Position numbers and translations under genes: made by a program
In this document: one piece after another, positions 1 to 64,000 of the stretch
How positions within the stretch are numbered: position 1 is the stretch's first letter
How the letters are laid out: every line of letters begins with the position of its first letter
Notes under the pieces: model-generated
Told to the model about the DNA's origin: nothing
The model's input: the letters and a program-made list of their open reading frames with translations, nothing else
The model's database searches: none
NCBI GenBank assembly: GCA_963667755.2
Contig: CAXXLK010000001.1
Coordinates: 1,501,862 to 1,565,861, forward strand
Reading direction: 5' to 3'
Source: Desulfobacterales bacterium
GTDB lineage: Bacteria; Desulfobacterota; Desulfobacteria; Desulfobacterales; 4572-123
Length of the DNA: 64,000 bases

Positions 1-1
1 G

Positions 2-1638
2 GTAAACCCCATTGACCAGGCTGGCGTAAATTGGTCACTTATTCCGGTTGAAAATATAGAACGTATTGAAGTTCTCCATGGCTCGGGTTCTGTTTTGTAT
101 GGAGATAATGCCATGGGCGGTGTGGTCAATATCATTACCAAGCGTGGCGGCGAAGGATCGAAGTTTCAGGCAGAGATAGCGACCGGGACAGACAATACTA
201 ACAAGATCAGGATCGGCAGCGGATTCAATGCAGGTGCGATAGGGTTGGACCTTGGATATACCGAATATCAGACAGATGGGTATCGGGACAGATCTGAGCT
301 TAATCGTAAAAATTTGTATGGAAATCTCCAGGCCGATCTTACGGATAGTTTTTTTGTATTTTTTGATGTGAATGCCAGTGAATCCGAATATCAGCTTCCG
401 GGAGCCCTGACTGAAGCTCAGATGGCTGCCGACCGCACACAATCAATCAACCCCGATGATGAGGGAGAATCCCAAAAAGTTGTCTTTACGCTGGGTGCCA
501 AGAAAGACTTTGGACAATATGGTGCGTTGAAGATTAACTTAAGTTACGGTGACGAGGATATTGACAGTGATATGGCCTCTTGGTGGAGTTATATGGTTTT
601 TGATGTGCAAACCCTGGGATTGACGTCTCAGTATATTCTTGAAAAAAGTCTGGCGGGGAAAGACAATCGACTGACGCTGGGTGTTGACTTTTATGATACC
701 CGGTTCGAAGCGTGGAGCGGTTCTTTTAAAGGCGATCGAAGCAGTAGTTATGATCACAGTAAAAAGACACTGGCCGGTTATATCCAAGATGAGTTTAACC
801 TGACGGATTCGGTGCTTTTGAATGTGGGTGCACGGTACGAAAAACCTGAAATAGAATTAAGCGCCGATATTCCAGGAAATGTGACAGACGAGGAAATGGA
901 TGAGGGAGAATGGGCCTGGAATATCGGTCTGGCCTATTCTTTTTTACCCGGTTCAAAAATCTACAGCCGTGTCTATCGTTCTTTTCGATATCCGGTGGTG
1001 GACGAGTTTACCAGTTATTACACCGGTGAAATCAATAAGGATTTACAACAGGAGACGGCCATAGGGTATGAGGCAGGCCTCGGGCTCACCCTGTTTTCAA
1101 AGCTTAAATTGAACTTGAGAGGGTACCTGATGGAAGTGAAGGATGAAATCGTCTGGAGCGGTGTCCAGAACGAAAATCTGGATGAAACTCGGCACGTCGG
1201 TGGTGAGGTCGATGTTAATTATCAGGTCACTGATTTTATGGCCCTTTATGGCGGTGGCGGTTATACGGATGCCGAATTTACCAAGGGCGCCAATGACGGA
1301 AAAGATATTCCCCTGGTGCCGGACTGGAAAGCCAATGCGGGAATCGATTTCAAGTCTGTCAATGGCCTGAGATATCGGGTCCAGTATAATTATGTGGGCG
1401 AGCAATACTTTGGAAGTGACTACGGCAATAACTACGATAAGATGGATAGCCACAATACGGTGGATATGTATCTTTCCTATAATTTAAAGGACTTGAAATA
1501 TTTGCCAATGCAACCAATATTTTTAATGAAGAATATTCCGATTCCGGATATTATCGGTCCTATGTGACGCCACCCGATGGAACTTACTACCCCATGCCCG
1601 AGGCCGTTTACCTGGTGGGTGTGAGGTTCAGTTATTAA
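2..1638 (+). pseudogene. TonB-dependent outer-membrane receptor; 5' end lies outside the window; apparent 1-nt frameshift near 1490
   Basis: Frame 2 reads from nt 2 as ...[30 protein letters not shown] (plug-domain motif) and continues as ORF 95..1567. After about 1490 the family-typical C-terminus [21 protein letters not shown]...PMPEAVYLVGVRFSY* continues in frame 1 to the TAA at 1636-1638. The original frame instead reads unrelated residues and stops at 1567. Confidence 0.75.
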
Positions 1639-1678
1639 TTTGATATTGGTTGTTTCGTAAAAAAGAGATATATAAAAA

Positions 1679-1706
1679 GGGGACGCCTTGGAGCGTCCCT
1701 TTTTTT
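1679..1706 (+). terminator. Rho-independent terminator after the receptor gene
   Basis: Stem GGGACGC (1680-1686) / GCGTCCC (1693-1699), 6-nt loop, then T7 (1700-1706). An A-run lies on the 5' side. Confidence 0.7.
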
Positions 1707-1713
1707 ATGATTC

Positions 1714-3780
1714 ATGATGGGATTGTCTTTGCAACAGGGGGTATTCATGGGAAATAGAAAAAGTGTTTCGACTATCGCCGGAGTTGTTTTTTTCTGTATT
1801 GGCATGTTGCTTTTTACCGGTGCGCCCGTACATGCAGCGCCGCTGATTTTTACCGACTCGGGCGGCCATCGGATCGTCATTGAGAAACCTCCGGCCCGGG
1901 TCGTTTCCCTGGTTCCCGGGATTACCGAAACGATTTTCGCACTTGGGGCCGGTGCCCGGATTGTGGGCCGGACCTATCACGGTACCTGGCCCCCGGAAAC
2001 GGCGGATGTTCCGGTTATGGGTGGTTTTTTTTCACCCGCCTTGGAAAAAATCGAGCAGGCAAAACCGGATATGATTTTTTATTCGACTCTTCAGGAGAAG
2101 GTGGTTGATAAATTTGCCGGCAGTGCCTGTGCCATGGTTAATCTGGAAACGGGTTCACTTGCCGACAGCTATCACAATATTGTTTTGATAGGGCGAATAT
2201 TTGATCATGAAAAGGAGGCGCAACTACTTGTGAATGACATCAAGGATGAGATGACGCTTGTCTCACAGAAGATCGATCAGATCCCGGCGGCAAAGCGATG
2301 CCGGGTCATGCGGATCATGGGACGGGAGACCATGATGACGCCGGGCAATGACAGTTTTCAAAGCGAGATGATTCGTGCAGCCGGGGGCATTGCCCCTGAT
2401 TTCGGCAAGACGGGCAGCGTGGTGCCGGTGACCATGGACGAGTGGGTAAAATTCAATCCCCAGGTGATCTACGGCTGCGGAGGGGACCGGGCCCTTGTTG
2501 CCGGTCTTCTGGAACAGCCCGGGTGGAAGGATGTGGATGCGGTGAAAAGCGGTCGGATCTATTTTTTTCCCTGTGACCTGACCTGCCGTGCCGCCACCCA
2601 TACCGGCTATTTTGTCTCCTGGCTGGCGGCCAGGCTTTATTCAGGTGAGTTCGTGGCATCAGGGGCCGGTGTTCTGGAAGATAAAATTTTTAAAACCCGC
2701 AACCTGAATATTGACCTTGAGTATATCGAAGCTGCGAAAATTGCTTACAGCCGTATTTATGATTTTATCAATAAAACCCTGGTGATCGATTTTAAAGGGC
2801 CCCTTGATATTGTTTCCACCCTTGCCGGTTTTAAAAGCGATATCACCACCGTGGGCAACCATTATGCATCCCAGCCATGCTGGGCCGTGGCCCATCGTGA
2901 CGGTATGGATGCCATGGCAGACCGGATATGCAAAGCCATGGAAAGAAGCCGGAACCACTCCAGTTTTATGATGACCGGGGCGGACATGGATAACCTGTCT
3001 GTTCAAACAGCCGCGTTCAGGGATATGCGGGTGTATGCCCTGGTCACGGCCGGGGTGTCATCCAACGCCCTTCGCACCTCAGTAGATGAAGGCAACTATT
3101 ATGAACCGGGCACCATCAATATTATCCTGCTGACCAACATGACGCTCAGCCAGCGGGCCATGACCCGGGCGATTATTACCGCCACCGAGGCCAAGACGGC
3201 GGCCCTGGCCGATCTGGATATCCGCAGCAGCTTTTCCGGCATGCGGCATCAGGCCACGGGTACAGGGACCGACAACATTATCGTGGTGCAGGGAACGGGC
3301 GTAGATATCGACAACAGCGGAGGTCACACCAAAATGGGCGAACTGCTGGCAAAGGCTGTTTATGCCGGTGTTGCAGAGGCTGTTTTCAAGCAGAACGGCC
3401 ACACGCCCGACCGGAACGTGTTTCAGCGCCTGAACGAGCGACAAACCACGGTATTTGAGCTGCTGACCGATATGCCCTGTAATTGTGCTGCCCGGAAGCC
3501 GGCATTTTTCGAGGGCGTGGAACGCCTCCTGCTGGATCCTTTCTATGCCGGTTTTATCCAGTCTGCCCTGGCCCTGAGCGATGCCTATGAAAAAGGACTG
3601 GTGGGGGATCTGGGAAGTTTTGAAATCTGGTGTCGTGACGTTACCCGTGATATTGCCGGTGAAACCGTCGATGATCTGACGGATTTTGTCGTTTCTGATA
3701 AGATCCCCCTGGTTCAGAAGATGGCCCTTAATGCCTTGATAAACGGGGTCTGGATTAAGATTAAAGCCGGAGAAGGTTGA
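1714..3780 (+). CDS. Fusion protein: periplasmic corrinoid/siderophore-type binding domain (BtuF-like) + adenosylcobinamide amidohydrolase (CbiZ) domain + uncharacterised C-terminal region
   Basis: 688-aa ORF. The N-terminus has a signal-like hydrophobic stretch (VVFFCIGMLLFTGAPVHA) and an alternative start at 1747. ARVVSLVPGITETIFALGAG...GRTY is typical of Peripla_BP_2 proteins. The central segment GTINIILLTNMTLSQRAMTRAIITATEAKTAALADLDIRSS...ATGTGTDNIIVV is the CbiZ signature. Confidence 0.75.
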   Translation: MMGLSLQQGVFMGNRKSVSTIAGVVFFCIGMLLFTGAPVHAAPLIFTDSGGHRIVIEKPPARVVSLVPGITETIFALGAGARIVGRTYHGTWPPETADVPVMGGFFSPALEKIEQAKPDMIFYSTLQEKVVDKFAGSACAMVNLETGSLADSYHNIVLIGRIFDHEKEAQLLVNDIKDEMTLVSQKIDQIPAAKRCRVMRIMGRETMMTPGNDSFQSEMIRAAGGIAPDFGKTGSVVPVTMDEWVKFNPQVIYGCGGDRALVAGLLEQPGWKDVDAVKSGRIYFFPCDLTCRAATHTGYFVSWLAARLYSGEFVASGAGVLEDKIFKTRNLNIDLEYIEAAKIAYSRIYDFINKTLVIDFKGPLDIVSTLAGFKSDITTVGNHYASQPCWAVAHRDGMDAMADRICKAMERSRNHSSFMMTGADMDNLSVQTAAFRDMRVYALVTAGVSSNALRTSVDEGNYYEPGTINIILLTNMTLSQRAMTRAIITATEAKTAALADLDIRSSFSGMRHQATGTGTDNIIVVQGTGVDIDNSGGHTKMGELLAKAVYAGVAEAVFKQNGHTPDRNVFQRLNERQTTVFELLTDMPCNCAARKPAFFEGVERLLLDPFYAGFIQSALALSDAYEKGLVGDLGSFEIWCRDVTRDIAGETVDDLTDFVVSDKIPLVQKMALNALINGVWIKIKAGEG

Positions 3781-3880
3781 ATGCTTAAGGTTGAAGTGAG
3801 AAATGAGAAGTGAGCAGTTTGGGTTTCGCTTCGCCCCTGCCTGTTTTATTAAAACTTGAAAGTGCAGCGGATTTTGTATA

Positions 3881-4085
3881 CCTTGACCAGGTAAACGGAA
3901 AGCGCAAAATACAAACACCACATGACAAACAATTTTCAAATCTCAGACAAAATTAAAAGCTATTTGATTAACCCTATGGTCTCTTGAATTGTTGTGCAGT
4001 TCGATTTTTTTGGTTTTGAAATTTGGAATTTTAATCATTGTGATTTGTTTGAAATTTGGTTTTGATTATTGTGATTTTTTTGACA
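3881..4085 (-). repeat. Composite intergenic repeat (modules 3+4), copy 1, reverse orientation relative to the copy at 62716-62955
   Basis: 3881-3986 is the reverse complement of the CAAGACGATATGGGGTTAATCAAATGGC...CCAGGTTAGG module seen at 17203-17310 and 62810-62955. 4015-4085 (GGAATTTTAATCATTGTGATTTGTTTGAAATTTGG...) is the reverse complement of 62716-62790. Confidence 0.8.
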
Positions 4086-4137
4086 TAAAAAACAAGAATT
4101 TCAGTATTCAAATTTTAAAACATTTTCTGAGGCCTGT

Positions 4138-5163
4138 ATGGCAGCCTATTTTATCCGGCGATTGCTTCTGATTATCCCCACCTTTCTGGGCATCACCATC
4201 ATGGTGTTTACCATTACCCGGTTTGTGCCCGGGGGACCCATTGAACGGATCATTGCCCAGGCCCGGCAGATGCAGCGTATCGACGGCGGGAGTCCGGCTG
4301 CAGGCGGCAATCAGACCCAGCCGCTGTCCCAGGATCAGATCAATGAGCTGAATCGTTACTACGGCTTTGACAAGCCGGTTGTCGTCAGCTATTTTTTGTG
4401 GCTGGGCAAGGTGCTGACCGGGGACCTGGGGACCTCCACCCGGTATTATGATCCGGTCTGGGACATGATTTCAGAACGCATTCCCATTTCACTTTATTTC
4501 GGCCTCATCTCCATGGTCATTGTTTACGGGGTCTGCATCCCCCTGGGGATTGCCAAGGCCATCCGGCACAAAAGCGTTTTTGATAATCTCTCTTCAATGA
4601 TTGTTTTTATCGGCTATGCGGTTCCCGGCTGGGTCATCGGGGTGCTGATGCTGGTATTGTTTGCCTCGCACTGGGAGTTTTTCCCTCTGGGGGGCGTGGT
4701 CAGCGACGGCTTCGAAGATTTCGGTATGTTTCAGAGGGGACTCGATCTTCTCTGGCATACCATTTTGCCCCTGTTGGCATATGTTCTGGGGTCTTTCACC
4801 GTCATGACCTTTCTCATGAAAAACACCCTCATGGACAATCTGTCGGCGGATTATGTGCGCACCGCCATTGCCAAGGGGCTGCCCTTTAAAAAGGCGGTGT
4901 TCCGGCATGCCCTCAGAAACAGCCTGATCCCCATTGCCACCAGTTTCGGAAGCAATGTGTCGGTGGTGCTGTCCGGATCTTTTCTCATCGAAAAGGTGTT
5001 CAATATCAACGGGATGGGCCTTTTGGGCTATGAATCGGTGGTGGAGCGGGATTATCCGGTGGTGATGGGTATCCTGGTGATTTCATCCCTGCTGTTCATG
5101 ATCGGCAATATTCTTTCGGATATATGTGTGGCCCTGGTGGACCCGCGGGTAAAATTCGAGTAA
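4138..5163 (+). CDS. Peptide/microcin-type ABC transporter permease (YejB/OppB-like)
   Basis: 341 aa. The N-terminus MAAYFIRRLLLIIPTFLGITIMVF and the multi-TM layout are typical of OppB/DppB/YejB permeases. Confidence 0.85.
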   Translation: MAAYFIRRLLLIIPTFLGITIMVFTITRFVPGGPIERIIAQARQMQRIDGGSPAAGGNQTQPLSQDQINELNRYYGFDKPVVVSYFLWLGKVLTGDLGTSTRYYDPVWDMISERIPISLYFGLISMVIVYGVCIPLGIAKAIRHKSVFDNLSSMIVFIGYAVPGWVIGVLMLVLFASHWEFFPLGGVVSDGFEDFGMFQRGLDLLWHTILPLLAYVLGSFTVMTFLMKNTLMDNLSADYVRTAIAKGLPFKKAVFRHALRNSLIPIATSFGSNVSVVLSGSFLIEKVFNINGMGLLGYESVVERDYPVVMGILVISSLLFMIGNILSDICVALVDPRVKFE

Positions 5164-5170
5164 ATCACAT

Positions 5171-6214
5171 ATGACACTCAATCCTCTGACCCAAAAAAAA
5201 ATAAAGCGTTTCAGGTCCATCAAACGGGGCTATTATTCGTTTTTGATCATCATGGCCATGATCGCCCTGTCCTTTGGTGCAGAACTGCTGGTGAGCAACC
5301 GGGCACTGGTCGTCTGCTATCAGGGGCATTATTATTTCCCCACCTACGGGTATCAGCGAGCCGGGAAGACCTTCGGGCTTGAGTATGACTATGAAACCGA
5401 TTACCGGCAATTGAAAAAAAAGTTTGAAAAGGAAAACAGCCCCGACTGGGTTCTGCTGCCCCCCGTTCCCTGGAACGCCTATGAAAACGATTTGAAAGCG
5501 GATACCTTTCCGCCGTTTCCCCCTTCCTGGGCCGACCAACATTACCTGGGGACGGATACCGTGGGCCGGGATATTGTGGCACGCCTGGTTTACGGGTTTC
5601 GGATCGCCATTTTGTTTTCCCTTGTCCTGCTGCTGGTAAACTATTGCGTGGGGATTGCCATCGGCAGTGCCATGGGGTTTTTCGGGGGCCGGTTCGATCT
5701 TTTTTTCCAGCGCATCATCGAAATCTGGTCCAACGTACCTTTTTTGTATATCATCATTATCATCTCCTCCATTGTGGTGCCCAGTTTCTTTATTCTGATT
5801 TTAATCATGGCCTTTTTCGGCTGGATCGGCATGACATGGACCATGCGGACGGTTACCTACAAGGAACGGGAGCGGGAGTATGTACTGGCGGCCCGGGTGC
5901 TGGGGGCCGGTAGTTTCAGGATCATATTTCGTCATATCATTCCCAATACCATTGCCGTGATCGTGACCTATGCGCCCTTTGCGGTGTCCGGGGGCATCGT
6001 GGCCCTGACATCCCTGGATTACCTGGGGTTTGGCCTGCCGCCGCCCACTCCCAGCTGGGGGGAGCTGCTGCAGCAGGGCTGGGCCAACCTGGATGCCTGG
6101 TGGATCGGCGCTTCGGTGATCGGTGCCATGACCCTTACCCTGATGACGGTTATTTTTACCGGCGAGGCCATCCGGGAGGCTTTTGATCCAAAGCGGCATA
6201 CGACCTATGAATAA
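5171..6214 (+). CDS. Peptide/microcin-type ABC transporter permease (YejE/OppC-like)
   Basis: 347 aa, multi-TM, with the LGTDxxGRD motif (HYLGTDTVGRDIVARL) typical of OppC/DppC/YejE. Confidence 0.85.
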   Translation: MTLNPLTQKKIKRFRSIKRGYYSFLIIMAMIALSFGAELLVSNRALVVCYQGHYYFPTYGYQRAGKTFGLEYDYETDYRQLKKKFEKENSPDWVLLPPVPWNAYENDLKADTFPPFPPSWADQHYLGTDTVGRDIVARLVYGFRIAILFSLVLLLVNYCVGIAIGSAMGFFGGRFDLFFQRIIEIWSNVPFLYIIIIISSIVVPSFFILILIMAFFGWIGMTWTMRTVTYKEREREYVLAARVLGAGSFRIIFRHIIPNTIAVIVTYAPFAVSGGIVALTSLDYLGFGLPPPTPSWGELLQQGWANLDAWWIGASVIGAMTLTLMTVIFTGEAIREAFDPKRHTTYE

Positions 6215-6326
6215 ACGTTTACAGTTTGCTATGTTGCGGTAAAAGGTTATACCCCTGTGAACGGTTATGAATATCGGGGCACTTTGCCCGTATGAAATTT
6301 TTAAAGCAATGAAAGGAATCGTTAAT

Positions 6327-8141
6327 ATGGTGAAACGATTGACGATAGTTGCAACCCTCGGGCTGCTGTGCCTTTTTTTAAGTCTGCCGGCACTGTCCCT
6401 GGCAACCGAAGATCTGCCCGGGGGCCTGAAATGGCTGACCAATGATTCGGATCCGGTGTTTGCGTCCCCCGATGCCCGAAAAGGCGGCATCCTCCGCAAT
6501 GCCATACTCGATTTTCCCCTGACTTTCCGGGTGGTGGGACCGGACTCCAACAGCAGTTTCAGGGGTGCCATTTTAGGTAATCAGTTGGGTCTCATCGGGA
6601 TTCATCCCAACACCTTGAACACGATTCCCGAACTGGCGACCCACTGGGCCTATGGAAACGATAAAAAGACCATGTATTTCAAGCTGAACCCGAGGGCCCG
6701 CTGGTCCGACGGTGTGCCGGTGACAGCCGGTGATTTTGCCTTTACCCTGGAATTCATGCGCTCAAAACATATTGTGGCACCCTGGTATAACGATTACTAT
6801 ACCAAGGAGATCGAAAAGGTCATTATTTATGATGATCACACCCTGGCGGTGGTAAGCACCAAGGCCCAGCCGGACCTAAATCTGAAGCTGGGCCTCAGTC
6901 CTACGCCGCGTCATTTTTACGACACCCTGGACAAGGATTTTGTCAAAAAATACAACTGGAAAATTGTGCCCAATACCGGGGCCTACCAGATTTCAAAAGT
7001 CGAAAAAGGAAAGCAGGTCACCTTCAAGCGGAAAAAGGACTGGTGGGCAAAAGATCTGCGGTTTTTTAAACACCGGTTTAATGTGGACACGGTTAAATTT
7101 TCCGTGGTCCGGGATTACAACCTGCAGTGGGAATATTTTAAAAAGGGCCGGGTGGATGTCTTTTCCCTGGTCATGCCCAAGTTCTGGCATGTGCGCAGCC
7201 AAACACCGGTGGTGGAAGACGGGTATGTAAACCGGATATGGTTTTTTAACGATACCCAGCAATCGGCCATGGGGTTGTGGCTCAACCAGGACCGGGAGAT
7301 TTTCAAAGACCCCAATGTCCGGTATGCCTTTGCCCATGCCATGAATATCCAGAAGGTGATCGAGCAGGTGCTGCGCAATGATTATTTCAGGCTGGAGCAC
7401 GGGTTTGTGGGGTATGGCCCCTATTCCAACACCACGATAAGGGCCCGGCGGTTTGATCTTGAACGGGTGGACCACTATATGAAGGCCTCGGGTTGGCAGC
7501 GGGGTCCCGACGGGATATGGCAGAAAAATGATCATCGGTTTTCCGTGGAGGTCTCCTACAGCCAGGATGCCCATACGCCCCGGCTGGTGGTCTTAAAGGA
7601 AGAGGCCAAAAAAGCGGGTATTGAATTGCGACTCCAGCGCCTGGACCCGGCGGCCGCCTATAAAAAGGTCATTGAAAAAAAACACGACGTGGCCTGGATG
7701 GGCTGGAGTACATCTTTTCGGCCCCAGTACTGGGAGCATTTTCATTCAGTGAATGCGCACAAACCCCAGACCAACAATATCACCAACACGGATGATCCGG
7801 ACATGGACCGCCTCATCACTGCCTTTCGCGATTCTTTGGATGAGAACGAGCGGATCGAGCTGTCTCTTAAAATTCAGGCAAAAATTCATGCCATCGGCTG
7901 TTTTGTGCCGACCTTCATGGTACCCTATACCCGGGAGGCATACTGGCGCTGGTGGCGCCTGCCAGATGTCCCGGGGACCCGTGTTTCCGACAGTCTTTTC
8001 AGCCCCTTTGACAGCACCACCGGCGGCCTTTTCTGGTATGACAAGAAACTGTATGAGGAGACCCGAAAGGCGATGAAGCAGAAAAAGACATTTGCCCCGG
8101 TCACCATCATCGATGAAACGTTTAAAAAAGTTGAAAATTGA
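6327..8141 (+). CDS. Family-5 extracellular solute-binding protein (YejA/OppA-like)
   Basis: ORF 6267..8141. The start at 6327 gives the signal peptide MVKRLTIVATLGLLCLFLSLPALSLA and is preceded by AAAGGAA. Size and composition fit SBP_bac_5. Confidence 0.8.
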   Translation: MVKRLTIVATLGLLCLFLSLPALSLATEDLPGGLKWLTNDSDPVFASPDARKGGILRNAILDFPLTFRVVGPDSNSSFRGAILGNQLGLIGIHPNTLNTIPELATHWAYGNDKKTMYFKLNPRARWSDGVPVTAGDFAFTLEFMRSKHIVAPWYNDYYTKEIEKVIIYDDHTLAVVSTKAQPDLNLKLGLSPTPRHFYDTLDKDFVKKYNWKIVPNTGAYQISKVEKGKQVTFKRKKDWWAKDLRFFKHRFNVDTVKFSVVRDYNLQWEYFKKGRVDVFSLVMPKFWHVRSQTPVVEDGYVNRIWFFNDTQQSAMGLWLNQDREIFKDPNVRYAFAHAMNIQKVIEQVLRNDYFRLEHGFVGYGPYSNTTIRARRFDLERVDHYMKASGWQRGPDGIWQKNDHRFSVEVSYSQDAHTPRLVVLKEEAKKAGIELRLQRLDPAAAYKKVIEKKHDVAWMGWSTSFRPQYWEHFHSVNAHKPQTNNITNTDDPDMDRLITAFRDSLDENERIELSLKIQAKIHAIGCFVPTFMVPYTREAYWRWWRLPDVPGTRVSDSLFSPFDSTTGGLFWYDKKLYEETRKAMKQKKTFAPVTIIDETFKKVEN

Positions 8142-8156
8142 CTTGTAACTTGAAGC

Positions 8157-9170
8157 ATGGCACTTGAAACGCTGCATCCAAAAGGGAATCGTTACTTGAA
8201 ATCAGGCATTATTTTAGAGGTAAAAAACCTGGTGACAGCCTTTGAAACCGAAGAAGGCCGGGTCCGGGCCGTGGAGGATGTGGGATTTTCGGTGGCACCC
8301 GGCCAGACCCTGGGGATCGTGGGGGAGTCGGGGTGCGGAAAGAGTGTCACCGCACTGTCCATCATGCGGCTGTTGCCCAAACCCTCGGGCATCATCGAGA
8401 AAGGTCAGGTTCTTTTCCGGGGTACGGATATTCTCAGGCTTCCTGCCGATGAACTCCACGGGATCCGGGGTAATCGGATATCCATGATTTTCCAGGAGCC
8501 CATGACCGCCTTGAATCCGGTTCAAAAGATCGGGAAACAATTAAAAGAGGTCTTCTGGCTTCACTACCCCGACCTGACCGAACAGACGATACGGGAAAAA
8601 TCAATACAGATGTTGGATAAAGTCGGCATCTCCGAACCTGAGGCCCGGCTGAATGAATACATGCACCAGATTTCAGGGGGCATGCGTCAGCGGATCATGA
8701 TCGCCATGGCCCTTTTGTGTGAACCCGATATCCTCATTGCCGACGAACCCACCACGGCCCTGGATGTCACCATTCAGGCCCAGATCCTTGACCTGATCAA
8801 AAAAATGCAGCAGGACATGGGCATGGCGGTGATCTTTATTACCCACGACCTGGGGGTTATTGCCGAGGTCTGTGATGCTGTTCTGGTCATGTATGCGGGA
8901 AGAGTGGCTGAACAGGCACTTGTGGGGGAATTGTTCAAAAATCCCCTTCATCCGTATACCCGTGGTCTTTTATCATCGATTCCAAGGCTGGAAAGCCCCC
9001 GGAAGTCACTGTTGAAAACGATTCCGGGGATGGTGCCGAGCCTTCTTGACCTGCCCAAAGGGTGCCGGTTTCGAAACCGCTGCAACCATGCCATGGAAAA
9101 ATGTAAAACAGTGCCGCCGTTAAATGATGAGGGTGATAATCATCTGGTGGCGTGCCATTTGTATAAGTGA
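8157..9170 (+). CDS. Oligopeptide-type ABC transporter ATP-binding protein (OppD/DppD-like)
   Basis: Walker A GESGCGKS, signature SGGMRQR, Walker B ILIADEPTTALD, C-terminal oligopeptide-type extension (HPYTRGLL...CRFRNRC). Confidence 0.9.
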   Translation: MALETLHPKGNRYLKSGIILEVKNLVTAFETEEGRVRAVEDVGFSVAPGQTLGIVGESGCGKSVTALSIMRLLPKPSGIIEKGQVLFRGTDILRLPADELHGIRGNRISMIFQEPMTALNPVQKIGKQLKEVFWLHYPDLTEQTIREKSIQMLDKVGISEPEARLNEYMHQISGGMRQRIMIAMALLCEPDILIADEPTTALDVTIQAQILDLIKKMQQDMGMAVIFITHDLGVIAEVCDAVLVMYAGRVAEQALVGELFKNPLHPYTRGLLSSIPRLESPRKSLLKTIPGMVPSLLDLPKGCRFRNRCNHAMEKCKTVPPLNDEGDNHLVACHLYK

Positions 9171-9179
9171 AAATTGGCT

Positions 9180-10184
9180 ATGTCCAATACTATTCTCGAA
9201 GTTGAAAACCTGAAGATGCATTTTCCCGTGCGCGGCGGTATATTACGGCGCCGGACCGGACAGGTGTATGCCGTGGATGGGGTCTCCTTTAAAGTCGAGC
9301 ACGGCCAAACCCTGGGGATCGTCGGAGAATCCGGATGCGGCAAAACAACCATCGGGCGTACAATTGTACAGTTGTATAAACCCACGGCTGGCAGGGTGTT
9401 GTTCCGGGGAAAAGACCTTTCCCTGGCAGATCGGCAGCAGATGCGACGATTGCGGCGGGACATGCAGATGATTTTCCAGGACCCTTTTGAGTCTTTGAAT
9501 TCCCGTCATATGGTCGGCGATATCATCGAGGAACCGTTTGCCATCCACAATATCGGCAGAGCCGAAGAACGCAAAGCCGGGGTGGGCCGATTGCTCGAAC
9601 GGGTGGGACTTTTCCCTGATGCCGCTACCCGGTTCCCCCATGAATTCAGCGGGGGTCAGCGTCAGCGCATCGGCATCGCAAGGGCCATCGCTTTAAAACC
9701 AAAACTGATTGTCTGTGATGAACCGGTGTCCGCACTGGATGTTTCCATTCAGTCCCAGATTTTGAACCTGCTTCTGGAACTGCAGCAGGAAATGGGCCTG
9801 AGTTATGTGTTTATTGCCCATGACCTTGCGGTGGTGAAACATATCTCCGATCATATTGCCGTCATGTATCTGGGGAAAATCGTGGAGTATACCGATGCGG
9901 ACAGGCTCTACCAGATCCCCCTCCATCCTTACACCCGTGCCCTTATTTCCGCCATCCCCGTGCCGGACCCCGCGATTAAAAAAAACCGGCAGACTTTATC
10001 AGGGGATGTGCCTTCTCCCATTCATCCGCCCCAAGGGTGTCGGTTTCATACGCGCTGTCCTGTGGCGTTTGACCTGTGCTTTCACAAAGAACCGGAACTT
10101 ATTGCTGTCAAAGGTGTCACAGGAGACGAGCACCTGGTGGCCTGCCACAGAGCCCATGAATCCTATCTTTCAACTCTCGAGTAA
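9180..10184 (+). CDS. Oligopeptide-type ABC transporter ATP-binding protein (OppF/DppF-like)
   Basis: Walker A GESGCGKTT, signature SGGQRQR, Walker B LIVCDEPVSALD, C-terminal HPYTRALI...CRFHTRC. Start is ATG 9180 or TTG 9174. Confidence 0.9.
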   Translation: MSNTILEVENLKMHFPVRGGILRRRTGQVYAVDGVSFKVEHGQTLGIVGESGCGKTTIGRTIVQLYKPTAGRVLFRGKDLSLADRQQMRRLRRDMQMIFQDPFESLNSRHMVGDIIEEPFAIHNIGRAEERKAGVGRLLERVGLFPDAATRFPHEFSGGQRQRIGIARAIALKPKLIVCDEPVSALDVSIQSQILNLLLELQQEMGLSYVFIAHDLAVVKHISDHIAVMYLGKIVEYTDADRLYQIPLHPYTRALISAIPVPDPAIKKNRQTLSGDVPSPIHPPQGCRFHTRCPVAFDLCFHKEPELIAVKGVTGDEHLVACHRAHESYLSTLE

Positions 10185-10483
10185 TGATGGTGTCTCAGAA
10201 AGTGCCAGAAAATGCTGCAGGTGCCGGCCGTACAGTTGACCAATGAAGGGGATGGTTTCCGGATACAAAAAAAGGGGGAGCGCTTAATTCTGGTCGCATC
10301 GGCGCATGCGTCGCTTGCGGGGTTGCCGGGGTGAAGAGCCGGACGCGCTCATCAGTTGCGTACCGCCTCCCTTTTTCCCATCATAACGGCACAAGGGTTA
10401 AAAACAGGCTTGTCCCCTTATCCCTCTTGAAACGGGAAAGGTTTTTGAATTAACATTGTTGTTTCGGGCAGTGTGAAAATTTG

Positions 10484-11431
10484 CTAACCACCAAGCTTTA
10501 TCGGTGCACTCCAGGCATATTTGCCGTTTTTGTCCTTCAACTGGCAGCGAATATACGTAAGCCCGGCATCAACGGGAATTTTTGTTTCAAACGACGCCAT
10601 TTCTTTGACTTCAGCCTTTTTCAGTTCCTGAATATCGGCAACATTGAATCCAGGTACTGTTCCGCAAAAACCGAAATCGCAATCGCCCATGACAACTACT
10701 TCCGTACACGGCGAGCACTCAACCGAAAAGACATTGTCCTCAAAGCGTATCGTGTGAAAAACAGGTCCCTGTGAAGCGTAAAAGGCGCCAGTTTTTAATG
10801 CCTTCATCACTGCTTCAGGTGTATTTTTTCTGGCGCATATCATTGTCCATCCGCCCATAAAATCCTGGGCATGATGCATGTCGTCAACCGCAATAGCCGG
10901 CAGGGGATAGCCCATTTGAAGGATATTGTCCCATACTTGCATATTATATGCCTTGCCGATGTAGCGGCAGGAGGCGTTGTAAACTTCTATTGCGATAATG
11001 TTTTTAATCTGCAGGATATCCGTACAATTCAAACCGCTCCAGTACGGATGTGCCAGAATACATTCCCCGCCGGCTGCTCGAACACATTCTATCGCCCTCT
11101 GATACGGCAGCTGGGAGGGATCCGGGAAATCTTCGGACACATTTAAAGCGAGCAGATGCAGTATTATGCCCCGCGGTCCCACAGGATGAAATTCCATGCC
11201 GCTGATTAAAAGCAACTTTCCTGAATCTATTTCGCTGACACGATTGGTGACGTAATGATCGGTGGCCGCCAGAATATCATATTTTTCTTCCCGATAGTAA
11301 TCCACAGTCTCTGGCAGGGGGTATTCGCCATCTGAAGTCGTGCTGTGCATGTGTAAATTGGCTTTGTAGGTGTGGAGTTCTTCACCTAAAAGATTGATTC
11401 TGGCTGTCAATCCTTTTGACACCGGCATCAT
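10484..11431 (-). CDS. PHP-domain metal-dependent phosphoesterase
   Basis: 315 aa. The N-terminal ANLHMHSTTSDGEY motif is typical of PHP (polymerase/histidinol-phosphatase) domains. Confidence 0.7.
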   Translation of the reverse strand: MMPVSKGLTARINLLGEELHTYKANLHMHSTTSDGEYPLPETVDYYREEKYDILAATDHYVTNRVSEIDSGKLLLISGMEFHPVGPRGIILHLLALNVSEDFPDPSQLPYQRAIECVRAAGGECILAHPYWSGLNCTDILQIKNIIAIEVYNASCRYIGKAYNMQVWDNILQMGYPLPAIAVDDMHHAQDFMGGWTMICARKNTPEAVMKALKTGAFYASQGPVFHTIRFEDNVFSVECSPCTEVVVMGDCDFGFCGTVPGFNVADIQELKKAEVKEMASFETKIPVDAGLTYIRCQLKDKNGKYAWSAPIKLGG

Positions 11432-11615
11432 TTTTTATCCGGCATCAGAGGTAAAATTTAAAAATATGATGTTCCAGATGCCAAAAATTATTTGAAGAAA
11501 ATCGGAGTTTTTTATTTCTCGCCTGCTTTTTCCAAACACGCAACGACACCTCCCATCAGTGACCTCAGCCGAAATTCAATAAATAAAACCGCTGTATAAC
11601 CAAAGGGAGACCGCT

Positions 11616-11810
11616 ATGGCTGTTATCACCATTGCCCGGCGGTTCGGTGCCGGCGGGAAAATACTGGAAGCCCTGGTTGTAGAAAAACTGGGCATCCCCC
11701 AAGAAAAGCCCGATATAAAAAGTGGCATGGTAACCCCGGTCTTGCACAGCATGTCAATTTCTCGGGATTCTCCAAGCTTGCGACTGGCCTGCCAGGTCAA
11801 GTCAACATAG
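11616..11810 (+). pseudogene. Possible remnant of a cytidylate-kinase-like family gene (only about the first 27 codons look conserved)
   Basis: MAVITIARRFGAGGKILEALVVEKLGIP resembles the N-terminus (P-loop-like GxGG) of cytidylate-kinase-like proteins, which are normally about 200 aa. The remainder is low-complexity and the ORF stops after 64 aa. Confidence 0.3.
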
Positions 11811-12162
11811 AAACACCGGGCTTGTCTATCACCCGGGCAAGATCGTGGTTCGCTTCGCTGCCACATTTATCCCTGTTCGTTCAAATATCAAAATAGTAAC
11901 CGTTCCAGATCTTAGCGGTACAGTCGGGGTTTAAAAAAAATCATGCAGCGAATTTTTTCTTGACATATCACATATAAATGGTAGGAAAGTATCACATAAA
12001 ATTAGTATGAATGTATCCTGCTTATTAATTAGGGTATTATTCCAACTGGTGCATGCGCTTATTGTTGTGTTTTAGATGACAGCTTGAAATTTTTATCCGG
12101 TTTTTGGGTATTACATATTCGGGCTGGCAGAAAACCTGTTTGAAAAATCAGAGGATGGAACT

Positions 12163-13779
12163 ATGGCAAAAAGATTTCCTCGTCGATGGCGGATCGTTAC
12201 AGTTCCGGCCATTATTCTGATGATAACCCTGGTTGGGTGGGTCAGTGTTTACAGCAGCGCCGATAACCAGGCCCATCGCCCTGATATTGTTTACATAGAC
12301 CTGCCGGCGATCCCTGATGGCGATAAAATTCCGGCGGTTCAGTTTTTGCACGACAGGCACACCCAGGCATTGGGGGAAAGCAAAGACTGCAGCACCTGCC
12401 ATCTTCAGCAGAAAGACCGTTTTGTCTTTAAATTCAAGCGTCTGGAAGACACTACGTCTGAAAACGACATGGCCATTTATCACGACAACTGTATCGCCTG
12501 CCATTCGGAAACCGTTGGCGCCGGCAAAAAAGCCGGTCCGTTAGCCGGCGACTGCCGATCATGTCACACGGCAAAGCCCGGAGCAGCATCCTCTTTGCAG
12601 CCGATTGCCTTTGACAAATCGCTTCATTATCGTCATGTATCCGCTGAAGCCATTCCACCTGCCGAAATGACTGATGATGTGAACTGCGGTGCCTGTCACC
12701 ATCTATATGACGAGTCGGTCAAAAAAACATTTTATAAAAAGGGTACCGAAGAAAGCTGCCTCACTTGCCACAAGACTGCCGGGACCGATACCACCTCATC
12801 CATTCAGACCGCCTCCCACGCCGCCTGTGTCAGCTGTCACCAGAGCTTCAAAGCCCGGTCGCAAAAAACCGGACCGGTAGAATGCGCGGGGTGCCATGAT
12901 GCCCTCAAGCAGCGCAAAATAAAGGTTGTCGACACCATCCCGCGTCTCAAACGGAACCAGCCCGATACGGTTCTGCTGGCAAGCTGGATGGCGGCAGATG
13001 GTGTATCGGAATCCACCATGAAACAACAAATGGACCCGGTGGCATTCAACCATCTTTTTCACGAGAGCAAAAACGCCAGCTGCCGTGTCTGCCATCATGA
13101 GACCCTTAAGAAATGCAGTGAGTGCCATACCGAAAAAGGGGATAAAAAGGGTGGGGGTGTACAGCTCGCACAGGCCATGCACAACACGGAATCATCCCAC
13201 AGCTGCACTGGCTGCCACAACCAGGTCAAGCAGACAAAGGACTGTGCCGGGTGCCACGCCGCCATGCCTCAAAAACAGTTTTCTCAAATAGCATGTGCCC
13301 AGTGTCATGCCGTGAATCGGGCGCTTCTTCAGCCGCTTCCCATGCCGGCGGAAGCGAGAACGGCCATGGCGGAAAACACCCTCAAATCCCATGTCCGGGC
13401 ATCTGGGACCCTTCCCGATGACCAGATCCCGGAAAAGGTAAAGATCGATGGCATGGTAAACCAGTTCGAGGCCGTCGATTTGCCGCATCGGAAGATCGTG
13501 CGGGCGTTATATGCCAGGGTTGGGGACAACAATCTGGCCGCCTATTTTCACAATGACGACATCACCTTGTGCGGTGGATGCCACCACAACTCCCCGGCGT
13601 CACTGAACCCGCCTAAATGCGCATCGTGCCACGGGGAAGCATTCAAGAATGAACAGGATGGCCGGCCGGGGCTCAAGGGGGCCTATCACGGTCAGTGTTT
13701 TGACTGTCACAAGGGGATGGAAATTGAAAAACCGGCCGCAACGGACTGCATCAAGTGCCATAAAGAGAGAAAATCCTGA
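12163..13779 (+). CDS. hmcA: High-molecular-weight 16-heme cytochrome c
   Basis: 538 aa with a signal peptide and sixteen CxxCH motifs (CSTCH, CIACH, CRSCH, CGACH, CLTCH, CVSCH, CAGCH, CRVCH, CSECH, CTGCH, CAGCH, CAQCH, CGGCH, CASCH, CFDCH, CIKCH). GAGGA Shine-Dalgarno upstream. Confidence 0.9.
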   Translation: MAKRFPRRWRIVTVPAIILMITLVGWVSVYSSADNQAHRPDIVYIDLPAIPDGDKIPAVQFLHDRHTQALGESKDCSTCHLQQKDRFVFKFKRLEDTTSENDMAIYHDNCIACHSETVGAGKKAGPLAGDCRSCHTAKPGAASSLQPIAFDKSLHYRHVSAEAIPPAEMTDDVNCGACHHLYDESVKKTFYKKGTEESCLTCHKTAGTDTTSSIQTASHAACVSCHQSFKARSQKTGPVECAGCHDALKQRKIKVVDTIPRLKRNQPDTVLLASWMAADGVSESTMKQQMDPVAFNHLFHESKNASCRVCHHETLKKCSECHTEKGDKKGGGVQLAQAMHNTESSHSCTGCHNQVKQTKDCAGCHAAMPQKQFSQIACAQCHAVNRALLQPLPMPAEARTAMAENTLKSHVRASGTLPDDQIPEKVKIDGMVNQFEAVDLPHRKIVRALYARVGDNNLAAYFHNDDITLCGGCHHNSPASLNPPKCASCHGEAFKNEQDGRPGLKGAYHGQCFDCHKGMEIEKPAATDCIKCHKERKS

Positions 13780-13842
13780 TTTGAAACCCACTGTTTGGGA
13801 AAAGGATCATCAGCATAGACAAATAAAAGTTGAGGTGTCGTT

Positions 13843-14946
13843 ATGGGTGTCACCCGAAGAAAATTTCTGGGCTGGGTCGGTGCAGCTGCGGGCACGACCG
13901 CAATCATGGATAAAAGTGCTTTTGCGGCTTCCAACAAACACTTTAAGGGTTATCCCGGAAGTTTTGGCGTTCTCCATGATATCACACGGTGTATCGGTTG
14001 CAGACAATGTGAAGCGGCCTGCAACACTGTAAACGAACTGCCGAATCCAAAACGGCCTTTTGACGATCTGACCGTATTGGACGAAAATCGCCGCACCAGC
14101 GAAGACGCCTACACGGTGGTCAACCGTTATACGGGAAAAGAGGGGACCCGTCCGACTTTCGTGAAGACCCAGTGCAACCACTGTCTCGAGCCCGCCTGCG
14201 CTTCCGCCTGCTTTGTCAAGGCGCTTCGGAAGAATAAGTCCGGGGCCGTGTCCTACGATGCCTCGCTGTGCGTGGGGTGTCGGTACTGCATGGTCGCCTG
14301 CCCGTTCAACATTCCGGCGTATGAATACGACAAGGCGTTTACCCCCCGGGTGATGAAATGCACGCTCTGCCAGCCCCGGATCGAGAAAGGCCAGCTGCCG
14401 GGATGTGTTGAATCCTGTCCCAAGGAAGCCCTGACCTTCGGCCCGCGGGAGCGGCTCATCAAAGAGGCGCGCAGAAGAATTGACCGGTTCCCGGACCGCT
14501 ATGTCGACCACATCTACGGCGAGTCGGAGATGGGGGGCACCAGCTGGCTCTATCTTTCCGGAAGACCCTTTTCGGAAATCGGCCTGCGCGAAGACCTGGG
14601 CGTCCAATCAGCGCCCAGTCTGACTGCCGGCCCCCTGGCGGCCGTCCCGGTTATCGTGGGATTGTGGCCGGTGCTGCTGACGGGAATTTATGCCATATCC
14701 CGGCGCAAGGATAAGATCGCTGAGCAGGAGCGCATTGAGGCGATTGCCACAACGGTAGCCGATGCCAACGAGGAGATGAACGCCAAGCTGGCCAGCCTGA
14801 AAGACAAAATGAACAAAGAAAAGGACGCGGCCATCAATCTGGAAGTCAAAAAGGCCCTCGATCAGGCGGCCAAAGAGGCAGAAGCCGAAAAACAAACGGC
14901 AGCGGCTGGCGGTGCTGCTGAAGAAAAGCCCAAGGAGGAAAAATAG
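13843..14946 (+). CDS. hmcB: Hmc complex 4x[4Fe-4S] ferredoxin-like subunit with Tat signal and C-terminal TM anchor
   Basis: Twin-arginine signal [17 protein letters not shown]. Four Cys clusters ([40 protein letters not shown]...CVESCP). One TM helix followed by a Lys/Glu-rich tail. Confidence 0.85.
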
Positions 14947-16119
14947 ATGTCACAGGATAACACCCGTGATGATAAAAAGATACTCACACCGTTTAACGTG
15001 ATATCCGGTATTATCATTCTTGTAGGCCTGGTGTTGACCGTTTTGCGCTTCACCAAGGGGATCGGGGCCGTGACCAATCTGGACGATAACAACCCCTGGG
15101 GGGTGTGGATCGGATTCGATCTGCTGTGCGGTGTTGCGCTGGCTGCCGGTGGGTATGTCACTTCTGCCGCCTGTTATATTTTCGGACTCAAGCGCTACCA
15201 TTCAGCGGTCCGGCCGGCGATCCTGACGGCCTTTCTCGGGTATGCGCTGGTGGTTTTTGCGCTGCATTACGATGTCGGGCGGCCCTGGCGCCTGCCCTAC
15301 CCGATATTCTTGTCCCCGGGAACCACGTCCCTGCTATACGAGGTGGGGTTGTGCGTTTTCCTCTACCTGACTGTTTTGTTTATAGAATACAGCCCTGCGG
15401 CCCTCGAGTGGCTGGGGTTGAAAAAAATAAGAAGCCTCATCGTCCGCATGACGCTCGTGTTGACTATCTTCGGCGTGATTCTTTCCACGCTTCATCAGTC
15501 TTCGCTGGGGGCGTTGTTCATGATTGCACCATCGAAACTGCACCCCTTGTGGTATTCGGGCTACCTGCCGGTGTACTTTTTTATCTCCAGCATCTTTGCA
15601 GGCCTGTCCATGGTGATATTCGAAGGCTCTCTTTCGCATCGCTACCTGCACCACAAAATGGATGCAACCCATCTGGCGGAAAGCACCGGAGTGGCGTTGG
15701 GGTTTGCCAAAGCGGCCGCTTTCGTGATGATGGGCTATGTCGGCATCAAGGTGATCGGCCTTGCCATAGACAACAACTGGCACTATCTGGCCACCGGGTG
15801 GGGCATCTGGTTTCTGGTTGAATTGATCGGCTTTGTGGCGCTGCCGGCTTTTGTATATGCCCTGGCGGCACGGGACCGGAATTTGCGTCTGGCAAGATGG
15901 GCCGCGGTATGGTCCGTCCTGGGGCTGGTTTTAAACCGGCTGAACATTTCCCTGGTGGTGTTCAACTGGCATCTGCCATCGGCCCAACGGTATTTTCCCA
16001 GCTGGATGGAGATTGCCATTTCCGTTTTTATCGTCACCGTCGGCGTTGTGGTGTATCGCTTTATTGCCACCCGTATGCCGATTCTTTACGAGCATCCGGA
16101 TTACAGGACCGATCACTGA
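14947..16119 (+). CDS. hmcC: Hmc complex NrfD/PsrC-like integral membrane subunit
   Basis: 390 aa, polytopic. The start codon immediately follows the hmcB stop. The position in the operon matches hmcC. Confidence 0.85.
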   Translation: MSQDNTRDDKKILTPFNVISGIIILVGLVLTVLRFTKGIGAVTNLDDNNPWGVWIGFDLLCGVALAAGGYVTSAACYIFGLKRYHSAVRPAILTAFLGYALVVFALHYDVGRPWRLPYPIFLSPGTTSLLYEVGLCVFLYLTVLFIEYSPAALEWLGLKKIRSLIVRMTLVLTIFGVILSTLHQSSLGALFMIAPSKLHPLWYSGYLPVYFFISSIFAGLSMVIFEGSLSHRYLHHKMDATHLAESTGVALGFAKAAAFVMMGYVGIKVIGLAIDNNWHYLATGWGIWFLVELIGFVALPAFVYALAARDRNLRLARWAAVWSVLGLVLNRLNISLVVFNWHLPSAQRYFPSWMEIAISVFIVTVGVVVYRFIATRMPILYEHPDYRTDH

Positions 16120-16174
16120 GCCGGTGACCGGAACCCCATGGTGCCCGTAAGGCAGACGAAGTAAAGGAGAACCA

Positions 16175-16318
16175 ATGGAAAGCGTTTTTTATACATTGCA
16201 GGATTTCATGCTTCACTCAAAAAGCATCACCTATATCGTGATGGGCATCGTGCTTGTTGCCCTTCCGCTTTTTTGGCGATTTTTAAATGGCAGGGATGAA
16301 AAAAAGCGAACGTTTTAA
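16175..16318 (+). CDS. hmcD: Small single-TM Hmc subunit (47 aa; below the ORF-track cutoff)
   Basis: The ATG at 16175 is preceded by AAGGAG (16164-16169). Product is MESVFYTLQDFMLHSKSITYIVMGIVLVALPLFWRFLNGRDEKKRTF, with one hydrophobic helix. It fills the hmcC-hmcE gap exactly where hmcD lies in the Desulfovibrio operon. Confidence 0.7.
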   Translation: MESVFYTLQDFMLHSKSITYIVMGIVLVALPLFWRFLNGRDEKKRTF

Positions 16319-16333
16319 ATTATGGAGGCATCC

Positions 16334-17014
16334 ATGTACGAATTTTTAACCGGCCCCATGTTTTGGCTGTCCATCAGCATCTGCGTCATCGGCATGATTG
16401 TACGGCTTATACGGTATTTCAAGGGGTTGCACTGGCAGTTGGACCGCGTTGCCTACAAGGCGTTTCCTGTCCAGGGGCTAAAGGGCGCCTGGCGGTCTAT
16501 TTACCGATGGCTGCTGCCCTTTGGAACCCGCAGCTGGCGCAAGCAGCCCTTTATGACTGTCATATTTTTCGGGTTCCACATCGGCGCCGTCCTTGTTCCG
16601 TTTTTTTTGTTGGCCCACACTGTTTTTTGGGAAGAAAAAATCGGGTTTTCGCTGCCGGCGCTGAATCCATGGGTGGCTGACATATTGACATGGTCGGTTG
16701 TCATCAGCGCTATTTTTCTGGCCCTTCGTCGCATCGCGCTGCCGGAAGTCAGAATTCTGACGACCGCCTACGATTACTTGATCCTGCTGCTGTCTGTGGC
16801 GCCTTTTGCTTCCGGGCTGATGGCCCGCTATGAAGTTGGCAGTTATACCTTCTGGCTGACCCTGCACATCCTTCTCGGGGAGGTGCTCCTGATTGCCATC
16901 CCATTTACGAAACTCTCGCACATCTTCCTCTTTTTTGCATCGCGGGCGCAGTTGGGAATGGATTATGGCATCAAAAGGGGCGGTATGAAAGGAAAGGAGG
17001 GGATGGCCTGGTGA
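16334..17014 (+). CDS. hmcE: Hmc complex NarI/DsrM-like heme-b membrane subunit
   Basis: ORF 16322..17014. ATG 16334 has GGAGG (16324-16328) at ideal spacing. The polytopic protein has conserved His in TM helices (FFGFHIGAVL, LTLHILLGE). Confidence 0.8.
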   Translation: MYEFLTGPMFWLSISICVIGMIVRLIRYFKGLHWQLDRVAYKAFPVQGLKGAWRSIYRWLLPFGTRSWRKQPFMTVIFFGFHIGAVLVPFFLLAHTVFWEEKIGFSLPALNPWVADILTWSVVISAIFLALRRIALPEVRILTTAYDYLILLLSVAPFASGLMARYEVGSYTFWLTLHILLGEVLLIAIPFTKLSHIFLFFASRAQLGMDYGIKRGGMKGKEGMAW

Positions 17015-17022
17015 AAATTGAC

Positions 17023-17141
17023 GGTCTCGTAAAAAGTCCAACTCCTGCGTTGCGCTGCATTTTGCAATCATTCAACGTACGATAAGTACGCCTCATGATC
17101 ACAAAATTTGCACGCCTTGAATTTGAACTTTTTACGAGACC
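17023..17141 (+). repeat. 119-bp MITE-like element, copy 1 (15-bp terminal inverted repeats)
   Basis: GGTCTCGTAAAAAGT (17023-17037) and ACTTTTTACGAGACC (17127-17141) are perfect inverted repeats, and the interior is an imperfect palindrome. Near-identical copies lie at 40098-40216, 47968-48086 (inverted) and about 48305-48420 (inverted, one end degenerate). Confidence 0.85.
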
Positions 17142-17310
17142 GCCTAAATTCGGCTTTTTACGAGTTCATCAAAAATATGAGATAGCAAAATGCACAGCAA
17201 TTCAAGACGATATGGGGTTAATCAAATGGCTTTTGATCTTGTTTGAGATTTGGAATTTGTTTGTCATTTAGTGTTTGGAATTTAAGATTTTCGGTTTATC
17301 CAGGTTAGGA
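17142..17310 (+). repeat. Additional repeat modules adjoining MITE copy 1 (module 2 at 17142-17176; module 3 at 17203-17310)
   Basis: GCCTAAATTCGGCTTTTTACGAGTTCATCAAA recurs inverted at 47934-47966, and a degenerate version lies near 52755-52790. CAAGACGATATGGGGTTAATCAAATGGC...CCAGGTTAGG recurs at 62810-62955 and inverted at 3881-3986. Confidence 0.8.
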
Positions 17311-17365
17311 CATAAAAATAGCCTTTTGAACAATAAGGGGATGCATACCAAGGGGGACGTGACCC

Positions 17366-18754
17366 ATGCCTGAAGGAACACTCTGCAATAAAAAACCGAT
17401 TGAAACAGAAGAAGCGCTCAGAACGCTTCTGGCTGATACCGGCGGGCGCACCTATTATGAGGAGATGAAGTCGCTGGACGTAAACAGTGAACTTTTGTGG
17501 AAGACGATACAAAACACATTGAAATCCAGGATGAAGACCTGGCTTGAAATCTGTGCCCACTGCGGGATGTGTGCCGACAGCTGTTTCCTCTACCTGATCA
17601 ATGATTGTGACCCGAAACAGGTTCCGGCCTACAAAATCCAGTCGACACTGGGGGAGATCGTCAAACGCCGGGGTAAGGTTGACAATGCGTTTATGCATAT
17701 GGCCATGGAAACGGCCTGGGCCAAGTGCACCTGCTGCAACCGGTGCGGAATGTACTGTCCCCATGGCATCGACATGGGCATCATGTTCGGTTATCTTCGC
17801 GGCTTGCTCTACCAGCAGGGTTTCGTGCCCTGGGAGCTGAAGATCGGAGCGGGCATGCATCGGGTCTATCGGGCGCAGATGGATGTGACCGACGCAGATT
17901 TTGTGGAGACCTTTGAATGGATGGTTGAGGAGTACGAAGAGGACTATCCGGGGCTTGGGGTGCCGGTGGACAAAGAAGGCGCCGACATTATGTACACGGT
18001 CAATGCCAGAGAGGTCAAACATTACCCTGAGGATCTGGCCGAGGCGGCCATCCTTTTCCACCTGGCCGGAGAAAACTGGACGGTTCCCTCCAAAGGTTGG
18101 GAACTGACCAGCCTCGCCATGTTTGCCGGCGACTGGGCGGCCTGCAAAATGCAAGTGGAGAGCGTTTATGCCGCCATGGAGCGCCTGAAACCCAAACGGA
18201 TGGTCGGTACGGAATGCGGGCATGCACATCGGGCAACCGTCATTGAGGGGCCCTACTGGGCGGGACGCAGCAACGGACAACCGCCGGTTGAATCGATTCA
18301 TTACGTCGAATGGCTGGCGGAAGCGCTTCGCGAAGGCAAACTCAAGATCAATCCGGCCAAACGCATCCAGCGTCCGGTTACCCTTCAGGATTCCTGCAAC
18401 TACATCCGGAACCAGGGCTTGAAGGACATTACGCGAGAAATCATGAGCTACATCGTCGCCCCGGGCTATTTCATCGACATGGCACCCAACCGGGAGCACA
18501 ACTACTGCTGCGGCGGCGGAGGCGGTTTCAACGGGATCGGTATATTCAGACCTCAGCGGAATAAGGCCCTGATCACCAAACGGGATCAGATTTTAAACAC
18601 TGGCGCAGAACTTGTGATCGCACCTTGTCACAACTGCTGGGATGCCATACGGGACCTTGAGGAAGAATATAAAATCGGCATTGAATGGTCGTTTTTAAAG
18701 CCGCTTTTGATCAGCATGGTTGAAATACCGGAGCATTTACAACTCAAAGAATAG
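17366..18754 (+). CDS. hmcF: Hmc complex cytoplasmic HdrD/DsrK-like Fe-S (CCG-domain) subunit
   Basis: 462 aa. Ferredoxin-like clusters [11 protein letters not shown] and [15 protein letters not shown]-type motifs include [10 protein letters not shown] and APCHNCWD. Confidence 0.85.
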
Positions 18755-18795
18755 GATGATGGGGCGATGTACCGCACCCGGACATGAGGTGACCT

Positions 18796-19698
18796 ATGTT
18801 TAAAAAAATATTGTTTGCCACATCCGCGACAGAAGCGAGCGATCACGCAGCACGGGTAGCATTCAACATGGCTCAGAACTACAGGGCCCACATCACGATC
18901 TTTCATGTGCTGGGGGTTCCGACACGGGGTTTCAGCCAGGTGATTCAGGATGTCAAAACCCGGGAAAAATTGGTGGTCGACGATGAATATGTCGCATGGG
19001 TCGAGGAGGAAGTCAAAACTCATTATGCGAGACAGCTCAAAAGCGCCCAGGATTTTGAGATCAAGGTCGTCGTCGGCTTTCCGCACCGTGAAATCCTGCG
19101 CGAGGCCCGGCAAAGCCAGCCGGATCTGATTGTTTTGGGTGGCAGCACCGGGGACGAGGAAGAATCCGTGTACAAAAAATGCATGGTCGGATCTACGCTT
19201 CAGCGGGTAGCCAAGGCGGCACCCTGCCCGATTCTGGCGGTTACCCGCCCGGCGGCCTCTTTCTGGGGCGGGATGTCCAACATCGTTTTCGGGACCGATT
19301 TTTCAAAAGCGTCCGATGCCGCCTTCGGTTTTGCCTGCAAGCTGTCGAAAGCGCTGGATTGTGAACTGCACATATTCCACGCCCTGGATATCAGCACCAT
19401 GCACATGGGACGCCTGCTGACCCAGGATGAAATCGAAACGAGAATCAGGGAAGCGCTCCGGCGAATACGCGGCAGGTACGTCACCCAGATCAGGGATGAC
19501 ATAAAAGACTACTCTTTCGATGTCTGGGAAGGCGTGCCATACGTCGAAATTGTAAAATATGCCCGGGAAAAACATGCAGACCTCATCGTCATGGCACATC
19601 ACACCAGCAAGGCATCTACAGAAGATGCCCGATTGGGGAGCAATATCGAACAGGTCATTGTCAGGGCGGGCTGTCCTGTTATCAGCGTAAACAAGTAG
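18796..19698 (+). CDS. Tandem universal stress protein (UspA-family) domains
   Basis: 300 aa. Two Usp-like halves (MFKKILFATS...LIVLGGSTG; IVFGTDFSKAS...LIVMAHH...GSNIEQVIVRAGCPVISV). Confidence 0.8.
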   Translation: MFKKILFATSATEASDHAARVAFNMAQNYRAHITIFHVLGVPTRGFSQVIQDVKTREKLVVDDEYVAWVEEEVKTHYARQLKSAQDFEIKVVVGFPHREILREARQSQPDLIVLGGSTGDEEESVYKKCMVGSTLQRVAKAAPCPILAVTRPAASFWGGMSNIVFGTDFSKASDAAFGFACKLSKALDCELHIFHALDISTMHMGRLLTQDEIETRIREALRRIRGRYVTQIRDDIKDYSFDVWEGVPYVEIVKYAREKHADLIVMAHHTSKASTEDARLGSNIEQVIVRAGCPVISVNK

Positions 19699-19766
19699 AT
19701 CATTATCCGGGGGTAAGATTGGATTTACAAACCAGACAGGGAAAAATCTGAAGAGAGGGAGTGATA

Positions 19767-20117
19767 ATGAAAAAAATATTAATTGTCGATGATGACCCCA
19801 ATATCGTTGACTACCTGACGACACTGTTTGAAGACAACGGATACACCACCTGCTCGGCTGGAGATGCCCGGGAAGGGTTTGATGTCGCCAAAAGAGAGTT
19901 GCCGGACCTGATCACGTTGGACTTGGAAATGCCGGGTGAATGGGGACTCCGTTTCTACAGGAAGATGAGCGAGGAAAAAAGTCTGAAAAATATTCCGGTA
20001 ATCGTCATTACCGGTTTTTCAGGCAGTGAGCATGCCATCGGAAAAGCGGTGGCCAGTTTCACCAAACCCTTCGACCGGGAAGAACTGCTGGGCATTGTCA
20101 AAGAAACCCTGCGGTAG
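19767..20117 (+). CDS. Stand-alone CheY-like response regulator receiver
   Basis: MKKILIVDDDPNIVDYL...DLITLDLEMPGEWG...PVIVITG...KPF. Contains the acidic pocket, phospho-acceptor Asp and conserved Lys. Confidence 0.85.
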   Translation: MKKILIVDDDPNIVDYLTTLFEDNGYTTCSAGDAREGFDVAKRELPDLITLDLEMPGEWGLRFYRKMSEEKSLKNIPVIVITGFSGSEHAIGKAVASFTKPFDREELLGIVKETLR

Positions 20118-20212
20118 CGATTTTTTGTCCGGAAAGGCATTTGGAATTAAAAGAGATTGCGGACAACCAGGCACTTTCCCCGACGTGGCAACTCGGGGGC
20201 TAATAAAAATGA

Positions 20213-21778
20213 GTGAGGGCACCCGACGTGGCAACTGAAATACTGCTCATTGACAAGGACAAGAGCCACGCTGGCGCTCTGAGTGTATATCTGGAGCGCA
20301 GGCAATTCAAGGTTTCTAAAGCCGATAACCCCGACGATGCGCTGCTGCTGTTTGATAATCTGAACATTGAAATTGTACTGGCTGATCCTGACCTGCCGGA
20401 AACAGACACGGTCTCTTTCCTGAAGCAGATAAAAATGTCTCATTCGAGAGTTCAGTCCATCATCATGGTACCCGGAGATCAATTCGATCAAGCCATGGAC
20501 ATGCTGCGGCAAGATGTGGTACACTACCTGATGAAACCGGTGAAAAGTGCTGCCCTGGACCTTGCCATGAGACAGGCCCGCACCTGGATCGCAATGAATA
20601 AAAAGGCCGATCGGTATGAGGAAAAGTTCAAAGATCTACGCAATGCACAAATTTTTTACCATCAGCTGTTCAATGAGGTCCCCTGCTATATATCGGTCCA
20701 GGATCGGGAGTTTCGGCTTACGGCAACCAACCGGTTGTTTAAAAGGGATTTTGGTGATGAAATCGGATCCCATTGCTATAAAATTTACAAGCACAGAGGC
20801 ACACCCTGTCGGAATTGCCCGGTGGCATCAACCTTTGAAGACGGTCAGCCCCACCCTACAGAGGAAATTGTCACCTCAAAATCCGGCAAACAGTATAATG
20901 TGCTGACCTGGACCGCCCCGATCGTGAATTCATCGGGAGAGATTACCCAGGTGATTGAGATGTCTACGAATATTACCCTGCTCAGGCAGCTTCAGGATCA
21001 TCTGACTTCCCTCGGACTCATGATCGGTTCCATGTCGCATGGTGTTAAGGGGATGCTGACAGCCCTGGACGGCGGAATTTATCAGTTGGAAACCGGCCTG
21101 GCTCGCAAGGATGAACAGCGGACCACAAAAGCGTTCGACCAGGTCAAGCGGATGGCAGGCAGGATCCGCAAAATGGTTCTTGAGATACTGTATTACGCAA
21201 AGTCCCGGGAACTCAGTTACAGGTCGGTCGATATTTCAAAGATGACCGGGAAAGTGGTCAGCGATGCAAAGGCGATCGCTGATAAAAATGGGATACAGCT
21301 GGAATCCAACATCTCAAGTGATCTGGGCACCATCGAAGTGGATCGCAGCTGGATGCAGGCGGCCCTGCTCAACATCATGGAAAATGCCGTGGATGCGTGT
21401 ACCTCCGATCGCAGCAAAGAAGCGCACATCGTTAAATTTGATGTGTCTGACGCAGGGGACAATCATATCTGTTTCATCATCCAGGACAACGGCATGGGGA
21501 TGGAGCGAGAGACAAGGGAAAAAATGTTTACCCTGTTTTTTACATCCAAAGGCTCGCGGGGAACCGGGCTCGGTCTGTTTATCGCCAACCAGGTGATTCA
21601 AGAGCACGGCGGCACCATCAAAGTTACGTCGGAACTCAAGAAAGGTTCGCAGTTTCGGATCTGTTTGCCCCGGAACAGGCCTGAGCGACCTTCCATGGGT
21701 GATTCTCATGAAAAATGGGCCAATGGCCTGCTTGACAAAACAACACAGGCAACGAATGAGACTCACAACCAAAAGTAG
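20213..21778 (+). CDS. Hybrid sensor histidine kinase (N-terminal receiver-like domain, Cys-containing PAS-like domain, HisKA, HATPase_c)
   Basis: 521 aa. The receiver-like segment is ILLIDKDK...IVLADPDLPE...KPV. CYKIYKHRGTPCRNCPV is a Cys motif. The H-box is SMSHGVKGML. The HATPase G-boxes are DNGMGM and GTGLGLFIANQV. The start codon is uncertain (GTG 20213). Confidence 0.8.
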   Translation: MRAPDVATEILLIDKDKSHAGALSVYLERRQFKVSKADNPDDALLLFDNLNIEIVLADPDLPETDTVSFLKQIKMSHSRVQSIIMVPGDQFDQAMDMLRQDVVHYLMKPVKSAALDLAMRQARTWIAMNKKADRYEEKFKDLRNAQIFYHQLFNEVPCYISVQDREFRLTATNRLFKRDFGDEIGSHCYKIYKHRGTPCRNCPVASTFEDGQPHPTEEIVTSKSGKQYNVLTWTAPIVNSSGEITQVIEMSTNITLLRQLQDHLTSLGLMIGSMSHGVKGMLTALDGGIYQLETGLARKDEQRTTKAFDQVKRMAGRIRKMVLEILYYAKSRELSYRSVDISKMTGKVVSDAKAIADKNGIQLESNISSDLGTIEVDRSWMQAALLNIMENAVDACTSDRSKEAHIVKFDVSDAGDNHICFIIQDNGMGMERETREKMFTLFFTSKGSRGTGLGLFIANQVIQEHGGTIKVTSELKKGSQFRICLPRNRPERPSMGDSHEKWANGLLDKTTQATNETHNQK

Positions 21779-22214
21779 ATACGGAACAAGGCTTATGCTT
21801 GATCTGGCGGTCAATGCGAAAGATAAACCGGTGCCCTTAGGGGATGTGTCCAAGCGTCAGAAAATTTCGCTGAAATATCTCGAACAGCTGATTTCAAAAC
21901 TCAAGCAGGCCGGTCTGGTGAAAAGCCAGCGCGGCCCGTTTGGCGGGCATATGCTGGACAAGCCCCCGGAGTGCATAACCGTGGGCGATATTGTAAGGAC
22001 ACTTGAGGAAACCTCCGCCATTACAGACTGCGCAGAGCAGGAGGGAAAACTGTGCGCCATCTGTAAAAATGCGGGGGATTGTCTTTCCCGCCAGGTCTGG
22101 ATCGAAGCCAGTAACGCCATGTTCGAACGCCTTGACCAGATTACCATCGATGGATTGATCTCGGGTAAATGGGGACAGTTTGAACCGGAAGAACCTTCAA
22201 AGGATGATGAATGA
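21756..22214 (+). CDS. Rrf2-family transcriptional regulator with Cys cluster
   Basis: MRLTTKSRYGTRLMLDLA...ISLKYLEQLISKLKQAGLVKSQRGPFGGHML is the Rrf2 wHTH signature. C-terminal cysteines (DCAEQEGKLCAICKNAGDC) are compatible with Fe-S ligation. ORF 21699.. overlaps the kinase gene end. Confidence 0.85.
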   Translation: MRLTTKSRYGTRLMLDLAVNAKDKPVPLGDVSKRQKISLKYLEQLISKLKQAGLVKSQRGPFGGHMLDKPPECITVGDIVRTLEETSAITDCAEQEGKLCAICKNAGDCLSRQVWIEASNAMFERLDQITIDGLISGKWGQFEPEEPSKDDE

Positions 22215-22291
22215 ACAGGCCTCCCTTTTCATTGGTCTAATTCGCGTTTTAATATGCTGCTCCGGTAAAAATGGTATCGCATCGATTAGCG

Positions 22292-23022
22292 TCACAGGGG
22301 GGCCGTCAGGTCAGTAAAAGCTGGTCTGTTGAGGTATTTGGTGAGATTAGGCCTGCGGCCCCGAGAAATCCCGGCCACATCAGTAACAGCCACTGTTGGA
22401 GAGTAGGGAACCCAGACTATCAAAACAGCGGCACTTGAGAAGAGAAGCCCGCCTATGCTGGAGTAGATAAGGGTTGTAAGTGCGTTGTCGGTCCGGCAGA
22501 GAATACGCGTTGTGATCTGGGCACTCGCGTAAAAAATGACCAGCGAGCAGCGGCAGCACAGCAAATCCATTCAAAAACCCCCACTCCGGGACGCATGACG
22601 ATCACTACCCCTGAAAGTCCTATTGCGATGCCCCCCAGCGATATTTGCCCACGGTCTCTTTCAAGACAGGCGCAGAGAGTGCCGCCACGAACAGGGGGGA
22701 TGCGAAGGCGATTACCATGCAGTCGGCCAGGGGCATGAACTTCAATGCACCCCAGAATGCAACGCCCGCACTGAATATCAGAACAGACCGCAACATCTGG
22801 ATTATCAGTTTTTTGGTATAAATGATCCTCCGGGGGCTGCCACGAAAAAAGAAGACCATAACAAAAAGAAAGTGGAACAGATAACGACCCTATAGTATCA
22901 TCCACAGCGGAAGTTCACCGGTCAGGTATTTGGCAGAAGCATCCAGAAGGGAAAAACAGACCGTTATCGTGATTATAAAGCCGATGCCGGCCAGCGGGTT
23001 TGAACTTTTTTTTTCAAACATT
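22292..23022 (-). pseudogene. Decayed EamA/DMT-family transporter gene (in-frame stop, several frameshifts, truncated 3' end)
   Basis: Read from ATG 23022: MFEKKSSNPLAGIGFIITITVCFSLLDASAKYLTGELPLWMIL*. DMT-like sequence then continues across three frames (ORFs 22620..22859, 22453..22905, 22292..22570: ...FWGALKFMPLADCMVIAFASPLFVA...RWGGIAIGLSGVVIVMRPG...LVIFYASAQITTRIL...). Confidence 0.7.
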
Positions 23023-23230
23023 TAAAGGGCCATCCCGCGCTTACTCGTTGTCCGGGGTTTTTAGTAGTATCTCGAATGGTTGTCAATCCTTTTAATACCG
23101 ATTAACACCGATTTGTCGAAACAGGGCAGTATCCTTAAATCAGCAAATAGCGCTTGACATCTTAAATCAATTTCTGTAACCAATAATGATAATTTATTTA
23201 ATAGTTCAGGAAAAGCCATTACTTTATAGG

Positions 23231-23311
23231 ATGACTTCAATGATCAACTACCTTGCAGACAGATTTTCTTATTATTATTTTTTTACCATCTGTCTGCCTG
23301 TGGTGCGCTGA
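23231..23311 (+). CDS. Candidate Tyr/Phe-rich leader peptide of the aromatic operon (26 aa)
   Basis: ATG 23231 to TGA 23309-23311 encodes MTSMINYLADRFSYYYFFTICLPVVR, with five consecutive aromatic codons TAT TAT TAT TTT TTT at 23270-23284. It lies about 125 nt upstream of a DAHP synthase gene and directly upstream of terminator hairpins. The Shine-Dalgarno is weak (AGG adjacent to the ATG). Confidence 0.55.
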   Translation: MTSMINYLADRFSYYYFFTICLPVVR

Positions 23312-23334
23312 AGGAGTCCAACCAAGCAAAGCAA

Positions 23335-23370
23335 AAGCCGCGGCAGACAAAGCCCGCGGCTTTTTTATTT
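23335..23370 (+). terminator. Attenuator terminator 1 in the aro leader
   Basis: AAGCCGCGG (23335-23343) pairs with CCGCGGCTT (23354-23362) across a 10-nt loop, followed by TTTTTTATTTT. There is no upstream plus-strand gene for it to terminate. Confidence 0.65.
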
Positions 23371-23373
23371 TGA

Positions 23374-23417
23374 AAGGGCCGCGGGAGGCGAAAAACTTCC
23401 CCCGGCCCTTTTGCTTT
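23374..23417 (+). terminator. Attenuator hairpin/terminator 2 in the aro leader
   Basis: A GC-rich stem anchored by GGGCCG (23376-23381) / CGGCCC (23403-23408), followed by TTTTGCTTT. Its 5' arm GCCGCGGG (23378-23385) is also perfectly complementary to CCCGCGGC (23353-23360) of terminator 1. Confidence 0.55.
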
Positions 23418-23436
23418 CCCCAAAAAGGAGAGTACC

Positions 23437-24549
23437 ATGAATAAGACCTATGATGTTCACGTAAAGTCTTTTACCCCAATGATAGCCCCGGATCTGTTGA
23501 AAGAGGAGTTGCCCCTTTCCGAAAAGGCCGGAGATACGGTAATGAAGGGGCGGGCAGAGGTCCAAAATATTTTGAGGAAGAAAGACCATAGGTTATTAGT
23601 GGTGACAGGGCCGTGTTCCATTCATGATGAAGCGGCGGCATTGGATTATGCCCAGCGGTTGAAACGCTTGAGCAAAGCCGTGGAGGAGACCCTGGTGCTG
23701 GTGATGCGGGTTTATTTTGAAAAACCCCGAACCACCGTGGGGTGGAAAGGGCTGGCCAATGACCCCCTTTTAGATGGTACCTGCGATATGATGACGGGTC
23801 TTCGCAGGACACGGAAATTGTTGCTGGACATCACTGAAATGGGTGTGCCCACGGGTACGGAAATGCTCGATCCCATCACCCCGCAGTACATGGCCGGCCT
23901 GGTTTCATGGGCGGCCATCGGCGCCCGTACCACCGAGTCCCAGACCCACAGGGAGATGGCCTCGGGCCTTTCCATGCCCGTGGGGTTTAAAAATTGTACC
24001 GACGGTGGTCTTTCCACGGCCATCAATGCCATAATCGCGGCGGGGTCCCCCCAGAGTTTTCTGGGCATCGACCCCCACGGCCGGGCCAGCGTTGTCGCCA
24101 CCACCGGAAATCCCTATGCCCATCTCGTCATGCGGGGCGGGTTACGCCCCAATTATGATTCCGTCAGCATTCGTCAGGCAGTGAGCCAGTTGCAGAGCAA
24201 AGGATTATCCGATGCCGTCATCGTGGATTGCTCCCATGCCAATGCTTCTAAAAAACACGAGAACCAGGCCATTGTCTGGCAGGATGTCATCAATCAGAGG
24301 ATTGACGGCAATGACGCCCTGGTCGGGATGATGCTCGAGAGCAATATAGAAGAAGGCCGTCAGAAAAACACCGGCGATCTGAGTACCATGGCATATGGTG
24401 TATCTATCACGGACCCCTGCATTTCCTGGGATACCACTGAAAGGCTGCTGCGGACGGCCCATGAACAGCTGCTTCGAAACAGTAGCGCAAAAGCGGGCGG
24501 TAATGTGTCGACTAAAACTGGTCGATACTCCGTGGCATCTGGTGTCTGA
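23437..24549 (+). CDS. aroG: 3-deoxy-7-phosphoheptulonate (DAHP) synthase, class I-alpha (AroF/G/H type)
   Basis: 370 aa. LLVVTGPCSIHDEAAALDYAQRL, GLSMPVGFKN and IVDCSHANS are hallmark class I DAHP synthase motifs. Isozyme specificity cannot be read from the sequence. Confidence 0.9.
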   Translation: MNKTYDVHVKSFTPMIAPDLLKEELPLSEKAGDTVMKGRAEVQNILRKKDHRLLVVTGPCSIHDEAAALDYAQRLKRLSKAVEETLVLVMRVYFEKPRTTVGWKGLANDPLLDGTCDMMTGLRRTRKLLLDITEMGVPTGTEMLDPITPQYMAGLVSWAAIGARTTESQTHREMASGLSMPVGFKNCTDGGLSTAINAIIAAGSPQSFLGIDPHGRASVVATTGNPYAHLVMRGGLRPNYDSVSIRQAVSQLQSKGLSDAVIVDCSHANASKKHENQAIVWQDVINQRIDGNDALVGMMLESNIEEGRQKNTGDLSTMAYGVSITDPCISWDTTERLLRTAHEQLLRNSSAKAGGNVSTKTGRYSVASGV

Positions 24550-24595
24550 CACGGTGTTTTTGAAGAAATGTTTATTTCGATGGGAGTTGCAAAAG

Positions 24596-25624
24596 ATGGA
24601 TATCCTTGAAATTAATGGCAGTACAGGGAAATCAAGGTTGCTTGTGGGGGAAAAGCTTGATCGCCTTGCCGGGTATTTGCCGTCATCCCCGGTGATCGTG
24701 ATCACCGATGACACGGTCCACCGCCTTTACGGGGGCCGGTTCCCCGACGGCCATACTATAAAGATCGGCGCCGGGGAGACTATTAAAACCCTGGACACAG
24801 TGACGGCGATTTTTTCAAAATTAATCGAGTACGAAGCGGATCGATCGGCGTTTATTGTCGGCATTGGCGGTGGCATTGTTTGTGATATCGCCGGTTTTGC
24901 GGCGTCGACCTATCTTCGGGGGGTCCGTTTCGGGTTTGTCCCCACCACGTTGCTGGCCCAGGTGGATGCCAGTGTCGGCGGGAAGAACGGGGTCAATTTT
25001 TCCGGTTACAAGAATATGGTGGGGGTATTCAATCAGCCTGAGTTTGTTATCTGTGATCCCTCATTGCTTCAAACCCTTGATGTGCAGAACCGCGGGTGCG
25101 GGTTGGCTGAAATCGTTAAACATGCGGTCATTGCCGATGTTGATCTGTTTGCCTATATCGAGAATAATGTCGAAGCCGTTATGGCCATGACCGTTGATGC
25201 CGTCCACCGGATGGTTTACGATTCGGTGATCATCAAGTCGGGGATCGTCAATCGGGATGAAAAAGAATCCGGTGAGCGGCGTAAACTCAATTTCGGTCAT
25301 ACCTTCGGGCATGCTGTGGAAAAGGTCGGCAAGGTACCTCACGGCGAAGCGGTGTCCATGGGTATGATGGTGGCTGCAGCCCTTTCCGCCCGGCGAGGAT
25401 ATATCAACCCCGGCGATGTTCAGCGACTGGACCGGCTTCTGAAGGCCTTGAAACTGCCCACCCGCCTTGATATTGCCAGGGATAAAGCCTTTGAAGCAAT
25501 GAAACGGGATAAAAAAAGGGTCGGGGATGCCATTCATTTTGTTCTGCTCGAACGGATCGGCCGGGCGGTTGTCGAAGAAATTTCCATGGCGGAATTAAAG
25601 GATGTCATAAATGAATTTTGCTGA
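24596..25624 (+). CDS. aroB: 3-dehydroquinate synthase
   Basis: ORF 24395..25624. A start at ATG 24596 (MDILEINGS...) avoids overlap with aroG. GIGGGIVCDIAGFAASTYLRGVRFGFVPTTLLAQVDASVGGKNGVN and HTFGHAVE are AroB motifs. Confidence 0.9.
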   Translation: MDILEINGSTGKSRLLVGEKLDRLAGYLPSSPVIVITDDTVHRLYGGRFPDGHTIKIGAGETIKTLDTVTAIFSKLIEYEADRSAFIVGIGGGIVCDIAGFAASTYLRGVRFGFVPTTLLAQVDASVGGKNGVNFSGYKNMVGVFNQPEFVICDPSLLQTLDVQNRGCGLAEIVKHAVIADVDLFAYIENNVEAVMAMTVDAVHRMVYDSVIIKSGIVNRDEKESGERRKLNFGHTFGHAVEKVGKVPHGEAVSMGMMVAAALSARRGYINPGDVQRLDRLLKALKLPTRLDIARDKAFEAMKRDKKRVGDAIHFVLLERIGRAVVEEISMAELKDVINEFC

Positions 25625-26477
25625 TGATGCCAGCACCAATCACATGAAAAATATTGCAGATCAGTCCCAGACCCAGTTGTGCGGGGTGTTCGGGCATCCG
25701 GTAGGGCACAGCCTCAGCCCGGCCATTCACAATGCGGCATTCCGGGAAACCGGGCTTAACGGGATTTACCTGGCATTTGACGTCACGGACCTTTCATCTG
25801 CAGCAGCCGGTATTCGGGCGCTGAATATCCTCGGGGTCAGCATTACCATTCCGCATAAAGTCAGTATCATGGAATATCTCGATACGTGCACGCCCATGGC
25901 CATGGCGATTGGTGCCGTAAATACCGTTATCAACCGGGATGGGCATCTTACAGGGGATAACACGGACGGGTTGGGGGCGGTATCGGCCCTTGCGGCACAA
26001 ACGATTATAGCGGATCGTCGGGTGGCTGTCATCGGCGCCGGCGGTGCGGCCCGGGCCGTCACCGCTGCCATTCGATCCAGTGGCGGGAACCTGACGGTGG
26101 TCAACCGATCGGTTAAACGGGGAGAGGCCCTGGCCGCGGTCGTGAATGCCGATTTCATACCCCTTGCTGAATTTGCGGGCAACGGATATGATATTCTGGT
26201 AAATACCACATCAGTGGGGATGACGCCCCATACTGACGCCATGCCCACTGATCCGGCACGATTCGAGCCGGAAGCGGTGGTGATGGATATTGTTTACAAT
26301 CCGCTTGAAACCCGATGGCTTCGCGCGGCAAAAAAACGGGGATGCACGGTGATAGATGGTCTGGCCATGTTCGTCCATCAGGGCGCCCTTCAATTTGAGC
26401 TCTGGACCGGCCGGGCGGCCCCCCGGGCTGTGATGCGATCGGCTGTTATGGAATCGTTAGGATATACGGATGCTTGA
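25611..26477 (+). CDS. aroE: Shikimate dehydrogenase
   Basis: HSLSPAIHNAAF, SITIPHK, NTDGLG and GAGGAARAV are AroE motifs. An alternative start is at 25644. Confidence 0.9.
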   Translation: MNFADDASTNHMKNIADQSQTQLCGVFGHPVGHSLSPAIHNAAFRETGLNGIYLAFDVTDLSSAAAGIRALNILGVSITIPHKVSIMEYLDTCTPMAMAIGAVNTVINRDGHLTGDNTDGLGAVSALAAQTIIADRRVAVIGAGGAARAVTAAIRSSGGNLTVVNRSVKRGEALAAVVNADFIPLAEFAGNGYDILVNTTSVGMTPHTDAMPTDPARFEPEAVVMDIVYNPLETRWLRAAKKRGCTVIDGLAMFVHQGALQFELWTGRAAPRAVMRSAVMESLGYTDA

Positions 26478-27729
26478 AATTAAGCCCATTGAAACGCTGA
26501 CGGCACGGGTGGTGGTACCCGGATCCAAAAGCTACACCCACCGGCTGTTGATTGCCTCGGCCCTGTCCGACGGCCCCTGCCGGGTTTTGGGCGCTCTGGA
26601 AAGTGAGGATACGGATCTGACCCGGGCCGGGCTCATGCAAATGGGGGTCCCCATCACAAAGGAAGGGGAGGGGCTGCGCATCAACGGCACTGGCGGACGA
26701 TTGATCGGTGCCGGCGAGATCTACCTTGCCAATTCCGGTACCGGCATGCGTCTGTTGACGGCGGTGGCGACCCTGGCCGACGGGCCGACGGTTCTCACCG
26801 GCAGCACCCGGATGCAGCAGCGACCCGTTGCAGATCTCATCGACGGACTTGGACAGATGGGTGCGGATATTCGATCCTTAAACGGCACGGGGTGTCCGCC
26901 GGTGGCGGTCACGGGGGGAACGGCCACCGGCGGTGAAATCACCCTGCGCTGTGGTATCAGCAGTCAATATTTGTCTGCCATTCTCCTGGTTGGGCCGCTT
27001 ACCCCCCGGGGTGTCACCATCCATATTGTCGAGGGCCCGGTGTCCAGGCCTTACATCGATTTGACCCTGGATGTCATGGAACGGCTCGGGGTGAGGGTAG
27101 ACCGGGAAGGATATGACCGGTTTACCGTCCCCGGCGGGCAGGTGTATCGGGCCGGAGACTACCGGGTTGAGACCGATGCCTCCAATGCCTCTTATTTCTG
27201 GGCTGCGGCAGCCGTCACCGGCGGGTGTGTGACGGTGGACGGCCTGACCGAATCATCCCGGCAGGGAGATTTACGTCTGCTCGACTGTTTTGAAAAGATG
27301 GGATGCCAGGTGGATCGCGGTGTTAACGGCATCACTGTGACCGGCGGTCACCTGTCGGCCATTGATGTGGATATGGGGGACATGCCGGATATGGTGCCCA
27401 CCCTTGCCGTGGTGGCGGCGTGTGCCGAGGGTACCACGGCCATTCGAAATGTGGCGCACCTGAAAGCCAAGGAATGCGACCGGCTCGCTGCCGTTGCTGA
27501 AGAACTGGGCAAAATAGGTATCGCCGCCCGATGTACGCCAGATGCCCTTTTTGTGACCGGCGGCCCGCTGCACGGAGGGGACATCGAAACCTACAACGAT
27601 CACCGCATGGCCATGTGTTTCAGTGTGGCAGGATTGCGGGTACCCGGGGTCCGGATCATGGATGAAAACTGTGTGGCCAAATCTTTTCCAACCTATTGGG
27701 ATGTGTTCAGCACATTGTATGCCCGATGA
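26470..27729 (+). CDS. aroA: 3-phosphoshikimate 1-carboxyvinyltransferase (EPSP synthase)
   Basis: 419 aa. VPGSKSYTHRLLIASALS, NSGTGMRLL and NDHRMAMCFSV are EPSPS motifs. Confidence 0.9.
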   Translation: MLEIKPIETLTARVVVPGSKSYTHRLLIASALSDGPCRVLGALESEDTDLTRAGLMQMGVPITKEGEGLRINGTGGRLIGAGEIYLANSGTGMRLLTAVATLADGPTVLTGSTRMQQRPVADLIDGLGQMGADIRSLNGTGCPPVAVTGGTATGGEITLRCGISSQYLSAILLVGPLTPRGVTIHIVEGPVSRPYIDLTLDVMERLGVRVDREGYDRFTVPGGQVYRAGDYRVETDASNASYFWAAAAVTGGCVTVDGLTESSRQGDLRLLDCFEKMGCQVDRGVNGITVTGGHLSAIDVDMGDMPDMVPTLAVVAACAEGTTAIRNVAHLKAKECDRLAAVAEELGKIGIAARCTPDALFVTGGPLHGGDIETYNDHRMAMCFSVAGLRVPGVRIMDENCVAKSFPTYWDVFSTLYAR

Positions 27730-28253
27730 ATATCTATCTGATCGGATATCGCTGTACCGGTAAGACCACTGTGGGATATAGCCTTGCCGAAAAACTACAT
27801 CGGCCGTTTATTGATGCGGATGCCGTCGTCGCCCGGCAATACCATATGTCCATCACGGAAATGGTGGAGCGATACGGCTGGCCTTGTTTCCGGGGCCGGG
27901 AAAGGGCCAACATCAAGCAGCTGTGCCGTCAACCGGGCCAGGTCGTTGCCACCGGCGGCGGGGTAATTCTCGATCCTTCCAATGTATCCCAAATGCGTGA
28001 CACAGGAACGGTTGTCTGGCTTCGGGCCGGTGTGGAAACAATCCAAGAAAGAATGGCTGCAGATGCCGCAACCGACGGTCAACGACCGGTGTTGACCGAA
28101 AAAGGGTTAATGGCCGAAATTGAACAAACCCTGAATGACAGATACCCGCTTTATCTTGCTGCCGCCCATATCAGTGTGGACACCGATCACCGTACAATAG
28201 ATGCGCTATGTGGGGAAATCATTAAAAAATTATCCGGTGATAATTTTAAATAA
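27726..28253 (+). CDS. aroK: Shikimate kinase
   Basis: MNIYLIGYRCTGKTTVG (P-loop) ...VVATGGGVIL. The ATG overlaps the aroA stop (ATGA at 27726-27729). Confidence 0.85.
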   Translation: MNIYLIGYRCTGKTTVGYSLAEKLHRPFIDADAVVARQYHMSITEMVERYGWPCFRGRERANIKQLCRQPGQVVATGGGVILDPSNVSQMRDTGTVVWLRAGVETIQERMAADAATDGQRPVLTEKGLMAEIEQTLNDRYPLYLAAAHISVDTDHRTIDALCGEIIKKLSGDNFK

Positions 28254-28461
28254 TATCTGAATGAAAAGTGTTTTTCTATCATTTTTAATACATTATGAAT
28301 TCGTAAACGTTATTTGAGATGGCTAAATATAAAATCTTCTTATACAAGGCATAGTGATTTTACAGGGACGAAGGCAACCATATGGTATGTCGAGTCTCTG
28401 GGAAAGCGCTATAACGCAGTAGATGGAGATTTTTATGACGCCATCAATATTGAGAGGGGTT

Positions 28462-29538
28462 ATGTCCAGTACATTCGGAACGTTATTCCGTATCTCCACA
28501 TTTGGTGAATCCCATTGCAAAGGCGTCGGCGTGATTGTCGACGGATGCCCACCGAAACTGCCTCTGACCGAGGCCGATGTTCAGATCCAACTGGATCGGC
28601 GAAGACCCGGGCAGAGTCCGCTCACCACCCAGCGGAATGAATCGGACCGTGTAACCATTTATGCCGGGACGGAAAACGGACTGACCCTGGGCACGCCCAT
28701 TGCCATGATGGTCCCCAATAAAGACCAGCGTCCGCATGACTACGGGGAGATGCGGTTTATTCCCCGGCCCTCCCATGCCGATTTTACGTATCAGATGAAG
28801 TACGGCATCCGGGCGTCGTCGGGGGGTGGGCGATCCAGTGCCAGGGAAACCATCGGCCGGGTGGCCGCCGGTGCCGTAGCGGAAAAATACCTTCTGGAGG
28901 CCTTGGGGATCGAGATCGTGGCCTGGGTTTCAACGGTGGGCAGTGTGACGGCCCCCGAGCTCGAAGAACAGGCGATGACACGGGCGGATGTGGATGCTTT
29001 TGCCGTTCGCTGTCCCCACGGTGAAACCGCCGGTCGCATGACAGATGCCATTGTAGCCGCAAAAGAGGCGTCCGACTCCATCGGCGGCGTTGTTTCCTGC
29101 ATCTGCCGGAATGTGCCCGCTGGTCTCGGGGAACCGGTTTTCGACAAACTGGAGGCCAAACTGGCCCATGCCATGCTGTCTATTCCTGCCACCAAAGGGT
29201 TCGAGATCGGTTCCGGGTTTGCCGGTACCCGTATGCGGGGTTCACAACATAATGATCCCTTTGAAATGAAGGACGGGCGATTGGGCACCAGAACAAATTA
29301 CAGCGGCGGCATTCAGGGGGGGATCTCCAACGGTGAACCCATAGGGTTTAAGGTGGCCTTCAAACCCCCTGCCACCATTGGCCAGGCCCAGCAGACAACG
29401 GATTTTGAAGGGGAAGAGGCCGTGATTGAAGCCAGGGGGCGCCATGATCCCTGTGTGGTGCCGCGGGCCGTTCCTATTGTGGAGAGCATGGCGGCCCTGG
29501 TGCTGGCGGATATGGTGCTGATTCAGAAGATGCGGTGA
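28462..29538 (+). CDS. aroC: Chorismate synthase
   Basis: ORF 28423... The start at 28462 gives [31 protein letters not shown], the canonical AroC N-terminus, and is preceded by GAGAGGGG. RPGHADF-like PSHADFTY and SARETIGRV motifs are present. Confidence 0.9.
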
Positions 29539-29715
29539 TCATCAGGGTTGTCTGCGGCGGATTTTGTGGAAACGACCGTTGTGGCCGTGACACCCGGAGA
29601 GATTCCTGGTACAATCGACATGGCCGCATCTGTTTTTGTTGTTGATGGAAAGATATTCAAAAAAGTCTGGGACAACGGGTCCGGACCATTACGAAAAGGA
29701 TGCAATAGTTCTGAT

Positions 29716-30453
29716 ATGATCGGTATCATCGGTTTCGGAAGATTCGGCAAACTCATGGCCGGATATCTTTCAAGGGATTTTAACGTCAAGGTGTATAACC
29801 GGAGTGATAAGCGGGCAGAGATTGAAGCGGCGGGTGCCGTTTCAGTTTCTTTAGCGGAAGCCTGCCGCCAGAAGGTGGTGATTCTCAGCGTGCCCATCTC
29901 CACCATGCAGGTGATGTTGACAAAAATCGCCCCCATGCTGCGCAAGGATGCCGTCGTAGCAGATGTCTGCTCGGTCAAGGTTTACCCGGTACAGTGGATG
30001 CGGGATCTTCTGCCCGAATCGGTATCTCTGGTGGCCACCCATCCCATGTTCGGCCCGGACAGCGCCGCGGATTCTCTTCATAACGGAAAGATCGTTGTAT
30101 GCAAGGTTCGCATGAGTGATGCCCGATTTTCCAGAATCAAGCGGTACCTGACCGGCAAGGGACTCATCGTTATCGATTCCACCCCCGAGGCCCATGACCG
30201 GCAGATTGCCGTCAGCCTGTCCCTGACCCATTTTATCGGCCGGGCACTGGATGAATTCAGCGCCGAAGAGTTGATCATCGATACCGAGGGGTACAAGCGG
30301 CTGCTGCATATCCTCGGCGTTGTTACCCATGATACATGGCAGCTGTTTGCGGACATGCATCATTACAACCCCTATGCCAAAGAAAAACGCCAGGCGTTCA
30401 TGGCGGCCATGGCGCGACTGGAGGAGAAACTCACAAAAGGAGATTCCCCATGA
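29716..30453 (+). CDS. tyrA: Prephenate dehydrogenase
   Basis: IGIIGFGRFGKLMA (Rossmann GxGxxG) and ATHPMFGPDSA are TyrA motifs. The ORF is open from 29548, so the start is uncertain (29620 or 29716). Confidence 0.8.
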   Translation: MIGIIGFGRFGKLMAGYLSRDFNVKVYNRSDKRAEIEAAGAVSVSLAEACRQKVVILSVPISTMQVMLTKIAPMLRKDAVVADVCSVKVYPVQWMRDLLPESVSLVATHPMFGPDSAADSLHNGKIVVCKVRMSDARFSRIKRYLTGKGLIVIDSTPEAHDRQIAVSLSLTHFIGRALDEFSAEELIIDTEGYKRLLHILGVVTHDTWQLFADMHHYNPYAKEKRQAFMAAMARLEEKLTKGDSP

Positions 30454-31754
30454 TTTTATGCACATCCCTTTGGCGGTTTTGTTGCACCTGTTTTCTGGCC
30501 GGCCTGGCGGTGAGCCTGTTGAGCGGGTGCATTCAGCCAAGACCTTATCCACATCAACCGTTACCTTCGCATCAGCAGCCACCATCGCATCAACCTGATT
30601 ATCCGGTGATTGGGAATCTTCACGCCGACGGCCCTCATGTTTATTACAATCATCGGCCGACCAGCGGTGGCCAACCCATTCGAAGCGGGGACAATGTCTC
30701 CACCGGGGAAAACAGCCGCGCAACGGTACGACTGATAAACGGCGGCGTGGTGACCATCGATCAGAACACCGATCCTGATTTTTTTAAAGACGCATGGTGT
30801 ATCCTCGTTACCATTTTTAAAGGGCAGGTCGCTACGGATGGTTCCGGAATTTGCATTGAAACGCCCCATGTCTATGGATTGGCCAATTCCAAAGTCAATA
30901 TTGTTGTGACGGATCACGAAACCATCATCACTGTATTATCCGGCACTGTGACGATGGAACGACCGGTTAATCGAATCCTGCAACGACATCAACAGGCGCG
31001 GGTATCCAGGAGCGGGATTCAATCGGTCCGTTCGCTTTCCGCCAGCCAGCTGAAGTCTGTTTTTCCGTGGTGCGATTCAAGGTCTGGCCGGCAAAGGGAT
31101 CCCAGAATCGTGCAATGCCGTCGCTACGCTGAAACAGCGGTTTCCCAGCAGAAGGAGAACCTCCGCCGCGGTTGCCGGTTCAAAGGCAGCGACTGGTCAG
31201 CTGATTTCAATCATCATTATGATTGGTGCCTGAAGGTTCCCCCGTCCCGGGCAGATGCGGCCAACCGTGCCCGTGCAGAGACACTCAAACGTAACTGCGC
31301 ACCGGCACCCCAGGCAAACAAGCGGCAGCAATGCCGTCGCTATGCTGAAACAGCGGTTTCCCAGCAGAAGGAGAACCTCCGTCGCGGTTGCCGGTTCAAA
31401 GGCAGCGACTGGTCAGCTGATTTCAATCATCATTATGATTGGTGCCTGAAGGTTCCCCAGGCCCGAGCAGATGCGGCCAACCGTGCCCGTGCAGAGACAC
31501 TCAAACGTAACTGCGCGCCGGCACCCCAGGCAAACAAGCGGCAGCAATGCCGTCGCTATGCTGAAACAGCGGTTTCCCAGCAGAAGGAGAACCTCCGTCG
31601 CGGTTGCCGGTTCAAAGGCAGCGACTGGTCAGCTGATTTCGATTATCATTATGATTGGTGCCTGCAGGTTCCCCCGTCCCGGGCAGATGCGGCCAACCGG
31701 GAACGTGATAAAAGTTTGAAAAAATGTCAAAAACCGGGACCGATGCTCTACTGA
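30450..31754 (+). CDS. Lipoprotein with a FecR-like N-terminal region and three tandem 72-aa four-cysteine repeats
   Basis: The ATG at 30450 overlaps the tyrA stop (ATGA). The signal peptide with lipobox is MILCTSLWRFCCTCFLAGLAVSLLSGC. GDNVSTGENSRATVRLINGGVVTIDQNTD resembles FecR/DUF4974-type beta-sandwich regions. The unit QCRRYAETAVSQQKENLRRGCRFKGSDWSADFNHHYDWCLKVP..RADAANRARAETLKRNCAPAPQANKRQ occurs three times. Confidence 0.7.
   Translation: MILCTSLWRFCCTCFLAGLAVSLLSGCIQPRPYPHQPLPSHQQPPSHQPDYPVIGNLHADGPHVYYNHRPTSGGQPIRSGDNVSTGENSRATVRLINGGVVTIDQNTDPDFFKDAWCILVTIFKGQVATDGSGICIETPHVYGLANSKVNIVVTDHETIITVLSGTVTMERPVNRILQRHQQARVSRSGIQSVRSLSASQLKSVFPWCDSRSGRQRDPRIVQCRRYAETAVSQQKENLRRGCRFKGSDWSADFNHHYDWCLKVPPSRADAANRARAETLKRNCAPAPQANKRQQCRRYAETAVSQQKENLRRGCRFKGSDWSADFNHHYDWCLKVPQARADAANRARAETLKRNCAPAPQANKRQQCRRYAETAVSQQKENLRRGCRFKGSDWSADFDYHYDWCLQVPPSRADAANRERDKSLKKCQKPGPMLY
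31113..31754 (+). repeat. Three tandem 216-bp coding repeats (units start at 31113, 31329, 31545)
   Basis: The period is exactly 216 nt. By manual alignment, units 1 and 2 differ at only a handful of positions. Unit 3 diverges in its last approximately 50 nt. Confidence 0.9.
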
Positions 31755-31782
31755 AGCTCGGTAGAAATAAAAATTATAATCA

Positions 31783-32640
31783 ATGACAGGGGGCATCATG
31801 GAACAGGAAATCCAACAGGTGCAAGCGATATACCAGCTCATTACAGCGTTTTTTGTTAATTACAGTTTTCAGATTCTGGGTGCTTTTATTATTCTGATAC
31901 TGGGTTTACTGGTGGCTCGGAAAGTCGGTGGTATCGTATTGAAGCTCTGTGAGCGCAAAGGGTTGGATGTCACCCTCAGTCGCTTTGCTGCCAGTACGAC
32001 AAAAGTTTCCATTATTGCCATGGTGGCGATTGTTGCCATAGGAAAGGTTGGCATCAGTGTCACCCCTTTTATTGCGGCTATTGGTGCCCTGTCCTTGGGC
32101 GCCGGTCTGGCGATGCAGGGACTGCTGTCCAACTACGCTGCCGGTTTGAACATTATTATTACCCGTCCGTTTGTGGTTGGAGACACCATTCGTGTCCAGA
32201 ATGTGGTGGGTCAGGTAGAAGCAGTACATCTGGCATTCACCCGGCTTACTGATGAAGATGATATGGAAATCACTATTCCCAATAAACATATTGTCGGGGA
32301 AATCCTTCACAATTCCCACACGGATACGTTGGCAGAAGAAACCGTGGGTATCGCTTACGATAATGATCCCGATAAGGCGATCTCAGAGATCAGGCAAGCC
32401 CTGGCGAAGACGGATAAGGTTAGTAGTATAAAAACGCCGCTGATCGGCATAGAAGATTTTGGCAACAGCAGCATCAATATCGGTATTCGCTTCTGGGCAC
32501 CGACCCGGCATTATTTTGAAACCCGCTATCGTGCCAACGCTGCGATTTTTGAAGCATTACAGGCGGCTGGTATCACCATCCCCTTCCCGCAACAAGAAAT
32601 ACGGATACTCGGTGAAAAGTGTTCGCCCGGAGGAAAGTGA
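31783..32640 (+). CDS. Small-conductance mechanosensitive channel (MscS family)
   Basis: 285 aa. Three N-terminal TM helices and the pore-helix region GALSLGAGLAMQGLLSNYAAGLNIIITRPFVVGDTIRV are typical of MscS. Confidence 0.85.
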   Translation: MTGGIMEQEIQQVQAIYQLITAFFVNYSFQILGAFIILILGLLVARKVGGIVLKLCERKGLDVTLSRFAASTTKVSIIAMVAIVAIGKVGISVTPFIAAIGALSLGAGLAMQGLLSNYAAGLNIIITRPFVVGDTIRVQNVVGQVEAVHLAFTRLTDEDDMEITIPNKHIVGEILHNSHTDTLAEETVGIAYDNDPDKAISEIRQALAKTDKVSSIKTPLIGIEDFGNSSINIGIRFWAPTRHYFETRYRANAAIFEALQAAGITIPFPQQEIRILGEKCSPGGK

Positions 32641-32684
32641 GTCTGGGGCACCACCTGATTTTTAAACGTTAACGGAGGAAAGCG

Positions 32685-33839
32685 ATGACGGAGTTATCAT
32701 TGGATGCAAAACTTAAAAAAGCCACCGGCATTATCTGTAAACAGGGCATGTTCCCATTCCCGTTGAGTGACACCGCCATCTCCATTATCAGACACGTTGT
32801 GGTGGAAGAGGCAGAGCTCGAAATGATTTGCGCATTCAAAGCGGCCTCCTCCCAAACCATGGCCCAGCTCAAGGAATCGAGCGGTTTTTCAGAGGAAACC
32901 ATTGAGCGGCTTACCACCCGCCTTGCAAAAACAGGACTTATTTTCAACCAGCCGAGTTCAAGCGGGGTGATGGTTTATCGCCTCCTGCCGCTGATGATGA
33001 TCGGGCTCATGGAATACAAATTCATGACAAAAGTGACCGGCAGCCATGAAGAACGGGAACTTGCCGAGTTGTTTGAGCGGCTGTTGACGGAGTTGAGAGA
33101 CGACATCCATGTTAACCGCACGGCGCTTGAGCCCCTTTTTGCTGCGGCCCCCCCTGTGGACAGAACCGTTCCCCCACAGCGGACAGATGACGGTAAAAAC
33201 ATCAATATTATCAAGGTGGATCAGGCCATTGATACGCCTGAAGATTTTGTCCTGCCAAGCCAGACCGTGGATGATATCATCGATAAATTTGACGACATCG
33301 CCGTGGGGTATTGCTTCTGCAGACAGCGGCGCAGTCTTCTGGGCGATGCGTGTGCCACCGGCGCTCCCACACTGAACTGCTTTTCATTCGGCAAATCCGC
33401 TCGCCATACATCCGCCCAGGGCTTTGCCAAAAAGATTTCAAAAGAAGAAGCGCGGACCATTATGAGAGAGGCGGAGGCCGCCGGCCTTATCCACAAGGCC
33501 TTTCACCCCGGAGCGAGAGAAACCAGCCCGGAAACGAGTATCTGCAACTGCTGCAAGGACTGTTGTGATACGTTTGGCCTGTGGCGGAAGGGGACCCTGC
33601 CGCTTATCAATTCCACCTATTATCTTTCCATTATCGATAAAGAAACATGCACCGGCTGCGGCACCTGTGTGGATCGGTGCCCAACCGACGCAATTGCCCT
33701 GGATGATGACGGGCTTGCAGAGCGGGATGAAAATGCCTGCATCGGATGCGGGGTCTGTGCCCGGTTCTGCCCTGATGAAGCCATCTCCCTTAAAGAGGGT
33801 TTGCGCAGGGTATTTGTTTTGCCGCCCCAATGGCGATAA
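32685..33839 (+). CDS. Uncharacterised Fe-S protein with C-terminal 2x[4Fe-4S] ferredoxin domain
   Basis: 384 aa. CTGCGTCVDRCP and CIGCGVCARFCP are ferredoxin motifs, with extra Cys motifs (CFCRQRR, CNCCKDCCD) upstream. Confidence 0.6.
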   Translation: MTELSLDAKLKKATGIICKQGMFPFPLSDTAISIIRHVVVEEAELEMICAFKAASSQTMAQLKESSGFSEETIERLTTRLAKTGLIFNQPSSSGVMVYRLLPLMMIGLMEYKFMTKVTGSHEERELAELFERLLTELRDDIHVNRTALEPLFAAAPPVDRTVPPQRTDDGKNINIIKVDQAIDTPEDFVLPSQTVDDIIDKFDDIAVGYCFCRQRRSLLGDACATGAPTLNCFSFGKSARHTSAQGFAKKISKEEARTIMREAEAAGLIHKAFHPGARETSPETSICNCCKDCCDTFGLWRKGTLPLINSTYYLSIIDKETCTGCGTCVDRCPTDAIALDDDGLAERDENACIGCGVCARFCPDEAISLKEGLRRVFVLPPQWR

Positions 33840-33847
33840 TATGAATA

Positions 33848-33912
33848 GTTCCTCGCTATTTTGTGTGGGGGCTGTAGCCGGTCAAAGTTACCCATACGAA
33901 ACAGCGAAGAGC
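33848..33912 (+). repeat. Palindromic intergenic element (family 2), full copy between convergent genes
   Basis: GTTCCTCGCTATTTTGTGTGGG (33848-33869) faces CCCATACGAAACAGCGAAGAGC (33891-33912). The same hairpin recurs at 51464-51522, and right-arm-only copies lie at 45186-45205, 45816-45836 and 62694-62715. Confidence 0.8.
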
Positions 33913-33922
33913 CATATGAATA

Positions 33923-34864
33923 CTATTTAAGAAATCCTCTGATTATCTTGTCAACGGCTTCATCGTAAGTAAGCCCCAGGCTCATCAGCTTGATCAACTG
34001 ATCATTGGCGATTTTGCCGATGGACGCCTCGTGGGTCAGTTCCGCGTCCGGATGCAGGGCTCTTAAGGCCGGTACGGTTTCATTGATGCCGTTATCCATG
34101 ATGATGGCATCACACTCGATGTGGCCGAAGCACTTGGCTCGTGCTTCCATGTTGGCGTAAAAATCCTGTTTGGAATTTTCTTTTATCACCGACCGGGATA
34201 CGATGTTTGCCTTGCTGTCATCCCCTTTCAAAAGAATATTGTTCCGGGAGACGGCCGTTTGATTTCCATCGGTCATGATCCGCTCGGTGACGAAAAGCGA
34301 GGCGCCGGCGGAAAGTTCGACCTCGTTTAAACGATTGGCCTCGTCCACGCCCCCGATCTGGGTCAGCTCCATCTCCGCAACAGCGTTTTCCGCCATGAAA
34401 ACCTTTGTGGTGGGATTCAGTGACCGCTTCCCGGTCCCTTCTCCAATGGCGATGTGTTTCTCCACGTAACGAACCCTGGCGTTTTTTCCCACCTGGAATT
34501 CATGAATGCCTTCATGCCCCCCGTCCCTGGAGCTGCCGCAGTGAATGCCGCAACCGGCAACAATGGTGACGTCGGAGCCCTCACCGATGATAAACGTGTT
34601 GTACACCACGTCATGCAAACCGGCCTGACTCAGGATAACCGGGATATGAACCGACTGGTTCACCACACCCGGGTTTATGGTAACCACAATTCCGGTCCCG
34701 TCCTGGTTGGATTCTATGTTGATGTCGCCTGAAACCTCCCGCCCCAGAAGTTTGCCGTTTTTTCGAATATTGTAAGCGCCTTTGGGAATCCCCTCTAAGT
34801 CCGCTACAGTCTTTAGTAATGTTTTATCGATAGCATTTAACATTGTTCTCTCCTTCGCATACAT
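33923..34864 (-). CDS. SufB/SufD-family Fe-S cluster assembly protein
   Basis: 313 aa. The beta-helix-type repeat region and C-terminal ...SIGKIANDQLIKLMSLGLTYDEAVDKIIRGFL are typical of SufBD proteins. An alternative start is at 34843. Confidence 0.75.
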   Translation of the reverse strand: MYAKERTMLNAIDKTLLKTVADLEGIPKGAYNIRKNGKLLGREVSGDINIESNQDGTGIVVTINPGVVNQSVHIPVILSQAGLHDVVYNTFIIGEGSDVTIVAGCGIHCGSSRDGGHEGIHEFQVGKNARVRYVEKHIAIGEGTGKRSLNPTTKVFMAENAVAEMELTQIGGVDEANRLNEVELSAGASLFVTERIMTDGNQTAVSRNNILLKGDDSKANIVSRSVIKENSKQDFYANMEARAKCFGHIECDAIIMDNGINETVPALRALHPDAELTHEASIGKIANDQLIKLMSLGLTYDEAVDKIIRGFLK

Positions 34865-35585
34865 CTCCGTATCCGCAGACGCTCAAATCGGTCAGCATGG
34901 GCGTGGCCCCTTTTAAATCACCGACATAGGCGATTTTTCCGTCCTTTATCAGTAAAAGGCGGTCGGCTGCCGCAAGAAACGCTTTGTTATGACTGACCAC
35001 GATGGTTGTTGTTTCATGCTCTTTCTGTTCCCTCCGGATAAGCTTCACCATGGGATCGATGGTCCACAAGTCGATGCCGGTGTCCGGCTCGTCGTAAATG
35101 GCCAGTCCCGGATTGCGGGCGATGGTGGTGGCCAGTTCGATTTTTTTGATCTCTCCGCCGGAGAGCTTGGCATCCACGGGTTTGTCCAGAAAGCTGAGGG
35201 AACATATGCCGACCCTGGCGATGATATCAACTAGTTGTTTTTCATCCTCGGTGCCGGCGGCGATGCCCAGCAGGTCTCTGAACGTCACCCCTTTAAACCG
35301 GGCTGAATGTTGAAATCCGTATGCGATGCCTTCTTGTGCCCGCTCTGTGATGGTCATCTTTGTGATGTCTTTCCCCTTGTAGCGGATGGATCCGGAGGTC
35401 ACCTCGTTGATTCCCATTATTGTTTTTGCAAGACTGGTTTTACCGCTGCCGTTCGGGCCGGTGATGCCGTAAAACTTTCCCTTTTCGAAAGTGAAATTGA
35501 TGCCGTCAAGAATGGTTTTCTTTGTGCCGGCGTGTCCGGGACTTTCATCGGTCACGGAAAAATGGATATTTTTTAGTTCAAGCAT
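34824..35585 (-). CDS. sufC: Fe-S cluster assembly ATPase SufC-like
   Basis: The start MLELKNIHF is at 35585, preceded by GAGAGG. Walker A GPNGSGKTS, signature LSGGEIKK, Walker B LAIYDEPDTGID. Confidence 0.8.
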   Translation of the reverse strand: MLELKNIHFSVTDESPGHAGTKKTILDGINFTFEKGKFYGITGPNGSGKTSLAKTIMGINEVTSGSIRYKGKDITKMTITERAQEGIAYGFQHSARFKGVTFRDLLGIAAGTEDEKQLVDIIARVGICSLSFLDKPVDAKLSGGEIKKIELATTIARNPGLAIYDEPDTGIDLWTIDPMVKLIRREQKEHETTTIVVSHNKAFLAAADRLLLIKDGKIAYVGDLKGATPMLTDLSVCGYGDVCEGENNVKCYR

Positions 35586-36213
35586 GCTTAACCTCTCTTG
35601 ATATAGTAGTGTGAAAAACCATATGTTCATTATCAGTTTAATCAAAAATCATGCCAGAATTAAAAATGATGATTTTGCCGCATGCGGCGAATGCGCCAAG
35701 ACCCTGTTTCATTGAATTTAAAGGTGTTGAAACCGTTTCTCGTATGATTCGTAACTTCGCTGCAATGATGCGTATCAAATTAGTGAAATGCAATACTGTC
35801 TCATGATACAACTGATTCAAAGAAAAGAGTGGGGGTGTGGCAAAACATTTTGTGGGGTATTTCGGGGAGTGGTATTGGCGTTATGAAATAGTGGATGGTT
35901 TAATATTTTTTTTATTAAACTTGTGGTATAAAAAAAGGAACCGTTAAGTTGATATTTTGTGCAGGCGTGCTTAAATCGTCTGTCCTGCCCGGCTTTGATG
36001 CCCTCTAAACGCTAAGCTTATCCTGACCTCAATTTTATACAGCGTGTGTCCCAACGTCTGTAAACCCGGCGGTCTTTCGAAAATTCCAATGATTGCACAA
36101 TGAAGTGTTCTAAAAAGGCATAAACACCTGATTCATAAGTGTATTGTAAGTATTTGGTTCATTTTTGACAGAAAGAGTTTATTTTATGGCAAATAGCTGA
36201 AAGGGTGGCTGTT

Positions 36214-37929
36214 ATGCGCAATTTTTTGGGAATATTGATTATATGTGTTTTTTCTATAGTGTCCGGATGTGGAGAAGATGGTGGGAGTGCCTCAAATGAT
36301 GGTAACACTGAACCACCGGTAATAACAGTGGCAATCGTGCTTGCTGCAAACGATCTTGGAATGCACTGCATGGACAGGGAGTTTTCTGTTTTTTCAATCC
36401 TGCCGCCCTTTAATGTGGTCAATGCCCAGGTAATGAAAAGAGATAGCAACGGGAGACCTTACCTTACAGATGATGGTGATGTCGAATTATTCTATGATGC
36501 CGTCAGTGATGATAGCGGCTCAATCAATACCCGAAGTATTGGGAAAACAACCTTCTGGCAATATGTAGATAGCCTTTTTAGCGTTAACCTTCAAAATGGG
36601 GAGGGACTGACCGGGCTTTATATGCCGGATGACAATCCTCAAGGCCGGGGCCCTCAGTCGATGGCGTATGATCTTCAGCATATGTGGTATTCAGCGGCGG
36701 GTATTCCGATGACGCCGGTTGATGACGCCTTGGATATCAACCCATATCCACTGATGAGGATTGTTGCGCGTGATACAGTGAGCGGGGAACCAATCGGCGG
36801 CTTAGATATCGTTGTACCGGTTGCCACGGAGACCGATTGTCGAAATTGTCACAATACAGGGGGGATAGCAGCACAAGGGGGCGGCTGGTCTAATGACCAG
36901 GATCTGGAAATACAGAGCAAAATTAATATATTAAAACTACACGACAATGAAGAGGCCACAAATCTGGAGAATGCCCAGCCGGTTTTGTGCACCCAATGCC
37001 ATTATTCTCCTGCACTTGATCTGTCCGGCACGGGGCCTTCCGGGGATCAGGTTGGCAAACCGAATTTTTCCCAGGCTATACACGAATACCATGGTGAACT
37101 TGAGGAAAATAATATTCCCCTGTTTTTATCTGCCGGACCTGTTACGGATACCTGTTTCCAGTGTCATCCCGGTAATATCACTCAGTGCCAGCGCGGTGCT
37201 ATGAAGACGGGAGGGATGGACTGCAATGATTGCCACGGCGATATGCTCTCTGTGGGCGGCAAGTTTCCCCTTGCTCAAGATGGCAGCATGGACGGGGCCA
37301 ATGATGGGGGCACTCGAAGACCATGGCTGGATCTCCCCCGTTGCCAGTCCTGCCACACTGGAGACGCCATCAGCTATTTGACGGGGCCCAATTTGATAAG
37401 TGACCCGGATTGGCCGTTTCGATTGCGACAGGCTTTTAAGACAGGAGACGATTCAGCCTCGCCCTTGCTCGCTTCAAATAAACGATTTGCAGAAGACACA
37501 AATACCCTGTTTCGTTTCAGCCGGGGGCATGGTCAAATTATGTGTGAAGGATGTCATGGCAGTACCCATGCCGTCTGGCCAAACGAAACAGTTGGTGCCA
37601 ATGACAACAATGCAGCGATGATGCTGCAGGGATATGTCGGCACGATTATGGAATGCAGCACCTGCCATGAGTCGGGCAGCCTGCCGCTGACAACAAACGG
37701 ACCCCACGGCCTCCATAACGTTAATGATGAACACTGGTACGATGGGGGGCATGAGGATTTTTACGATGACGACAAGATCCGGTGCAAAGCATGCCATGGA
37801 CAGGATTTAACCGGAACCCCTCTGGCAAAAATTCCTGCTACGCGAAGCTTTCAGGTCGAAGATAAAACCGTAACATACGTAGAAGGCGATCTTGTGCGAT
37901 GTAATAAATGCCACGGTATGCCCTCATAA
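36214..37929 (+). CDS. Nine-heme c-type cytochrome lipoprotein
   Basis: MRNFLGILIICVFSIVSGC (lipobox VSGC). Nine CxxCH motifs: CRNCH, CTQCH, CFQCH, CNDCH, CQSCH, CEGCH, CSTCH, CKACH, CNKCH. Confidence 0.8.
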   Translation: MRNFLGILIICVFSIVSGCGEDGGSASNDGNTEPPVITVAIVLAANDLGMHCMDREFSVFSILPPFNVVNAQVMKRDSNGRPYLTDDGDVELFYDAVSDDSGSINTRSIGKTTFWQYVDSLFSVNLQNGEGLTGLYMPDDNPQGRGPQSMAYDLQHMWYSAAGIPMTPVDDALDINPYPLMRIVARDTVSGEPIGGLDIVVPVATETDCRNCHNTGGIAAQGGGWSNDQDLEIQSKINILKLHDNEEATNLENAQPVLCTQCHYSPALDLSGTGPSGDQVGKPNFSQAIHEYHGELEENNIPLFLSAGPVTDTCFQCHPGNITQCQRGAMKTGGMDCNDCHGDMLSVGGKFPLAQDGSMDGANDGGTRRPWLDLPRCQSCHTGDAISYLTGPNLISDPDWPFRLRQAFKTGDDSASPLLASNKRFAEDTNTLFRFSRGHGQIMCEGCHGSTHAVWPNETVGANDNNAAMMLQGYVGTIMECSTCHESGSLPLTTNGPHGLHNVNDEHWYDGGHEDFYDDDKIRCKACHGQDLTGTPLAKIPATRSFQVEDKTVTYVEGDLVRCNKCHGMPS

Positions 37930-38054
37930 TAATTATAAAGTTCGGGCTATTGATCGTGGCCCACCGGCAAATCAATACCAGCATACCAGATCATATATTG
38001 ATTGATCAGAAGCCTTACTTTTAATGTTTTTATAAAGCGCACCCGTATGCTGGC

Positions 38055-38183
38055 GTTTATCTTTCAGTTCAGAGGACACACGCCGGCACCAAAAAGATCC
38101 AATGCAAAAAAAACATGCCCCAAGTCAGGCAGCATCTTGGCCCGCTTGACTTCATCATCGGCCAAACCATCCCCATTATGCAT
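38055..38183 (-). pseudogene. Possible dienelactone-hydrolase-family gene fragment
   Basis: The minus strand reads MHNGDGLADDEVKRAKMLPDLGHVFFALDLFGAGVCPLN*. This resembles the H-x-x-x-G-L...A..LA.LGY.A.A.D.YG.G region of DLH-family proteins, but only about 40 codons are present and a stop lies just upstream. Confidence 0.25.
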
Positions 38184-38537
38184 AAGCGGAATGAAAGATG
38201 TCTACCCGGAAGGATACCTTTGACAGGTTTGGTTGCTATGACTTGACTTGTTAATGAAAGCAGATGTAAATATCATATTTTTCCGGGGGCAGGCGATGTT
38301 CCTCCGGTGTCTGGAATATGCGAGGCTGTTTGTTTTTTGGGTGATCATCAGCTGGGACATGAAGTGCCCGACCGGCAGGGCCCGAAAGCACCGGGATATC
38401 CGGTATGTTTTTAAGCTTTCACAACGAAGCCAGGTGGAATGCATCGGCATTTAAATGTAAAGTTAGCGTTGCGTTATCCCTGAATAGCCCAGGGGTATTC
38501 AGGCCGGTTCGGGATAAGATAAGAGGAGTGTTTGGAT

Positions 38538-39035
38538 ATGGAAGAGGTGTTTGATGTTGTTGATGAGCGGGATCGGATTATCGGAACGGCGTTGCGGAGT
38601 GAGGTGCACGGCAACCCCAGGCTTATCCACAGGGTGGCCCACGTGCTTGTTTTCAATTCAGAAGGGGCGCTTTTTCTCCAGAAGCGAAGTATGAACAAGG
38701 ATGTTCAACCCGGTAAATGGGACACATCCGTGGGGGGGCATCTGGATTCGGGGGAATCCTATGAAACGGCGGCCCTGAGGGAAATGGGCGAAGAACTGGG
38801 GATCAAAGACTGTGAGATCACTTTTCTCCACAAATACCTATATGTTAACAAATCTGAAGCCGAATATGTTTCCACCTATGTCTGCACCTTTGACGGGCCC
38901 ATTCATATCCAGGAAAAAGAGATCGATGATGGGCGTTTTTTCAAGCTTGAAGAGATTGCCTGCAGCAAGGAGCGTGGTTATTTTACACCCAATTGCCTTC
39001 ACGAGCTTGAACTCTATAAAAACAGACCGGTATGA
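38538..39035 (+). CDS. NUDIX hydrolase
   Basis: Nudix box GGHLDSGESYETAALREMGEELGI. ATG 38538 is preceded by AAGAGGAG. Confidence 0.85.
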   Translation: MEEVFDVVDERDRIIGTALRSEVHGNPRLIHRVAHVLVFNSEGALFLQKRSMNKDVQPGKWDTSVGGHLDSGESYETAALREMGEELGIKDCEITFLHKYLYVNKSEAEYVSTYVCTFDGPIHIQEKEIDDGRFFKLEEIACSKERGYFTPNCLHELELYKNRPV

Positions 39036-39166
39036 TGCGGCTGAAGGGAAAAAGCACGGGATAAAAAACAGATTGTGAATTGGGAAAGAATCTTTATAAT
39101 AACAAATGACGTGTGAAGGCATCAAAAAACTGCGATAATTCCCCAAATGACCCATAGGAGGTTCTG

Positions 39167-40096
39167 ATGTCTAAAGATAAGCAGTATGACCTGATTATTG
39201 TCGGTGGCGGCCCCGGTGGCCTGACGGCCGGGATTTATGCCCAGCGGGCGGCACTTCATACATTGCTGCTTGAAAAAATTGCTCCCGGCGGCCAGATGAC
39301 CCTGTCCGATGAGGTTGAGAACTGGCCTGGCACCCAGCGCATCAACGGCGCGGAACTGTCCATGAATTTTGCGCAGCATGCCGAATCCTACGGTCTTGAG
39401 ATTCGAACCGATGAAGTTGCGGCCGTGGAACCCGGGGTGGCTTTTCATACGGTGGTGCTGGCCAGTGGTGAACGGCTTACAACCGGTGCCGTCATTATGG
39501 CCACCGGTGGCCACCCCCGTAAGCTGGGGATTCCCGGAGAAGAGGACAACTACGGAAAGGGTGTCTCCTATTGTGCCGTGTGCGACGGGTTTTTCTTCCG
39601 TAATAAAACCGTGGTGGTGGTCGGTGGCGGTGACAGCGCCTGTGAAGAGTCGCTCTATCTGGCCAAGCTGGCAGAAAAGGTCTACATTGCCCATCGCCGG
39701 GATGCGTTGCGGGCCGGGATGTTGTTGCAGCAGCGGGTCAAAGACGAGGGTAAAATAGAAGTGTTATGGAATACCGTGCTCACCGACATCAAGTCCGGGG
39801 ATGACGGGGTTTACGCCGTCGGGCTTAAAGACACCCAAAGCGGTGAGACCCGGGATCTGGATACCGACGGGGTGTTTGTGTTTATCGGCTTTGAGCCCAA
39901 TAACCAACTGGTGCCGGCGGATATTCGTAAAAACAGGGACGGGTATGTGATCACCGACGTCAAATGCGAAACGGATGTCCCGGGTATTTTTGCCGTCGGC
40001 GATTTAAAGGAAAAGTATGCCCGCCAGATCGTCACGGCGGCGGCAGACGGTGCCACCGCCGCTCTGGCTGCGGCCCATTTTGTCGAATACAAATGA
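39167..40096 (+). CDS. trxB: Thioredoxin-disulfide reductase
   Basis: YDLIIVGGGPGGLTAGIYA (FAD), redox-active CAVCDG, VVGGGDSACEE (NADPH), GIFAVGD. Confidence 0.9.
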   Translation: MSKDKQYDLIIVGGGPGGLTAGIYAQRAALHTLLLEKIAPGGQMTLSDEVENWPGTQRINGAELSMNFAQHAESYGLEIRTDEVAAVEPGVAFHTVVLASGERLTTGAVIMATGGHPRKLGIPGEEDNYGKGVSYCAVCDGFFFRNKTVVVVGGGDSACEESLYLAKLAEKVYIAHRRDALRAGMLLQQRVKDEGKIEVLWNTVLTDIKSGDDGVYAVGLKDTQSGETRDLDTDGVFVFIGFEPNNQLVPADIRKNRDGYVITDVKCETDVPGIFAVGDLKEKYARQIVTAAADGATAALAAAHFVEYK

Positions 40097-40097
40097 C

Positions 40098-40216
40098 GGT
40101 CTCGTAAAAAATCCAACGCTTGCGTTGCGCTGCCTTTCGCAATCATTCAACGTACGATCAGTATGCCTCATGATTGCAAAATTTGCACGCCTTGAATTTG
40201 AACTTTTTACGAGACC
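40098..40216 (+). repeat. 119-bp MITE-like element, copy 2
   Basis: GGTCTCGTAAAAAAT...ACTTTTTACGAGACC. It begins 2 nt after the trxB stop codon. The interior is nearly identical to 17023-17141. Confidence 0.85.
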
Positions 40217-40342
40217 ATCACAAATAAGCCGGGGAAAAATGCGGTGGGCCCAAACATTTTTATTTTGCCCTGAAAAACCTGGTCCGTTGGGCCAAGAATT
40301 TTTACTCAAACCGGGAAACGCCCCTATCTCAAGGAGTCAAAA

Positions 40343-40843
40343 ATGAAGGATATCGATTATAAGCAAGCCACCCCCGACAGTCTGGATCGGATCACGAAAG
40401 GGGTTTTTTTGACCGTCAAATCCGGAGACGATTTGAACACCATGACCATCGGGTGGGCCACCATCGGCGTTGTCTGGCGTAAACCCATCATGATGGTGGC
40501 GGTGCGTCAATCCCGCCATACTTTTGGCATCATTGAAAAAGCCCATGACTTTACGGTAACCATACCCCTTACGGATATGAAGAAAGAAATCGCCTTTTGC
40601 GGCACGCAATCGGGCCGGGACCAAAATAAGTTCGGGGCCTGTAATCTCGAAACGGCCCAGAGTCGCCATGCGGTTTCTCCGGTGATCAAAACCTGCGGAC
40701 GCCATTATGAGTGCAAAATTATTTTCAAGTCCGCCATGGATCCGGTTTTTTTAGACAACGATTACAATACCGGACTCTATGCGGACAGGGATTATCACAC
40801 CCTTTATTTTGGTGAAATCATGGCCTGTTATGAAACCGATTAG
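40343..40843 (+). CDS. Flavin reductase-like (FMN-binding split-barrel) protein
   Basis: 166 aa. ...VFLTVKSGDDLNTMTIGWATIGVVWRKPIMMVAVRQSRHT is typical of the Flavin_Reduct family. Confidence 0.65.
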   Translation: MKDIDYKQATPDSLDRITKGVFLTVKSGDDLNTMTIGWATIGVVWRKPIMMVAVRQSRHTFGIIEKAHDFTVTIPLTDMKKEIAFCGTQSGRDQNKFGACNLETAQSRHAVSPVIKTCGRHYECKIIFKSAMDPVFLDNDYNTGLYADRDYHTLYFGEIMACYETD

Positions 40844-40863
40844 GCCTTTGTGGTGTTCAGGTT

Positions 40864-41130
40864 ATGAATGAACAGATGGAAAAGACGCTCCAGACGGTTT
40901 TAGACCGGGTCAAAGATCCGGAAACCGGCTTGTCGGTGGCCCAACTGGGACTGGTCCGGAAAATACGCTACGTAAAAGAAAGCAAAAAACTGCTTGTTCT
41001 TTTAACTTTCATAAGGCCCGGCCCGGTGTGCTGCTCCCTCTTGAGTGGAATGGTTCTGTCGACAGTTAAAAAAAACCTGCAGACGGAACTCGAACGTGCG
41101 TTCCCGGAACTGACGGTTGAATACAGGTAA
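40864..41130 (+). CDS. DUF59/MIP18-family metal-sulfur cluster assembly factor-like protein
   Basis: VLDRVKDPETGLSVAQLGLVRKIRY matches the DUF59 core motif (V.DPE.g..i..LGlv). Confidence 0.6.
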   Translation: MNEQMEKTLQTVLDRVKDPETGLSVAQLGLVRKIRYVKESKKLLVLLTFIRPGPVCCSLLSGMVLSTVKKNLQTELERAFPELTVEYR

Positions 41131-41434
41131 ACGCCGAGGCTGCCAATAAGTTAAAGCACTTGGCATTTTAGCCGTATAGGGGAATGCAAATTTTTTTAAT
41201 CGACCGATAGTGGGCCTGCCGAAGAGATCATAAAAAATAAATCGAACCGGACCCCGGGTCTTTTTTTTGTTGATGAAAAATTAAAATTCCTTTATTAAAA
41301 TAATCAATGGATTCGTCCGGAAGCTTCCAATGCAGCCGGACCCGCTACGTCATATTTTTCCCGGCAAGTGCGATACGCAACGCGGTTGGTTCGCGTTGAG
41401 CGAAAATCATGGCAACCGCCTCAGGGAGAAAGGT

Positions 41435-42334
41435 ATGGCTGTCGTCACACCGCTCGTTCACTTTGTTCATATCCCCAAAACCGGCGGGAATACCATTCTG
41501 ATGATTCTGCGTCGACAGTACGGCCGGGATCATATTGAAGCCACATTGTGGGGCCCCCAGCTCAAGAAGACCGCCGACCAGGGCATCGGTATTTTCGTAG
41601 GGCCGAGGCATACCACCACCACAAAAAATATATGGCACACCGAAACGGCTCGTGAGGCGGGTCGGCGATTGACTCGCATGGATGTGGGGCAGGGCAGCGA
41701 TACGCGTGCTATTTACGGCTCCCACAGCGAGTTCGGCCTTCACGAATATATGCCCTGTCCGCTGGTTTCTTTTACGGTCCTGCGGAAACCCGAGGAACGT
41801 GTTGTTTCCCATTATTACTTCACCGTCGATTTCTGGAACCGGCCGGAAAGTGTTGACCTCTATGACCATATCGCCGGGCAGATCGAGTCCAACCTGCAGA
41901 CCCGCATTATGGGCGGGCCATACGGCGGCGGGCTGCTTCCACCGCCGAAAGAGATGCTGTCCCGGGCCAGGTGTAACCTGAAAAAATGTGTGGTGGTCGG
42001 ACTGATGGAACGGTTTGACGAAACGGTCCTGCTGCTGGCCAAGGCTCTGGGATGGCGAATGCCGCTGTACACCCGCCGGATGGTCAATAAAAGTCGCCCG
42101 GATATCAGCATGCTGCCGGAAGCCGTGAGCGCCCGGCTAAAGGCCGACAACCATCTGGATGAGATATTGTATACTGACGGCGTGAAGTTGTTTGAAGCGC
42201 AGCTTGCCGCTTACGGCCCTACCTTAAACCGGGATCTGATTGTTTTTCGAGGGGTGAACGGCCCCTGGCAGCTATGGCAAACGTTGTGGCGGACGATTCT
42301 GTGCAAGGCCCGGAACCCATGGGCTGCCCATTAA
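41435..42334 (+). CDS. Sulfotransferase-family protein
   Basis: FVHIPKTGGNTI (PAPS 5'-phosphosulfate-binding-type HIPKTGG motif). ORF open from 41330. ATG 41435 is preceded by GGGAGAAAGG. Confidence 0.6.
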   Translation: MAVVTPLVHFVHIPKTGGNTILMILRRQYGRDHIEATLWGPQLKKTADQGIGIFVGPRHTTTTKNIWHTETAREAGRRLTRMDVGQGSDTRAIYGSHSEFGLHEYMPCPLVSFTVLRKPEERVVSHYYFTVDFWNRPESVDLYDHIAGQIESNLQTRIMGGPYGGGLLPPPKEMLSRARCNLKKCVVVGLMERFDETVLLLAKALGWRMPLYTRRMVNKSRPDISMLPEAVSARLKADNHLDEILYTDGVKLFEAQLAAYGPTLNRDLIVFRGVNGPWQLWQTLWRTILCKARNPWAAH

Positions 42335-42589
42335 CGTTAAGCCTCGATTTTTTAATTGAGTGGGGCCTGACCGATACGGCAGGACATTTTTTTGGGCCCC
42401 GGGGTGCCTTTGTTTTGAGCCAAAGGGGTTTATCGATAGTCAGGAAAAGTCTGTGGGCGAAACGCAAAAGTGCCTTCCCCTAAACGATGGTTGAATATCT
42501 GTAGCCGATGGTTTATTCTTGGGGTGTGTGATTCTTGTTTTAATATCAAGTTATAGGGTTGCGGACCCACCGAATTTAAGGGAGGTTGT

Positions 42590-43276
42590 TTGAAAATTGT
42601 TTTGACCAATGATGACGGTATCGATGCACCCGGCCTGCAGGCGCTGGTGGCTTGTCTGGACGGATGTGGCGACGTTGTGATTGTGGCGCCGAAACAACCC
42701 CAGTCGGGGGTGGGACATCGGATCACCACAAAAGATCCCCTGGTGGTGGATGAACTTGGGTTCAACCGTTTCAGTGTTGACGGAACCCCGGCCGACTGTG
42801 CCCGGATTGCGTTGCGGGTGATTGCACCGGATGCCCACTGGCTGATTGCCGGCATTAATCCGGGGGGTAACCTGGGCCTGGATGTATACAATTCAGGTAC
42901 CGTGGCTGCGGCCCGGGAAGCGGCTATGCTGGGTTGTAAATCCATTGCGATTTCCCAGTACATCGCCAGAGACCACGGTGTCGACTGGCATGTAACCGGT
43001 CATCACAGCGGGCCGGTGCTGCGAATGCTCATAAATCGGCCTCTTGAAGACGGTGCCTTCTGGAATATCAATCTGCCCCATCCCCTCCGGCTCGATTCAA
43101 CACCGGAGGCCAAAGACTGCGGTCTGGATACGTGCTCTCACCATGTGGATTATCATCAAAAAGACAATGCCTATGTCTATCAGGGATGCTACCACGAGCG
43201 GCCCCGGGAACCGGGCAAAGATGTGGCGGTCTGTTTCGGCGGCAGAATTTCCATGACCTTGATGACCATTTTGTAG
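42590..43276 (+). CDS. surE: 5'/3'-nucleotidase SurE
   Basis: (TTG start) MKIVLTNDDGIDAPGLQAL...GTPADC...SGINPGGNLG-like GINPGGNLGLDVYNSGTVAAAREA. Confidence 0.85.
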   Translation: MKIVLTNDDGIDAPGLQALVACLDGCGDVVIVAPKQPQSGVGHRITTKDPLVVDELGFNRFSVDGTPADCARIALRVIAPDAHWLIAGINPGGNLGLDVYNSGTVAAAREAAMLGCKSIAISQYIARDHGVDWHVTGHHSGPVLRMLINRPLEDGAFWNINLPHPLRLDSTPEAKDCGLDTCSHHVDYHQKDNAYVYQGCYHERPREPGKDVAVCFGGRISMTLMTIL

Positions 43277-43437
43277 AAAGTGCCCATCCAGAAATGATCT
43301 TTTTACCCAACCTCATCGTTATGCGAAAAAAGTAATCCTCGGAATATCAAATATATGCCTCCGGTTATTTTTTCCGCATGCCTTGATCTTGAACAAAAAT
43401 CTTTATTTCTGGATGGACACTATAAAGGTGTTTTTTT

Positions 43438-44151
43438 ATGGATTTAAATACCATTACCGATAAACTTGTTCAGGCATTGCAAGCGCTTGAATTTACCCTG
43501 CCGGTAAGCCACGTCTACAATCCCCTGGAATATGCCCGCAAACCATACGACATTTATATGGAGCGGTATGGCACCGGTTCAAGGGAGATCATCCTGCTCG
43601 GGATGAATCCCGGACCCTGGGGAATGGCCCAGACCGGGGTTCCGTTTGGAGAGATCGATATTGTTAAAAACTGGTTGCAGATCAACGCACCGGTGGGACA
43701 GCCGGCGGTTGTTCACCCCAAAAAGCCGGTTAACGGGTTTGAGTGCACCCGCAGTGAAGTCAGCGGCCGCCGGTTGTGGGGGTGGGCCAGAAATCGGTTT
43801 GGAAGCCCTGAGCGGTTTTTCGATCGTTTTTTTGTGGCCAATTATTGTCCGCTGTTGTTCATCGAGGCCGGGGGGCGCAACCGGACCCCCAACACTCTTC
43901 GCACAATGGAGCGCAAGCCGCTTCTGGCGGTTTGTGATCTGGCCCTGCAACGAACCGTTACGGCCCTAACCCCTCGCTTTGTGGTGGGGGTGGGGGAATT
44001 TGCTGCGACCCGGGCCCGCACGGCCCTGGCAAATACGGATATCGTCGTGGGCCGCATCAACCACCCCAGCCCGGCCAATCCCCGAGCCAACCAGGGATGG
44101 GAAGCCGTGGTGGAAAAAGAAATGGCGGCCATGGGCATCTGTTTCGAATAA
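43438..44151 (+). CDS. Family-3 (SMUG1-type) uracil-DNA glycosylase
   Basis: GMNPGPWGMAQTGVPFG and HPSPANPRAN motifs correspond to the SMUG1 catalytic motifs. Confidence 0.75.
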   Translation: MDLNTITDKLVQALQALEFTLPVSHVYNPLEYARKPYDIYMERYGTGSREIILLGMNPGPWGMAQTGVPFGEIDIVKNWLQINAPVGQPAVVHPKKPVNGFECTRSEVSGRRLWGWARNRFGSPERFFDRFFVANYCPLLFIEAGGRNRTPNTLRTMERKPLLAVCDLALQRTVTALTPRFVVGVGEFAATRARTALANTDIVVGRINHPSPANPRANQGWEAVVEKEMAAMGICFE

Positions 44152-44179
44152 CCCGGTTTTTGATTTGTCTGGAGGGATC

Positions 44180-44910
44180 ATGAATTTTTTCAAGGGAATG
44201 GGCTATAATCTCAAAGGGCTGAAGATGGGGATCACGACACCCGGGTTGCTGCTGATGGGGATGACCCGATTTGCCGCAGTGGTGGTCCCGGCGATTTTTG
44301 CCGCCGGGTTGCTGCTGGTGCACCATGAACAGATTCTGAACACGGTCTGGATTAAACCGGAAAGTCTCTGGATCCTCTGGGCATGGCAGATTGTTGCCTG
44401 GCTGCTTACCCTTCTGCTGGTAGGACTGGCGGTGATATTGTCTTACCTGTTGGCACAGATCCTGTTCAGTGTTGTCATCATGGACTATATGTCTCTGATG
44501 ACCGAGCGGATGGTGACGGCGCTGAGCAAAAACCGTCCCGGAGATCTCTGCCGCAACGATTCTGGTTTTTAATCCGGCAGGAAATTCCCCGAAGTATTCT
44601 TCCGCTTTTGCTGATGTTGATTATCCTGGTGGCGGGGTGGCTGACGCCTCTGGCACCGGTGCTGACGTTCCTGTCCGCCGGTGTTTCGGCGATATTTCTG
44701 GCCTGGGACAGCACCGATCTGATGCCGGCCCGTCAGATGGTGCCCTTTGGGCGCCGGTTTGCACAACTGCTGAGAAACCTTTGGTTTCACCTGGGATTCG
44801 GCATTCTGTTTCTGGTGCCCGGACTCAATATCCTGCTGTTGTCCTTTGCGCCGGTGGGGGCCACATTGTACCAGCTCGATAAAGCAAAAACCCGAGGGAC
44901 AATTACCTGA
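44180..44910 (+). pseudogene. EI24/CysZ (DUF540)-family membrane protein, reading frame broken between about 44510 and 44572
   Basis: ATG 44180 (GGAGGG upstream) reads MNFFKGMGYNLKGL...VVIMDYMSLMTERMVTAL and stops at 44572. The family-typical C-terminal half (FWFLIRQEIPRSILPLL...AWDSTDLMPARQ...LGFGILFLVPGLNILLLSFAPVGATLYQL) is in the -1 frame to 44910. Confidence 0.65.
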
Positions 44911-45185
44911 TCCACGGCAGTCGCATTTATATTCAACGGTTACGGTTTGCTTGTTGTCTTTAGTGAAACGCCCCGGGATGATTTTATCCTGATGCCCCAA
45001 AAACTCGGGACAAAGCGCTCGTAACGCCGGACAGGGCTTGGGCATATACAGTATACTGTGATGGGGTGTAACATCGAAGCCGTGGAAACAGTTCGACGGC
45101 TGTCCGGCCTAACGATCGCTAACTCCCTCAGACAGTTTTGACCACCAGGATAAAACCAGTCCGGGGCTTTATCCAGTTAATTTTA

Positions 45186-45205
45186 CCCATACGAAATAGC
45201 GAGGA
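45186..45205 (+). repeat. Family-2 element, right-arm-only copy
   Basis: CCCATACGAAATAGCGAGGA, preceded by TTTTA as in the other copies. Confidence 0.6.
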
Positions 45206-45240
45206 TTTATTGAAAATTTCCGGTATTGCTGTTGCGGCTA

Positions 45241-45684
45241 TTATCCGAACCATCTTTTGAGCAATGACGGTTTTTTTCTGAAATTATAATGCGCTTCTTC
45301 GTTTTTCAGCTTATGGTAAAAATCACCTGATTCCGGGTGCAGCATTTGCCACACCTCAGGCCATCCGGGAAATCCCCCGATATTTCGGTCGTCTATAAAA
45401 ATATCGCATTGAATTTTACGGCTGATGGTAAGGTCAAATTCTTCTTCCGGATAACTCCTGTTTACCGCGTAAAAGTCAATGCCATTCTTACGGCAGTAGT
45501 CGACGGCATCCTCCAGATATTGCCCTTCCCGGAAAGTCCATAAAATGAGTCTGTGGCCTTTATCCCTAAGCGCTTTCAATGTCTCGAAGGCAGACAGCAT
45601 CTCTTTACCGATCTCAGGGAAGGCATGCTCGACGATGGTGCCATCAAAATCTACCGCAATTGTCTTTTTATTTGGATCAAACAT
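45241..45684 (-). CDS. Small HAD-like hydrolase-fold protein
   Basis: 147 aa. KTIAVDFDGTIVEH (DxDGT motif I) and DIFIDDRN (acidic motif IV-like). Confidence 0.5.
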   Translation of the reverse strand: MFDPNKKTIAVDFDGTIVEHAFPEIGKEMLSAFETLKALRDKGHRLILWTFREGQYLEDAVDYCRKNGIDFYAVNRSYPEEEFDLTISRKIQCDIFIDDRNIGGFPGWPEVWQMLHPESGDFYHKLKNEEAHYNFRKKPSLLKRWFG

Positions 45685-45815
45685 TACCCCATCCGGGAAA
45701 CCGTTTTGTGTATTGAATTGAGACTATCCATTTTTTAATTCTTCAATTTTTAGATTATTTTAAAAACCCTGTCAATAGCAAGGCCATCTATTGGGGCCGC
45801 TGGTGCAAGGTTTTA

Positions 45816-45836
45816 CCCATACGAAACAGCGAGGAG
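45816..45836 (+). repeat. Family-2 element, right-arm-only copy
   Basis: CCCATACGAAACAGCGAGGAG, preceded by GGTTTTA. Confidence 0.6.
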
Positions 45837-46068
45837 ACATAAAATTGTTGTGGGGAAAACTGAATTGCGCTATTGACTCCCCATTGATCAGACAAACTTT
45901 TAGAGAAATACGTTTGGTCAATGATGTGTGATGCACCCAAGGTGGTCAACATTGTCAGGCGTGGTAAAACCGGTTTGAATTTGCCATGGAATAAACTGAT
46001 GCTGGATGATGAAACAGCGGTGACGCTTCTCCAAAAAACAGATACGGATTAAAAGGAATGGATTAAAG

Positions 46069-46800
46069 ATGGCCCAGAAGAAATATTATGCGGTAGCCGT
46101 AGGAGAAAAACCCGGTGTTTATACTGAATGGTTTGGCAGCAAGGGGGCTGAAATTCAGATCAAAGGGTTTCCGGGAGCCAGATATAAAGGGTTTCCCACC
46201 CGGGAAGAGGCCGAAGCTTTTATAGAGAAAAATTTCGGTAAAAAGCCGGTAAAGAGGTCCGGTGCTAAATTTTCCAGTGCTAAAACCGGACCGGCGGCTG
46301 AAAAAACAAAATCTGTCGCTGCCCGGAAAGCTGATTTTACCATCCACACCGATGGCGGTTGTCTCAATAACCCGGGTCCCGGCGGATACGGGGTTGTGAT
46401 CTCTAAAGGGAAAACGACCAGGGAATTTTCCGGCGGTTTTCAATTGACCACCAATAACCGGATGGAGTTGATGGCCTGTATCGTCGGCCTGAGTCAGCTG
46501 AAAAAGCCTTACGCCGTGACGATTTACAGTGATTCAAAATATGTGGTCAACGGGATCACCAAAGGCTGGGCCGCTAAATGGAAACTCAACGGTTGGGTTA
46601 AGAGCGATAAAAAACCGGCCCTCAACCGGGATCTGTGGAACCAGTTGCTGGCTTTGTGCAGAAAGCACGATGTTGAATTTGTCTGGGTCAAGGGTCATGC
46701 CGGCAACGCCGGCAATGAGCGCTGCGATCAGCTGGCCACTGAAGCGATGGCAAATAAAGATTTGCCCGCGGATAAAGAGTACCTGAAAAGCCAGTACTGA
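46069..46800 (+). CDS. rnhA: Ribonuclease HI with N-terminal RNA/DNA hybrid-binding domain
   Basis: The N-terminal KKYYAVAVGEKPGVYTEWFGSKGAEIQIKGFPGARYKGFPTREEAEAFI is an HBD / caulimovirus-viroplasmin-like fold. The RNase H core includes HTDGGCLNNPGPGGYG, TNNRMEL, YSDSKYV and GHAGNAGNERCDQLA. Confidence 0.85.
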   Translation: MAQKKYYAVAVGEKPGVYTEWFGSKGAEIQIKGFPGARYKGFPTREEAEAFIEKNFGKKPVKRSGAKFSSAKTGPAAEKTKSVAARKADFTIHTDGGCLNNPGPGGYGVVISKGKTTREFSGGFQLTTNNRMELMACIVGLSQLKKPYAVTIYSDSKYVVNGITKGWAAKWKLNGWVKSDKKPALNRDLWNQLLALCRKHDVEFVWVKGHAGNAGNERCDQLATEAMANKDLPADKEYLKSQY

Positions 46801-46850
46801 TTCAAGGCCAGGTGAATTTTATTGTTTCTTCTTTGGCATTAATCGGAAAC

Positions 46851-47363
46851 CTATAAAATGGCCCGGATAAATGTTGTTTCCATTTTTTGCCGCAGGTGTT
46901 TGATCTGTTCAAGACCACCTGTCACCGTTTTCATTGCCGCTGGCGTTTTTCGAAGGTATCGGGTTTGTGCCGGGCACAGGTACCAGGTGCAGACAAAGGG
47001 GCGCTGGATGCGATCCAGCAGGCAGCCGTGGGCGCCTGCATAGCGGCAATGCGCTCCCCGCCGGCTGAGCAATTGTTGATCGGGAACGGGGATGTCCGCC
47101 AGATGGTAAAACAGCAGGTCCTTGAAATCCGCCCACACACAGGCGCGCCGGCAGCAATTGTCTGTGCAACCCGGGCACAGGGTTTGGCACAGACGATCCA
47201 TGATGGGAAAAAGGGCCGCGAGGTGCAGTTGAAGACCGTGGGCCAGGTGCCTGGATTCGCCCAGCGCAGGCCAATTTTTCTCAATCGTATGGTTCAAGCT
47301 GGCGTTGGCCGCCTGCCATACGTCCCGCCGGTTCCAGGGAATGGCGTCAATAGTGGGATTCAT
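46851..47363 (-). CDS. YkgJ-family (CxxCxxCC) cysteine-cluster protein
   Basis: 170 aa. CPGCTDNCCRR ... CRYAGAHGCLLDRIQRPFVCTWYLCP. Confidence 0.55.
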   Translation of the reverse strand: MNPTIDAIPWNRRDVWQAANASLNHTIEKNWPALGESRHLAHGLQLHLAALFPIMDRLCQTLCPGCTDNCCRRACVWADFKDLLFYHLADIPVPDQQLLSRRGAHCRYAGAHGCLLDRIQRPFVCTWYLCPAQTRYLRKTPAAMKTVTGGLEQIKHLRQKMETTFIRAIL

Positions 47364-47933
47364 GTTACGATTTTAGCCTTTTTGATGTCGTTTTTCAAAT
47401 TAACAAACCGGAATTTGAGGAGAAAGATATATCCTGATGGCTTTGCAGCGCATGTCGTTTTTATATTATTGTCTGTTTTAAAACGTAAGGGGTTGTAAAT
47501 AAATGAAAAAGAGATTACCGCAGAGGGCGCATACGGTCAGCAGAACGGCGTTGATAGCCGTAAACCCGTATCCCCCCAATATGTAACATGAGGCTGGCGG
47601 TACGGTGTCGATTTACCGTAGTGCCGAACTCTTTTTCAAGATAGCCCTGGTAAAGTGTTTCAATCTCACCCAGCTTGGCGGCGGCAAAAGCATGAAGTTT
47701 ACTCCCCTCCACCGTTAACTCAAGCTCGGTCTTGATGAGGAAGCAGCTGCAATAATTTTTTATTTATCCTGCCTATCGCAAAATATCTAATAATGGTTAT
47801 CATTAATGAATTATAAATATTTTTGACTACCGAATTGCTTTCGGATTGTATACGAAATACCTTTGCTGAACAGAAGAGATTTTAATGACCTAACAAAGAC
47901 CTCTTTTTTCAGTAAAAATTTTATACCGATATA

Positions 47934-48086
47934 TGTTTGATGAACTCGTAAAAAGTCGAGTTTAGACGGTCTTGTAAAAAGTTCAAATTCAAGGCGCGCA
48001 AATTTTGTAATCATGAGGCGTAACCATCGTACGTTGAATGATTGCGAAATGCAGCGTAAGGCAGGAGTTGGACTTTTTACGAGATT
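47934..48086 (-). repeat. MITE-like element copy 3 (47968-48086, inverted) with adjoining module 2 (47934-47966)
   Basis: GGTCTTGTAAAAAGTTCAAATTCAAGGCG...GGACTTTTTACGAGATT is the reverse complement of copy 1. TTTGATGAACTCGTAAAAAGTCGAGTTTAG is the reverse complement of 17142-17176. Confidence 0.85.
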
Positions 48087-48163
48087 GTCATGTTTAAATA
48101 TTAACATTTTCGGGAATTTTAACAAAATAGTTGGACAACACAGTCCCTTATACAAAAGTCTGT

Positions 48164-48222
48164 CCGTGTGGTCAGTGGTTTAATGTTTTCCTCGGGGATC
48201 TTTTTAACCACTGACCACACGG
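48164..48222. repeat. Perfect 17-bp inverted repeat (hairpin) between MITE copies 3 and 4
   Basis: CCGTGTGGTCAGTGGTT (48164-48180) and AACCACTGACCACACGG (48206-48222), with a 25-nt spacer. Confidence 0.85.
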
Positions 48223-48304
48223 AATACACGGAAAATGGATAATCCTTGTTCCCATGCGTCTGCATGATAATGCAGAGGTGATTATCTATAATGAATGAAT
48301 AAAA

Positions 48305-48420
48305 GTGTTCAAAAATTAAAATTCAAGGCGTTTAAATTTTGCAATCATGAGGCGTAGCCATCGTACGGTGAATGATTACGAAATGCAGCGCAACGCAGGA
48401 GTTGGAACCTTTACGAGACC
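48305..48420 (-). repeat. MITE-like element copy 4 (inverted; one terminal repeat degenerate)
   Basis: ...ATTCAAGGCGTTTAAATTTTGCAATCATGAGGCGTAGCCATCGTACGGTGAATGATTACGAAATGCAGCGCAACGCAGGAGTTGGAACCTTTACGAGACC. Confidence 0.8.
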
Positions 48421-48439
48421 GTCAAATTATTGGAAGATC

Positions 48440-51400
48440 ATGAAACGCAACCCAAGTGCCGTATCCCATATGCCTGAATCTGTGGACATTGAGTCCCCCC
48501 TTGTCCCTTTAAGTCCCTTGCCTGAGAGTTATGAAAGCCAGAGCAAAGAACTCGATCGGATAATTGTCAGGGGCGCAAAAGAACATAACCTTAAAAATAT
48601 TGATGTTGAAATCCCCAAGAAACGTCTGGTGGTGATTACCGGGGTTTCCGGGTCCGGAAAATCCAGCCTGGCCTTTGATACCATTTTTGCAGAGGGCCAG
48701 CGCCGGTATGTGGAATCTCTGTCATCTTATGCCAGGCAGTTTATCGGTCAGATGGAAAAACCCAGGTATGAAACCATCCGGGGGCTTTCCCCCACTATTG
48801 CCATTGAACAAAAGGCAGCTTCAAAAAACCCGAGATCCACTGTGGGCACCATTACTGAGATTTATGATTACCTGAGGGTGCTTTTTGCCCGGGTGGGAAC
48901 CCAATATTGTTATAAGTGCGGGAAAAAGGTGGGCCGGGGCCATGCCCAGTCAATGGTTTCCCAGATTCTGGATCTGCCGGAAGGATCAAAGATTTTGATC
49001 CTTGCCCCTATTGTGGAAAACCGGAAAGGGGAGCACCGGGAGCATCTGGAAGCGTTGAAAAAAGACGGTTATGCCCGGGTAAGAGTGGACGGTGTGGTGC
49101 AGGCCATTGAAAATATACAGAATTTGGCCAAAAATAAAAAGCATCACATTGAGGTGGTCATTGACCGTCTCGTGGTGAAACCGGATGAAAAATTCGAAAA
49201 GCGGCTCACCGATTCCGTTGAAACTGGCCTCAAGACAGGCAACGGTCAGCTCATCGTTCATATGCTCGGGCGTGAAGATCTCAAAATGAGTGAGGCAAGA
49301 TCCTGCTGTGGTATTGCTTATCCTGAACTCACCCCTCAAATTTTTTCATTCAACTCCCCCTTGGGCATGTGTCCGGATTGCAACGGTATCGGCACCCTTT
49401 TGGCCATGGATCCGGACAAGGTGGTTCCGGATAAAACCCTGAGCATCCGACAGGGCGCTATCGTGCCCTGGAAAAATTATTTTATCAAAAATCCCAAGTT
49501 CCAGAATGACAATTCATGGGGCAGGGGACAGTTGCTTGCCATGGAAGAACAATGGGGTATAGATTTTGACAAACCCTGGAAGGATCTGCCTAAAAAACAC
49601 CGGGATCTTATGCTGTACGGCTCCCGCACCAAGCAGATGACGGTCAACTGGCATTCCGCCAAAATTCAGGGGGAATTTACCCGCACCCACGAAGGACTGA
49701 TCCATTCCCTGATGCGCCGGTACAGGAATACCCAGTCCGAGCACCAGAAAAAGTATTATGCCAATTTCATGACCGCTTCTACCTGCCCTGCCTGTGAGGG
49801 CAAGCGCCTCAAAGATGAGATCCTCCATGTAGAGATCAATGAAAAATCCATCATTGACGTCACTGCAATGACGGTTAAAGAAGCGTATGAATTTGCGAAT
49901 GGCCTTAAATTCGAGGGAAACAAACACCTGATTGCCGACGAACTGCTCAAGGAGATTTCCAATCGATTGGGGTTTCTGGTCAATGTCGGTCTGGAGTATC
50001 TCTCCCTGGACCGGTCCGGCCCCACTTTGTCCGGTGGGGAATCCCAGCGGATCAGGCTGGCTTCACAGGTGGGTTCGGAACTCACCGGGGTTCTCTATAT
50101 TCTGGATGAGCCTTCCATCGGACTTCATCAGCGGGATAATATCAAACTTTTATCCACGCTTAAGCATCTGCGGGACATTGGCAATACCTTGCTTATTGTG
50201 GAGCATGATCAGGAAACCATGGAAGAGTCGGACTGGATCGTGGATATGGGCCCGGGAGCAGGACATCTGGGCGGAGAAATTGTGGCCCAGGGAACCCCGG
50301 AACAAATTCGGAACAACCCTGCCTCTGTCACCGGAAAGTTTCTGACCGGCAGAGAAAATATTGCATTGCCCTTGAAAAGGCGCACGCCAAAAGCCATGGG
50401 GAATAAGTGGATTACCATTAAGGGCGCAAACGAAAATAACCTGAAAAATCTAACCGCCAAAGTTCCTGTGGGTCTTTTGTCAGCCGTCACCGGGGTCTCA
50501 GGTGCCGGCAAGTCCACCCTGATCAACCAGATTCTTTACCCGGCCCTGGCTGTCAAACTCAACGGGTCGCAGATGAGTGTGGGAAAGCATAAAGAGATCA
50601 CCGGCCTTTCCCATATCGATAAGGTTATCAACATCGACCAGAAACCCATCGGCCGAACCCCCCGAAGCAACCCGGCTACCTATACCAAAGCGCTTGACCC
50701 TATCCGGGATTTATTTGCCCTGTTGCCTGAATCCCGGTCCAGGGGATACAACAAGGGGCGATATTCTTTTAATGTAAAGGGCGGACGGTGTGAAGCCTGT
50801 AACGGAGACGGGTATATCAAGGTGGAGATGCATTTTCTGGCGGATGTTTTTGTGCCCTGCGAGGTTTGTGCCGGAAAGCGTTTTAACAAGGCCACCCTGG
50901 AAATTCGCTACAAAGGCCACTCTATTGCAGATGTTCTGGATCTTTCCGTGATCCAGGCCAGAGAGTTGTTTAAAAATCATCCGAAAATCACCCATATCCT
51001 GAATACCCTCATTGATGTAGGCCTTTCCTATGTCAAGCTGGGCCAGGCTGCCACAACACTGTCAGGGGGTGAAGCGCAACGCATAAAGCTGGCCCGGGAA
51101 CTGGCAAAACGGGATACGGGCGATACGCTTTATATTCTGGACGAGCCCACCACCGGCCTGCATTTTCAGGATGTGCGCATGCTCATTGCCGTACTCCAGC
51201 GGCTCACTGATGCAGGAAATACGGTGGTCGTCATTGAGCACAACCTGGATGTCGTCAAAACGGCGGACTGGGTCATTGATATCGGACCTGAAGGGGGCAG
51301 CAACGGCGGAAAAGTGGTGGCAGCAGGCTCACCGGAAAATGTGGCCGGGTATGAACACAGCCATACGGGCCGGTATCTTAAAAAGATGCTTAATGTCCGA

Positions 51401-51463
51401 AGAAGGGAGTTGACGGGTATTTGTAATCTCTGCCTTTTGGAAAAAGGTGAAAAAGAAAAATAG
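48440..51463 (+). CDS. uvrA: Excinuclease ABC subunit A
   Basis: [55 protein letters not shown], two ABC modules and Zn-finger Cys motifs. ORF 48347.. begins inside MITE copy 4. ATG 48440 (MKRNPS...) lies 20 nt downstream of the repeat. Confidence 0.93.
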
Positions 51464-51522
51464 GTTCCTCGCTATTTTGTGTGGGTGCCCCGGGATGCTT
51501 TCATTACGAAACAGCGAGGAGC
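51464..51522 (+). repeat. Family-2 palindromic element, full copy, immediately after the uvrA stop (probable terminator)
   Basis: GTTCCTCGCTATTTTGTGTGGG (51464-51485) faces TCATTACGAAACAGCGAGGAGC (51501-51522), followed by CAGTTTTTTT. Confidence 0.8.
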
Positions 51523-51550
51523 CAGTTTTTTTAAAAAGGAATATTTTTGA

Positions 51551-52354
51551 ATGTCACATATCAATAATCCCATGGAAATTTTTAAGTTGTTAAATGGCTC
51601 TAACTGTAGAGAATGTGGTGAAAAAACCTGTCTGGCATTTGCAGTGGCCGTGTTTAAGGAAAAAAAACCGATACATGCGTGTCCTTATTTGGAAAAAGAA
51701 GTGATTGATCGGTATGGGGGGGCAATTGAGAAACCCAATACCGTTGATGAATATAAAGCAGAAGCCATTGAAGAACTAAAACAGAAGATATCTTTAATTG
51801 ATTTTTCCGAAGCAGCCAAACGCATGGGCGCTAAGGTTTTTAACAATAAACTGACCATAAAGATTTTTGGTAAAAAGTTCAGCGTTGATGCCAGGGGCAA
51901 CCTGTCATCTGAAGTTCATATCAATGCATATATGGTCGTGCCGGCACTGAACTATATTTTGAACGGATCGGGTAAATCTCCGCAGGGGAATTGGATCACC
52001 TTCCGGGAGTTGACCGGCGGGCCTTCCCGATATGCTCATTTTCAACAACGTTGTGAAAAACCGTTAAAGCGGCTTGCCGATACCTATACGGATTTCTTTA
52101 AAGATATGTTGGAAATTTTTGATGGAAAAGAAATCGTCAGTCAGATTGACTCAGATGTTTCAATTGTTTTGTATCCCCTGCCTCTTTTTCCGATAATGGT
52201 TTGCTACTGGAGACCGGAAGATGGCCTTGAATCCAGTCTGCATATCTATTTTGATGCTGCATCTGATGATAATCTTGACATTGAATCCAACTATACGCTT
52301 AATGAAGGCGTTGCTTTGATGTTTGAAAAGATCGCCTTGCGGCATGGTGCTTAA
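51551..52354 (+). CDS. DUF3786-like protein with N-terminal putative Fe-S cluster motif
   Basis: The N-terminal CRECGEKTCLAFAVAVFKEKKPIHAC resembles the PF04060-type CxxCGxxxC...C motif. The remainder has the size and composition of DUF3786 proteins. Confidence 0.55.
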   Translation: MSHINNPMEIFKLLNGSNCRECGEKTCLAFAVAVFKEKKPIHACPYLEKEVIDRYGGAIEKPNTVDEYKAEAIEELKQKISLIDFSEAAKRMGAKVFNNKLTIKIFGKKFSVDARGNLSSEVHINAYMVVPALNYILNGSGKSPQGNWITFRELTGGPSRYAHFQQRCEKPLKRLADTYTDFFKDMLEIFDGKEIVSQIDSDVSIVLYPLPLFPIMVCYWRPEDGLESSLHIYFDAASDDNLDIESNYTLNEGVALMFEKIALRHGA

Positions 52355-52469
52355 TAAAAACGTATAGGGCAAAAGGCGAGCGGTCTAAAAATCGAGATGG
52401 TTGCACTTGACAGGCCCTTAAAGGGTGTGTTACCAAAAGACCATTACGTACCAACCAAAGGGCATTCAA

Positions 52470-52556
52470 ATGAACACAGCACAAACAGCCGGTCGTCTAT
52501 TTTATTGTTTTTTTCGCTTCTTTTTTAGCTTTAGAAGCGTCCATCTGGTTGTTTAG
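52470..52556 (+). CDS. Candidate Phe-rich leader peptide of the aroF-pheA operon (28 aa)
   Basis: ATG 52470 (AAGGG about 8 nt upstream) to TAG 52554-52556 encodes MNTAQTAGRLFYCFFRFFFSFRSVHLVV. There are 7 Phe and 1 Tyr in 11 consecutive codons (52500-52532). A hairpin cascade and terminator follow. Confidence 0.65.
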   Translation: MNTAQTAGRLFYCFFRFFFSFRSVHLVV

Positions 52557-52580
52557 CGCGTTTTCTCGATCGTAAAATAC

Positions 52581-52609
52581 CCGGGTGGACCCAATCAAGA
52601 TCCACCCGG
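52581..52609 (+). promoter_or_regulatory. Attenuator hairpin (segments 2:3) of the pheA-type leader
   Basis: CCGGGTGGA (52581-52589) pairs perfectly with TCCACCCGG (52601-52609). Each arm has an alternative partner (52540-52548 and 52627-52635). Confidence 0.55.
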
Positions 52610-52623
52610 AACATGGTTATCAA

Positions 52624-52665
52624 GGCTCCGGGAGGAAAATTTTCCGGGGCCTTTTTTTATTTTCG
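52624..52665 (+). terminator. Attenuator terminator of the pheA-type leader
   Basis: GGCTCCGGG (52624-52632) pairs with TCCGGGGCC (52643-52651), including two G-U pairs, followed by TTTTTTTATTTT. Confidence 0.7.
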
Positions 52666-52818
52666 AAAGATGACGCTCTTGTAAAAAGTCAAAAAAATGT
52701 GCTTTTGTAATTTTCCACTTAATAATATCAGCCGGTTATAGAAACGAAAAACGGAAATTCCGACTTTTAGCGAGAGCATCAAAGATAGAGACACACCCAA
52801 TAACACAAGGATGGACAA

Positions 52819-53691
52819 ATGAAAAATCTCAAACTAGCTTCCCGGACCGCAAAAACACGCACGGTGGTCAAGGTTTCCCAGATAAGCGTCGGCAAGGATC
52901 TGGTGGTGATTGCCGGCCCCTGCAGTGTGGAAAGTGAGGCGCAGACCCTTGAAACCGCCCGTGCGGTCAAACGGGCAGGGGCCGACATGATTCGCGGCGG
53001 TGCCTTTAAACCGCGCACTTCCCCTTATGCCTTCCAGGGGCTGGGACTCGAGGGGCTCAAGATTCTGGAAAAGGCCAGTCGGGAAACGGGCCTGCCCATT
53101 GTAACGGAGGTGCTGGACCCCCGGGACGTTTCCTGGGTGGCCGAATTTGCCGATGTCCTGCAGATCGGTACGCGCAATATGCAGAATTATTCCCTGCTCC
53201 GGGAGGTGGGGCGGGCCGGCCGGCCGGTGCTGCTCAAACGCGGCATGTATTCCACCCTGGAAGAATGGCTCAACTGCGCCGAGTACATCCTCAGTGAGGG
53301 CAACCCGGACGTTATTCTGTGTGAACGCGGTATTCGCACCTTTGAAAAATACACACGCAACACCCTGGATCTGAGCGCCGTCCCGGCCCTTCGAGAACTG
53401 ACCCACCTGCCCATCATCGTCGACCCGACCCACAGCACCGGCCGGCTCAGCCTGATCGGGCCCATGAGTCTGGCCGCTGTGGCGGCCGGTGCGGACGGAC
53501 TGATTATCGAGGTCCACAACAATCCTGAAAAGGCCCTTTGTGATGCGGACCAGGCTTTGACCCCGGTGATGTTTGCAGATATCATGCGGCGCCTGCGGCC
53601 CCTGAAAACCTTTATGGACCAGAGTGCCGGGAAGCCGGATGATTCAGTGCACGGACATTCGGGACCTGAAAATACCCGAAACGTAGAATGA
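52819..53691 (+). CDS. aroF: DAHP synthase, class I-beta (AroF/KDO8PS-like type)
   Basis: [48 protein letters not shown] and [10 protein letters not shown] are class I-beta motifs. Confidence 0.88.
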
Positions 53692-53760
53692 AAACGTGGG
53701 AGTCTTATCGTCAACGCTGGCGACGTTACTCAACCAACCCAACAACCCAAAGGTGAACAC

Positions 53761-54825
53761 ATGAATCTTTCTGAAATCAGAAAAAATATCGACAAAATAG
53801 ACCGTGAATTGCTGGTATTGCTTCAAGAGCGCATGGGAATGGCCCTTCGTTCAAAAAAATTCAAACAGGCTGTCAGCGATCCCGAGCGGGAGGAAAATAT
53901 GCTGGCGCGAATTGAGCGACTGAACCTGGATCTCATGGATCGTCCTTTTACCCGGCATTTGCTCAAAACCATCATTGCGGAAAGCAAACGGCTTCAGGAG
54001 GAAGATCGGCCTCTTGTGGCGTTTCAGGGCGAACACGGCGCCTACGGCGAAGTGGCTTCCCGCCAACTGGTCCCGGGGGGGGCCTACATCCCGTGTATGG
54101 AATTCAACGATGTTTTCCAGGGGGTTGAAAAAGGGCATTTCGATCTGGGGGTGGTGCCGGTGGAAAATTCTCTGGAAGGTGCCGTCACCCAGGTGAACGA
54201 TTTGTTGACCACAACTAACTTAAAGGTCATCGGGGAGACAAAAGTGGCCGTGATGCACTGCCTGCTGGCTACCGCTGATACGGATTACCGTGAAATACGG
54301 CAGGTCTACTCCCATCCCCAGGCCCTGGCCCAGTGCCGTGGTTTCTTGAATCGCAACAAGCTGGAGCCCCGACCCTATTATGACACCGCCGGCGCTGCTA
54401 AAATGCTGGCCCGTGAAAATCCAAGGGCCGCGGCGGCCATTGCCAGTTCGTTGAGTGCTGAACTGTATAACCTGGAAATTATCAAGAGTGGCATCGAAGA
54501 CGGCGTGTCCAATTCAACCCGGTTCCTGTTGCTTTCCCGAAAGCCTTGCGTGGACCGTGGCGAAAAAACATCCATTATTTTTATCACAGCCCACGAGGCC
54601 GGGCAATTGTACCGGGTGCTGCGTCTGTTTGCTGAAGCCGATATCAATTTGTCCCGCATCGCGTCCATGCCCCTGCGTACAGATCCGGGCAATTACAGTT
54701 TTTTCCTGGATTTTGAAGCCTCTGAACAGGAAGAACGGGCCGCAGCCGTGCTCCGGAAGATGGGGGAAATGACCATCTCCTTAAAATGTCTGGGCAGCTA
54801 CCCGGCGGACCGGGCACTGGTTTGA
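53761..54825 (+). CDS. pheA: Bifunctional chorismate mutase / prephenate dehydratase (P-protein)
   Basis: N-terminal CM_2 (LSEIRKNIDKIDRELLVLLQERM), PDT domain (VAFQGEHGAYGEVA...VPVENSLEGAV...YSHPQALAQC) and C-terminal ACT domain (TSIIFITAHEAGQLYRVL...NLSRIASMP). Confidence 0.9.
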   Translation: MNLSEIRKNIDKIDRELLVLLQERMGMALRSKKFKQAVSDPEREENMLARIERLNLDLMDRPFTRHLLKTIIAESKRLQEEDRPLVAFQGEHGAYGEVASRQLVPGGAYIPCMEFNDVFQGVEKGHFDLGVVPVENSLEGAVTQVNDLLTTTNLKVIGETKVAVMHCLLATADTDYREIRQVYSHPQALAQCRGFLNRNKLEPRPYYDTAGAAKMLARENPRAAAAIASSLSAELYNLEIIKSGIEDGVSNSTRFLLLSRKPCVDRGEKTSIIFITAHEAGQLYRVLRLFAEADINLSRIASMPLRTDPGNYSFFLDFEASEQEERAAAVLRKMGEMTISLKCLGSYPADRALV

Positions 54826-55494
54826 AAGAACAGAAGAATGGTAGATCGGTAGAGTAGTTGAATTAATCCTATCGTTGCAAAAGCCGGATGGCTTCAGAGC
54901 CGAGACATCAAGGGTGAAGCTGTCGTCATCTACCGCAATCCCTTGATAACAAAGGATCAGGCGTCATCCGGCTTTCCCAGTGGGTAAAAAATGGTGCCCT
55001 TTTGTATTTTTTCTGGATATCACTATGAGTGAATTCCTTGAAAATTGCATCATTCTCGTTGAACGCTTTCTCTTGGCGGACTTAGATCAATAGCGCATAT
55101 TTTTTATGCAACTATGAGGGTAATAACCGTCCACGCCGGGATGGCTGCTGAGGATATCATAGCTTTAGTTTTAAGGGTTGGACTGCCGGTACCTGATCCA
55201 TGGCGGCTGGGTACGGAGGGACATGGAACATGAAGTGCCTGACAACCCACGCTTGACACCGGATAGCCCGCGGTATAGTTTTATCCTGTCGGTAAATGCA
55301 CAAATGGCGAATTTATGCGTTTGATCTAAAAGCAGATCACCTGTTTCGAAAATTGAAAATGAACGGGAATGGTGCCAGTGATGCAAAGATGCCGTTTGTC
55401 GATGGCCCCCCATGGAAGAAGAAACGCGCATGAAAATTCAAAATCCCTATTTTTTTTCAAAAAGCGCTTGTCCAAAACAGGCCACTTTATACAG

Positions 55495-55794
55495 ATGATC
55501 GTTCTTGCCGGTATCCTGCTATTGGCCGCGACTGCAGGCGCCTTTGATCTGCGGATTGATGGGGGCCGGTTTTCCCTTCGGGCCGAGAAAGTGCCCCTGC
55601 ACGACATATTGCAAAAAGTCGCCGGCTACGGCATCAGTGTTGAAATCGATCCCCAGCTCAATCCGACCCTATCGGCCGCATTTGAAAACCGGAATCTGGA
55701 AGAGGGGTTGAAATCAATCCTGAAGCCGTTAAATCATGTGTTCTTCTGGAAGTTGGCCAACGAGGGCACCGGCAGCACATTTGAAAAAAACTGA
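55495..55794 (+). CDS. Small secreted protein with STN/secretin-N-like domain. It may continue by a -1 frameshift into the next ORF.
   Basis: Signal peptide MIVLAGILLLAATAGA. RFSLRAEKVPLHDILQKVAGYGISVEIDPQL...ENRNLEEGLKSIL resembles STN-type domains. The ORF ends with A AAA AAC TGA. Confidence 0.5.
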   Translation: MIVLAGILLLAATAGAFDLRIDGGRFSLRAEKVPLHDILQKVAGYGISVEIDPQLNPTLSAAFENRNLEEGLKSILKPLNHVFFWKLANEGTGSTFEKN

Positions 55795-55796
55795 TC

Positions 55797-56225
55797 TTGT
55801 CCAAAATTCACATTTTCAGTCCGGGACAGGAAGACCGTTTGATGCCACTGCTTTCTCAGACAAAGGCCGTTTTTGAGCCGGCGCCTGTTTTTGAAACCCT
55901 GACCCGTGTGGTCATCAAAGACAACAAAGTTTTTGCCCCGGTTGTCCTGGGGTATGGCGATGGGGAAATTGAAACGACACTCCTTTTTGATACCGGTGCG
56001 GGGGGGCTTGTGCTGCACAGTGATGCTGCACAGGCACTAGGGATTAATGATGCCGCCTATTCCAGAGGGTTCGGTGTCGGCGGCATAGAGATCGAAACAA
56101 TGACCACCCGGTTGACCCATGCCAGGGTCGGGCCCCATACAAAAACGGACCTGCGCGTGGATATTGTCGACTATCAGGGAGAGCCCGATCCTTCCTACGA
56201 CGGTTTGCTGGGCATAAATTTTTAA
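55797..56225 (+). CDS. Retropepsin-like (clan AA) aspartic protease domain protein
   Basis: LLFDTGAGGLVLHSDAAQALGI contains the D-T-G-A active-site motif in a retropepsin-like context. There is no convincing independent start or Shine-Dalgarno (TTG 55797 or ATG 55842). Confidence 0.6.
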   Translation: MSKIHIFSPGQEDRLMPLLSQTKAVFEPAPVFETLTRVVIKDNKVFAPVVLGYGDGEIETTLLFDTGAGGLVLHSDAAQALGINDAAYSRGFGVGGIEIETMTTRLTHARVGPHTKTDLRVDIVDYQGEPDPSYDGLLGINF

Positions 56226-56396
56226 AGGGTTTGAGCTACACAATTGATTTTGAAAGACAGGTCATTGTCTGGCACCCCTGACCGGTGTTTTTCCACAGAA
56301 GATTTTTATGAATTTTCTGTTTTAAATCTTTTCAACGCAGCAGGTATCAAATAAATTCGGCAGTATAATGGCAACCAGCGGAGGCAATGGATCAGA

Positions 56397-56978
56397 ATGA
56401 ACCGGTCAATAGAAGCGCCAGCCAGCCAATTGTGTATGTTTGATGACATAAATGATCCGGAAAAAAAGACAGAATGGTCTGAACTGATTGCCGCCTGGGA
56501 AAAAGAAACGGATCTGTCAGTTAAAAAAAAGCTCAAAAAAATAATTATCGCAATGGTTGAAATAAAAGAACGGCAGGCTTTTCTGACCCGCTACCGGCTG
56601 AGAGAATTTGATACATGGAATAAGGTATTGACCGAAGATGAAGGGTCGGTGGCACAGGCCCATAAAGCCGAGTTCTACAAACCCAAGCTTGTCCTGACGA
56701 TCTACGAAAACAATGGCTGCCTTCCGGGCCTTGATGCCATTGCCAAAACGCTTGAAAGGGTCAAGGGGCAATTGTCCCTTGCGGATTACAAATTGACGGC
56801 ATCCAAGCGATTTAGGCATGACACCACCATCCGGGTTTTGGCAAATTCATTGAAAAAGCAGGGCATTTTAAGCAAAGAGAAGCGATTCAAAAACAAATAC
56901 TGGGCCCTGACGGAAAAAGGAACGGCGTATGCCAAAAAAATAGCCGGGCAGGAAGGGGTATGCCAAAATGAATCCTGA
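56397..56978 (+). CDS. Hypothetical protein with C-terminal winged-helix (Mrr_N-like) region
   Basis: 193 aa. ...RHDTTIRVLANSLKKQGILSKEKRFKNKYWALTEKGTAYAKKI resembles the wHTH found at the N-terminus of Mrr-type proteins. I recognised no other motif. Confidence 0.4.
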   Translation: MNRSIEAPASQLCMFDDINDPEKKTEWSELIAAWEKETDLSVKKKLKKIIIAMVEIKERQAFLTRYRLREFDTWNKVLTEDEGSVAQAHKAEFYKPKLVLTIYENNGCLPGLDAIAKTLERVKGQLSLADYKLTASKRFRHDTTIRVLANSLKKQGILSKEKRFKNKYWALTEKGTAYAKKIAGQEGVCQNES

Positions 56979-57001
56979 ACCCCCTGAAAGCCTTAGAAGA
57001 A

Positions 57002-57184
57002 ATGGCTTCGGTTAAGCCGGTAACAGTGGACGACTTCCTGCAGGTCACAGGCGTCGGGGCATCAAAAGCAGAACGGTACAGCGAGGCCTTTCCGGCCTGC
57101 ACCCGGGGTGAGACGGTCGAGCTTTCAATGCAGCTTGAAAAAAGCAAAAACGCCGTATCGGAAACAGCGCCGGTTAAGCTGTAG
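57002..57184 (+). CDS. Short ORF resembling the second half of an HRDC domain (possible recQ-type gene remnant)
   Basis: (LKALEE)MASVKPVTVDDFLQVTGVGASKAERYSEAF resembles the ...P.t...L..i.GvG..K...YG..F part of HRDC domains. No helicase core is present nearby. Confidence 0.3.
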   Translation: MASVKPVTVDDFLQVTGVGASKAERYSEAFPACTRGETVELSMQLEKSKNAVSETAPVKL

Positions 57185-57223
57185 ATGATGGGCCTTGCAG
57201 GGTTTTCTTGATAAAAAACAAGC

Positions 57224-57793
57224 TTATTGGGGAAGCCGTTTTTTTCCGATACCCCTGGCCGCTCCGAGGGGGATGCCGAGCCCGAAGTATTTTTTTTCCG
57301 GAGAGACATAACAGAAGGGCACGGCTTTTTGGGGATCTATGTGCCCTTCGCTTACATATTTCTCATTGGCATATGTTTCAACAACCGCACCGATCACCAG
57401 GTCATCCTGGGGCAGCGAAATGATTTCAGCCACGGTGCATTCCATGCTGATCATGGCTTCCTGTATCATCGGCGCAGAATCCAGTTGACCGTAAAACGGG
57501 GTGAACACATTCGACTTGTCAATCCGTTGACCGGATACCAGTCCGCAATAGTCGGTTTTTTCAATTATCGACGCTTCAGGGATGTTGATACTGAAGGTCT
57601 TGTTTTCCTTTATTCCTCTGACGGTAAAGTGCCCGCTGCCCAGACTGGCGGCTATCATCGGTGGTGAGTTGTTGACCTTTGTGAACCCGGCCGCCGTCAT
57701 GTAGTTGGGCCGGCCGTCAGCCATTACACCGACAAGGACGATCGGTGACGGGTAGTATGCCGATTTAAAATCCAATTTTATATTGCTCATCAT
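57224..57793 (-). CDS. Flavin reductase-like (flavoredoxin-type) FMN-binding protein
   Basis: 189 aa. PSPIVLVGVMADGRPNYMTAAGFTKVNNSPPMIAASL is typical of the Flavin_Reduct family. Confidence 0.65.
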   Translation of the reverse strand: MMSNIKLDFKSAYYPSPIVLVGVMADGRPNYMTAAGFTKVNNSPPMIAASLGSGHFTVRGIKENKTFSINIPEASIIEKTDYCGLVSGQRIDKSNVFTPFYGQLDSAPMIQEAMISMECTVAEIISLPQDDLVIGAVVETYANEKYVSEGHIDPQKAVPFCYVSPEKKYFGLGIPLGAARGIGKKRLPQ

Positions 57794-58104
57794 CTCCTCC
57801 TTTATTCAGCGTCGGGACTAAGGAACCGTTTGGCGGTTTGCAGGCGGTTTTTGGGTCCGAATGCGCTTGTCCTGTATTGTTTTTCAGCGACGGCTGACAA
57901 TCCCGTTCCTGACCTGACCAAACGACAGGGCAATATAAACCGACAATAGAAAAAATTCAATTACGAAGCCGGCTATATCCATCTGGCATGCGCGGTCAAG
58001 ATGAATGCGGCAGCCCTCTGGTAATCGGAAATAGTCAGGTCAAAAGAGATTTTGTGACCTTGCTGAAAAAGGATCGATCCGGTTCAAAGGGAACGGGGCG
58101 CCGG

Positions 58105-59334
58105 TCAATGGGCGGCTGAATATTTTTTCAACACGTCGAGGACATGGTCGATATCGGCCCTGGTATGGTCGGCATTGACCTGGAAGCGGATCTCCTCGTC
58201 CCCTTTGGGCACCACCGGAAAATTCAACCCGGTGGCCAGGACCCCATGATCCTTGAGCCAGTTCACGATTTCGGCGGTTCGCGGCGTATCCCGGACCACC
58301 AGCGGCACCACCGGGTGGTCGCCGGGGATGGTCTCAAAACCCAGATCCACCAGTCCTTTTTCAAACTTGCCGGTCATTTTCTGCAGATGCCCGAGTCGCT
58401 CGAGACCCGCCGGGCTGTTCAGAATTTCCAGGGCCTTGAGAGAGGCGGCGGCTTCGGAACAGGTAATGGGATTGGAATAGATATACATAGGGGCGGTTTC
58501 ACGGAGATATTCGATCAGGGTGGTTGACCCGACCACATAGCCCCCGTTGACCCCGAACGCCTTGCCTAGGGTACCCACCAGAACATCCACCTTTGCGCCG
58601 GTATATTCTTCGGTGCCGCGGCCGGTGGCCCCGAAAGCACCAACGCCGTGGCTATCATCTGCAATGGTGATGACCCCTTCTTCAAACCGGTCCTCGTACT
58701 GGCGGCAGATGGGGACGATCCGGTCAAAGGGTGCGTGGTCCCCCCGCATGCTGAAGATTCCGTCGGTAATCACAAGACAGCGCCGTCCCTTGCCGACAGC
58801 GGCCTGCAGCTTGGCTTCCAGGTCATCCATTTGGTTGTGTTTGTAGATCAGTTTTGCCGCCGGACGGCTCAACCGCATGGCCTGGATGATGCAATTGTGG
58901 TTGAGTTCATCACTGACGATGACGGTTTCCGGGGTTATCAGGGGGAAAATGACCCCCAGGCTGGTCACGTAGGCCGAACTGAAAATCATGCCGGCCTGGC
59001 GTCCGTGAAATTGGGCCAGTTTTTTTTCCAGCTCAATGTGCACCCGATGGGTGCCGCTGATAAAGCGCACTGCACCGGGACCTACACCGTATTCCCGGGC
59101 TGCGGCCTCTTCAGCTGCAATCATCTCCTCGAGCATGGACATGCCCAGATAGGAGTTGGCGTTCATCTTGATGAATTCCCGGTTGCCGCCCCCTTCGATG
59201 AGATATCGCGGTCCTTTGGTCCCCGATGCCCTGATGACCGTTTCAATAACCATCTCGGGTCCTTTGTCCCGTCCACTTGTCCGCAGATCCGCCAGATTTT
59301 TCTGCAATGCAATATCCAGTTTTTCCAATGCCAT
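58105..59334 (-). CDS. PLP-dependent alpha-oxoamine synthase (glycine C-acetyltransferase / 8-amino-7-oxononanoate synthase family)
   Basis: 409 aa. NSYLGMS, DELNHNCII, ADDSHGVGAFG and the PLP-lysine motif GTLGKAFG. Confidence 0.8.
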   Translation of the reverse strand: MALEKLDIALQKNLADLRTSGRDKGPEMVIETVIRASGTKGPRYLIEGGGNREFIKMNANSYLGMSMLEEMIAAEEAAAREYGVGPGAVRFISGTHRVHIELEKKLAQFHGRQAGMIFSSAYVTSLGVIFPLITPETVIVSDELNHNCIIQAMRLSRPAAKLIYKHNQMDDLEAKLQAAVGKGRRCLVITDGIFSMRGDHAPFDRIVPICRQYEDRFEEGVITIADDSHGVGAFGATGRGTEEYTGAKVDVLVGTLGKAFGVNGGYVVGSTTLIEYLRETAPMYIYSNPITCSEAAASLKALEILNSPAGLERLGHLQKMTGKFEKGLVDLGFETIPGDHPVVPLVVRDTPRTAEIVNWLKDHGVLATGLNFPVVPKGDEEIRFQVNADHTRADIDHVLDVLKKYSAAH

Positions 59335-59376
59335 TTTGTGTCTCCCGATTATGACCCAGGTTAATTTTTTATTTAT

Positions 59377-60558
59377 TTATGAAGCCGCCGGCCCGTTGAC
59401 TGCCCCGGCAATCCGAACCAGTGCCTCTTGCAGCATTGCCCGGGGGCAGGCCACATTCAGGCGCATAAAGCCCTTTCCCTCGCCTCCGAAATCAATGCCG
59501 CTGTTCAGGCCCACACGGGCTTTTTCAACCATGAACTTAAAAAGCGCCCCGTCATCCAGGCCCATGGCCCGACAGTCAAGCCAGAGCAGGTAGGAGGCCT
59601 CGGGTTTATGGGTTTTGATCACCGGCAGGTGCTCCTCGATGAAATCAACGGCAAAATCGATGTTTTTCCCCAGATAATCAAGCAATTGTTCAAGCCAGTC
59701 CGACCCATGGTTATAGGCAGCGGCCAGGGCCGGGTAGCTGAAGATATTGCCGCCATGGATATGCAGGGTGGCGAGCATGTTGTCAAAGGCAATTTTATGT
59801 TTTGGGTTTTCGGCAATGATTACCGACGTGGAGAGGCCGGCCATGTTGAAGGTTTTGCTCGGCGCAATACAGGTAATGGTCTGTCGGGCTATTTTTTTGG
59901 ACAGCATCGCCATGGGAATGTGCCGGTGGGGCTTGAAGACCATATCCGAGTGAATTTCATCAGATACGATGACGATGTCATGGGCCAGGCAGATTTCACC
60001 CAGCTGCATGAGCTCTTTGTTTTCCCAGACCCGCCCGGTGGGATTGTGGGGGCTGGAAAGGAGTATCATTTTGACCCGGGAATCGATTTTTTGTTCCAGG
60101 TTGGTAAAATCCATTCGGTATCGGCCGTTTTGACAGGCCAGGGAATTGTTGATCAACTGGCGGCCGTGATTTTTCACCGTGGATATAAATGGCGGATACA
60201 CGGGCAGCTGTGTAATGATCTTGTCCCCCGGTTGTGTCAGGGCCAGAATCAGGGCGCTTAATGCCGGCACGACTCCCGGTGAAAAAGAGATCCAGGAGTT
60301 TTGAATCTCCCATCCGTGTTTTTTTTTGACCCAGTTCCGGGCGGCATCACAAAATGCTGCCGGTAGATGGGCATAGCCATAGATTTCATGGGCCGCCCTT
60401 TCTTTTACGGCCGCCACGACGAAATCCGGTGTTTTAAATTCCATGTCGGCAATCCACATGGGCAGTACATCGTTTGTTCCGAAAAGCTGTTCCCTGAAAT
60501 CATACTTGAAACAATGGCTGCCTTCACGATGGACAATTTCATCAAAGTTGTATTTCAT
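59377..60558 (-). CDS. MalY/PatB-family cystathionine beta-lyase-type aminotransferase
   Basis: 393 aa. The N-terminus MKYNFDEIVHREGSHCFKYD...VLPMWIADMEFKTP and SPHNPTGRVW / APSKTFN motifs are present. Confidence 0.8.
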   Translation of the reverse strand: MKYNFDEIVHREGSHCFKYDFREQLFGTNDVLPMWIADMEFKTPDFVVAAVKERAAHEIYGYAHLPAAFCDAARNWVKKKHGWEIQNSWISFSPGVVPALSALILALTQPGDKIITQLPVYPPFISTVKNHGRQLINNSLACQNGRYRMDFTNLEQKIDSRVKMILLSSPHNPTGRVWENKELMQLGEICLAHDIVIVSDEIHSDMVFKPHRHIPMAMLSKKIARQTITCIAPSKTFNMAGLSTSVIIAENPKHKIAFDNMLATLHIHGGNIFSYPALAAAYNHGSDWLEQLLDYLGKNIDFAVDFIEEHLPVIKTHKPEASYLLWLDCRAMGLDDGALFKFMVEKARVGLNSGIDFGGEGKGFMRLNVACPRAMLQEALVRIAGAVNGPAAS

Positions 60559-60726
60559 TTGTTATCTGTCCTCTGGGTATTTGCAACCCTGTTTTAAAGA
60601 TCCGAAGCCGTAATTAAAAAAATAACCCTATGCCCTGGCAGGCAAAAAATCAAATGTTTTTGATTGACTTGCGCCTGCCTGCCATTATACGGACTGCTCT
60701 TGCAATGACTTAAAAAAAGGATTCCC

Positions 60727-61092
60727 ATGCCTGACCTATCTCTCTATGAGGCGATTCTCGACAGCATCCACCATCGCCTTGTGTTTGTGGACACCGATCA
60801 CATTATCCGATACCTGAACCGGGCCGCTAAAAACTGGTTTTACCAAAAGCGCGGCTATAGCGACCTTGTGGGAAAATGTCTGTTTGATTGTCATCAGGTT
60901 GCTTCGCGGGAAAAGCTCCTCGGGCTTTACCATCGATTGGAGCAGGGTGAAAATGAGGTGTTTGTGAAGGTTACCCCGGAAAATGAAAAGGCCTCCATGG
61001 TGGCTGTGCGTGATCCGGCCGGTCATCTGATCGGTTATTTTGAGCGGTTTGAGCGCCTTGCACCAGAGATTCCTGCCGGCCGGAATGGTTAA
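60727..61092 (+). CDS. Stand-alone PAS-domain protein
   Basis: 121 aa. LYEAILDSIHHRLVFVDTDHIIRYLNRAAKNWF is a PAS N-cap / beta-strand pattern. Confidence 0.55.
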   Translation: MPDLSLYEAILDSIHHRLVFVDTDHIIRYLNRAAKNWFYQKRGYSDLVGKCLFDCHQVASREKLLGLYHRLEQGENEVFVKVTPENEKASMVAVRDPAGHLIGYFERFERLAPEIPAGRNG

Positions 61093-61094
61093 TA

Positions 61095-62678
61095 ATGAGT
61101 AAGGACAGCAGAGAAAACATTTTTTTGGCGTTGGCCGGTGGCCTGCTGCTGGGCATCCCCTGGGCTGCTTCACCTTTGTTTTTTTTAATTTTTATTGCCT
61201 GGGTGCCCCTTTTCGTCCTGGAACAAAAAGTAAGGCATCATCCAAACCCCTATCTCCTGTTCAACTATGCCCTGGCCGGTTTTTTGCTGTGGAATATCCT
61301 GGGAACATGGTGGGTGTCCCGGGCACACCTGGTGGGCGCCATTCTCATTATGGTGGCGAATTCCCTTATCCAGGCCCTTATATTCTGGGGAGCCAGTCGT
61401 GTCCGGGTGACCTTAAAGGTCCCCCGGCTGGTTCCGTTTCTGCTTTTCTGGATGGGGTATGAGTATTTCCATCTGTCCTGGGATCTGGCATGGCCCTGGC
61501 TTAACCTGGGCAATGCCCTGGCCACGGCGCCAAAGCTGATTCAATGGTATGCGTATACCGGTGTTCGTGGCGGGAGCCTCTGGATTATACTGATCAATGT
61601 TGCCGTCTGGAAGGCACTTGATCTCTATTGGAAAAAAAGAACAGGTGTCTTGTTGCCGGCTGCGGCGGCATTACTTCTTTTTTTTGTTCCCAGCTTTATT
61701 TCCTGGCAGCTGTTGCAAAATATTGAAGATGGTAGCGAAACCGTCTTTTTTGCCCTGATTCAACCCAATCTGGATCCGTATACGGAAAAATTTGTACCGG
61801 AAAGGCAGGCCCGGCATCTGGAGACGTTTTTCAAGACAGCCGATGCCCTTTGTGATGACCAGACCCAGTACCTGCTGGGTCCCGAAACCCTCATCGTGGC
61901 GCAGATTGATGAGGAAGATCCCCTGGCATCCCCGCACTATCGGCAGTTATTGGATTTTCAGAAAAAATACCCGAAACTCAATATTCTGCTGGGGATACAC
62001 AGCTACCGGCGGCTGGATGCGAAAGACCGCCCCCCGGACAGTCGTTTCAACCCGGAGAAGAATTTTTATTATGAAGCGTTTAATACGGCCCTTTTCCTGG
62101 CGCCTGGCGCCCCCCCTCAATTTTACCACAAAACCCGTCTGGTCCCTTTGTTCGAGCGCATGCCGTTTGTCCGGTATCTCGGCTTTCTGGGGAAATACGC
62201 CCTGGAGCTTGGCGGGTATATTGGCACCTATAGTCCCCGTCAGACAAGCCGCGTATTTCAATTGCCCGGCAATTCGATTCGTATCCTGCCCATTGTCTGT
62301 TTTGAATCGGTATTCGGCCCTTACTGCGCAAACCGTCTGCCATCCGAGAAAGGGTTTATCTGCATGATCACAAATGACGGATGGTGGAAAAATACACCGG
62401 GGTATCAACATCATTTCAATTTCAGCCCGGTTCGGGCCATTGAATGCCGACGGGATATGATCCGGGTGGCCAACACCGGAATTTCCGCTGTTATCGATGC
62501 GAAAGGAAGGGTGATCGCCCGGACCCCCTGGTGGGAAAAGGCAACCCTCAAAGGGAAGATTCATCTTCGCAAGGGCCGGACTTTTTTTGCCGTCCATGGC
62601 GACTATATCGGGCGGATATCTCTGATATCAGGGCTCTTATTGCTTCTGGCGGCAGGCATCAAAAAACGGTCAAAATGA
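61095..62678 (+). CDS. lnt: Apolipoprotein N-acyltransferase
   Basis: 527 aa. Multi-TM N-terminal half and a C-N hydrolase domain with CFESVF and ITNDGWW motifs. Confidence 0.88.
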   Translation: MSKDSRENIFLALAGGLLLGIPWAASPLFFLIFIAWVPLFVLEQKVRHHPNPYLLFNYALAGFLLWNILGTWWVSRAHLVGAILIMVANSLIQALIFWGASRVRVTLKVPRLVPFLLFWMGYEYFHLSWDLAWPWLNLGNALATAPKLIQWYAYTGVRGGSLWIILINVAVWKALDLYWKKRTGVLLPAAAALLLFFVPSFISWQLLQNIEDGSETVFFALIQPNLDPYTEKFVPERQARHLETFFKTADALCDDQTQYLLGPETLIVAQIDEEDPLASPHYRQLLDFQKKYPKLNILLGIHSYRRLDAKDRPPDSRFNPEKNFYYEAFNTALFLAPGAPPQFYHKTRLVPLFERMPFVRYLGFLGKYALELGGYIGTYSPRQTSRVFQLPGNSIRILPIVCFESVFGPYCANRLPSEKGFICMITNDGWWKNTPGYQHHFNFSPVRAIECRRDMIRVANTGISAVIDAKGRVIARTPWWEKATLKGKIHLRKGRTFFAVHGDYIGRISLISGLLLLLAAGIKKRSK

Positions 62679-62693
62679 AAGCATCCCGGGAAA

Positions 62694-62955
62694 CCCATAC
62701 AAAACAGCGAGGAACCAAAAATAACAATAATCAAAAGACAAATTCCAAACAAATCACAATGATTAAAATTCCGAATTCCGAAATAAGGAAAAATCAAAAT
62801 GAACACCAACCCAAGACGATATGGGGTTAATCAAATGGCCTTTGATCTTGTTTGACCCAGTTTTAAGATCAGGTGGATATTATTGTTTAGAATTTGTTGT
62901 ATTTTGTGATTTGTGGCGTAAGCCTTTTCAATAGTACGGTTTAGCCAGGTTAGGG
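62694..62955 (+). repeat. Repeat cluster: family-2 right arm (62694-62715) followed by composite repeat modules 4+3 (62716-62955)
   Basis: CCCATACAAAACAGCGAGGAAC comes first. 62716-62790 is the reverse complement of 4015-4085. CAAGACGATATGGGGTTAATCAAATGGCC...CCAGGTTAGGGA matches 17203-17310. Confidence 0.8.
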
Positions 62956-62956
62956 A

Positions 62957-63751
62957 TTACCTGGCCAGTAGGACTTCATCATTTTCAAACGCTTCCCGGC
63001 GGATGTCACTGAACATGGATATGAGTTTCATGGTGGTCAGTTTTTCTTTTTCAGCCCCCTCGATATCGATGATAATCTCCCCGTTGTCCATCATGAGAAG
63101 ACGGTTGCCATAGGCGATGGCATGCTTCATATTGTGGGTGATCATAAGTGTTGTCAGGGATTGCTCTTCGATGAATTTTTTTGTCAGGTCCATGACAATG
63201 GCACCGTTGCGGGGATCCAGGGCCGCGGTGTGTTCATCTAAAAGAACGATTTCAGGATTTGACAGCACGGTCATGAGCAGCGTCAGGGCCTGCCGCTGGC
63301 CACCGGAGAGCATGCTGACGTTTTCTTTCATCCGTTTTTCCAGACCCATATCCAGCCGGAGCAGTTTTTTTTTGAAATCCGCCCTCATTTTTTTGTTCAA
63401 ACTGATCTTGAGCCCTTTAAACCCTTTTTTGCGGGTGATCATCATATTGTCTTCCAGGGTCATTCCCGAGGCCGTTCCCAGAAGGGGATCCTGAAATATC
63501 CGGCCGATATATCCGGCCCGCTTATATTCGGGGACTTTTGTGACATTCTTTTCATGAATGAAAATATCGCCGGAACTGGGAAATATGTTTCCCGACAACA
63601 GATTGAACAAGGTGGTTTTGCCGGCTCCGTTGCTGCCGACAATGGTAATGAAATCATTTTTTTGGACGGTCAGGTTGATGTTTTTAATGATGTGGGCCGC
63701 ATTGGGGGTGTTCTCATTGAATATCTTGTTGATGTTTTGAAGACGGATCAT
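62957..63751 (-). CDS. ABC transporter ATP-binding protein (COG1101-like, uncharacterised substrate)
   Basis: Walker A GSNGAGKTT, signature LSGGQRQ, Walker B VLLDEHTAALD. Confidence 0.85.
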   Translation of the reverse strand: MIRLQNINKIFNENTPNAAHIIKNINLTVQKNDFITIVGSNGAGKTTLFNLLSGNIFPSSGDIFIHEKNVTKVPEYKRAGYIGRIFQDPLLGTASGMTLEDNMMITRKKGFKGLKISLNKKMRADFKKKLLRLDMGLEKRMKENVSMLSGGQRQALTLLMTVLSNPEIVLLDEHTAALDPRNGAIVMDLTKKFIEEQSLTTLMITHNMKHAIAYGNRLLMMDNGEIIIDIEGAEKEKLTTMKLISMFSDIRREAFENDEVLLAR

Positions 63752-63757
63752 ATTGGT

Positions 63758-64000
63758 TTATCGGCCCATGGTTTTATAATTTGTCACCATCAGGGAACAG
63801 ATGATGAGAATGCCGGAAATCAGTTTTAGATCATTGGGGGTCATGTTGATATAGTACCCGTAATACCGGCCCAGATACATGATGGCCTTGTAAAGAATGG
63901 CGCCTAAAATAACCCTTAACGTGAGAAGGGAGATCCGGTTGGTTTTCAGTATGAATTCACCCAGCATCACCGAGGCAAGTCCTGAGATGACAATTCCCTG
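63758..64000 (-). CDS. ABC transporter permease, 3' part only (gene continues beyond the window)
   Basis: The minus-strand frame is open to the window edge. The product is a hydrophobic C-terminus (...LLTLRVILGAILYKAIMYLG...LISGILIICSLMV). It lies immediately upstream of the ATPase gene. Confidence 0.6.
   Translation of the reverse strand, partial: QGIVISGLASVMLGEFILKTNRISLLTLRVILGAILYKAIMYLGRYYGYYINMTPNDLKLISGILIICSLMVTNYKTMGR

Follow-up and report, generated by a model that had tools for sequence, protein, structure and literature searches.

In the his leader of Salmonella and Escherichia coli, a chain of RNA segments passes on the position of the ribosome as a relay of helices, in which A:B, C:D and E:F compete with B:C and D:E and only the last helix is a terminator. 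The pheL-pheA and pheST leaders of E. coli combine a short ORF of aromatic codons, the alternative pairings 1:2, 2:3 and 3:4 and an intrinsic terminator before a gene of the aromatic pathway, all of which recur at the locus described here. The closest functional precedent comes from another phylum, the Actinobacteria, and the comparison is with its published description: in Corynebacterium glutamicum, the aroR leader with its Phe and Tyr codons precedes an operon headed by a DAHP synthase gene, aroF (Neshat et al., 2014, as summarized in PMC11802643), and ribosome stalling raises read-through (PMC11802643). The aroR sensor consists of Phe-Tyr-Phe only, and the reported response is to Phe and not to Tyr (PMC11802643). 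For Desulfobacterium autotrophicum, a member of the Desulfobacterales, a passing mention states that a pheL-like leader may regulate pheA (Gurvich et al., 2011; PMC3082878); the mention is limited to pheA, does not extend to an aroG operon and describes neither a structure nor a family or its distribution.

Here we analyse an element upstream of aroG in a 64-kb stretch of Desulfobacterales DNA (the window, that is, the whole stretch at its full length). The element is very probably a ribosome-mediated leader-peptide transcription attenuator, which most likely couples the expression of aroG to tyrA to the levels of charged tRNA-Tyr and tRNA-Phe. Its switch comprises six RNA segments, with 1:2, 3:4 and 5:6 on one side and 2:3 and 4:5 on the other as alternative pairings. 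As in the his leader, these segments form a chain whose inner members have two partners each and which would relay the position of the ribosome to the last hairpin; all five pairings were found. Unlike in the his leader, the middle helix 3:4 carries a full U-tract, giving two consecutive terminators, and the sensor codons differ. Compared with pheL-pheA, the codons are mainly Tyr together with Phe, plus Trp in 31 of 48 relatives, instead of Phe alone, the target is a common-pathway operon ending in tyrA instead of pheA, and two terminators are present instead of one. The features of the leader region, read from the sequence and its folds, are as follows.

23155-23183, plus strand: predicted promoter of the leader transcript, with -35 element TTGACA (23155-23160), 17-nt spacer and -10-like element TAACCA (23178-23183)
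23228-23311, plus strand: leader gene, with Shine-Dalgarno AGGA (23228-23231), start codon ATG at 23240, 23 sense codons and stop codon TGA (23309-23311)
23249-23251 and 23264-23266, plus strand: further aromatic leader codons, TAC and TTT
23270-23284, plus strand: sensor codons TAT TAT TAT TTT TTT (YYYFF)
23247-23264, plus strand: segment 1, ACUAC (23247-23251) and GCAGACAGAU (23255-23264), from the minimum-energy fold
23288-23304, plus strand: segment 2, AUCUGUCUGCC-U-GUGGU, with segment 1 or segment 3 as partner
23334-23349, plus strand: segment 3, consisting of AAAGCCGCGG, the 5' arm of terminator 1, and GGCAGACA, its loop
23334-23371, plus strand: terminator 1 (3:4), stem of 23334-23343 with 23354-23363, then UUUUUUAUUUU
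23353-23385, plus strand: second antiterminator (4:5), 15-bp hairpin of 23353-23367 with 23371-23385, CCCGCGGCUUUUUUA / UGAAAGGGCCGCGGG
23373-23420, plus strand: terminator 2 (5:6), 23373-23381 with 23403-23411 and 23383-23388 with 23396-23401, then UUUUGCUUU

The leader ORF (23240-23311) encodes the peptide MINYLADRFSYYYFFTICLPVVR, in which 7 of the 23 residues are aromatic. The preliminary description of this DNA had assumed a 26-codon ORF, and the frame from ATG 23231 to TGA 23309-23311 is indeed present; its start, however, has to be moved. ATG 23231 coincides in part with the Shine-Dalgarno sequence and is replaced by ATA in a relative of 98% identity (L001), and the conserved start is ATG 23240, so that the leader has 23 and not 26 codons. 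The relatives retain the start column (ATG or GTG) and a GGA-type Shine-Dalgarno sequence (alignment A1), together with the spacing between segment 2 and the stop codon. The five consecutive Tyr and Phe codons lie exactly where they had been reported (23270-23284) and represent the only five-aromatic run across the six frames of the 64-kb window. Taken alone, this run is weak evidence, because composition-preserving shuffles of the window contain 0.5 such runs on average. Among the 48 relatives, the leaders have on average 4.5 Tyr, 2.9 Phe and 0.7 Trp codons, with TAT accounting for 84% of the Tyr codons and TTT for 89% of the Phe codons, compared with approximately 54-59% in the aro genes.

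Outside the aromatic run, the sequence of the leader peptide diverges among relatives. The motif GTCTGCC of segment 2 is nearly invariant, and its reading frame differs by lineage, yielding C-L-P or S-A-W; the constraint therefore acts on the RNA and not on the peptide. Conservation of the C-terminal LPGVR at the peptide level was considered and rejected, since the Syntrophobacteraceae read the same nucleotides in another frame.

Segment 1 was missing from the segments listed in the preliminary description and was found in the minimum-energy fold, in which GCAGACAGAT (23255-23264) pairs with ATCTGTCTGC (23288-23297) and encloses the aromatic codons. The resulting hairpin 1:2, extended by pairing of 23247-23251 with 23300-23304, may act as a protector and possibly as a pause hairpin. 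The two complementary segments formerly designated S0 (TGTCTGCC, 23291-23298) and S0' (GGCAGACA, 23342-23349) are both present, but their helix comprises 13 bp instead of 8, because GUGGU (23300-23304) additionally pairs with GCCGC (23337-23341). The whole of segment 3 thus serves as the 3' strand of antiterminator 2:3, which occupies 7 of the 10 bases in the 5' arm of terminator 1. The GC-rich arms of terminator 1 (A and B, approximately 23335-23343 and 23353-23362, followed by TTTTTTATTTT) as well as segments C (GCCGCGGG, 23378-23385) and D (CGGCCC, 23403-23408, followed by TTTTGCTTT) had been located correctly. The pairing B:C is a perfect complement, as had been proposed, the reverse complement of GCCGCGGG being CCCGCGGC at 23353-23360, but it extends to 15 bp. 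Terminator 2 has a hairpin energy of -26.7 kcal/mol and an interrupted U-tract.

Folding of 23200-23440, which the preliminary description had suggested, gave -87.8 kcal/mol compared with -59.8 kcal/mol for shuffled sequences (z = -6.2; 0 of 200 shuffles were as stable). Duplex 2:3 has an energy of -24.0 kcal/mol (z = -3.6 relative to shuffled sequences); averaged over the family, the value is -21.9 kcal/mol. The effect of a ribosome was modelled by constrained folds that assume a 14-nt downstream footprint. Whichever of the three Tyr codons occupies the A-site, the minimum-energy fold contains 2:3, which is still preferred when terminator 1 has been fully transcribed (-28.0 kcal/mol). A ribosome at the stop codon blocks 2:3, and terminator 1 forms both in this case and when no ribosome is present. 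Once 2:3 has formed and as long as segment 6 is untranscribed, the 15-bp hairpin 4:5 forms. When all six segments are transcribed, 2:3 with 5:6 is slightly more stable than 2:3 with 4:5 (-55.5 vs. -52.2 kcal/mol), so that folding kinetics would decide whether terminator 2 is read through. Under the same assumed footprint, a ribosome that stalls on the two Phe codons masks part of segment 2, and terminator 1 is favoured. Consequently, the leader in the window may sense mainly Tyr, or else the assumed footprint is too generous.

In the mechanism that we propose, transcription would begin at the conserved promoter with its -35 element at 23155-23160, and the 23-codon leader would be translated as RNA polymerase advances. 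With ample Tyr and Phe, the ribosome would reach the UGA at 23309-23311 and cover segment 2; without translation, segment 1 would hold segment 2. In either case, 3:4 and 5:6 would form as terminators 1 and 2, and transcription would stop at the U-tracts before aroG. If charged tRNA-Tyr or tRNA-Phe runs short, a stall is predicted within YYYFF, in the loop of hairpin 1:2, where the ribosome would cover segment 1 and leave segment 2 free. Segment 2 would then pair with segment 3 over 13 bp and occupy the greater part of the 5' arm in terminator 1, and segment 4, released by 2:3, would pair with segment 5 over 15 bp and disable terminator 2. By this relay from 2:3 to 4:5, a single stall would take the polymerase past both terminators. 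Each step of the attenuation model put forward in the preliminary description, in which stalling leads via S0:S0' and B:C to read-through and arrival at the stop codon leads to A:B, holds in silico. The components of this class of attenuator were likewise found in silico, namely an ORF with Shine-Dalgarno sequence and start codon, a cluster of cognate codons, an intrinsic terminator, an antiterminator gated by the ribosome and the protector 1:2. Sequence elements, alternative pairings, energies, conservation and covariation are computed; the transcription start, termination at the U-tracts, stalling and the amino acid response are predictions.

The genes that would be regulated in this way occupy 23427-30453 on the plus strand, are closely spaced or overlapping and encode the shikimate pathway plus tyrA. 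Gene assignments are based on Pfam and NCBIfam, the ribosome-binding site on the sequence.

23427-23432, plus strand: Shine-Dalgarno sequence GGAGAG of aroG
23437-24549, plus strand: aroG
from approximately 24593 (inferred start) to 25624, plus strand: aroB
25611-26477, plus strand: aroE
26470-27729, plus strand: aroA
ending at 28253, plus strand: aroK
28423-29538, plus strand: aroC
29548-30453, plus strand: tyrA

No convincing plus-strand terminator was found within the aroG-to-tyrA block, and aroG-aroB-aroE-aroA-aroK-aroC-tyrA presumably form one operon.

Upstream of the leader, the -35 element TTGACA is invariant in 25 of 25 aligned relatives, in which a TA..CA hexamer follows at a constant spacing of 17 nt and an A-rich stretch precedes the promoter. 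The -10 element TAACCA is weak (2 of 6 matches to TATAAT). A generic promoter scan of 22400-24000 called no promoter and missed this one because its -10 element has no T at position 6; the promoter was recognized only via the alignment of relatives, and the transcription start of the leader is predicted from its conservation. As had been noted before, no plus-strand gene lies upstream that the terminators could serve: the nearest, encoding an Rrf2 regulator, ends at 22214, the intervening gene is on the minus strand and the promoter also lies in between, which rules out this function.

The preliminary description had proposed an alignment of aroG upstream regions, and related genomes were compared here. 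Of the 56 Desulfobacterota loci with upstream sequence, 54 have an aromatic-rich leader approximately 170 nt before aroG, at AroG identities down to 62%, and the stems covary. No aromatic leader was found at that position in 23 loci from other phyla and from the Desulfuromonadales/Geobacteraceae. One locus without a leader (L055) has its aroG inside an aroE-aroA-aroK-aroC-aroG cluster and not at the head. Candidate cultured carriers of the element are Desulfosarcina variabilis (L025), Desulfoferrobacter suflitae (L019), strain NaphS2 (L011) and Desulforhabdus sp. TSK (L037). Conservation of the whole arrangement in relatives is the decisive evidence against chance.

In the core of hairpin 1:2 (six pairs, 49 sequences), one pair is formed in 57% of sequences and the other five in 86-100%. 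In terminator 1, 99.7% of alignment cells are paired and three pairs show compensatory changes; its canonical GC stem and long U-tract are found in essentially all members. For antiterminator 2:3, 84-92% of cells are paired, and 91% for 4:5 in the 36 relatives that carry terminator 2, compared with 31-54% when the partner columns are slid. Of the 49 aligned relatives, 36 carry terminator 2 and 13 lack it; this hairpin shows compensatory changes at 11 of 15 pairs, and a U-tract follows it in most of the 36 carriers, with seven relatives lacking this tract. RNAalifold independently predicts both terminators. Within 4:5, column 90 pairs with column 121 as GC in 22 sequences, AU in 9 and GU in 5, with none unpaired, and column 121 is a bulge in 5:6. 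A three-way change is seen here, with C to U in segment 3, G to A in segment 4 and C to U in segment 5, at a position that is unpaired in 5:6; covariation was counted per sequence and not per evolutionary event, and the three-way AU variant may represent one or two events.

Several other explanations were weighed against ribosome-mediated attenuation. The strong conservation of segments 2 and 3, which extends to AroG identities of 62% and across different operons and exceeds that of plain helices, which usually drift more, could point to a trans-acting factor (an RNA-binding protein, a tRNA or a small ligand) that reads the core GUCUGCC / GGCAGAC together with the GCCGC.GGC arms and makes the leader ORF secondary. 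However, having two pairing partners per segment already limits drift, and conservation extends to the start codon of the leader, its Shine-Dalgarno sequence and the spacing between segment 2 and the stop codon. Moreover, the codon runs (Tyr/Phe/Trp, Phe only or WWW) differ according to the function under control, over a constant core, which is exactly what a ribosome sensor predicts. In addition, Rfam 15 shows no family at gathering score anywhere in the 64-kb window and no T-box or riboswitch family within 22000-25000 even at E values up to 10. We regard such a factor as very unlikely. The same conserved core, together with the precedents rnTrpL and peTrpL of Sinorhizobium meliloti (PMC7298713, PMC7968998), would also suit an extra trans function of the terminated leader RNA or of the 23-residue peptide, which would add to the cis attenuator and not replace it; for the peptide, the lack of conservation beyond the aromatic run and the differing frames of its C-terminus speak against this addition, which appears extremely improbable.

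Control could also be exerted mainly on the translation of aroG, with the folds exposing or hiding its ribosome-binding site. The minimum-energy fold pairs the U-tract behind terminator 2 with an A-rich stretch and part of the GGAG before aroG, and in the seven relatives mentioned above the second hairpin has no U-tract. This pairing of a U-run with an A-run is not conserved as a helix, though; a third hairpin that hides the ribosome-binding site was accordingly rejected as a conserved element, there being no aligned helix. The GC stem and long U-tract of terminator 1 in essentially all members, and the U-tract behind terminator 2 in most of its carriers, argue in the same direction, making predominantly translational control highly improbable. 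Finally, the hairpins could be constitutive tandem terminators or RNA stabilizers and the aromatic ORF a chance product of an AT-rich spacer, in which TTT and TAT are to be expected, leaving the aro operon unregulated at this site; the insignificance of a single five-aromatic run per 64 kb, as judged from the shuffles, would fit. Against this stand the ORF itself, whose start codon, run of aromatic codons and stop site persist in 54 of 56 loci despite divergence of the peptide, the conserved and covarying antiterminator pairings, and the consideration that an essential pathway would be silenced if permanent terminators separated its first gene from a conserved promoter. An unregulated operon is thus extremely improbable here, and ribosome-mediated attenuation is the reading that we retain.

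The best Rfam match on the correct strand is Phe_leader (RF01859), with an insignificant 20.2 bits (E = 4.1) against a gathering score of 55, and the element is therefore not a member of this family. A match to His_leader (RF00514) with 20.1 bits falls short of the gathering score of 49 and lies on the minus, hence wrong, strand, so that membership does not apply here either. In the full-text literature searched, which did not extend to the attenuator survey of Lopatovskaya et al. (2010), no description for an aro operon of the Desulfobacterota was found; Rodionov et al. (2004) do not mention the attenuator, and Naville and Gautheret (2010) do not mention aro genes. Within this scope, the novelty originally claimed for the element is borne out. 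What is new is a conserved version in the Desulfobacterota, whereas the mechanism itself is textbook knowledge; the advance is one of scope and cataloguing and not of principle. Nevertheless, it concerns sulfate-reducing and syntrophic bacteria that are environmentally important and hard to culture, and in which the synthesis of aromatic amino acids is probably regulated by leader peptides that sense charged tRNA and not by repressors of the TyrR/TrpR type. The RNA family can be added to annotation resources, and the two-terminator relay offers a clean natural case of one stall that would be passed along a chain of helices, which may also serve as a tight amino-acid-responsive switch.

The same switch core, equipped with other codon runs, also occurs ahead of genes for ADH synthase and for an ABC transporter binding protein and ahead of the trp operon. 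Leaders of the Tyr/Phe/Trp type precede either aroG or the gene of the non-homologous ADH synthase, WWW leaders precede trpE and Phe-only leaders precede the gene of a LIV-type ABC transporter binding protein. A covariance model built only from members linked to aroG finds matches upstream of other genes with E = 1e-6 to 1e-21. Of 80 loci from a pattern scan of metagenomes, 52 were discarded as chance matches, with no aromatic ORF, no U-tract and rejection by the covariance model. The element might belong to an uncatalogued, Desulfobacterota-wide superfamily of attenuators with a shared six-segment relay, usually two terminators and a swapped codon sensor, forming an RNA-based aromatic regulon, a broader reading to which we assign even chances. 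On this broader reading, Tyr/Phe/Trp leaders would gate entry into the shikimate pathway, whether by DAHP synthase or by the unrelated ADH synthase, WWW leaders would control the trp operon and Phe-only leaders the LIV-type ABC transporter binding protein. If such a superfamily exists, an RNA regulon would take the place held in enterobacteria by the repressor proteins TyrR and TrpR. The RNA family also offers a means of assigning functions to neighbouring genes; for the transporter behind Phe-only leaders, for example, a link to the supply of Phe is predicted. No trp genes were detected in the window by tblastn. The window does contain a second leader, Phe-rich and located at 52470, upstream of a DAHP synthase-pheA pair, so that a Phe-rich leader precedes pheA and a Tyr-rich leader precedes the operon ending in tyrA. 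This second leader is probably the same sort of element as the pheL-like leader of D. autotrophicum.

The leader of the aroG operon (window 23155-23420, plus strand) is very probably a ribosome-mediated attenuator. The preliminary description proposed that a ribosome stalled at Tyr/Phe codons allows read-through and that one reaching the stop codon allows termination; this model is right in outline, as computed folds, conservation and covariation agree with it, all of the evidence being computational. In a check of the window sequence, every element it listed was found at its coordinates, and the leader start and the six segments of the RNA switch have been added here:

23270-23284, plus strand, aromatic codon run TAT TAT TAT TTT TTT
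ATG 23231 to TGA 23309-23311, plus strand, open frame as originally described
ATG 23240 to TGA 23309-23311, plus strand, leader peptide of 23 codons, MINYLADRFSYYYFFTICLPVVR
23291-23298, plus strand, TGTCTGCC, complement of GGCAGACA
23342-23349, plus strand, GGCAGACA, complement of TGTCTGCC
plus strand, GC-rich hairpin followed by TTTTTTATTTT, terminator 1
plus strand, second hairpin followed by TTTTGCTTT, terminator 2
23247-23264, plus strand, segment 1
23288-23304, plus strand, segment 2
23334-23349, plus strand, segment 3
23353-23367, plus strand, segment 4
23371-23388, plus strand, segment 5
23396-23411, plus strand, segment 6

The frame, stop and codon run of the leader stand as first described, and only its start has to be moved from ATG 23231. 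The start column kept across a 49-sequence alignment corresponds to ATG 23240 (GTG in many relatives) and is preceded by a Shine-Dalgarno sequence of the GGA type (AGGA, 23228-23231), which ATG 23231 overlaps. As the latter is moreover ATA in the related locus L001, whose AroG is 98% identical, the leader comprises 23 codons.

In the unconstrained fold, the RNA forms the hairpins 1:2, 3:4 (terminator 1) and 5:6 (terminator 2), and the aromatic codons sit in the loop of 1:2. The pairing of TGTCTGCC with GGCAGACA proved to be the core of a longer helix 2:3 (13 bp, -24.0 kcal/mol), which is extended by GUGGU (23300-23304) pairing with GCCGC (23337-23341) and occupies 7 of 10 bases in the 5' arm of terminator 1 (family means: -21.9 kcal/mol, 7.7 of 11 arm bases). 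Likewise, the perfect 8-base complement of CCCGCGGC (23353-23360) and GCCGCGGG (23378-23385) is the core of a 15-bp hairpin 4:5, which takes in the U-tract of terminator 1.

To mimic a ribosome, the RNA was masked from its 5' end up to an edge 14 nt 3' of the A-site codon's first base, and then refolded. For all three Tyr codons in the A-site, the fold of lowest energy is 2:3, even when the whole of terminator 1 has been transcribed (-28.0 kcal/mol). If either of the two Phe codons occupies the A-site, this edge partly masks segment 2 and terminator 1 is preferred, an outcome that depends on the assumed footprint, as segment 2 would be free at an edge of 12 nt when the first Phe codon is in the A-site. 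Terminator 1 also forms when the ribosome has reached the stop codon, and likewise without a ribosome. When 2:3 is held and segment 6 is still absent, 4:5 forms; once segment 6 is present, 5:6 is slightly more stable than 4:5 (-55.5 vs -52.2 kcal/mol), so that terminator 2 would be passed while 4:5 briefly persists.

The region 23200-23440 is far more stable than expected from its composition (-87.8 kcal/mol vs a shuffled mean of -59.8; z = -6.2), with none of 200 shuffles as stable as the native sequence. No five-aromatic run other than YYYFF occurs in any of the window's frames; shuffles that preserve composition contain 0.5 such runs on average, and the single run, taken alone, therefore proves little. 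The hairpins could also be read as terminators of an upstream gene; the closest plus-strand gene, an Rrf2-family regulator, ends at 22214, and since only minus-strand fragments of an EamA-type transporter gene lie between it and the leader, they cannot serve this purpose, as had been argued previously. A promoter precedes the leader: in 25 sequences aligned over the 140 nt 5' of the leader, TTGACA (window 23155-23160) is invariant, is itself preceded by an A-rich stretch and is followed after 17 nt by a TA..CA hexamer (TAACCA, 23178-23183). We infer that the leader RNA starts here; a generic promoter scan did not pick up TTGACA-17-TAACCA because its -10 element lacks the final T. The downstream genes are separated by small gaps or overlap, and no convincing plus-strand terminator was found among them:

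23437-24549, plus strand, aroG, class I DAHP synthase (NCBIfam TIGR00034, 462 bits)
about 24593 (inferred start) to 25624, plus strand, aroB, 3-dehydroquinate synthase
25611-26477, plus strand, aroE, shikimate dehydrogenase
26470-27729, plus strand, aroA, EPSP synthase
to 28253, plus strand, aroK, shikimate kinase
28423-29538, plus strand, aroC, chorismate synthase
29548-30453, plus strand, tyrA, prephenate dehydrogenase

An AroG protein scan with one genome per GTDB species returned 80 loci, 57 of them (56 with upstream sequence) from Desulfobacterales, Desulfatiglandales (including strain NaphS2) and Syntrophobacterales. In 53 of these 56, aroG is preceded by a short ORF with five or more aromatic residues in a stretch of seven; its end lies 86-153 nt from the gene in most loci, 257-278 nt away in two others. 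Together with locus L028, whose weaker leader (YYGYY) is also matched by the covariance model, the aromatic leader is kept in 54/56. In one of the two leaderless loci, L055, aroG lies within an aroE-aroA-aroK-aroC-aroG cluster and not at its head, an arrangement that fits an attenuator marking the operon start. No leader was found at the equivalent position in 23 loci of Gammaproteobacteria, Verrucomicrobiota, Planctomycetota, Desulfuromonadales, Geobacteraceae and unclassified Deltaproteobacteria, nor any significant covariance-model match in the ten of these searched. As the genes 3' of aroG vary by lineage, the constant unit is leader plus aroG.

Across 48 relatives, the leaders have 18-27 residues (mean 24), with a mean content of 4.5 Tyr, 2.9 Phe and 0.7 Trp (31/48 contain Trp), and are dissimilar except for the aromatic run. 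TAT makes up 84% of their Tyr codons and TTT 89% of their Phe codons; the TAT/TTT share in the window's aro genes is about 54-59%. The nucleotides encoding the C-terminal LPGVR are read in another frame in Syntrophobacteraceae, giving SAWRVR, which rules out conservation of this C-terminus as peptide and places the constraint on the RNA.

The covariation counts given here are per sequence and reflect a small number of independent events. Hairpin 3:4 is paired in 99.7% of cells, with compensatory changes at three pairs (AU/GC, GC/AU, CG/UA), and 5:6 in 78%, with such changes at 11/15 pairs; RNAalifold predicts both terminators without an input structure. The alternative helices 2:3 and 4:5 are paired in 84-92% and 91% of cells, respectively, vs 31-54% in slid controls. 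Column 121 of alignment A2, which lies in segment 5, is the most informative position: it is the unpaired bulge of 5:6, yet its change from C to U coincides exactly with G to A in segment 4 and C to U in segment 3 (GC 22, AU 9, GU 5, unpaired 0). Locus L012 carries a matching change across segments 1, 2 and 3. In L027, L030, L036, L038, L039, L045 and L049, a second hairpin after terminator 1 lacks a U-tract and has a 5' arm like that of terminator 1 (ACCGCAGG...); in L018, L021, L024, L026, L052 and L053, a second hairpin is not clearly present and aroG lies closer.

Searching metagenome contigs with a pattern derived from segments 2 and 3 gave 80 loci; 28 of these have both a U-tract and an aromatic ORF, and the others are chance matches. 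A covariance model trained on aroG-linked sequences only splits the two groups. Because the pattern itself comes from the core, finding the core in these loci is in part built in; the association of leader codons with the function of the gene is not:

Tyr/Phe/Trp leader, aroG, 12 loci, 51-116 bits
Tyr/Phe/Trp leader, ADH synthase (TIGR01949, 365 bits), L087, L092, L136 and L147, 76-97 bits
Phe-only leader (FFxFFxFF), LIV-type ABC transporter binding protein (weak NCBIfam match, under cut-off), L093, L096, L113 and L118, 37-49 bits
Phe-only leader, acyl-CoA ligase, L132, 57 bits
YYYY leader, molybdopterin oxidoreductase, L089, 106 bits
WWW leader, trpE-G-D-C-F...A, L123, 36 bits (35.6), E = 2e-6

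ADH synthase is the entry enzyme of an alternative shikimate route and unrelated to DAHP synthase. The L123 element (minus strand, about 7940-8190) consists of the leader MISEQKNIFINALRNWWWLSSKLGASLP, in which three codons are for Trp, and a pair of terminator-like hairpins; its contig also carries an aroG attenuator, 5 kb downstream of it. Phe-only leaders also precede the LIV-type binding protein in L116, L131, L135 and L139, and the molybdopterin oxidoreductase of L089 has no obvious tie to aromatic amino acids.

The E. coli trp, pheA, pheST and his attenuators work by the same kind of mechanism, and the system described here is a variation on it, with a relay through two terminators and a common core re-used with differing sensors. 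Rfam holds no family for the element (Phe_leader scores 20.2 bits vs a gathering score of 55). The closest functional precedent is aroR-aroF of C. glutamicum, in which a Phe-Tyr-Phe leader precedes an operon with DAHP synthase (PMC11802643), and a possible pheL in Desulfobacterium autotrophicum is mentioned in passing (Gurvich et al., 2011; PMC3082878). The full-text literature searched yielded no account of a Desulfobacterota aro leader, in line with the preliminary description, and an earlier mention in a broader attenuator survey is possible.

At 52407-52660 lies a predicted second leader-peptide attenuator, whose segments, by eye, can pair alternately in the manner of his:

52407-52435, plus strand, promoter TTGACA-17-TTACCA
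52470-52556, plus strand, leader of 28 codons, MNTAQTAGRLFYCFFRFFFSFRSVHLVV, 8 Phe
about 52582-52611, plus strand, relay hairpin without U-tract
52624-52660, plus strand, strong terminator
52819-53691, plus strand, second, short DAHP synthase, about 160 nt 3' of the terminator
53761-54825, plus strand, pheA, chorismate mutase-prephenate dehydratase

One DAHP synthase of this genome thus seems to be grouped with tyrA under a Tyr-rich leader, and another with pheA under a Phe-rich one.

Divergent from the aro leader, the EamA-type gene (22292-23021, minus strand) is split into three ORF fragments of 43, 79 and 92 residues in differing frames (Pfam EamA match to the middle fragment, E = 1e-4); sequencing errors or decay to a pseudogene could explain this. 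Directly after tyrA, an ORF of 472 residues (30336-31754) without Pfam families above threshold contains a 216-nt tandem repeat (31112-31699, plus strand; 2.7 copies, 96% identity).

Follow-up and report, generated by a model that had tools for sequence, protein, structure and literature searches.

The aroF-pheA locus and its leader ORF

In the window (the whole stretch of DNA analysed, 64 kb in length), an aroF-type gene and pheA, which encode enzymes of the Phe branch, are the first and second genes behind a short Phe-rich leader ORF. A putative promoter lies upstream of this ORF, and an A+T-rich spacer precedes aroF. These features, all on the forward strand, are as follows:

52407..52435, +, putative sigma-70-type promoter (-35 TTGACA at 52407-52412, 17-nt spacer, weak -10 TTACCA at 52430-52435)
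52457..52462, +, Shine-Dalgarno-like AAAGGG, 7 nt before the leader ATG (identified from the sequence)
52470..52556, +, leader peptide ORF (ATG at 52470, 28 codons, stop TAG at 52554-52556)
52664..52818, +, A+T-rich non-coding spacer of 155 nt, from the terminator to aroF
52819..53691, +, aroF-type DAHP (3-deoxy-7-phosphoheptulonate) synthase, class I-beta, unfused (NF006421, 437.9 bits; TIGR01361, 399 bits; PF00793)
53761..54825, +, pheA, chorismate mutase / prephenate dehydratase / ACT (P-protein; CM_2, PDT and ACT domains; NF008865, 233.7 bits)

A preliminary description of this DNA had reported a Phe-rich ORF of 28 codons, with 7 Phe and 1 Tyr in 11 codons, behind a Shine-Dalgarno motif AAGGG: the coordinates and codons are as reported, and the motif is located at 52458-52462. 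The translation of the ORF is MNTAQTAGRLFYCFFRFFFSFRSVHLVV. The 7 Phe and 1 Tyr fall in codons 11-21, with the regulatory Phe codons (F11, F14, F15, F17, F18, F19, and F21) at 52500-52532, which is 7-39 nt upstream of the RNA segment designated segment 1 below. The leader has one His codon versus seven Phe codons. A cluster of this kind (at least 7 Phe in 11 stop-free codons) has no second instance in the 64-kb window in any of the six frames.

A consensus promoter scan called no promoter in the leader region, because the -10 element of the candidate is weak. In 13 of the 14 orthologous leaders, TTGAC(A) precedes the leader start codon by 55-63 nt, and we infer that this promoter is used, with transcription probably starting at about 52442-52445 (~25 nt upstream of the leader ORF). 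ORF and promoter scans of the 155-nt spacer (52664-52818) returned no ORF of note and no promoter-like match; the spacer could hold a second, internal promoter that bypasses the attenuator described below. In most orthologs, there are about 25-40 nt between the terminator and aroF, or an ACT_8 gene.

Helices of the leader RNA

The leader RNA contains the following segments and hairpins, again on the forward strand:

52515..52539, +, hairpin A:B ("segment 0:1"), in which CGCUUCU (52515-52521) pairs with AGAAGCG (52533-52539)
52539..52548, +, segment 1 (B'), GUCCAUCUGG, in the last leader codons; its partner is segment 2
52550..52579, +, variable spacer hairpin, starting around the stop codon and enclosed by the 1:2 helix
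52579..52590, +, segment 2 (C), ACCCGGGUGGAC; its partner is segment 1 (read-through) or segment 3 (termination)
52601..52610, +, segment 3 (D), UCCACCCGGA; its partner is segment 2 or, as antiterminator, segment 4
52622..52636, +, segment 4 (E), AAGGCUCCGGGAGGA; it either pairs with segment 3 or forms the terminator 5' arm
52640..52663, +, segment 5 (F), the terminator 3' arm UUUUCCGGGGCCUU at 52640-52653, then U7AU4 at 52652-52663

From six segments, two mutually exclusive sets of helices are predicted. The termination set would comprise A:B (with the Phe codons in its loop), C:D (2:3), and E:F (4:5, the intrinsic terminator), and the read-through set would comprise B':C (1:2, enclosing the spacer hairpin) and D:E (3:4, the antiterminator). 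Helix energies are -21.8 kcal/mol for 1:2, -17.7 for 2:3, -12.0 for 3:4, and -20.3 for 4:5, such that D:E is weaker than E:F. Hairpin A:B has an energy of -8.3 kcal/mol in the window and of -8 to -16 kcal/mol in orthologs, in most of which it has 10 bp; its 3' arm abuts and overlaps segment 1, with which it competes.

Segments 1-5 of the preliminary description are all at the coordinates given there, and the counts of 7 Watson-Crick and 2 G-U pairs for 1:2 and a perfect 9 bp for 2:3 stand. The 3:4 helix is also present, but its register is shifted by one base: UCCACCCGGA (52601-52610) pairs with UCCGGGAGGA (52627-52636), forming 9 of 10 pairs. Segments 4 and 5 had been taken to form the terminator, and a 13-14 bp stem followed by T7AT4 is indeed called by a terminator scan, with the stem spanning 52622-52653. 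What had to be amended is the chain of five segments, in which the conserved A:B hairpin across the Phe codons and the spacer hairpin had been overlooked; with these two hairpins added, the design is six-segment and hisL-like rather than five-segment.

In the folding check proposed at that stage, the leader (241 nt) folds at -74.2 kcal/mol (z = -4.3), and 0/200 shuffles were as stable. When folded helix by helix, all five helices form in each of nine sequences. A hairpin at the spacer position, differing in sequence, is present in all nine orthologs folded.

Conservation and covariation in related loci

The leader and its RNA recur in 15 related Desulfobacterales-type loci. A covariance model of this leader RNA family (R1, with a seed of 15 sequences) finds the RNA at 52-86 bits in 15 loci, at which AroF is 75-85% identical, and detects one further copy, cut by a contig end, at 26 bits; a search of 90 more distant aroF loci (466 kb) with R1 gave no match. 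In six close relatives, the leader is further upstream than 600 nt, ahead of an inserted ACT_8 gene: an ACT-domain-pair gene that directly follows the leader and that the window locus lacks. pheA comes after aroF in all 14 related loci that extend past aroF, and the predicted operon is leader-(ACT)-aroF-pheA.

Comparison of the orthologous upstream regions, which had been suggested as a check, shows that the leader ORF, Phe codons, helices, and terminator are retained. Wherever the orthologous region reaches far enough upstream, it contains a leader ORF; 14 of these ORFs are complete and 2 are truncated at contig ends. The 14 complete leaders have 25-28 codons with 4-8 Phe and start with ATG (13) or GTG (1); 12 of these 14 have an SD-like motif at a distance of 4-13 nt before the start, and in the other two (L088 and L089) no such motif was found. 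In 14/14 complete leaders, exactly 5 nt separate segment 1 from the following stop codon, whose position is constant even though TAG, TAA, and TGA are all used.

Could the terminator simply be that of the upstream DUF3786 gene or of an independent small RNA, with the Phe-rich ORF a by-product of a T-rich spacer and unlinked to aroF-pheA? Such a reading would fit a T-rich region with a terminator that is strong by itself and 155 nt from aroF, and in which the promoter scan found no site. However, in 15 loci the element is found together with aroF-pheA or ACT-aroF-pheA, and all relatives lack the uvrA and DUF3786 genes that lie upstream in the window, whereas aroF-pheA is always downstream. The ORF is conserved together with its reading frame, Phe codons, and stop position, while the N-terminus and the identity of the stop vary; TTGACA is conserved in the interval from the upstream gene to the leader; and the density of the Phe-codon cluster is unique in 64 kb in six frames. 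We consider an ordinary terminator of this kind highly improbable.

The leader peptides share the motif G-R-F-F-F-S-F-R-S-V-H-P-x-x-stop (14 orthologs), with synonymous UUU/UUC exchanges at the conserved Phe codons; the N-terminus varies among orthologs and the last two residues are likewise not conserved. The C-terminal G-R-F-F-F-S-F-R-S-V-H-P is unusually conserved for a leader peptide, as might be expected if the product of the small ORF were a functional, hydrophobic micro-protein, or if its ...FRSVHP tail arrested the ribosome whatever the supply of tRNA-Phe. Several observations argue against a selected peptide. All conserved tail codons sit in RNA helix arms (A, B, or segment 1), and the non-synonymous changes that occur in the tail (Ser to Gly or Cys, Arg to Lys) preserve base pairing: AGC to GGC/UGC, AGA to AAG, and CCG to CUG (the last in the window itself). 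In the unpaired loop, the Phe codons are kept, but the Ser codon can be replaced by one for Leu, Gly, or Arg; neither the N-terminal half nor the last two residues are conserved. A functional or arrest peptide accordingly has very little probability in our assessment, and the conserved tail is best read from these alignments as a constraint on the RNA rather than on the peptide.

Pair counts were made on an alignment (A6) in which the six segments of 14 sequences were concatenated ungapped with fixed linkers. MAFFT alignments of the leader (A1-A3) and a model-fitted alignment (A5) were not used for pair counts, since segment 4 was mis-registered in several rows. For the termination structure, 92.4% of cells are paired, versus 38-56% with the partner slid, in counts for which segment 4 was registered from the terminator fold and which consequently favour E:F. 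Six pairs of this structure have double changes, and its covariation score is above those of all 500 shuffles, controls that overstate significance because the 14 sequences are related. For the read-through structure, 86.6% of cells are paired, with B:C at 100%.

Segments 3, 4, and 5 co-vary across orthologs. The E:F helix has five pairs with compensatory double changes. Position 52606 in segment 3 is C or U across orthologs, co-varying with its partner in segment 4: pair 59-84 (D:E) is U-A in seven sequences, C-G in five, and U-G in two, and pair 84-100 (E:F) is correspondingly A-U in seven, G-C in five, and G-U in two. A:B, with 96.4% of cells paired, varies by wobble-type changes only; in A:B, B:C, and C:D alike the changes are wobble-type and one-sided. 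Because these three helices overlap coding sequence or invariant segments (CCGGGUGGAC, within segment 2, is identical in 15 sequences), they are backed by conservation rather than by compensatory change.

The predicted switch and its relation to known attenuators

Folding of the 14 sequences with ribosome masks was carried out on nascent RNA cut before segment 5, with assumed sizes for the ribosome footprints. With the mask on the FFF run, B:C plus D:E form in 12/14 sequences; with the mask at the stop codon, C:D forms without D:E in 13/14, leaving segment 4 for the terminator; and in free RNA, A:B, C:D, and E:F form in 14/14. The exceptions are L083 and L104, which favour C:D even when the ribosome is stalled, and L103, which favours D:E at the stop. 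At equilibrium, the full-length leader gave no antitermination under any ribosome mask: the terminator is formed in every ribosome state. Since this is so whatever the mask, read-through in this model would have to be a kinetic effect.

The preliminary description proposed that stalling at the Phe codons leads to 1:2 and 3:4, and a ribosome at the stop codon to 2:3 and 4:5; at the level of sequence analysis, conservation, covariation, and the masked folds support this scheme. When Phe is scarce, a ribosome would stall on the FFxFFFxF codons and occupy arm A, so that segment 1 is free to pair with segment 2 once the latter is transcribed. Segment 3, thus freed, would capture segment 4 before segment 5 is made, and RNA polymerase would read through. 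When Phe is plentiful, the ribosome would move on to the stop codon and cover segment 1, which ends 5 nt before this codon; 2:3 would then form, 4 would pair with 5, and transcription would terminate at about 52658-52663. If the leader is not translated, A:B would sequester segment 1, again resulting in termination. We infer both this order of folding and a response to Phe. The locus very probably carries a ribosome-mediated Phe attenuator that ties transcription of aroF(I-beta)-pheA to the supply of charged tRNA-Phe. The sequence features of the leader-peptide class are found here: an ORF with a ribosome-binding site, a cluster of codons for the end product, a terminator, and, in silico, an antiterminator exclusive with that terminator and a geometry that lets the position of the ribosome choose the fold.

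Other mechanisms also use alternative helices and a terminator, including those in which the switch is set by a factor acting in trans (uncharged tRNA-Phe in a T-box-like fashion, a TRAP/PyrR-type protein, or the ligand of a small-molecule riboswitch), and the ACT-domain-pair gene directly behind the leader in six relatives might encode an amino-acid sensor. Against this reading, a search of the window and of 16 related loci with the Rfam families, T-box and known riboswitches among them, gave no match that reached its gathering threshold, and there is no conserved unpaired site for a ligand or tRNA: the conserved bases are helix arms and Phe codons. The conservation of start codon, SD, frame, and fixed stop is explicable by translation only, and the window locus has the leader despite lacking the ACT gene. 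Control by a trans-acting factor is very unlikely.

The layout of hisL (Salmonella / E. coli) consists of A:B over the regulatory codons, C:D, and the E:F terminator, versus B:C plus D:E. The window element shares this topology, with three termination hairpins versus B:C plus D:E in read-through, and the Rfam RF00514 His_leader model can be aligned over all three of its hairpins, which fall on the spacer hairpin, C:D, and E:F. The element's score with this model (27.1 bits, E = 0.011-0.021), the sole match from a permissive Rfam search, is below the gathering threshold of 49, such that the element is not a member of the family. Unlike hisL, it has Phe rather than His codons and precedes aroF-pheA rather than the his operon; the likeness is most likely convergent.

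E. coli pheL, which is regulated by charged tRNA-Phe, has a Phe-rich leader ORF, a terminator, and a competing antiterminator before pheA. The window element is like pheL in its Phe-rich leader ORF, in the competition between terminator and antiterminator, and in the chorismate mutase/prephenate dehydratase gene downstream. It differs in that E. coli pheL folds into four segments and two hairpins, compared with six segments plus a spacer hairpin here; in that the first regulated gene is DAHP synthase I-beta, with pheA second; and in the length of the leader (28 codons versus 15). No match to Rfam RF01859 Phe_leader (gathering threshold 55 bits) was found in 52350-52830 with E up to 10, although E. 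coli pheL, as a positive control, scores 132.3 bits; conversely, R1 gives E. coli pheL 11.8 bits. The strong resemblance to pheL noted earlier consequently holds for the logic of the switch and not for homology. The E. coli pheL attenuator is a precedent in the literature (PMC3082878).

Two further systems bear comparison. In Corynebacterium glutamicum, aroR-aroF is described as having a leader with Phe-Tyr-Phe codons before a DAHP synthase gene (PMC11802643, PMC4046766), and a response to Phe limitation is reported there to have been shown experimentally (Neshat et al. 2014, in PMC11802643). As judged from its description, the parallel is functional: aroR belongs to another phylum and has another leader peptide, with far fewer regulatory codons. 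A putative pheL of Desulfobacterium autotrophicum is mentioned in one sentence of PMC3082878, and no sequence, structure, or comparison accompanies this mention; the window leader is about 1.3 kb upstream of pheA and before aroF.

The window contains a second leader of shared design, at 23231, as had been claimed. This attenuator has Tyr and Phe codons and precedes the aroG...tyrA operon. In 11 of the 14 orthologs of the aroF-pheA leader (the window copy not among these), C:D is followed by at least five U in the next 8 nt, and the same holds for the 23231 attenuator. One possible but doubtful reading is that the Desulfobacterales family is a "double-lock" variant of attenuation, with two successive terminators and a design used twice in the genome. 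In such a variant, B:C would block terminator 1 and free D, and D:E would block terminator 2, so that a single stalled ribosome, by way of two antiterminators acting in relay, would have to defeat two intrinsic terminators. A terminator scan of two relatives (L001 and L089) did not call the C:D hairpin as a terminator, because its loop exceeds the 8-nt limit of the scan, and the tandem-terminator idea is therefore an interpretation.

The aroF-pheA leader is a conserved, uncatalogued example of textbook ribosome-mediated attenuation and, for that reason, is real but unsurprising. It leaves the understanding of attenuation unchanged, and its value is for annotation and comparison: it explains the conserved non-coding region ahead of aroF-pheA, and it provides a covariance model and a 15-sequence seed for an RNA family absent from Rfam 15. 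Together with the leader at 23231, it suggests that two DAHP synthase isoenzymes are under amino-acid-specific attenuation, in which the sets of codons would differ (Phe before aroF(I-beta)-pheA, Tyr plus Phe before aroG(I-alpha)...tyrA). If true, transcription of the DAHP synthase isoenzymes would respond to specific amino acids with no TyrR-type repressor involved. Gene regulation in the Desulfobacterales is poorly charted, with one sentence in the literature pointing to attenuation of this type, and the present leader would extend the well-supported mechanism of leader-peptide attenuation of aromatic amino-acid synthesis to these sulfate-reducing bacteria.

Leader peptide and helical segments

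The leader upstream of aroF(I-beta)-pheA is conserved and very probably a true phenylalanine attenuator of that operon, acting through the translating ribosome; our confidence in the detailed six-segment relay is somewhat lower than in this mechanism class. The leader ORF, Shine-Dalgarno motif and Phe-codon run of the preliminary description agree with the sequence, and profile and domain matches bear out its naming of the downstream genes. The features are as follows (window coordinates; segments 1-5 are B', C, D, E and F, A is an additional upstream arm, and B overlaps segment 1).

52407-52412: putative -35 element TTGACA, then 17 nt and a weak TTACCA (sequence)
52458-52462: Shine-Dalgarno motif AAGGG (sequence)
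52470 (ATG) to 52554-52556 (TAG): leader ORF, product MNTAQTAGRLFYCFFRFFFSFRSVHLVV
52515-52521 (CGCUUCU) with 52533-52539 (AGAAGCG): helix A:B, -8.3 kcal/mol
Helix 1:2: -21.8 kcal/mol
Helix 2:3: -17.7 kcal/mol
52601-52610 (UCCACCCGGA) with 52627-52636 (UCCGGGAGGA): helix 3:4, 9/10 paired, -12.0 kcal/mol
52622-52653: terminator 4:5, stem of 13-14 bp, then T7AT4 (sequence and terminator scan), -20.3 kcal/mol
52819-53691: class I-beta DAHP synthase, unfused (NF006421, 437.9 bits; TIGR01361, 399 bits)
53761-54825: protein with CM_2, PDT and ACT domains (domain matches)

Codons 11-21 of the leader include seven Phe and one Tyr, and this is the sole stop-free 11-codon stretch with at least seven Phe codons in the six frames of the 64-kb window. 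Orthologous regions do carry the ORF: 14 complete leaders are present, of 25-28 codons each, with 13 ATG starts and one GTG, an SD-like motif in 12, and TTGAC(A) 55-63 nt 5' of the start codon in 13 (a consensus promoter scan made no call at the TTGACA/TTACCA pair). All keep Phe codons (4-8 per leader) and, behind a variable N-terminal half, share the C-terminal end G-R-F-F-F-S-F-R-S-V-H-P-x-x-stop. The distance from segment 1 to the stop codon is exactly 5 nt in all 14, while TAG, TAA and TGA all occur as stops. In the unpaired loop, Phe codons are retained with UUU/UUC swaps, and a Ser codon changes to Leu, Gly or Arg. Together these properties speak for translation of the ORF. The conserved tail of the peptide overlies RNA helix arms, and its substitutions are frequently non-synonymous yet preserve pairing; its conservation is best accounted for by RNA structure rather than by the peptide.

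The five segments lie where they had been placed: 1:2 has the 7 Watson-Crick and 2 G-U pairs previously counted, 2:3 is a perfect 9 bp, and the 4:5 terminator is also reported by a terminator scan. The 3:4 pairing exists as well, but in a register one base off from that proposed. The five-segment design did not stand, as it overlooked the conserved helix A:B. In most orthologs A:B spans 10 bp (GGACGCUUCU with AGAAGCGUCC). The Phe codons fall in the loop of this helix, and there is overlap between its 3' arm and segment 1. Segments 1 and 2 are separated by a spacer hairpin whose sequence varies. As modelled, the design is one of six segments, with a predicted termination set of A:B, C:D (2:3) and E:F (4:5) and a predicted read-through set of B':C (1:2) and D:E (3:4). 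The suggested folding of the 241-nt leader gave -74.2 kcal/mol (z = -4.3, equalled by no shuffle), which, like the density of Phe codons, goes beyond chance expectation. All five helices form in 9/9 sequences folded helix by helix.

Predicted switching and covariation

Nascent RNA from 14 sequences was folded with ribosome masks and cut just before segment 5. With a ribosome placed on the FFF codons and the mask extending 13 nt beyond the codon in the A site, B:C and D:E are predicted in 12/14; with the ribosome at the stop codon, C:D without D:E is predicted in 13/14. These are the structures of the switch model first proposed. Free full-length RNA with no ribosome is predicted to form A:B, C:D and E:F in 14/14. 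Full-length equilibrium folds contain the terminator in every ribosome state, with no antitermination, so read-through would depend on the antiterminator forming first; it would form ahead of the terminator, as in other attenuators.

Pair counts come from A6, in which the six segments of 14 sequences were registered by hand without gaps. The termination structure is paired in 92.4% of cells, compared with 38-56% after sliding of the 3' partners, and has double-sided changes at six pairs, five of them in E:F; the read-through structure is paired in 86.6% of cells (100% for B:C), and the D:E core pairs in the majority, with two doubly changed pairs. The termination-structure covariation score exceeds all 500 shuffles and the read-through score is reached by only 1/500, in each case for 14 mutually related sequences with segment 4 registered from the terminator fold. 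Compensatory changes, which the preliminary description had proposed to look for, are thus present in E:F and D:E, but A:B, B:C and C:D vary by wobble changes only. Most telling is a three-way pattern at 52606 in segment 3 (U in 9 sequences, C in 5): its segment 4 partner divides evenly between A and G (7 sequences each), giving D:E pairs U-A in 7, C-G in 5 and U-G in 2, and the segment 5 partner of that base again divides into 9 U and 5 C, giving E:F pairs A-U in 7, G-C in 5 and G-U in 2.

Related loci and operon context

AroF protein scans of species-representative genomes and metagenome contigs gave 160 loci (numbered with the prefix L), the nearest of which, sharing 75-85% AroF identity, come from MAGs of Desulfobacterales or Desulfobacteraceae. 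When the 600 nt upstream were searched for small aromatic-rich ORFs, nine loci showed leaders of clear homology. With R1, a covariance model built here from the 2:3 hairpin and terminator, the RNA is recovered from 15 loci with scores of 52-86 bits, along with a single copy truncated at a contig end; R1 has no match in the 466 kb of 90 aroF loci that are more distant. The close relative L082 has no leader and a different upstream gene; in two further close relatives the upstream sequence is too short for leader presence to be read. Six of the loci matched by R1 had appeared leaderless, and R1 places their leaders farther upstream, before an inserted ACT-domain-pair gene (PF19571 ACT_8, 147-159 residues) that lies between leader and aroF and occurs nowhere in the window's 64 kb.

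ACT_8 gene (locus coordinates): L001 1043-1486; L005 2035-2493; L081 270-713; L083 1476-1919; L087 1487-1930; L104 1401-1880

Downstream of the leader, aroF-pheA is found at every locus with sufficient sequence, and the window's upstream genes, uvrA and DUF3786, are in none of the related leader loci, so the element belongs to the aroF-pheA operon. The window's terminator-aroF spacer is an unusual 155 nt (52664-52818), non-coding and A+T-rich, and could possibly hold a second promoter bypassing the attenuator.

A repeat of approximately 115-140 nt has four copies in the window (86-90% identity), two of them in tandem just upstream of uvrA; it has no Rfam match at gathering level.

47951-48090 and 48311-48424: repeat copies
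17158-17015 (-) and 40219-40093 (-): repeat copies

The long uvrA ORF (start 48347) opens within one copy, so the true start is probably farther downstream.

Attenuation of class I-beta DAHP synthase seems to have evolved more than once. In more distant lineages (L006, L007, L019, L020, L096; L014, L021, L094, L095; L092, L093), other leader ORFs, aromatic-rich but non-homologous, lie upstream of the aroF(I-beta) match; examples are ...NFFYYFSFSY..., ...GYYYYFWFRG... and ...FYTYFYFWA. Two near-identical hairpin and U-run units are seen in L014 and L021. A bacterial-type aroF that is 71-76% identical to the window's is carried by L006, L007, L010, L019 and L020, whose bins bear the label Micrarchaeota or 'uncultured archaeon', possibly through mis-binning or mislabelling; all of these contigs but L010 have a leader-peptide-like ORF.

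The second leader and known attenuators

As claimed, the window contains two instances of the design: a second leader-peptide attenuator has the same three-hairpin layout (folding z = -6.0), with a weak R1 match of 28.3 bits.

23231-23420: second leader, ORF product MTSMINYLADRFSYYYFFTICLPVVR (three Tyr, then two Phe, in a row)

Its Tyr/Phe codons lie within a hairpin of 10 bp (GCAGACAGAU/AUCUGUCUGC), two further hairpins follow 3', each with a U-run, and aroG(I-alpha)-aroB-aroE-aroA-aroK-aroC-tyrA lies downstream. In the aroF-pheA leader, at least 5 U in 8 nt follow the 2:3 hairpin in 11/14 orthologs (L001, L002, L004, L005, L083, L086, L087, L088, L089, L103, L104); the window copy and L090, with 3 U and 2 U respectively, lack such a run. 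Where it is present, hairpin and U-run together resemble an additional terminator preceding the main one. One stalled ribosome might relieve two terminators in series in most orthologs and in the 23231 leader. A simple terminator scan of L001 and L089 gives this reading no support, as it left the 2:3 hairpin uncalled because its loop exceeds the tool's 8-nt limit.

The likeness to E. coli pheL drawn earlier extends to how the leader works, but not to family or topology. The Rfam Phe_leader model scores pheL at 132.3 bits and does not match the window leader, R1 scores pheL at 11.8 bits, and pheL folds into two hairpins whereas the window leader has six segments and a spacer hairpin; the element is thus not a Phe_leader member. 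In its six-segment layout the window leader corresponds to hisL rather than pheL. Consistent with this, Rfam gives one signal only, a match to His_leader below threshold (27.1 bits; threshold 49), and the three hairpins of that match align with C:D, E:F and the spacer hairpin. The element is pheL-like in operation and a member of neither Phe_leader nor His_leader, and no Rfam family covers it.

One sentence in the pheL literature notes that Desulfobacterium autotrophicum may have a pheL (PMC3082878), passages on Corynebacterium glutamicum describe a Phe-responsive aroR leader before a DAHP synthase gene (PMC11802643, PMC4046766), and predicted attenuators before aromatic operons have been listed (PMC1173090). 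The element is not surprising to specialists; it is a new, uncurated example of textbook attenuation, of service to annotation and to an Rfam entry.
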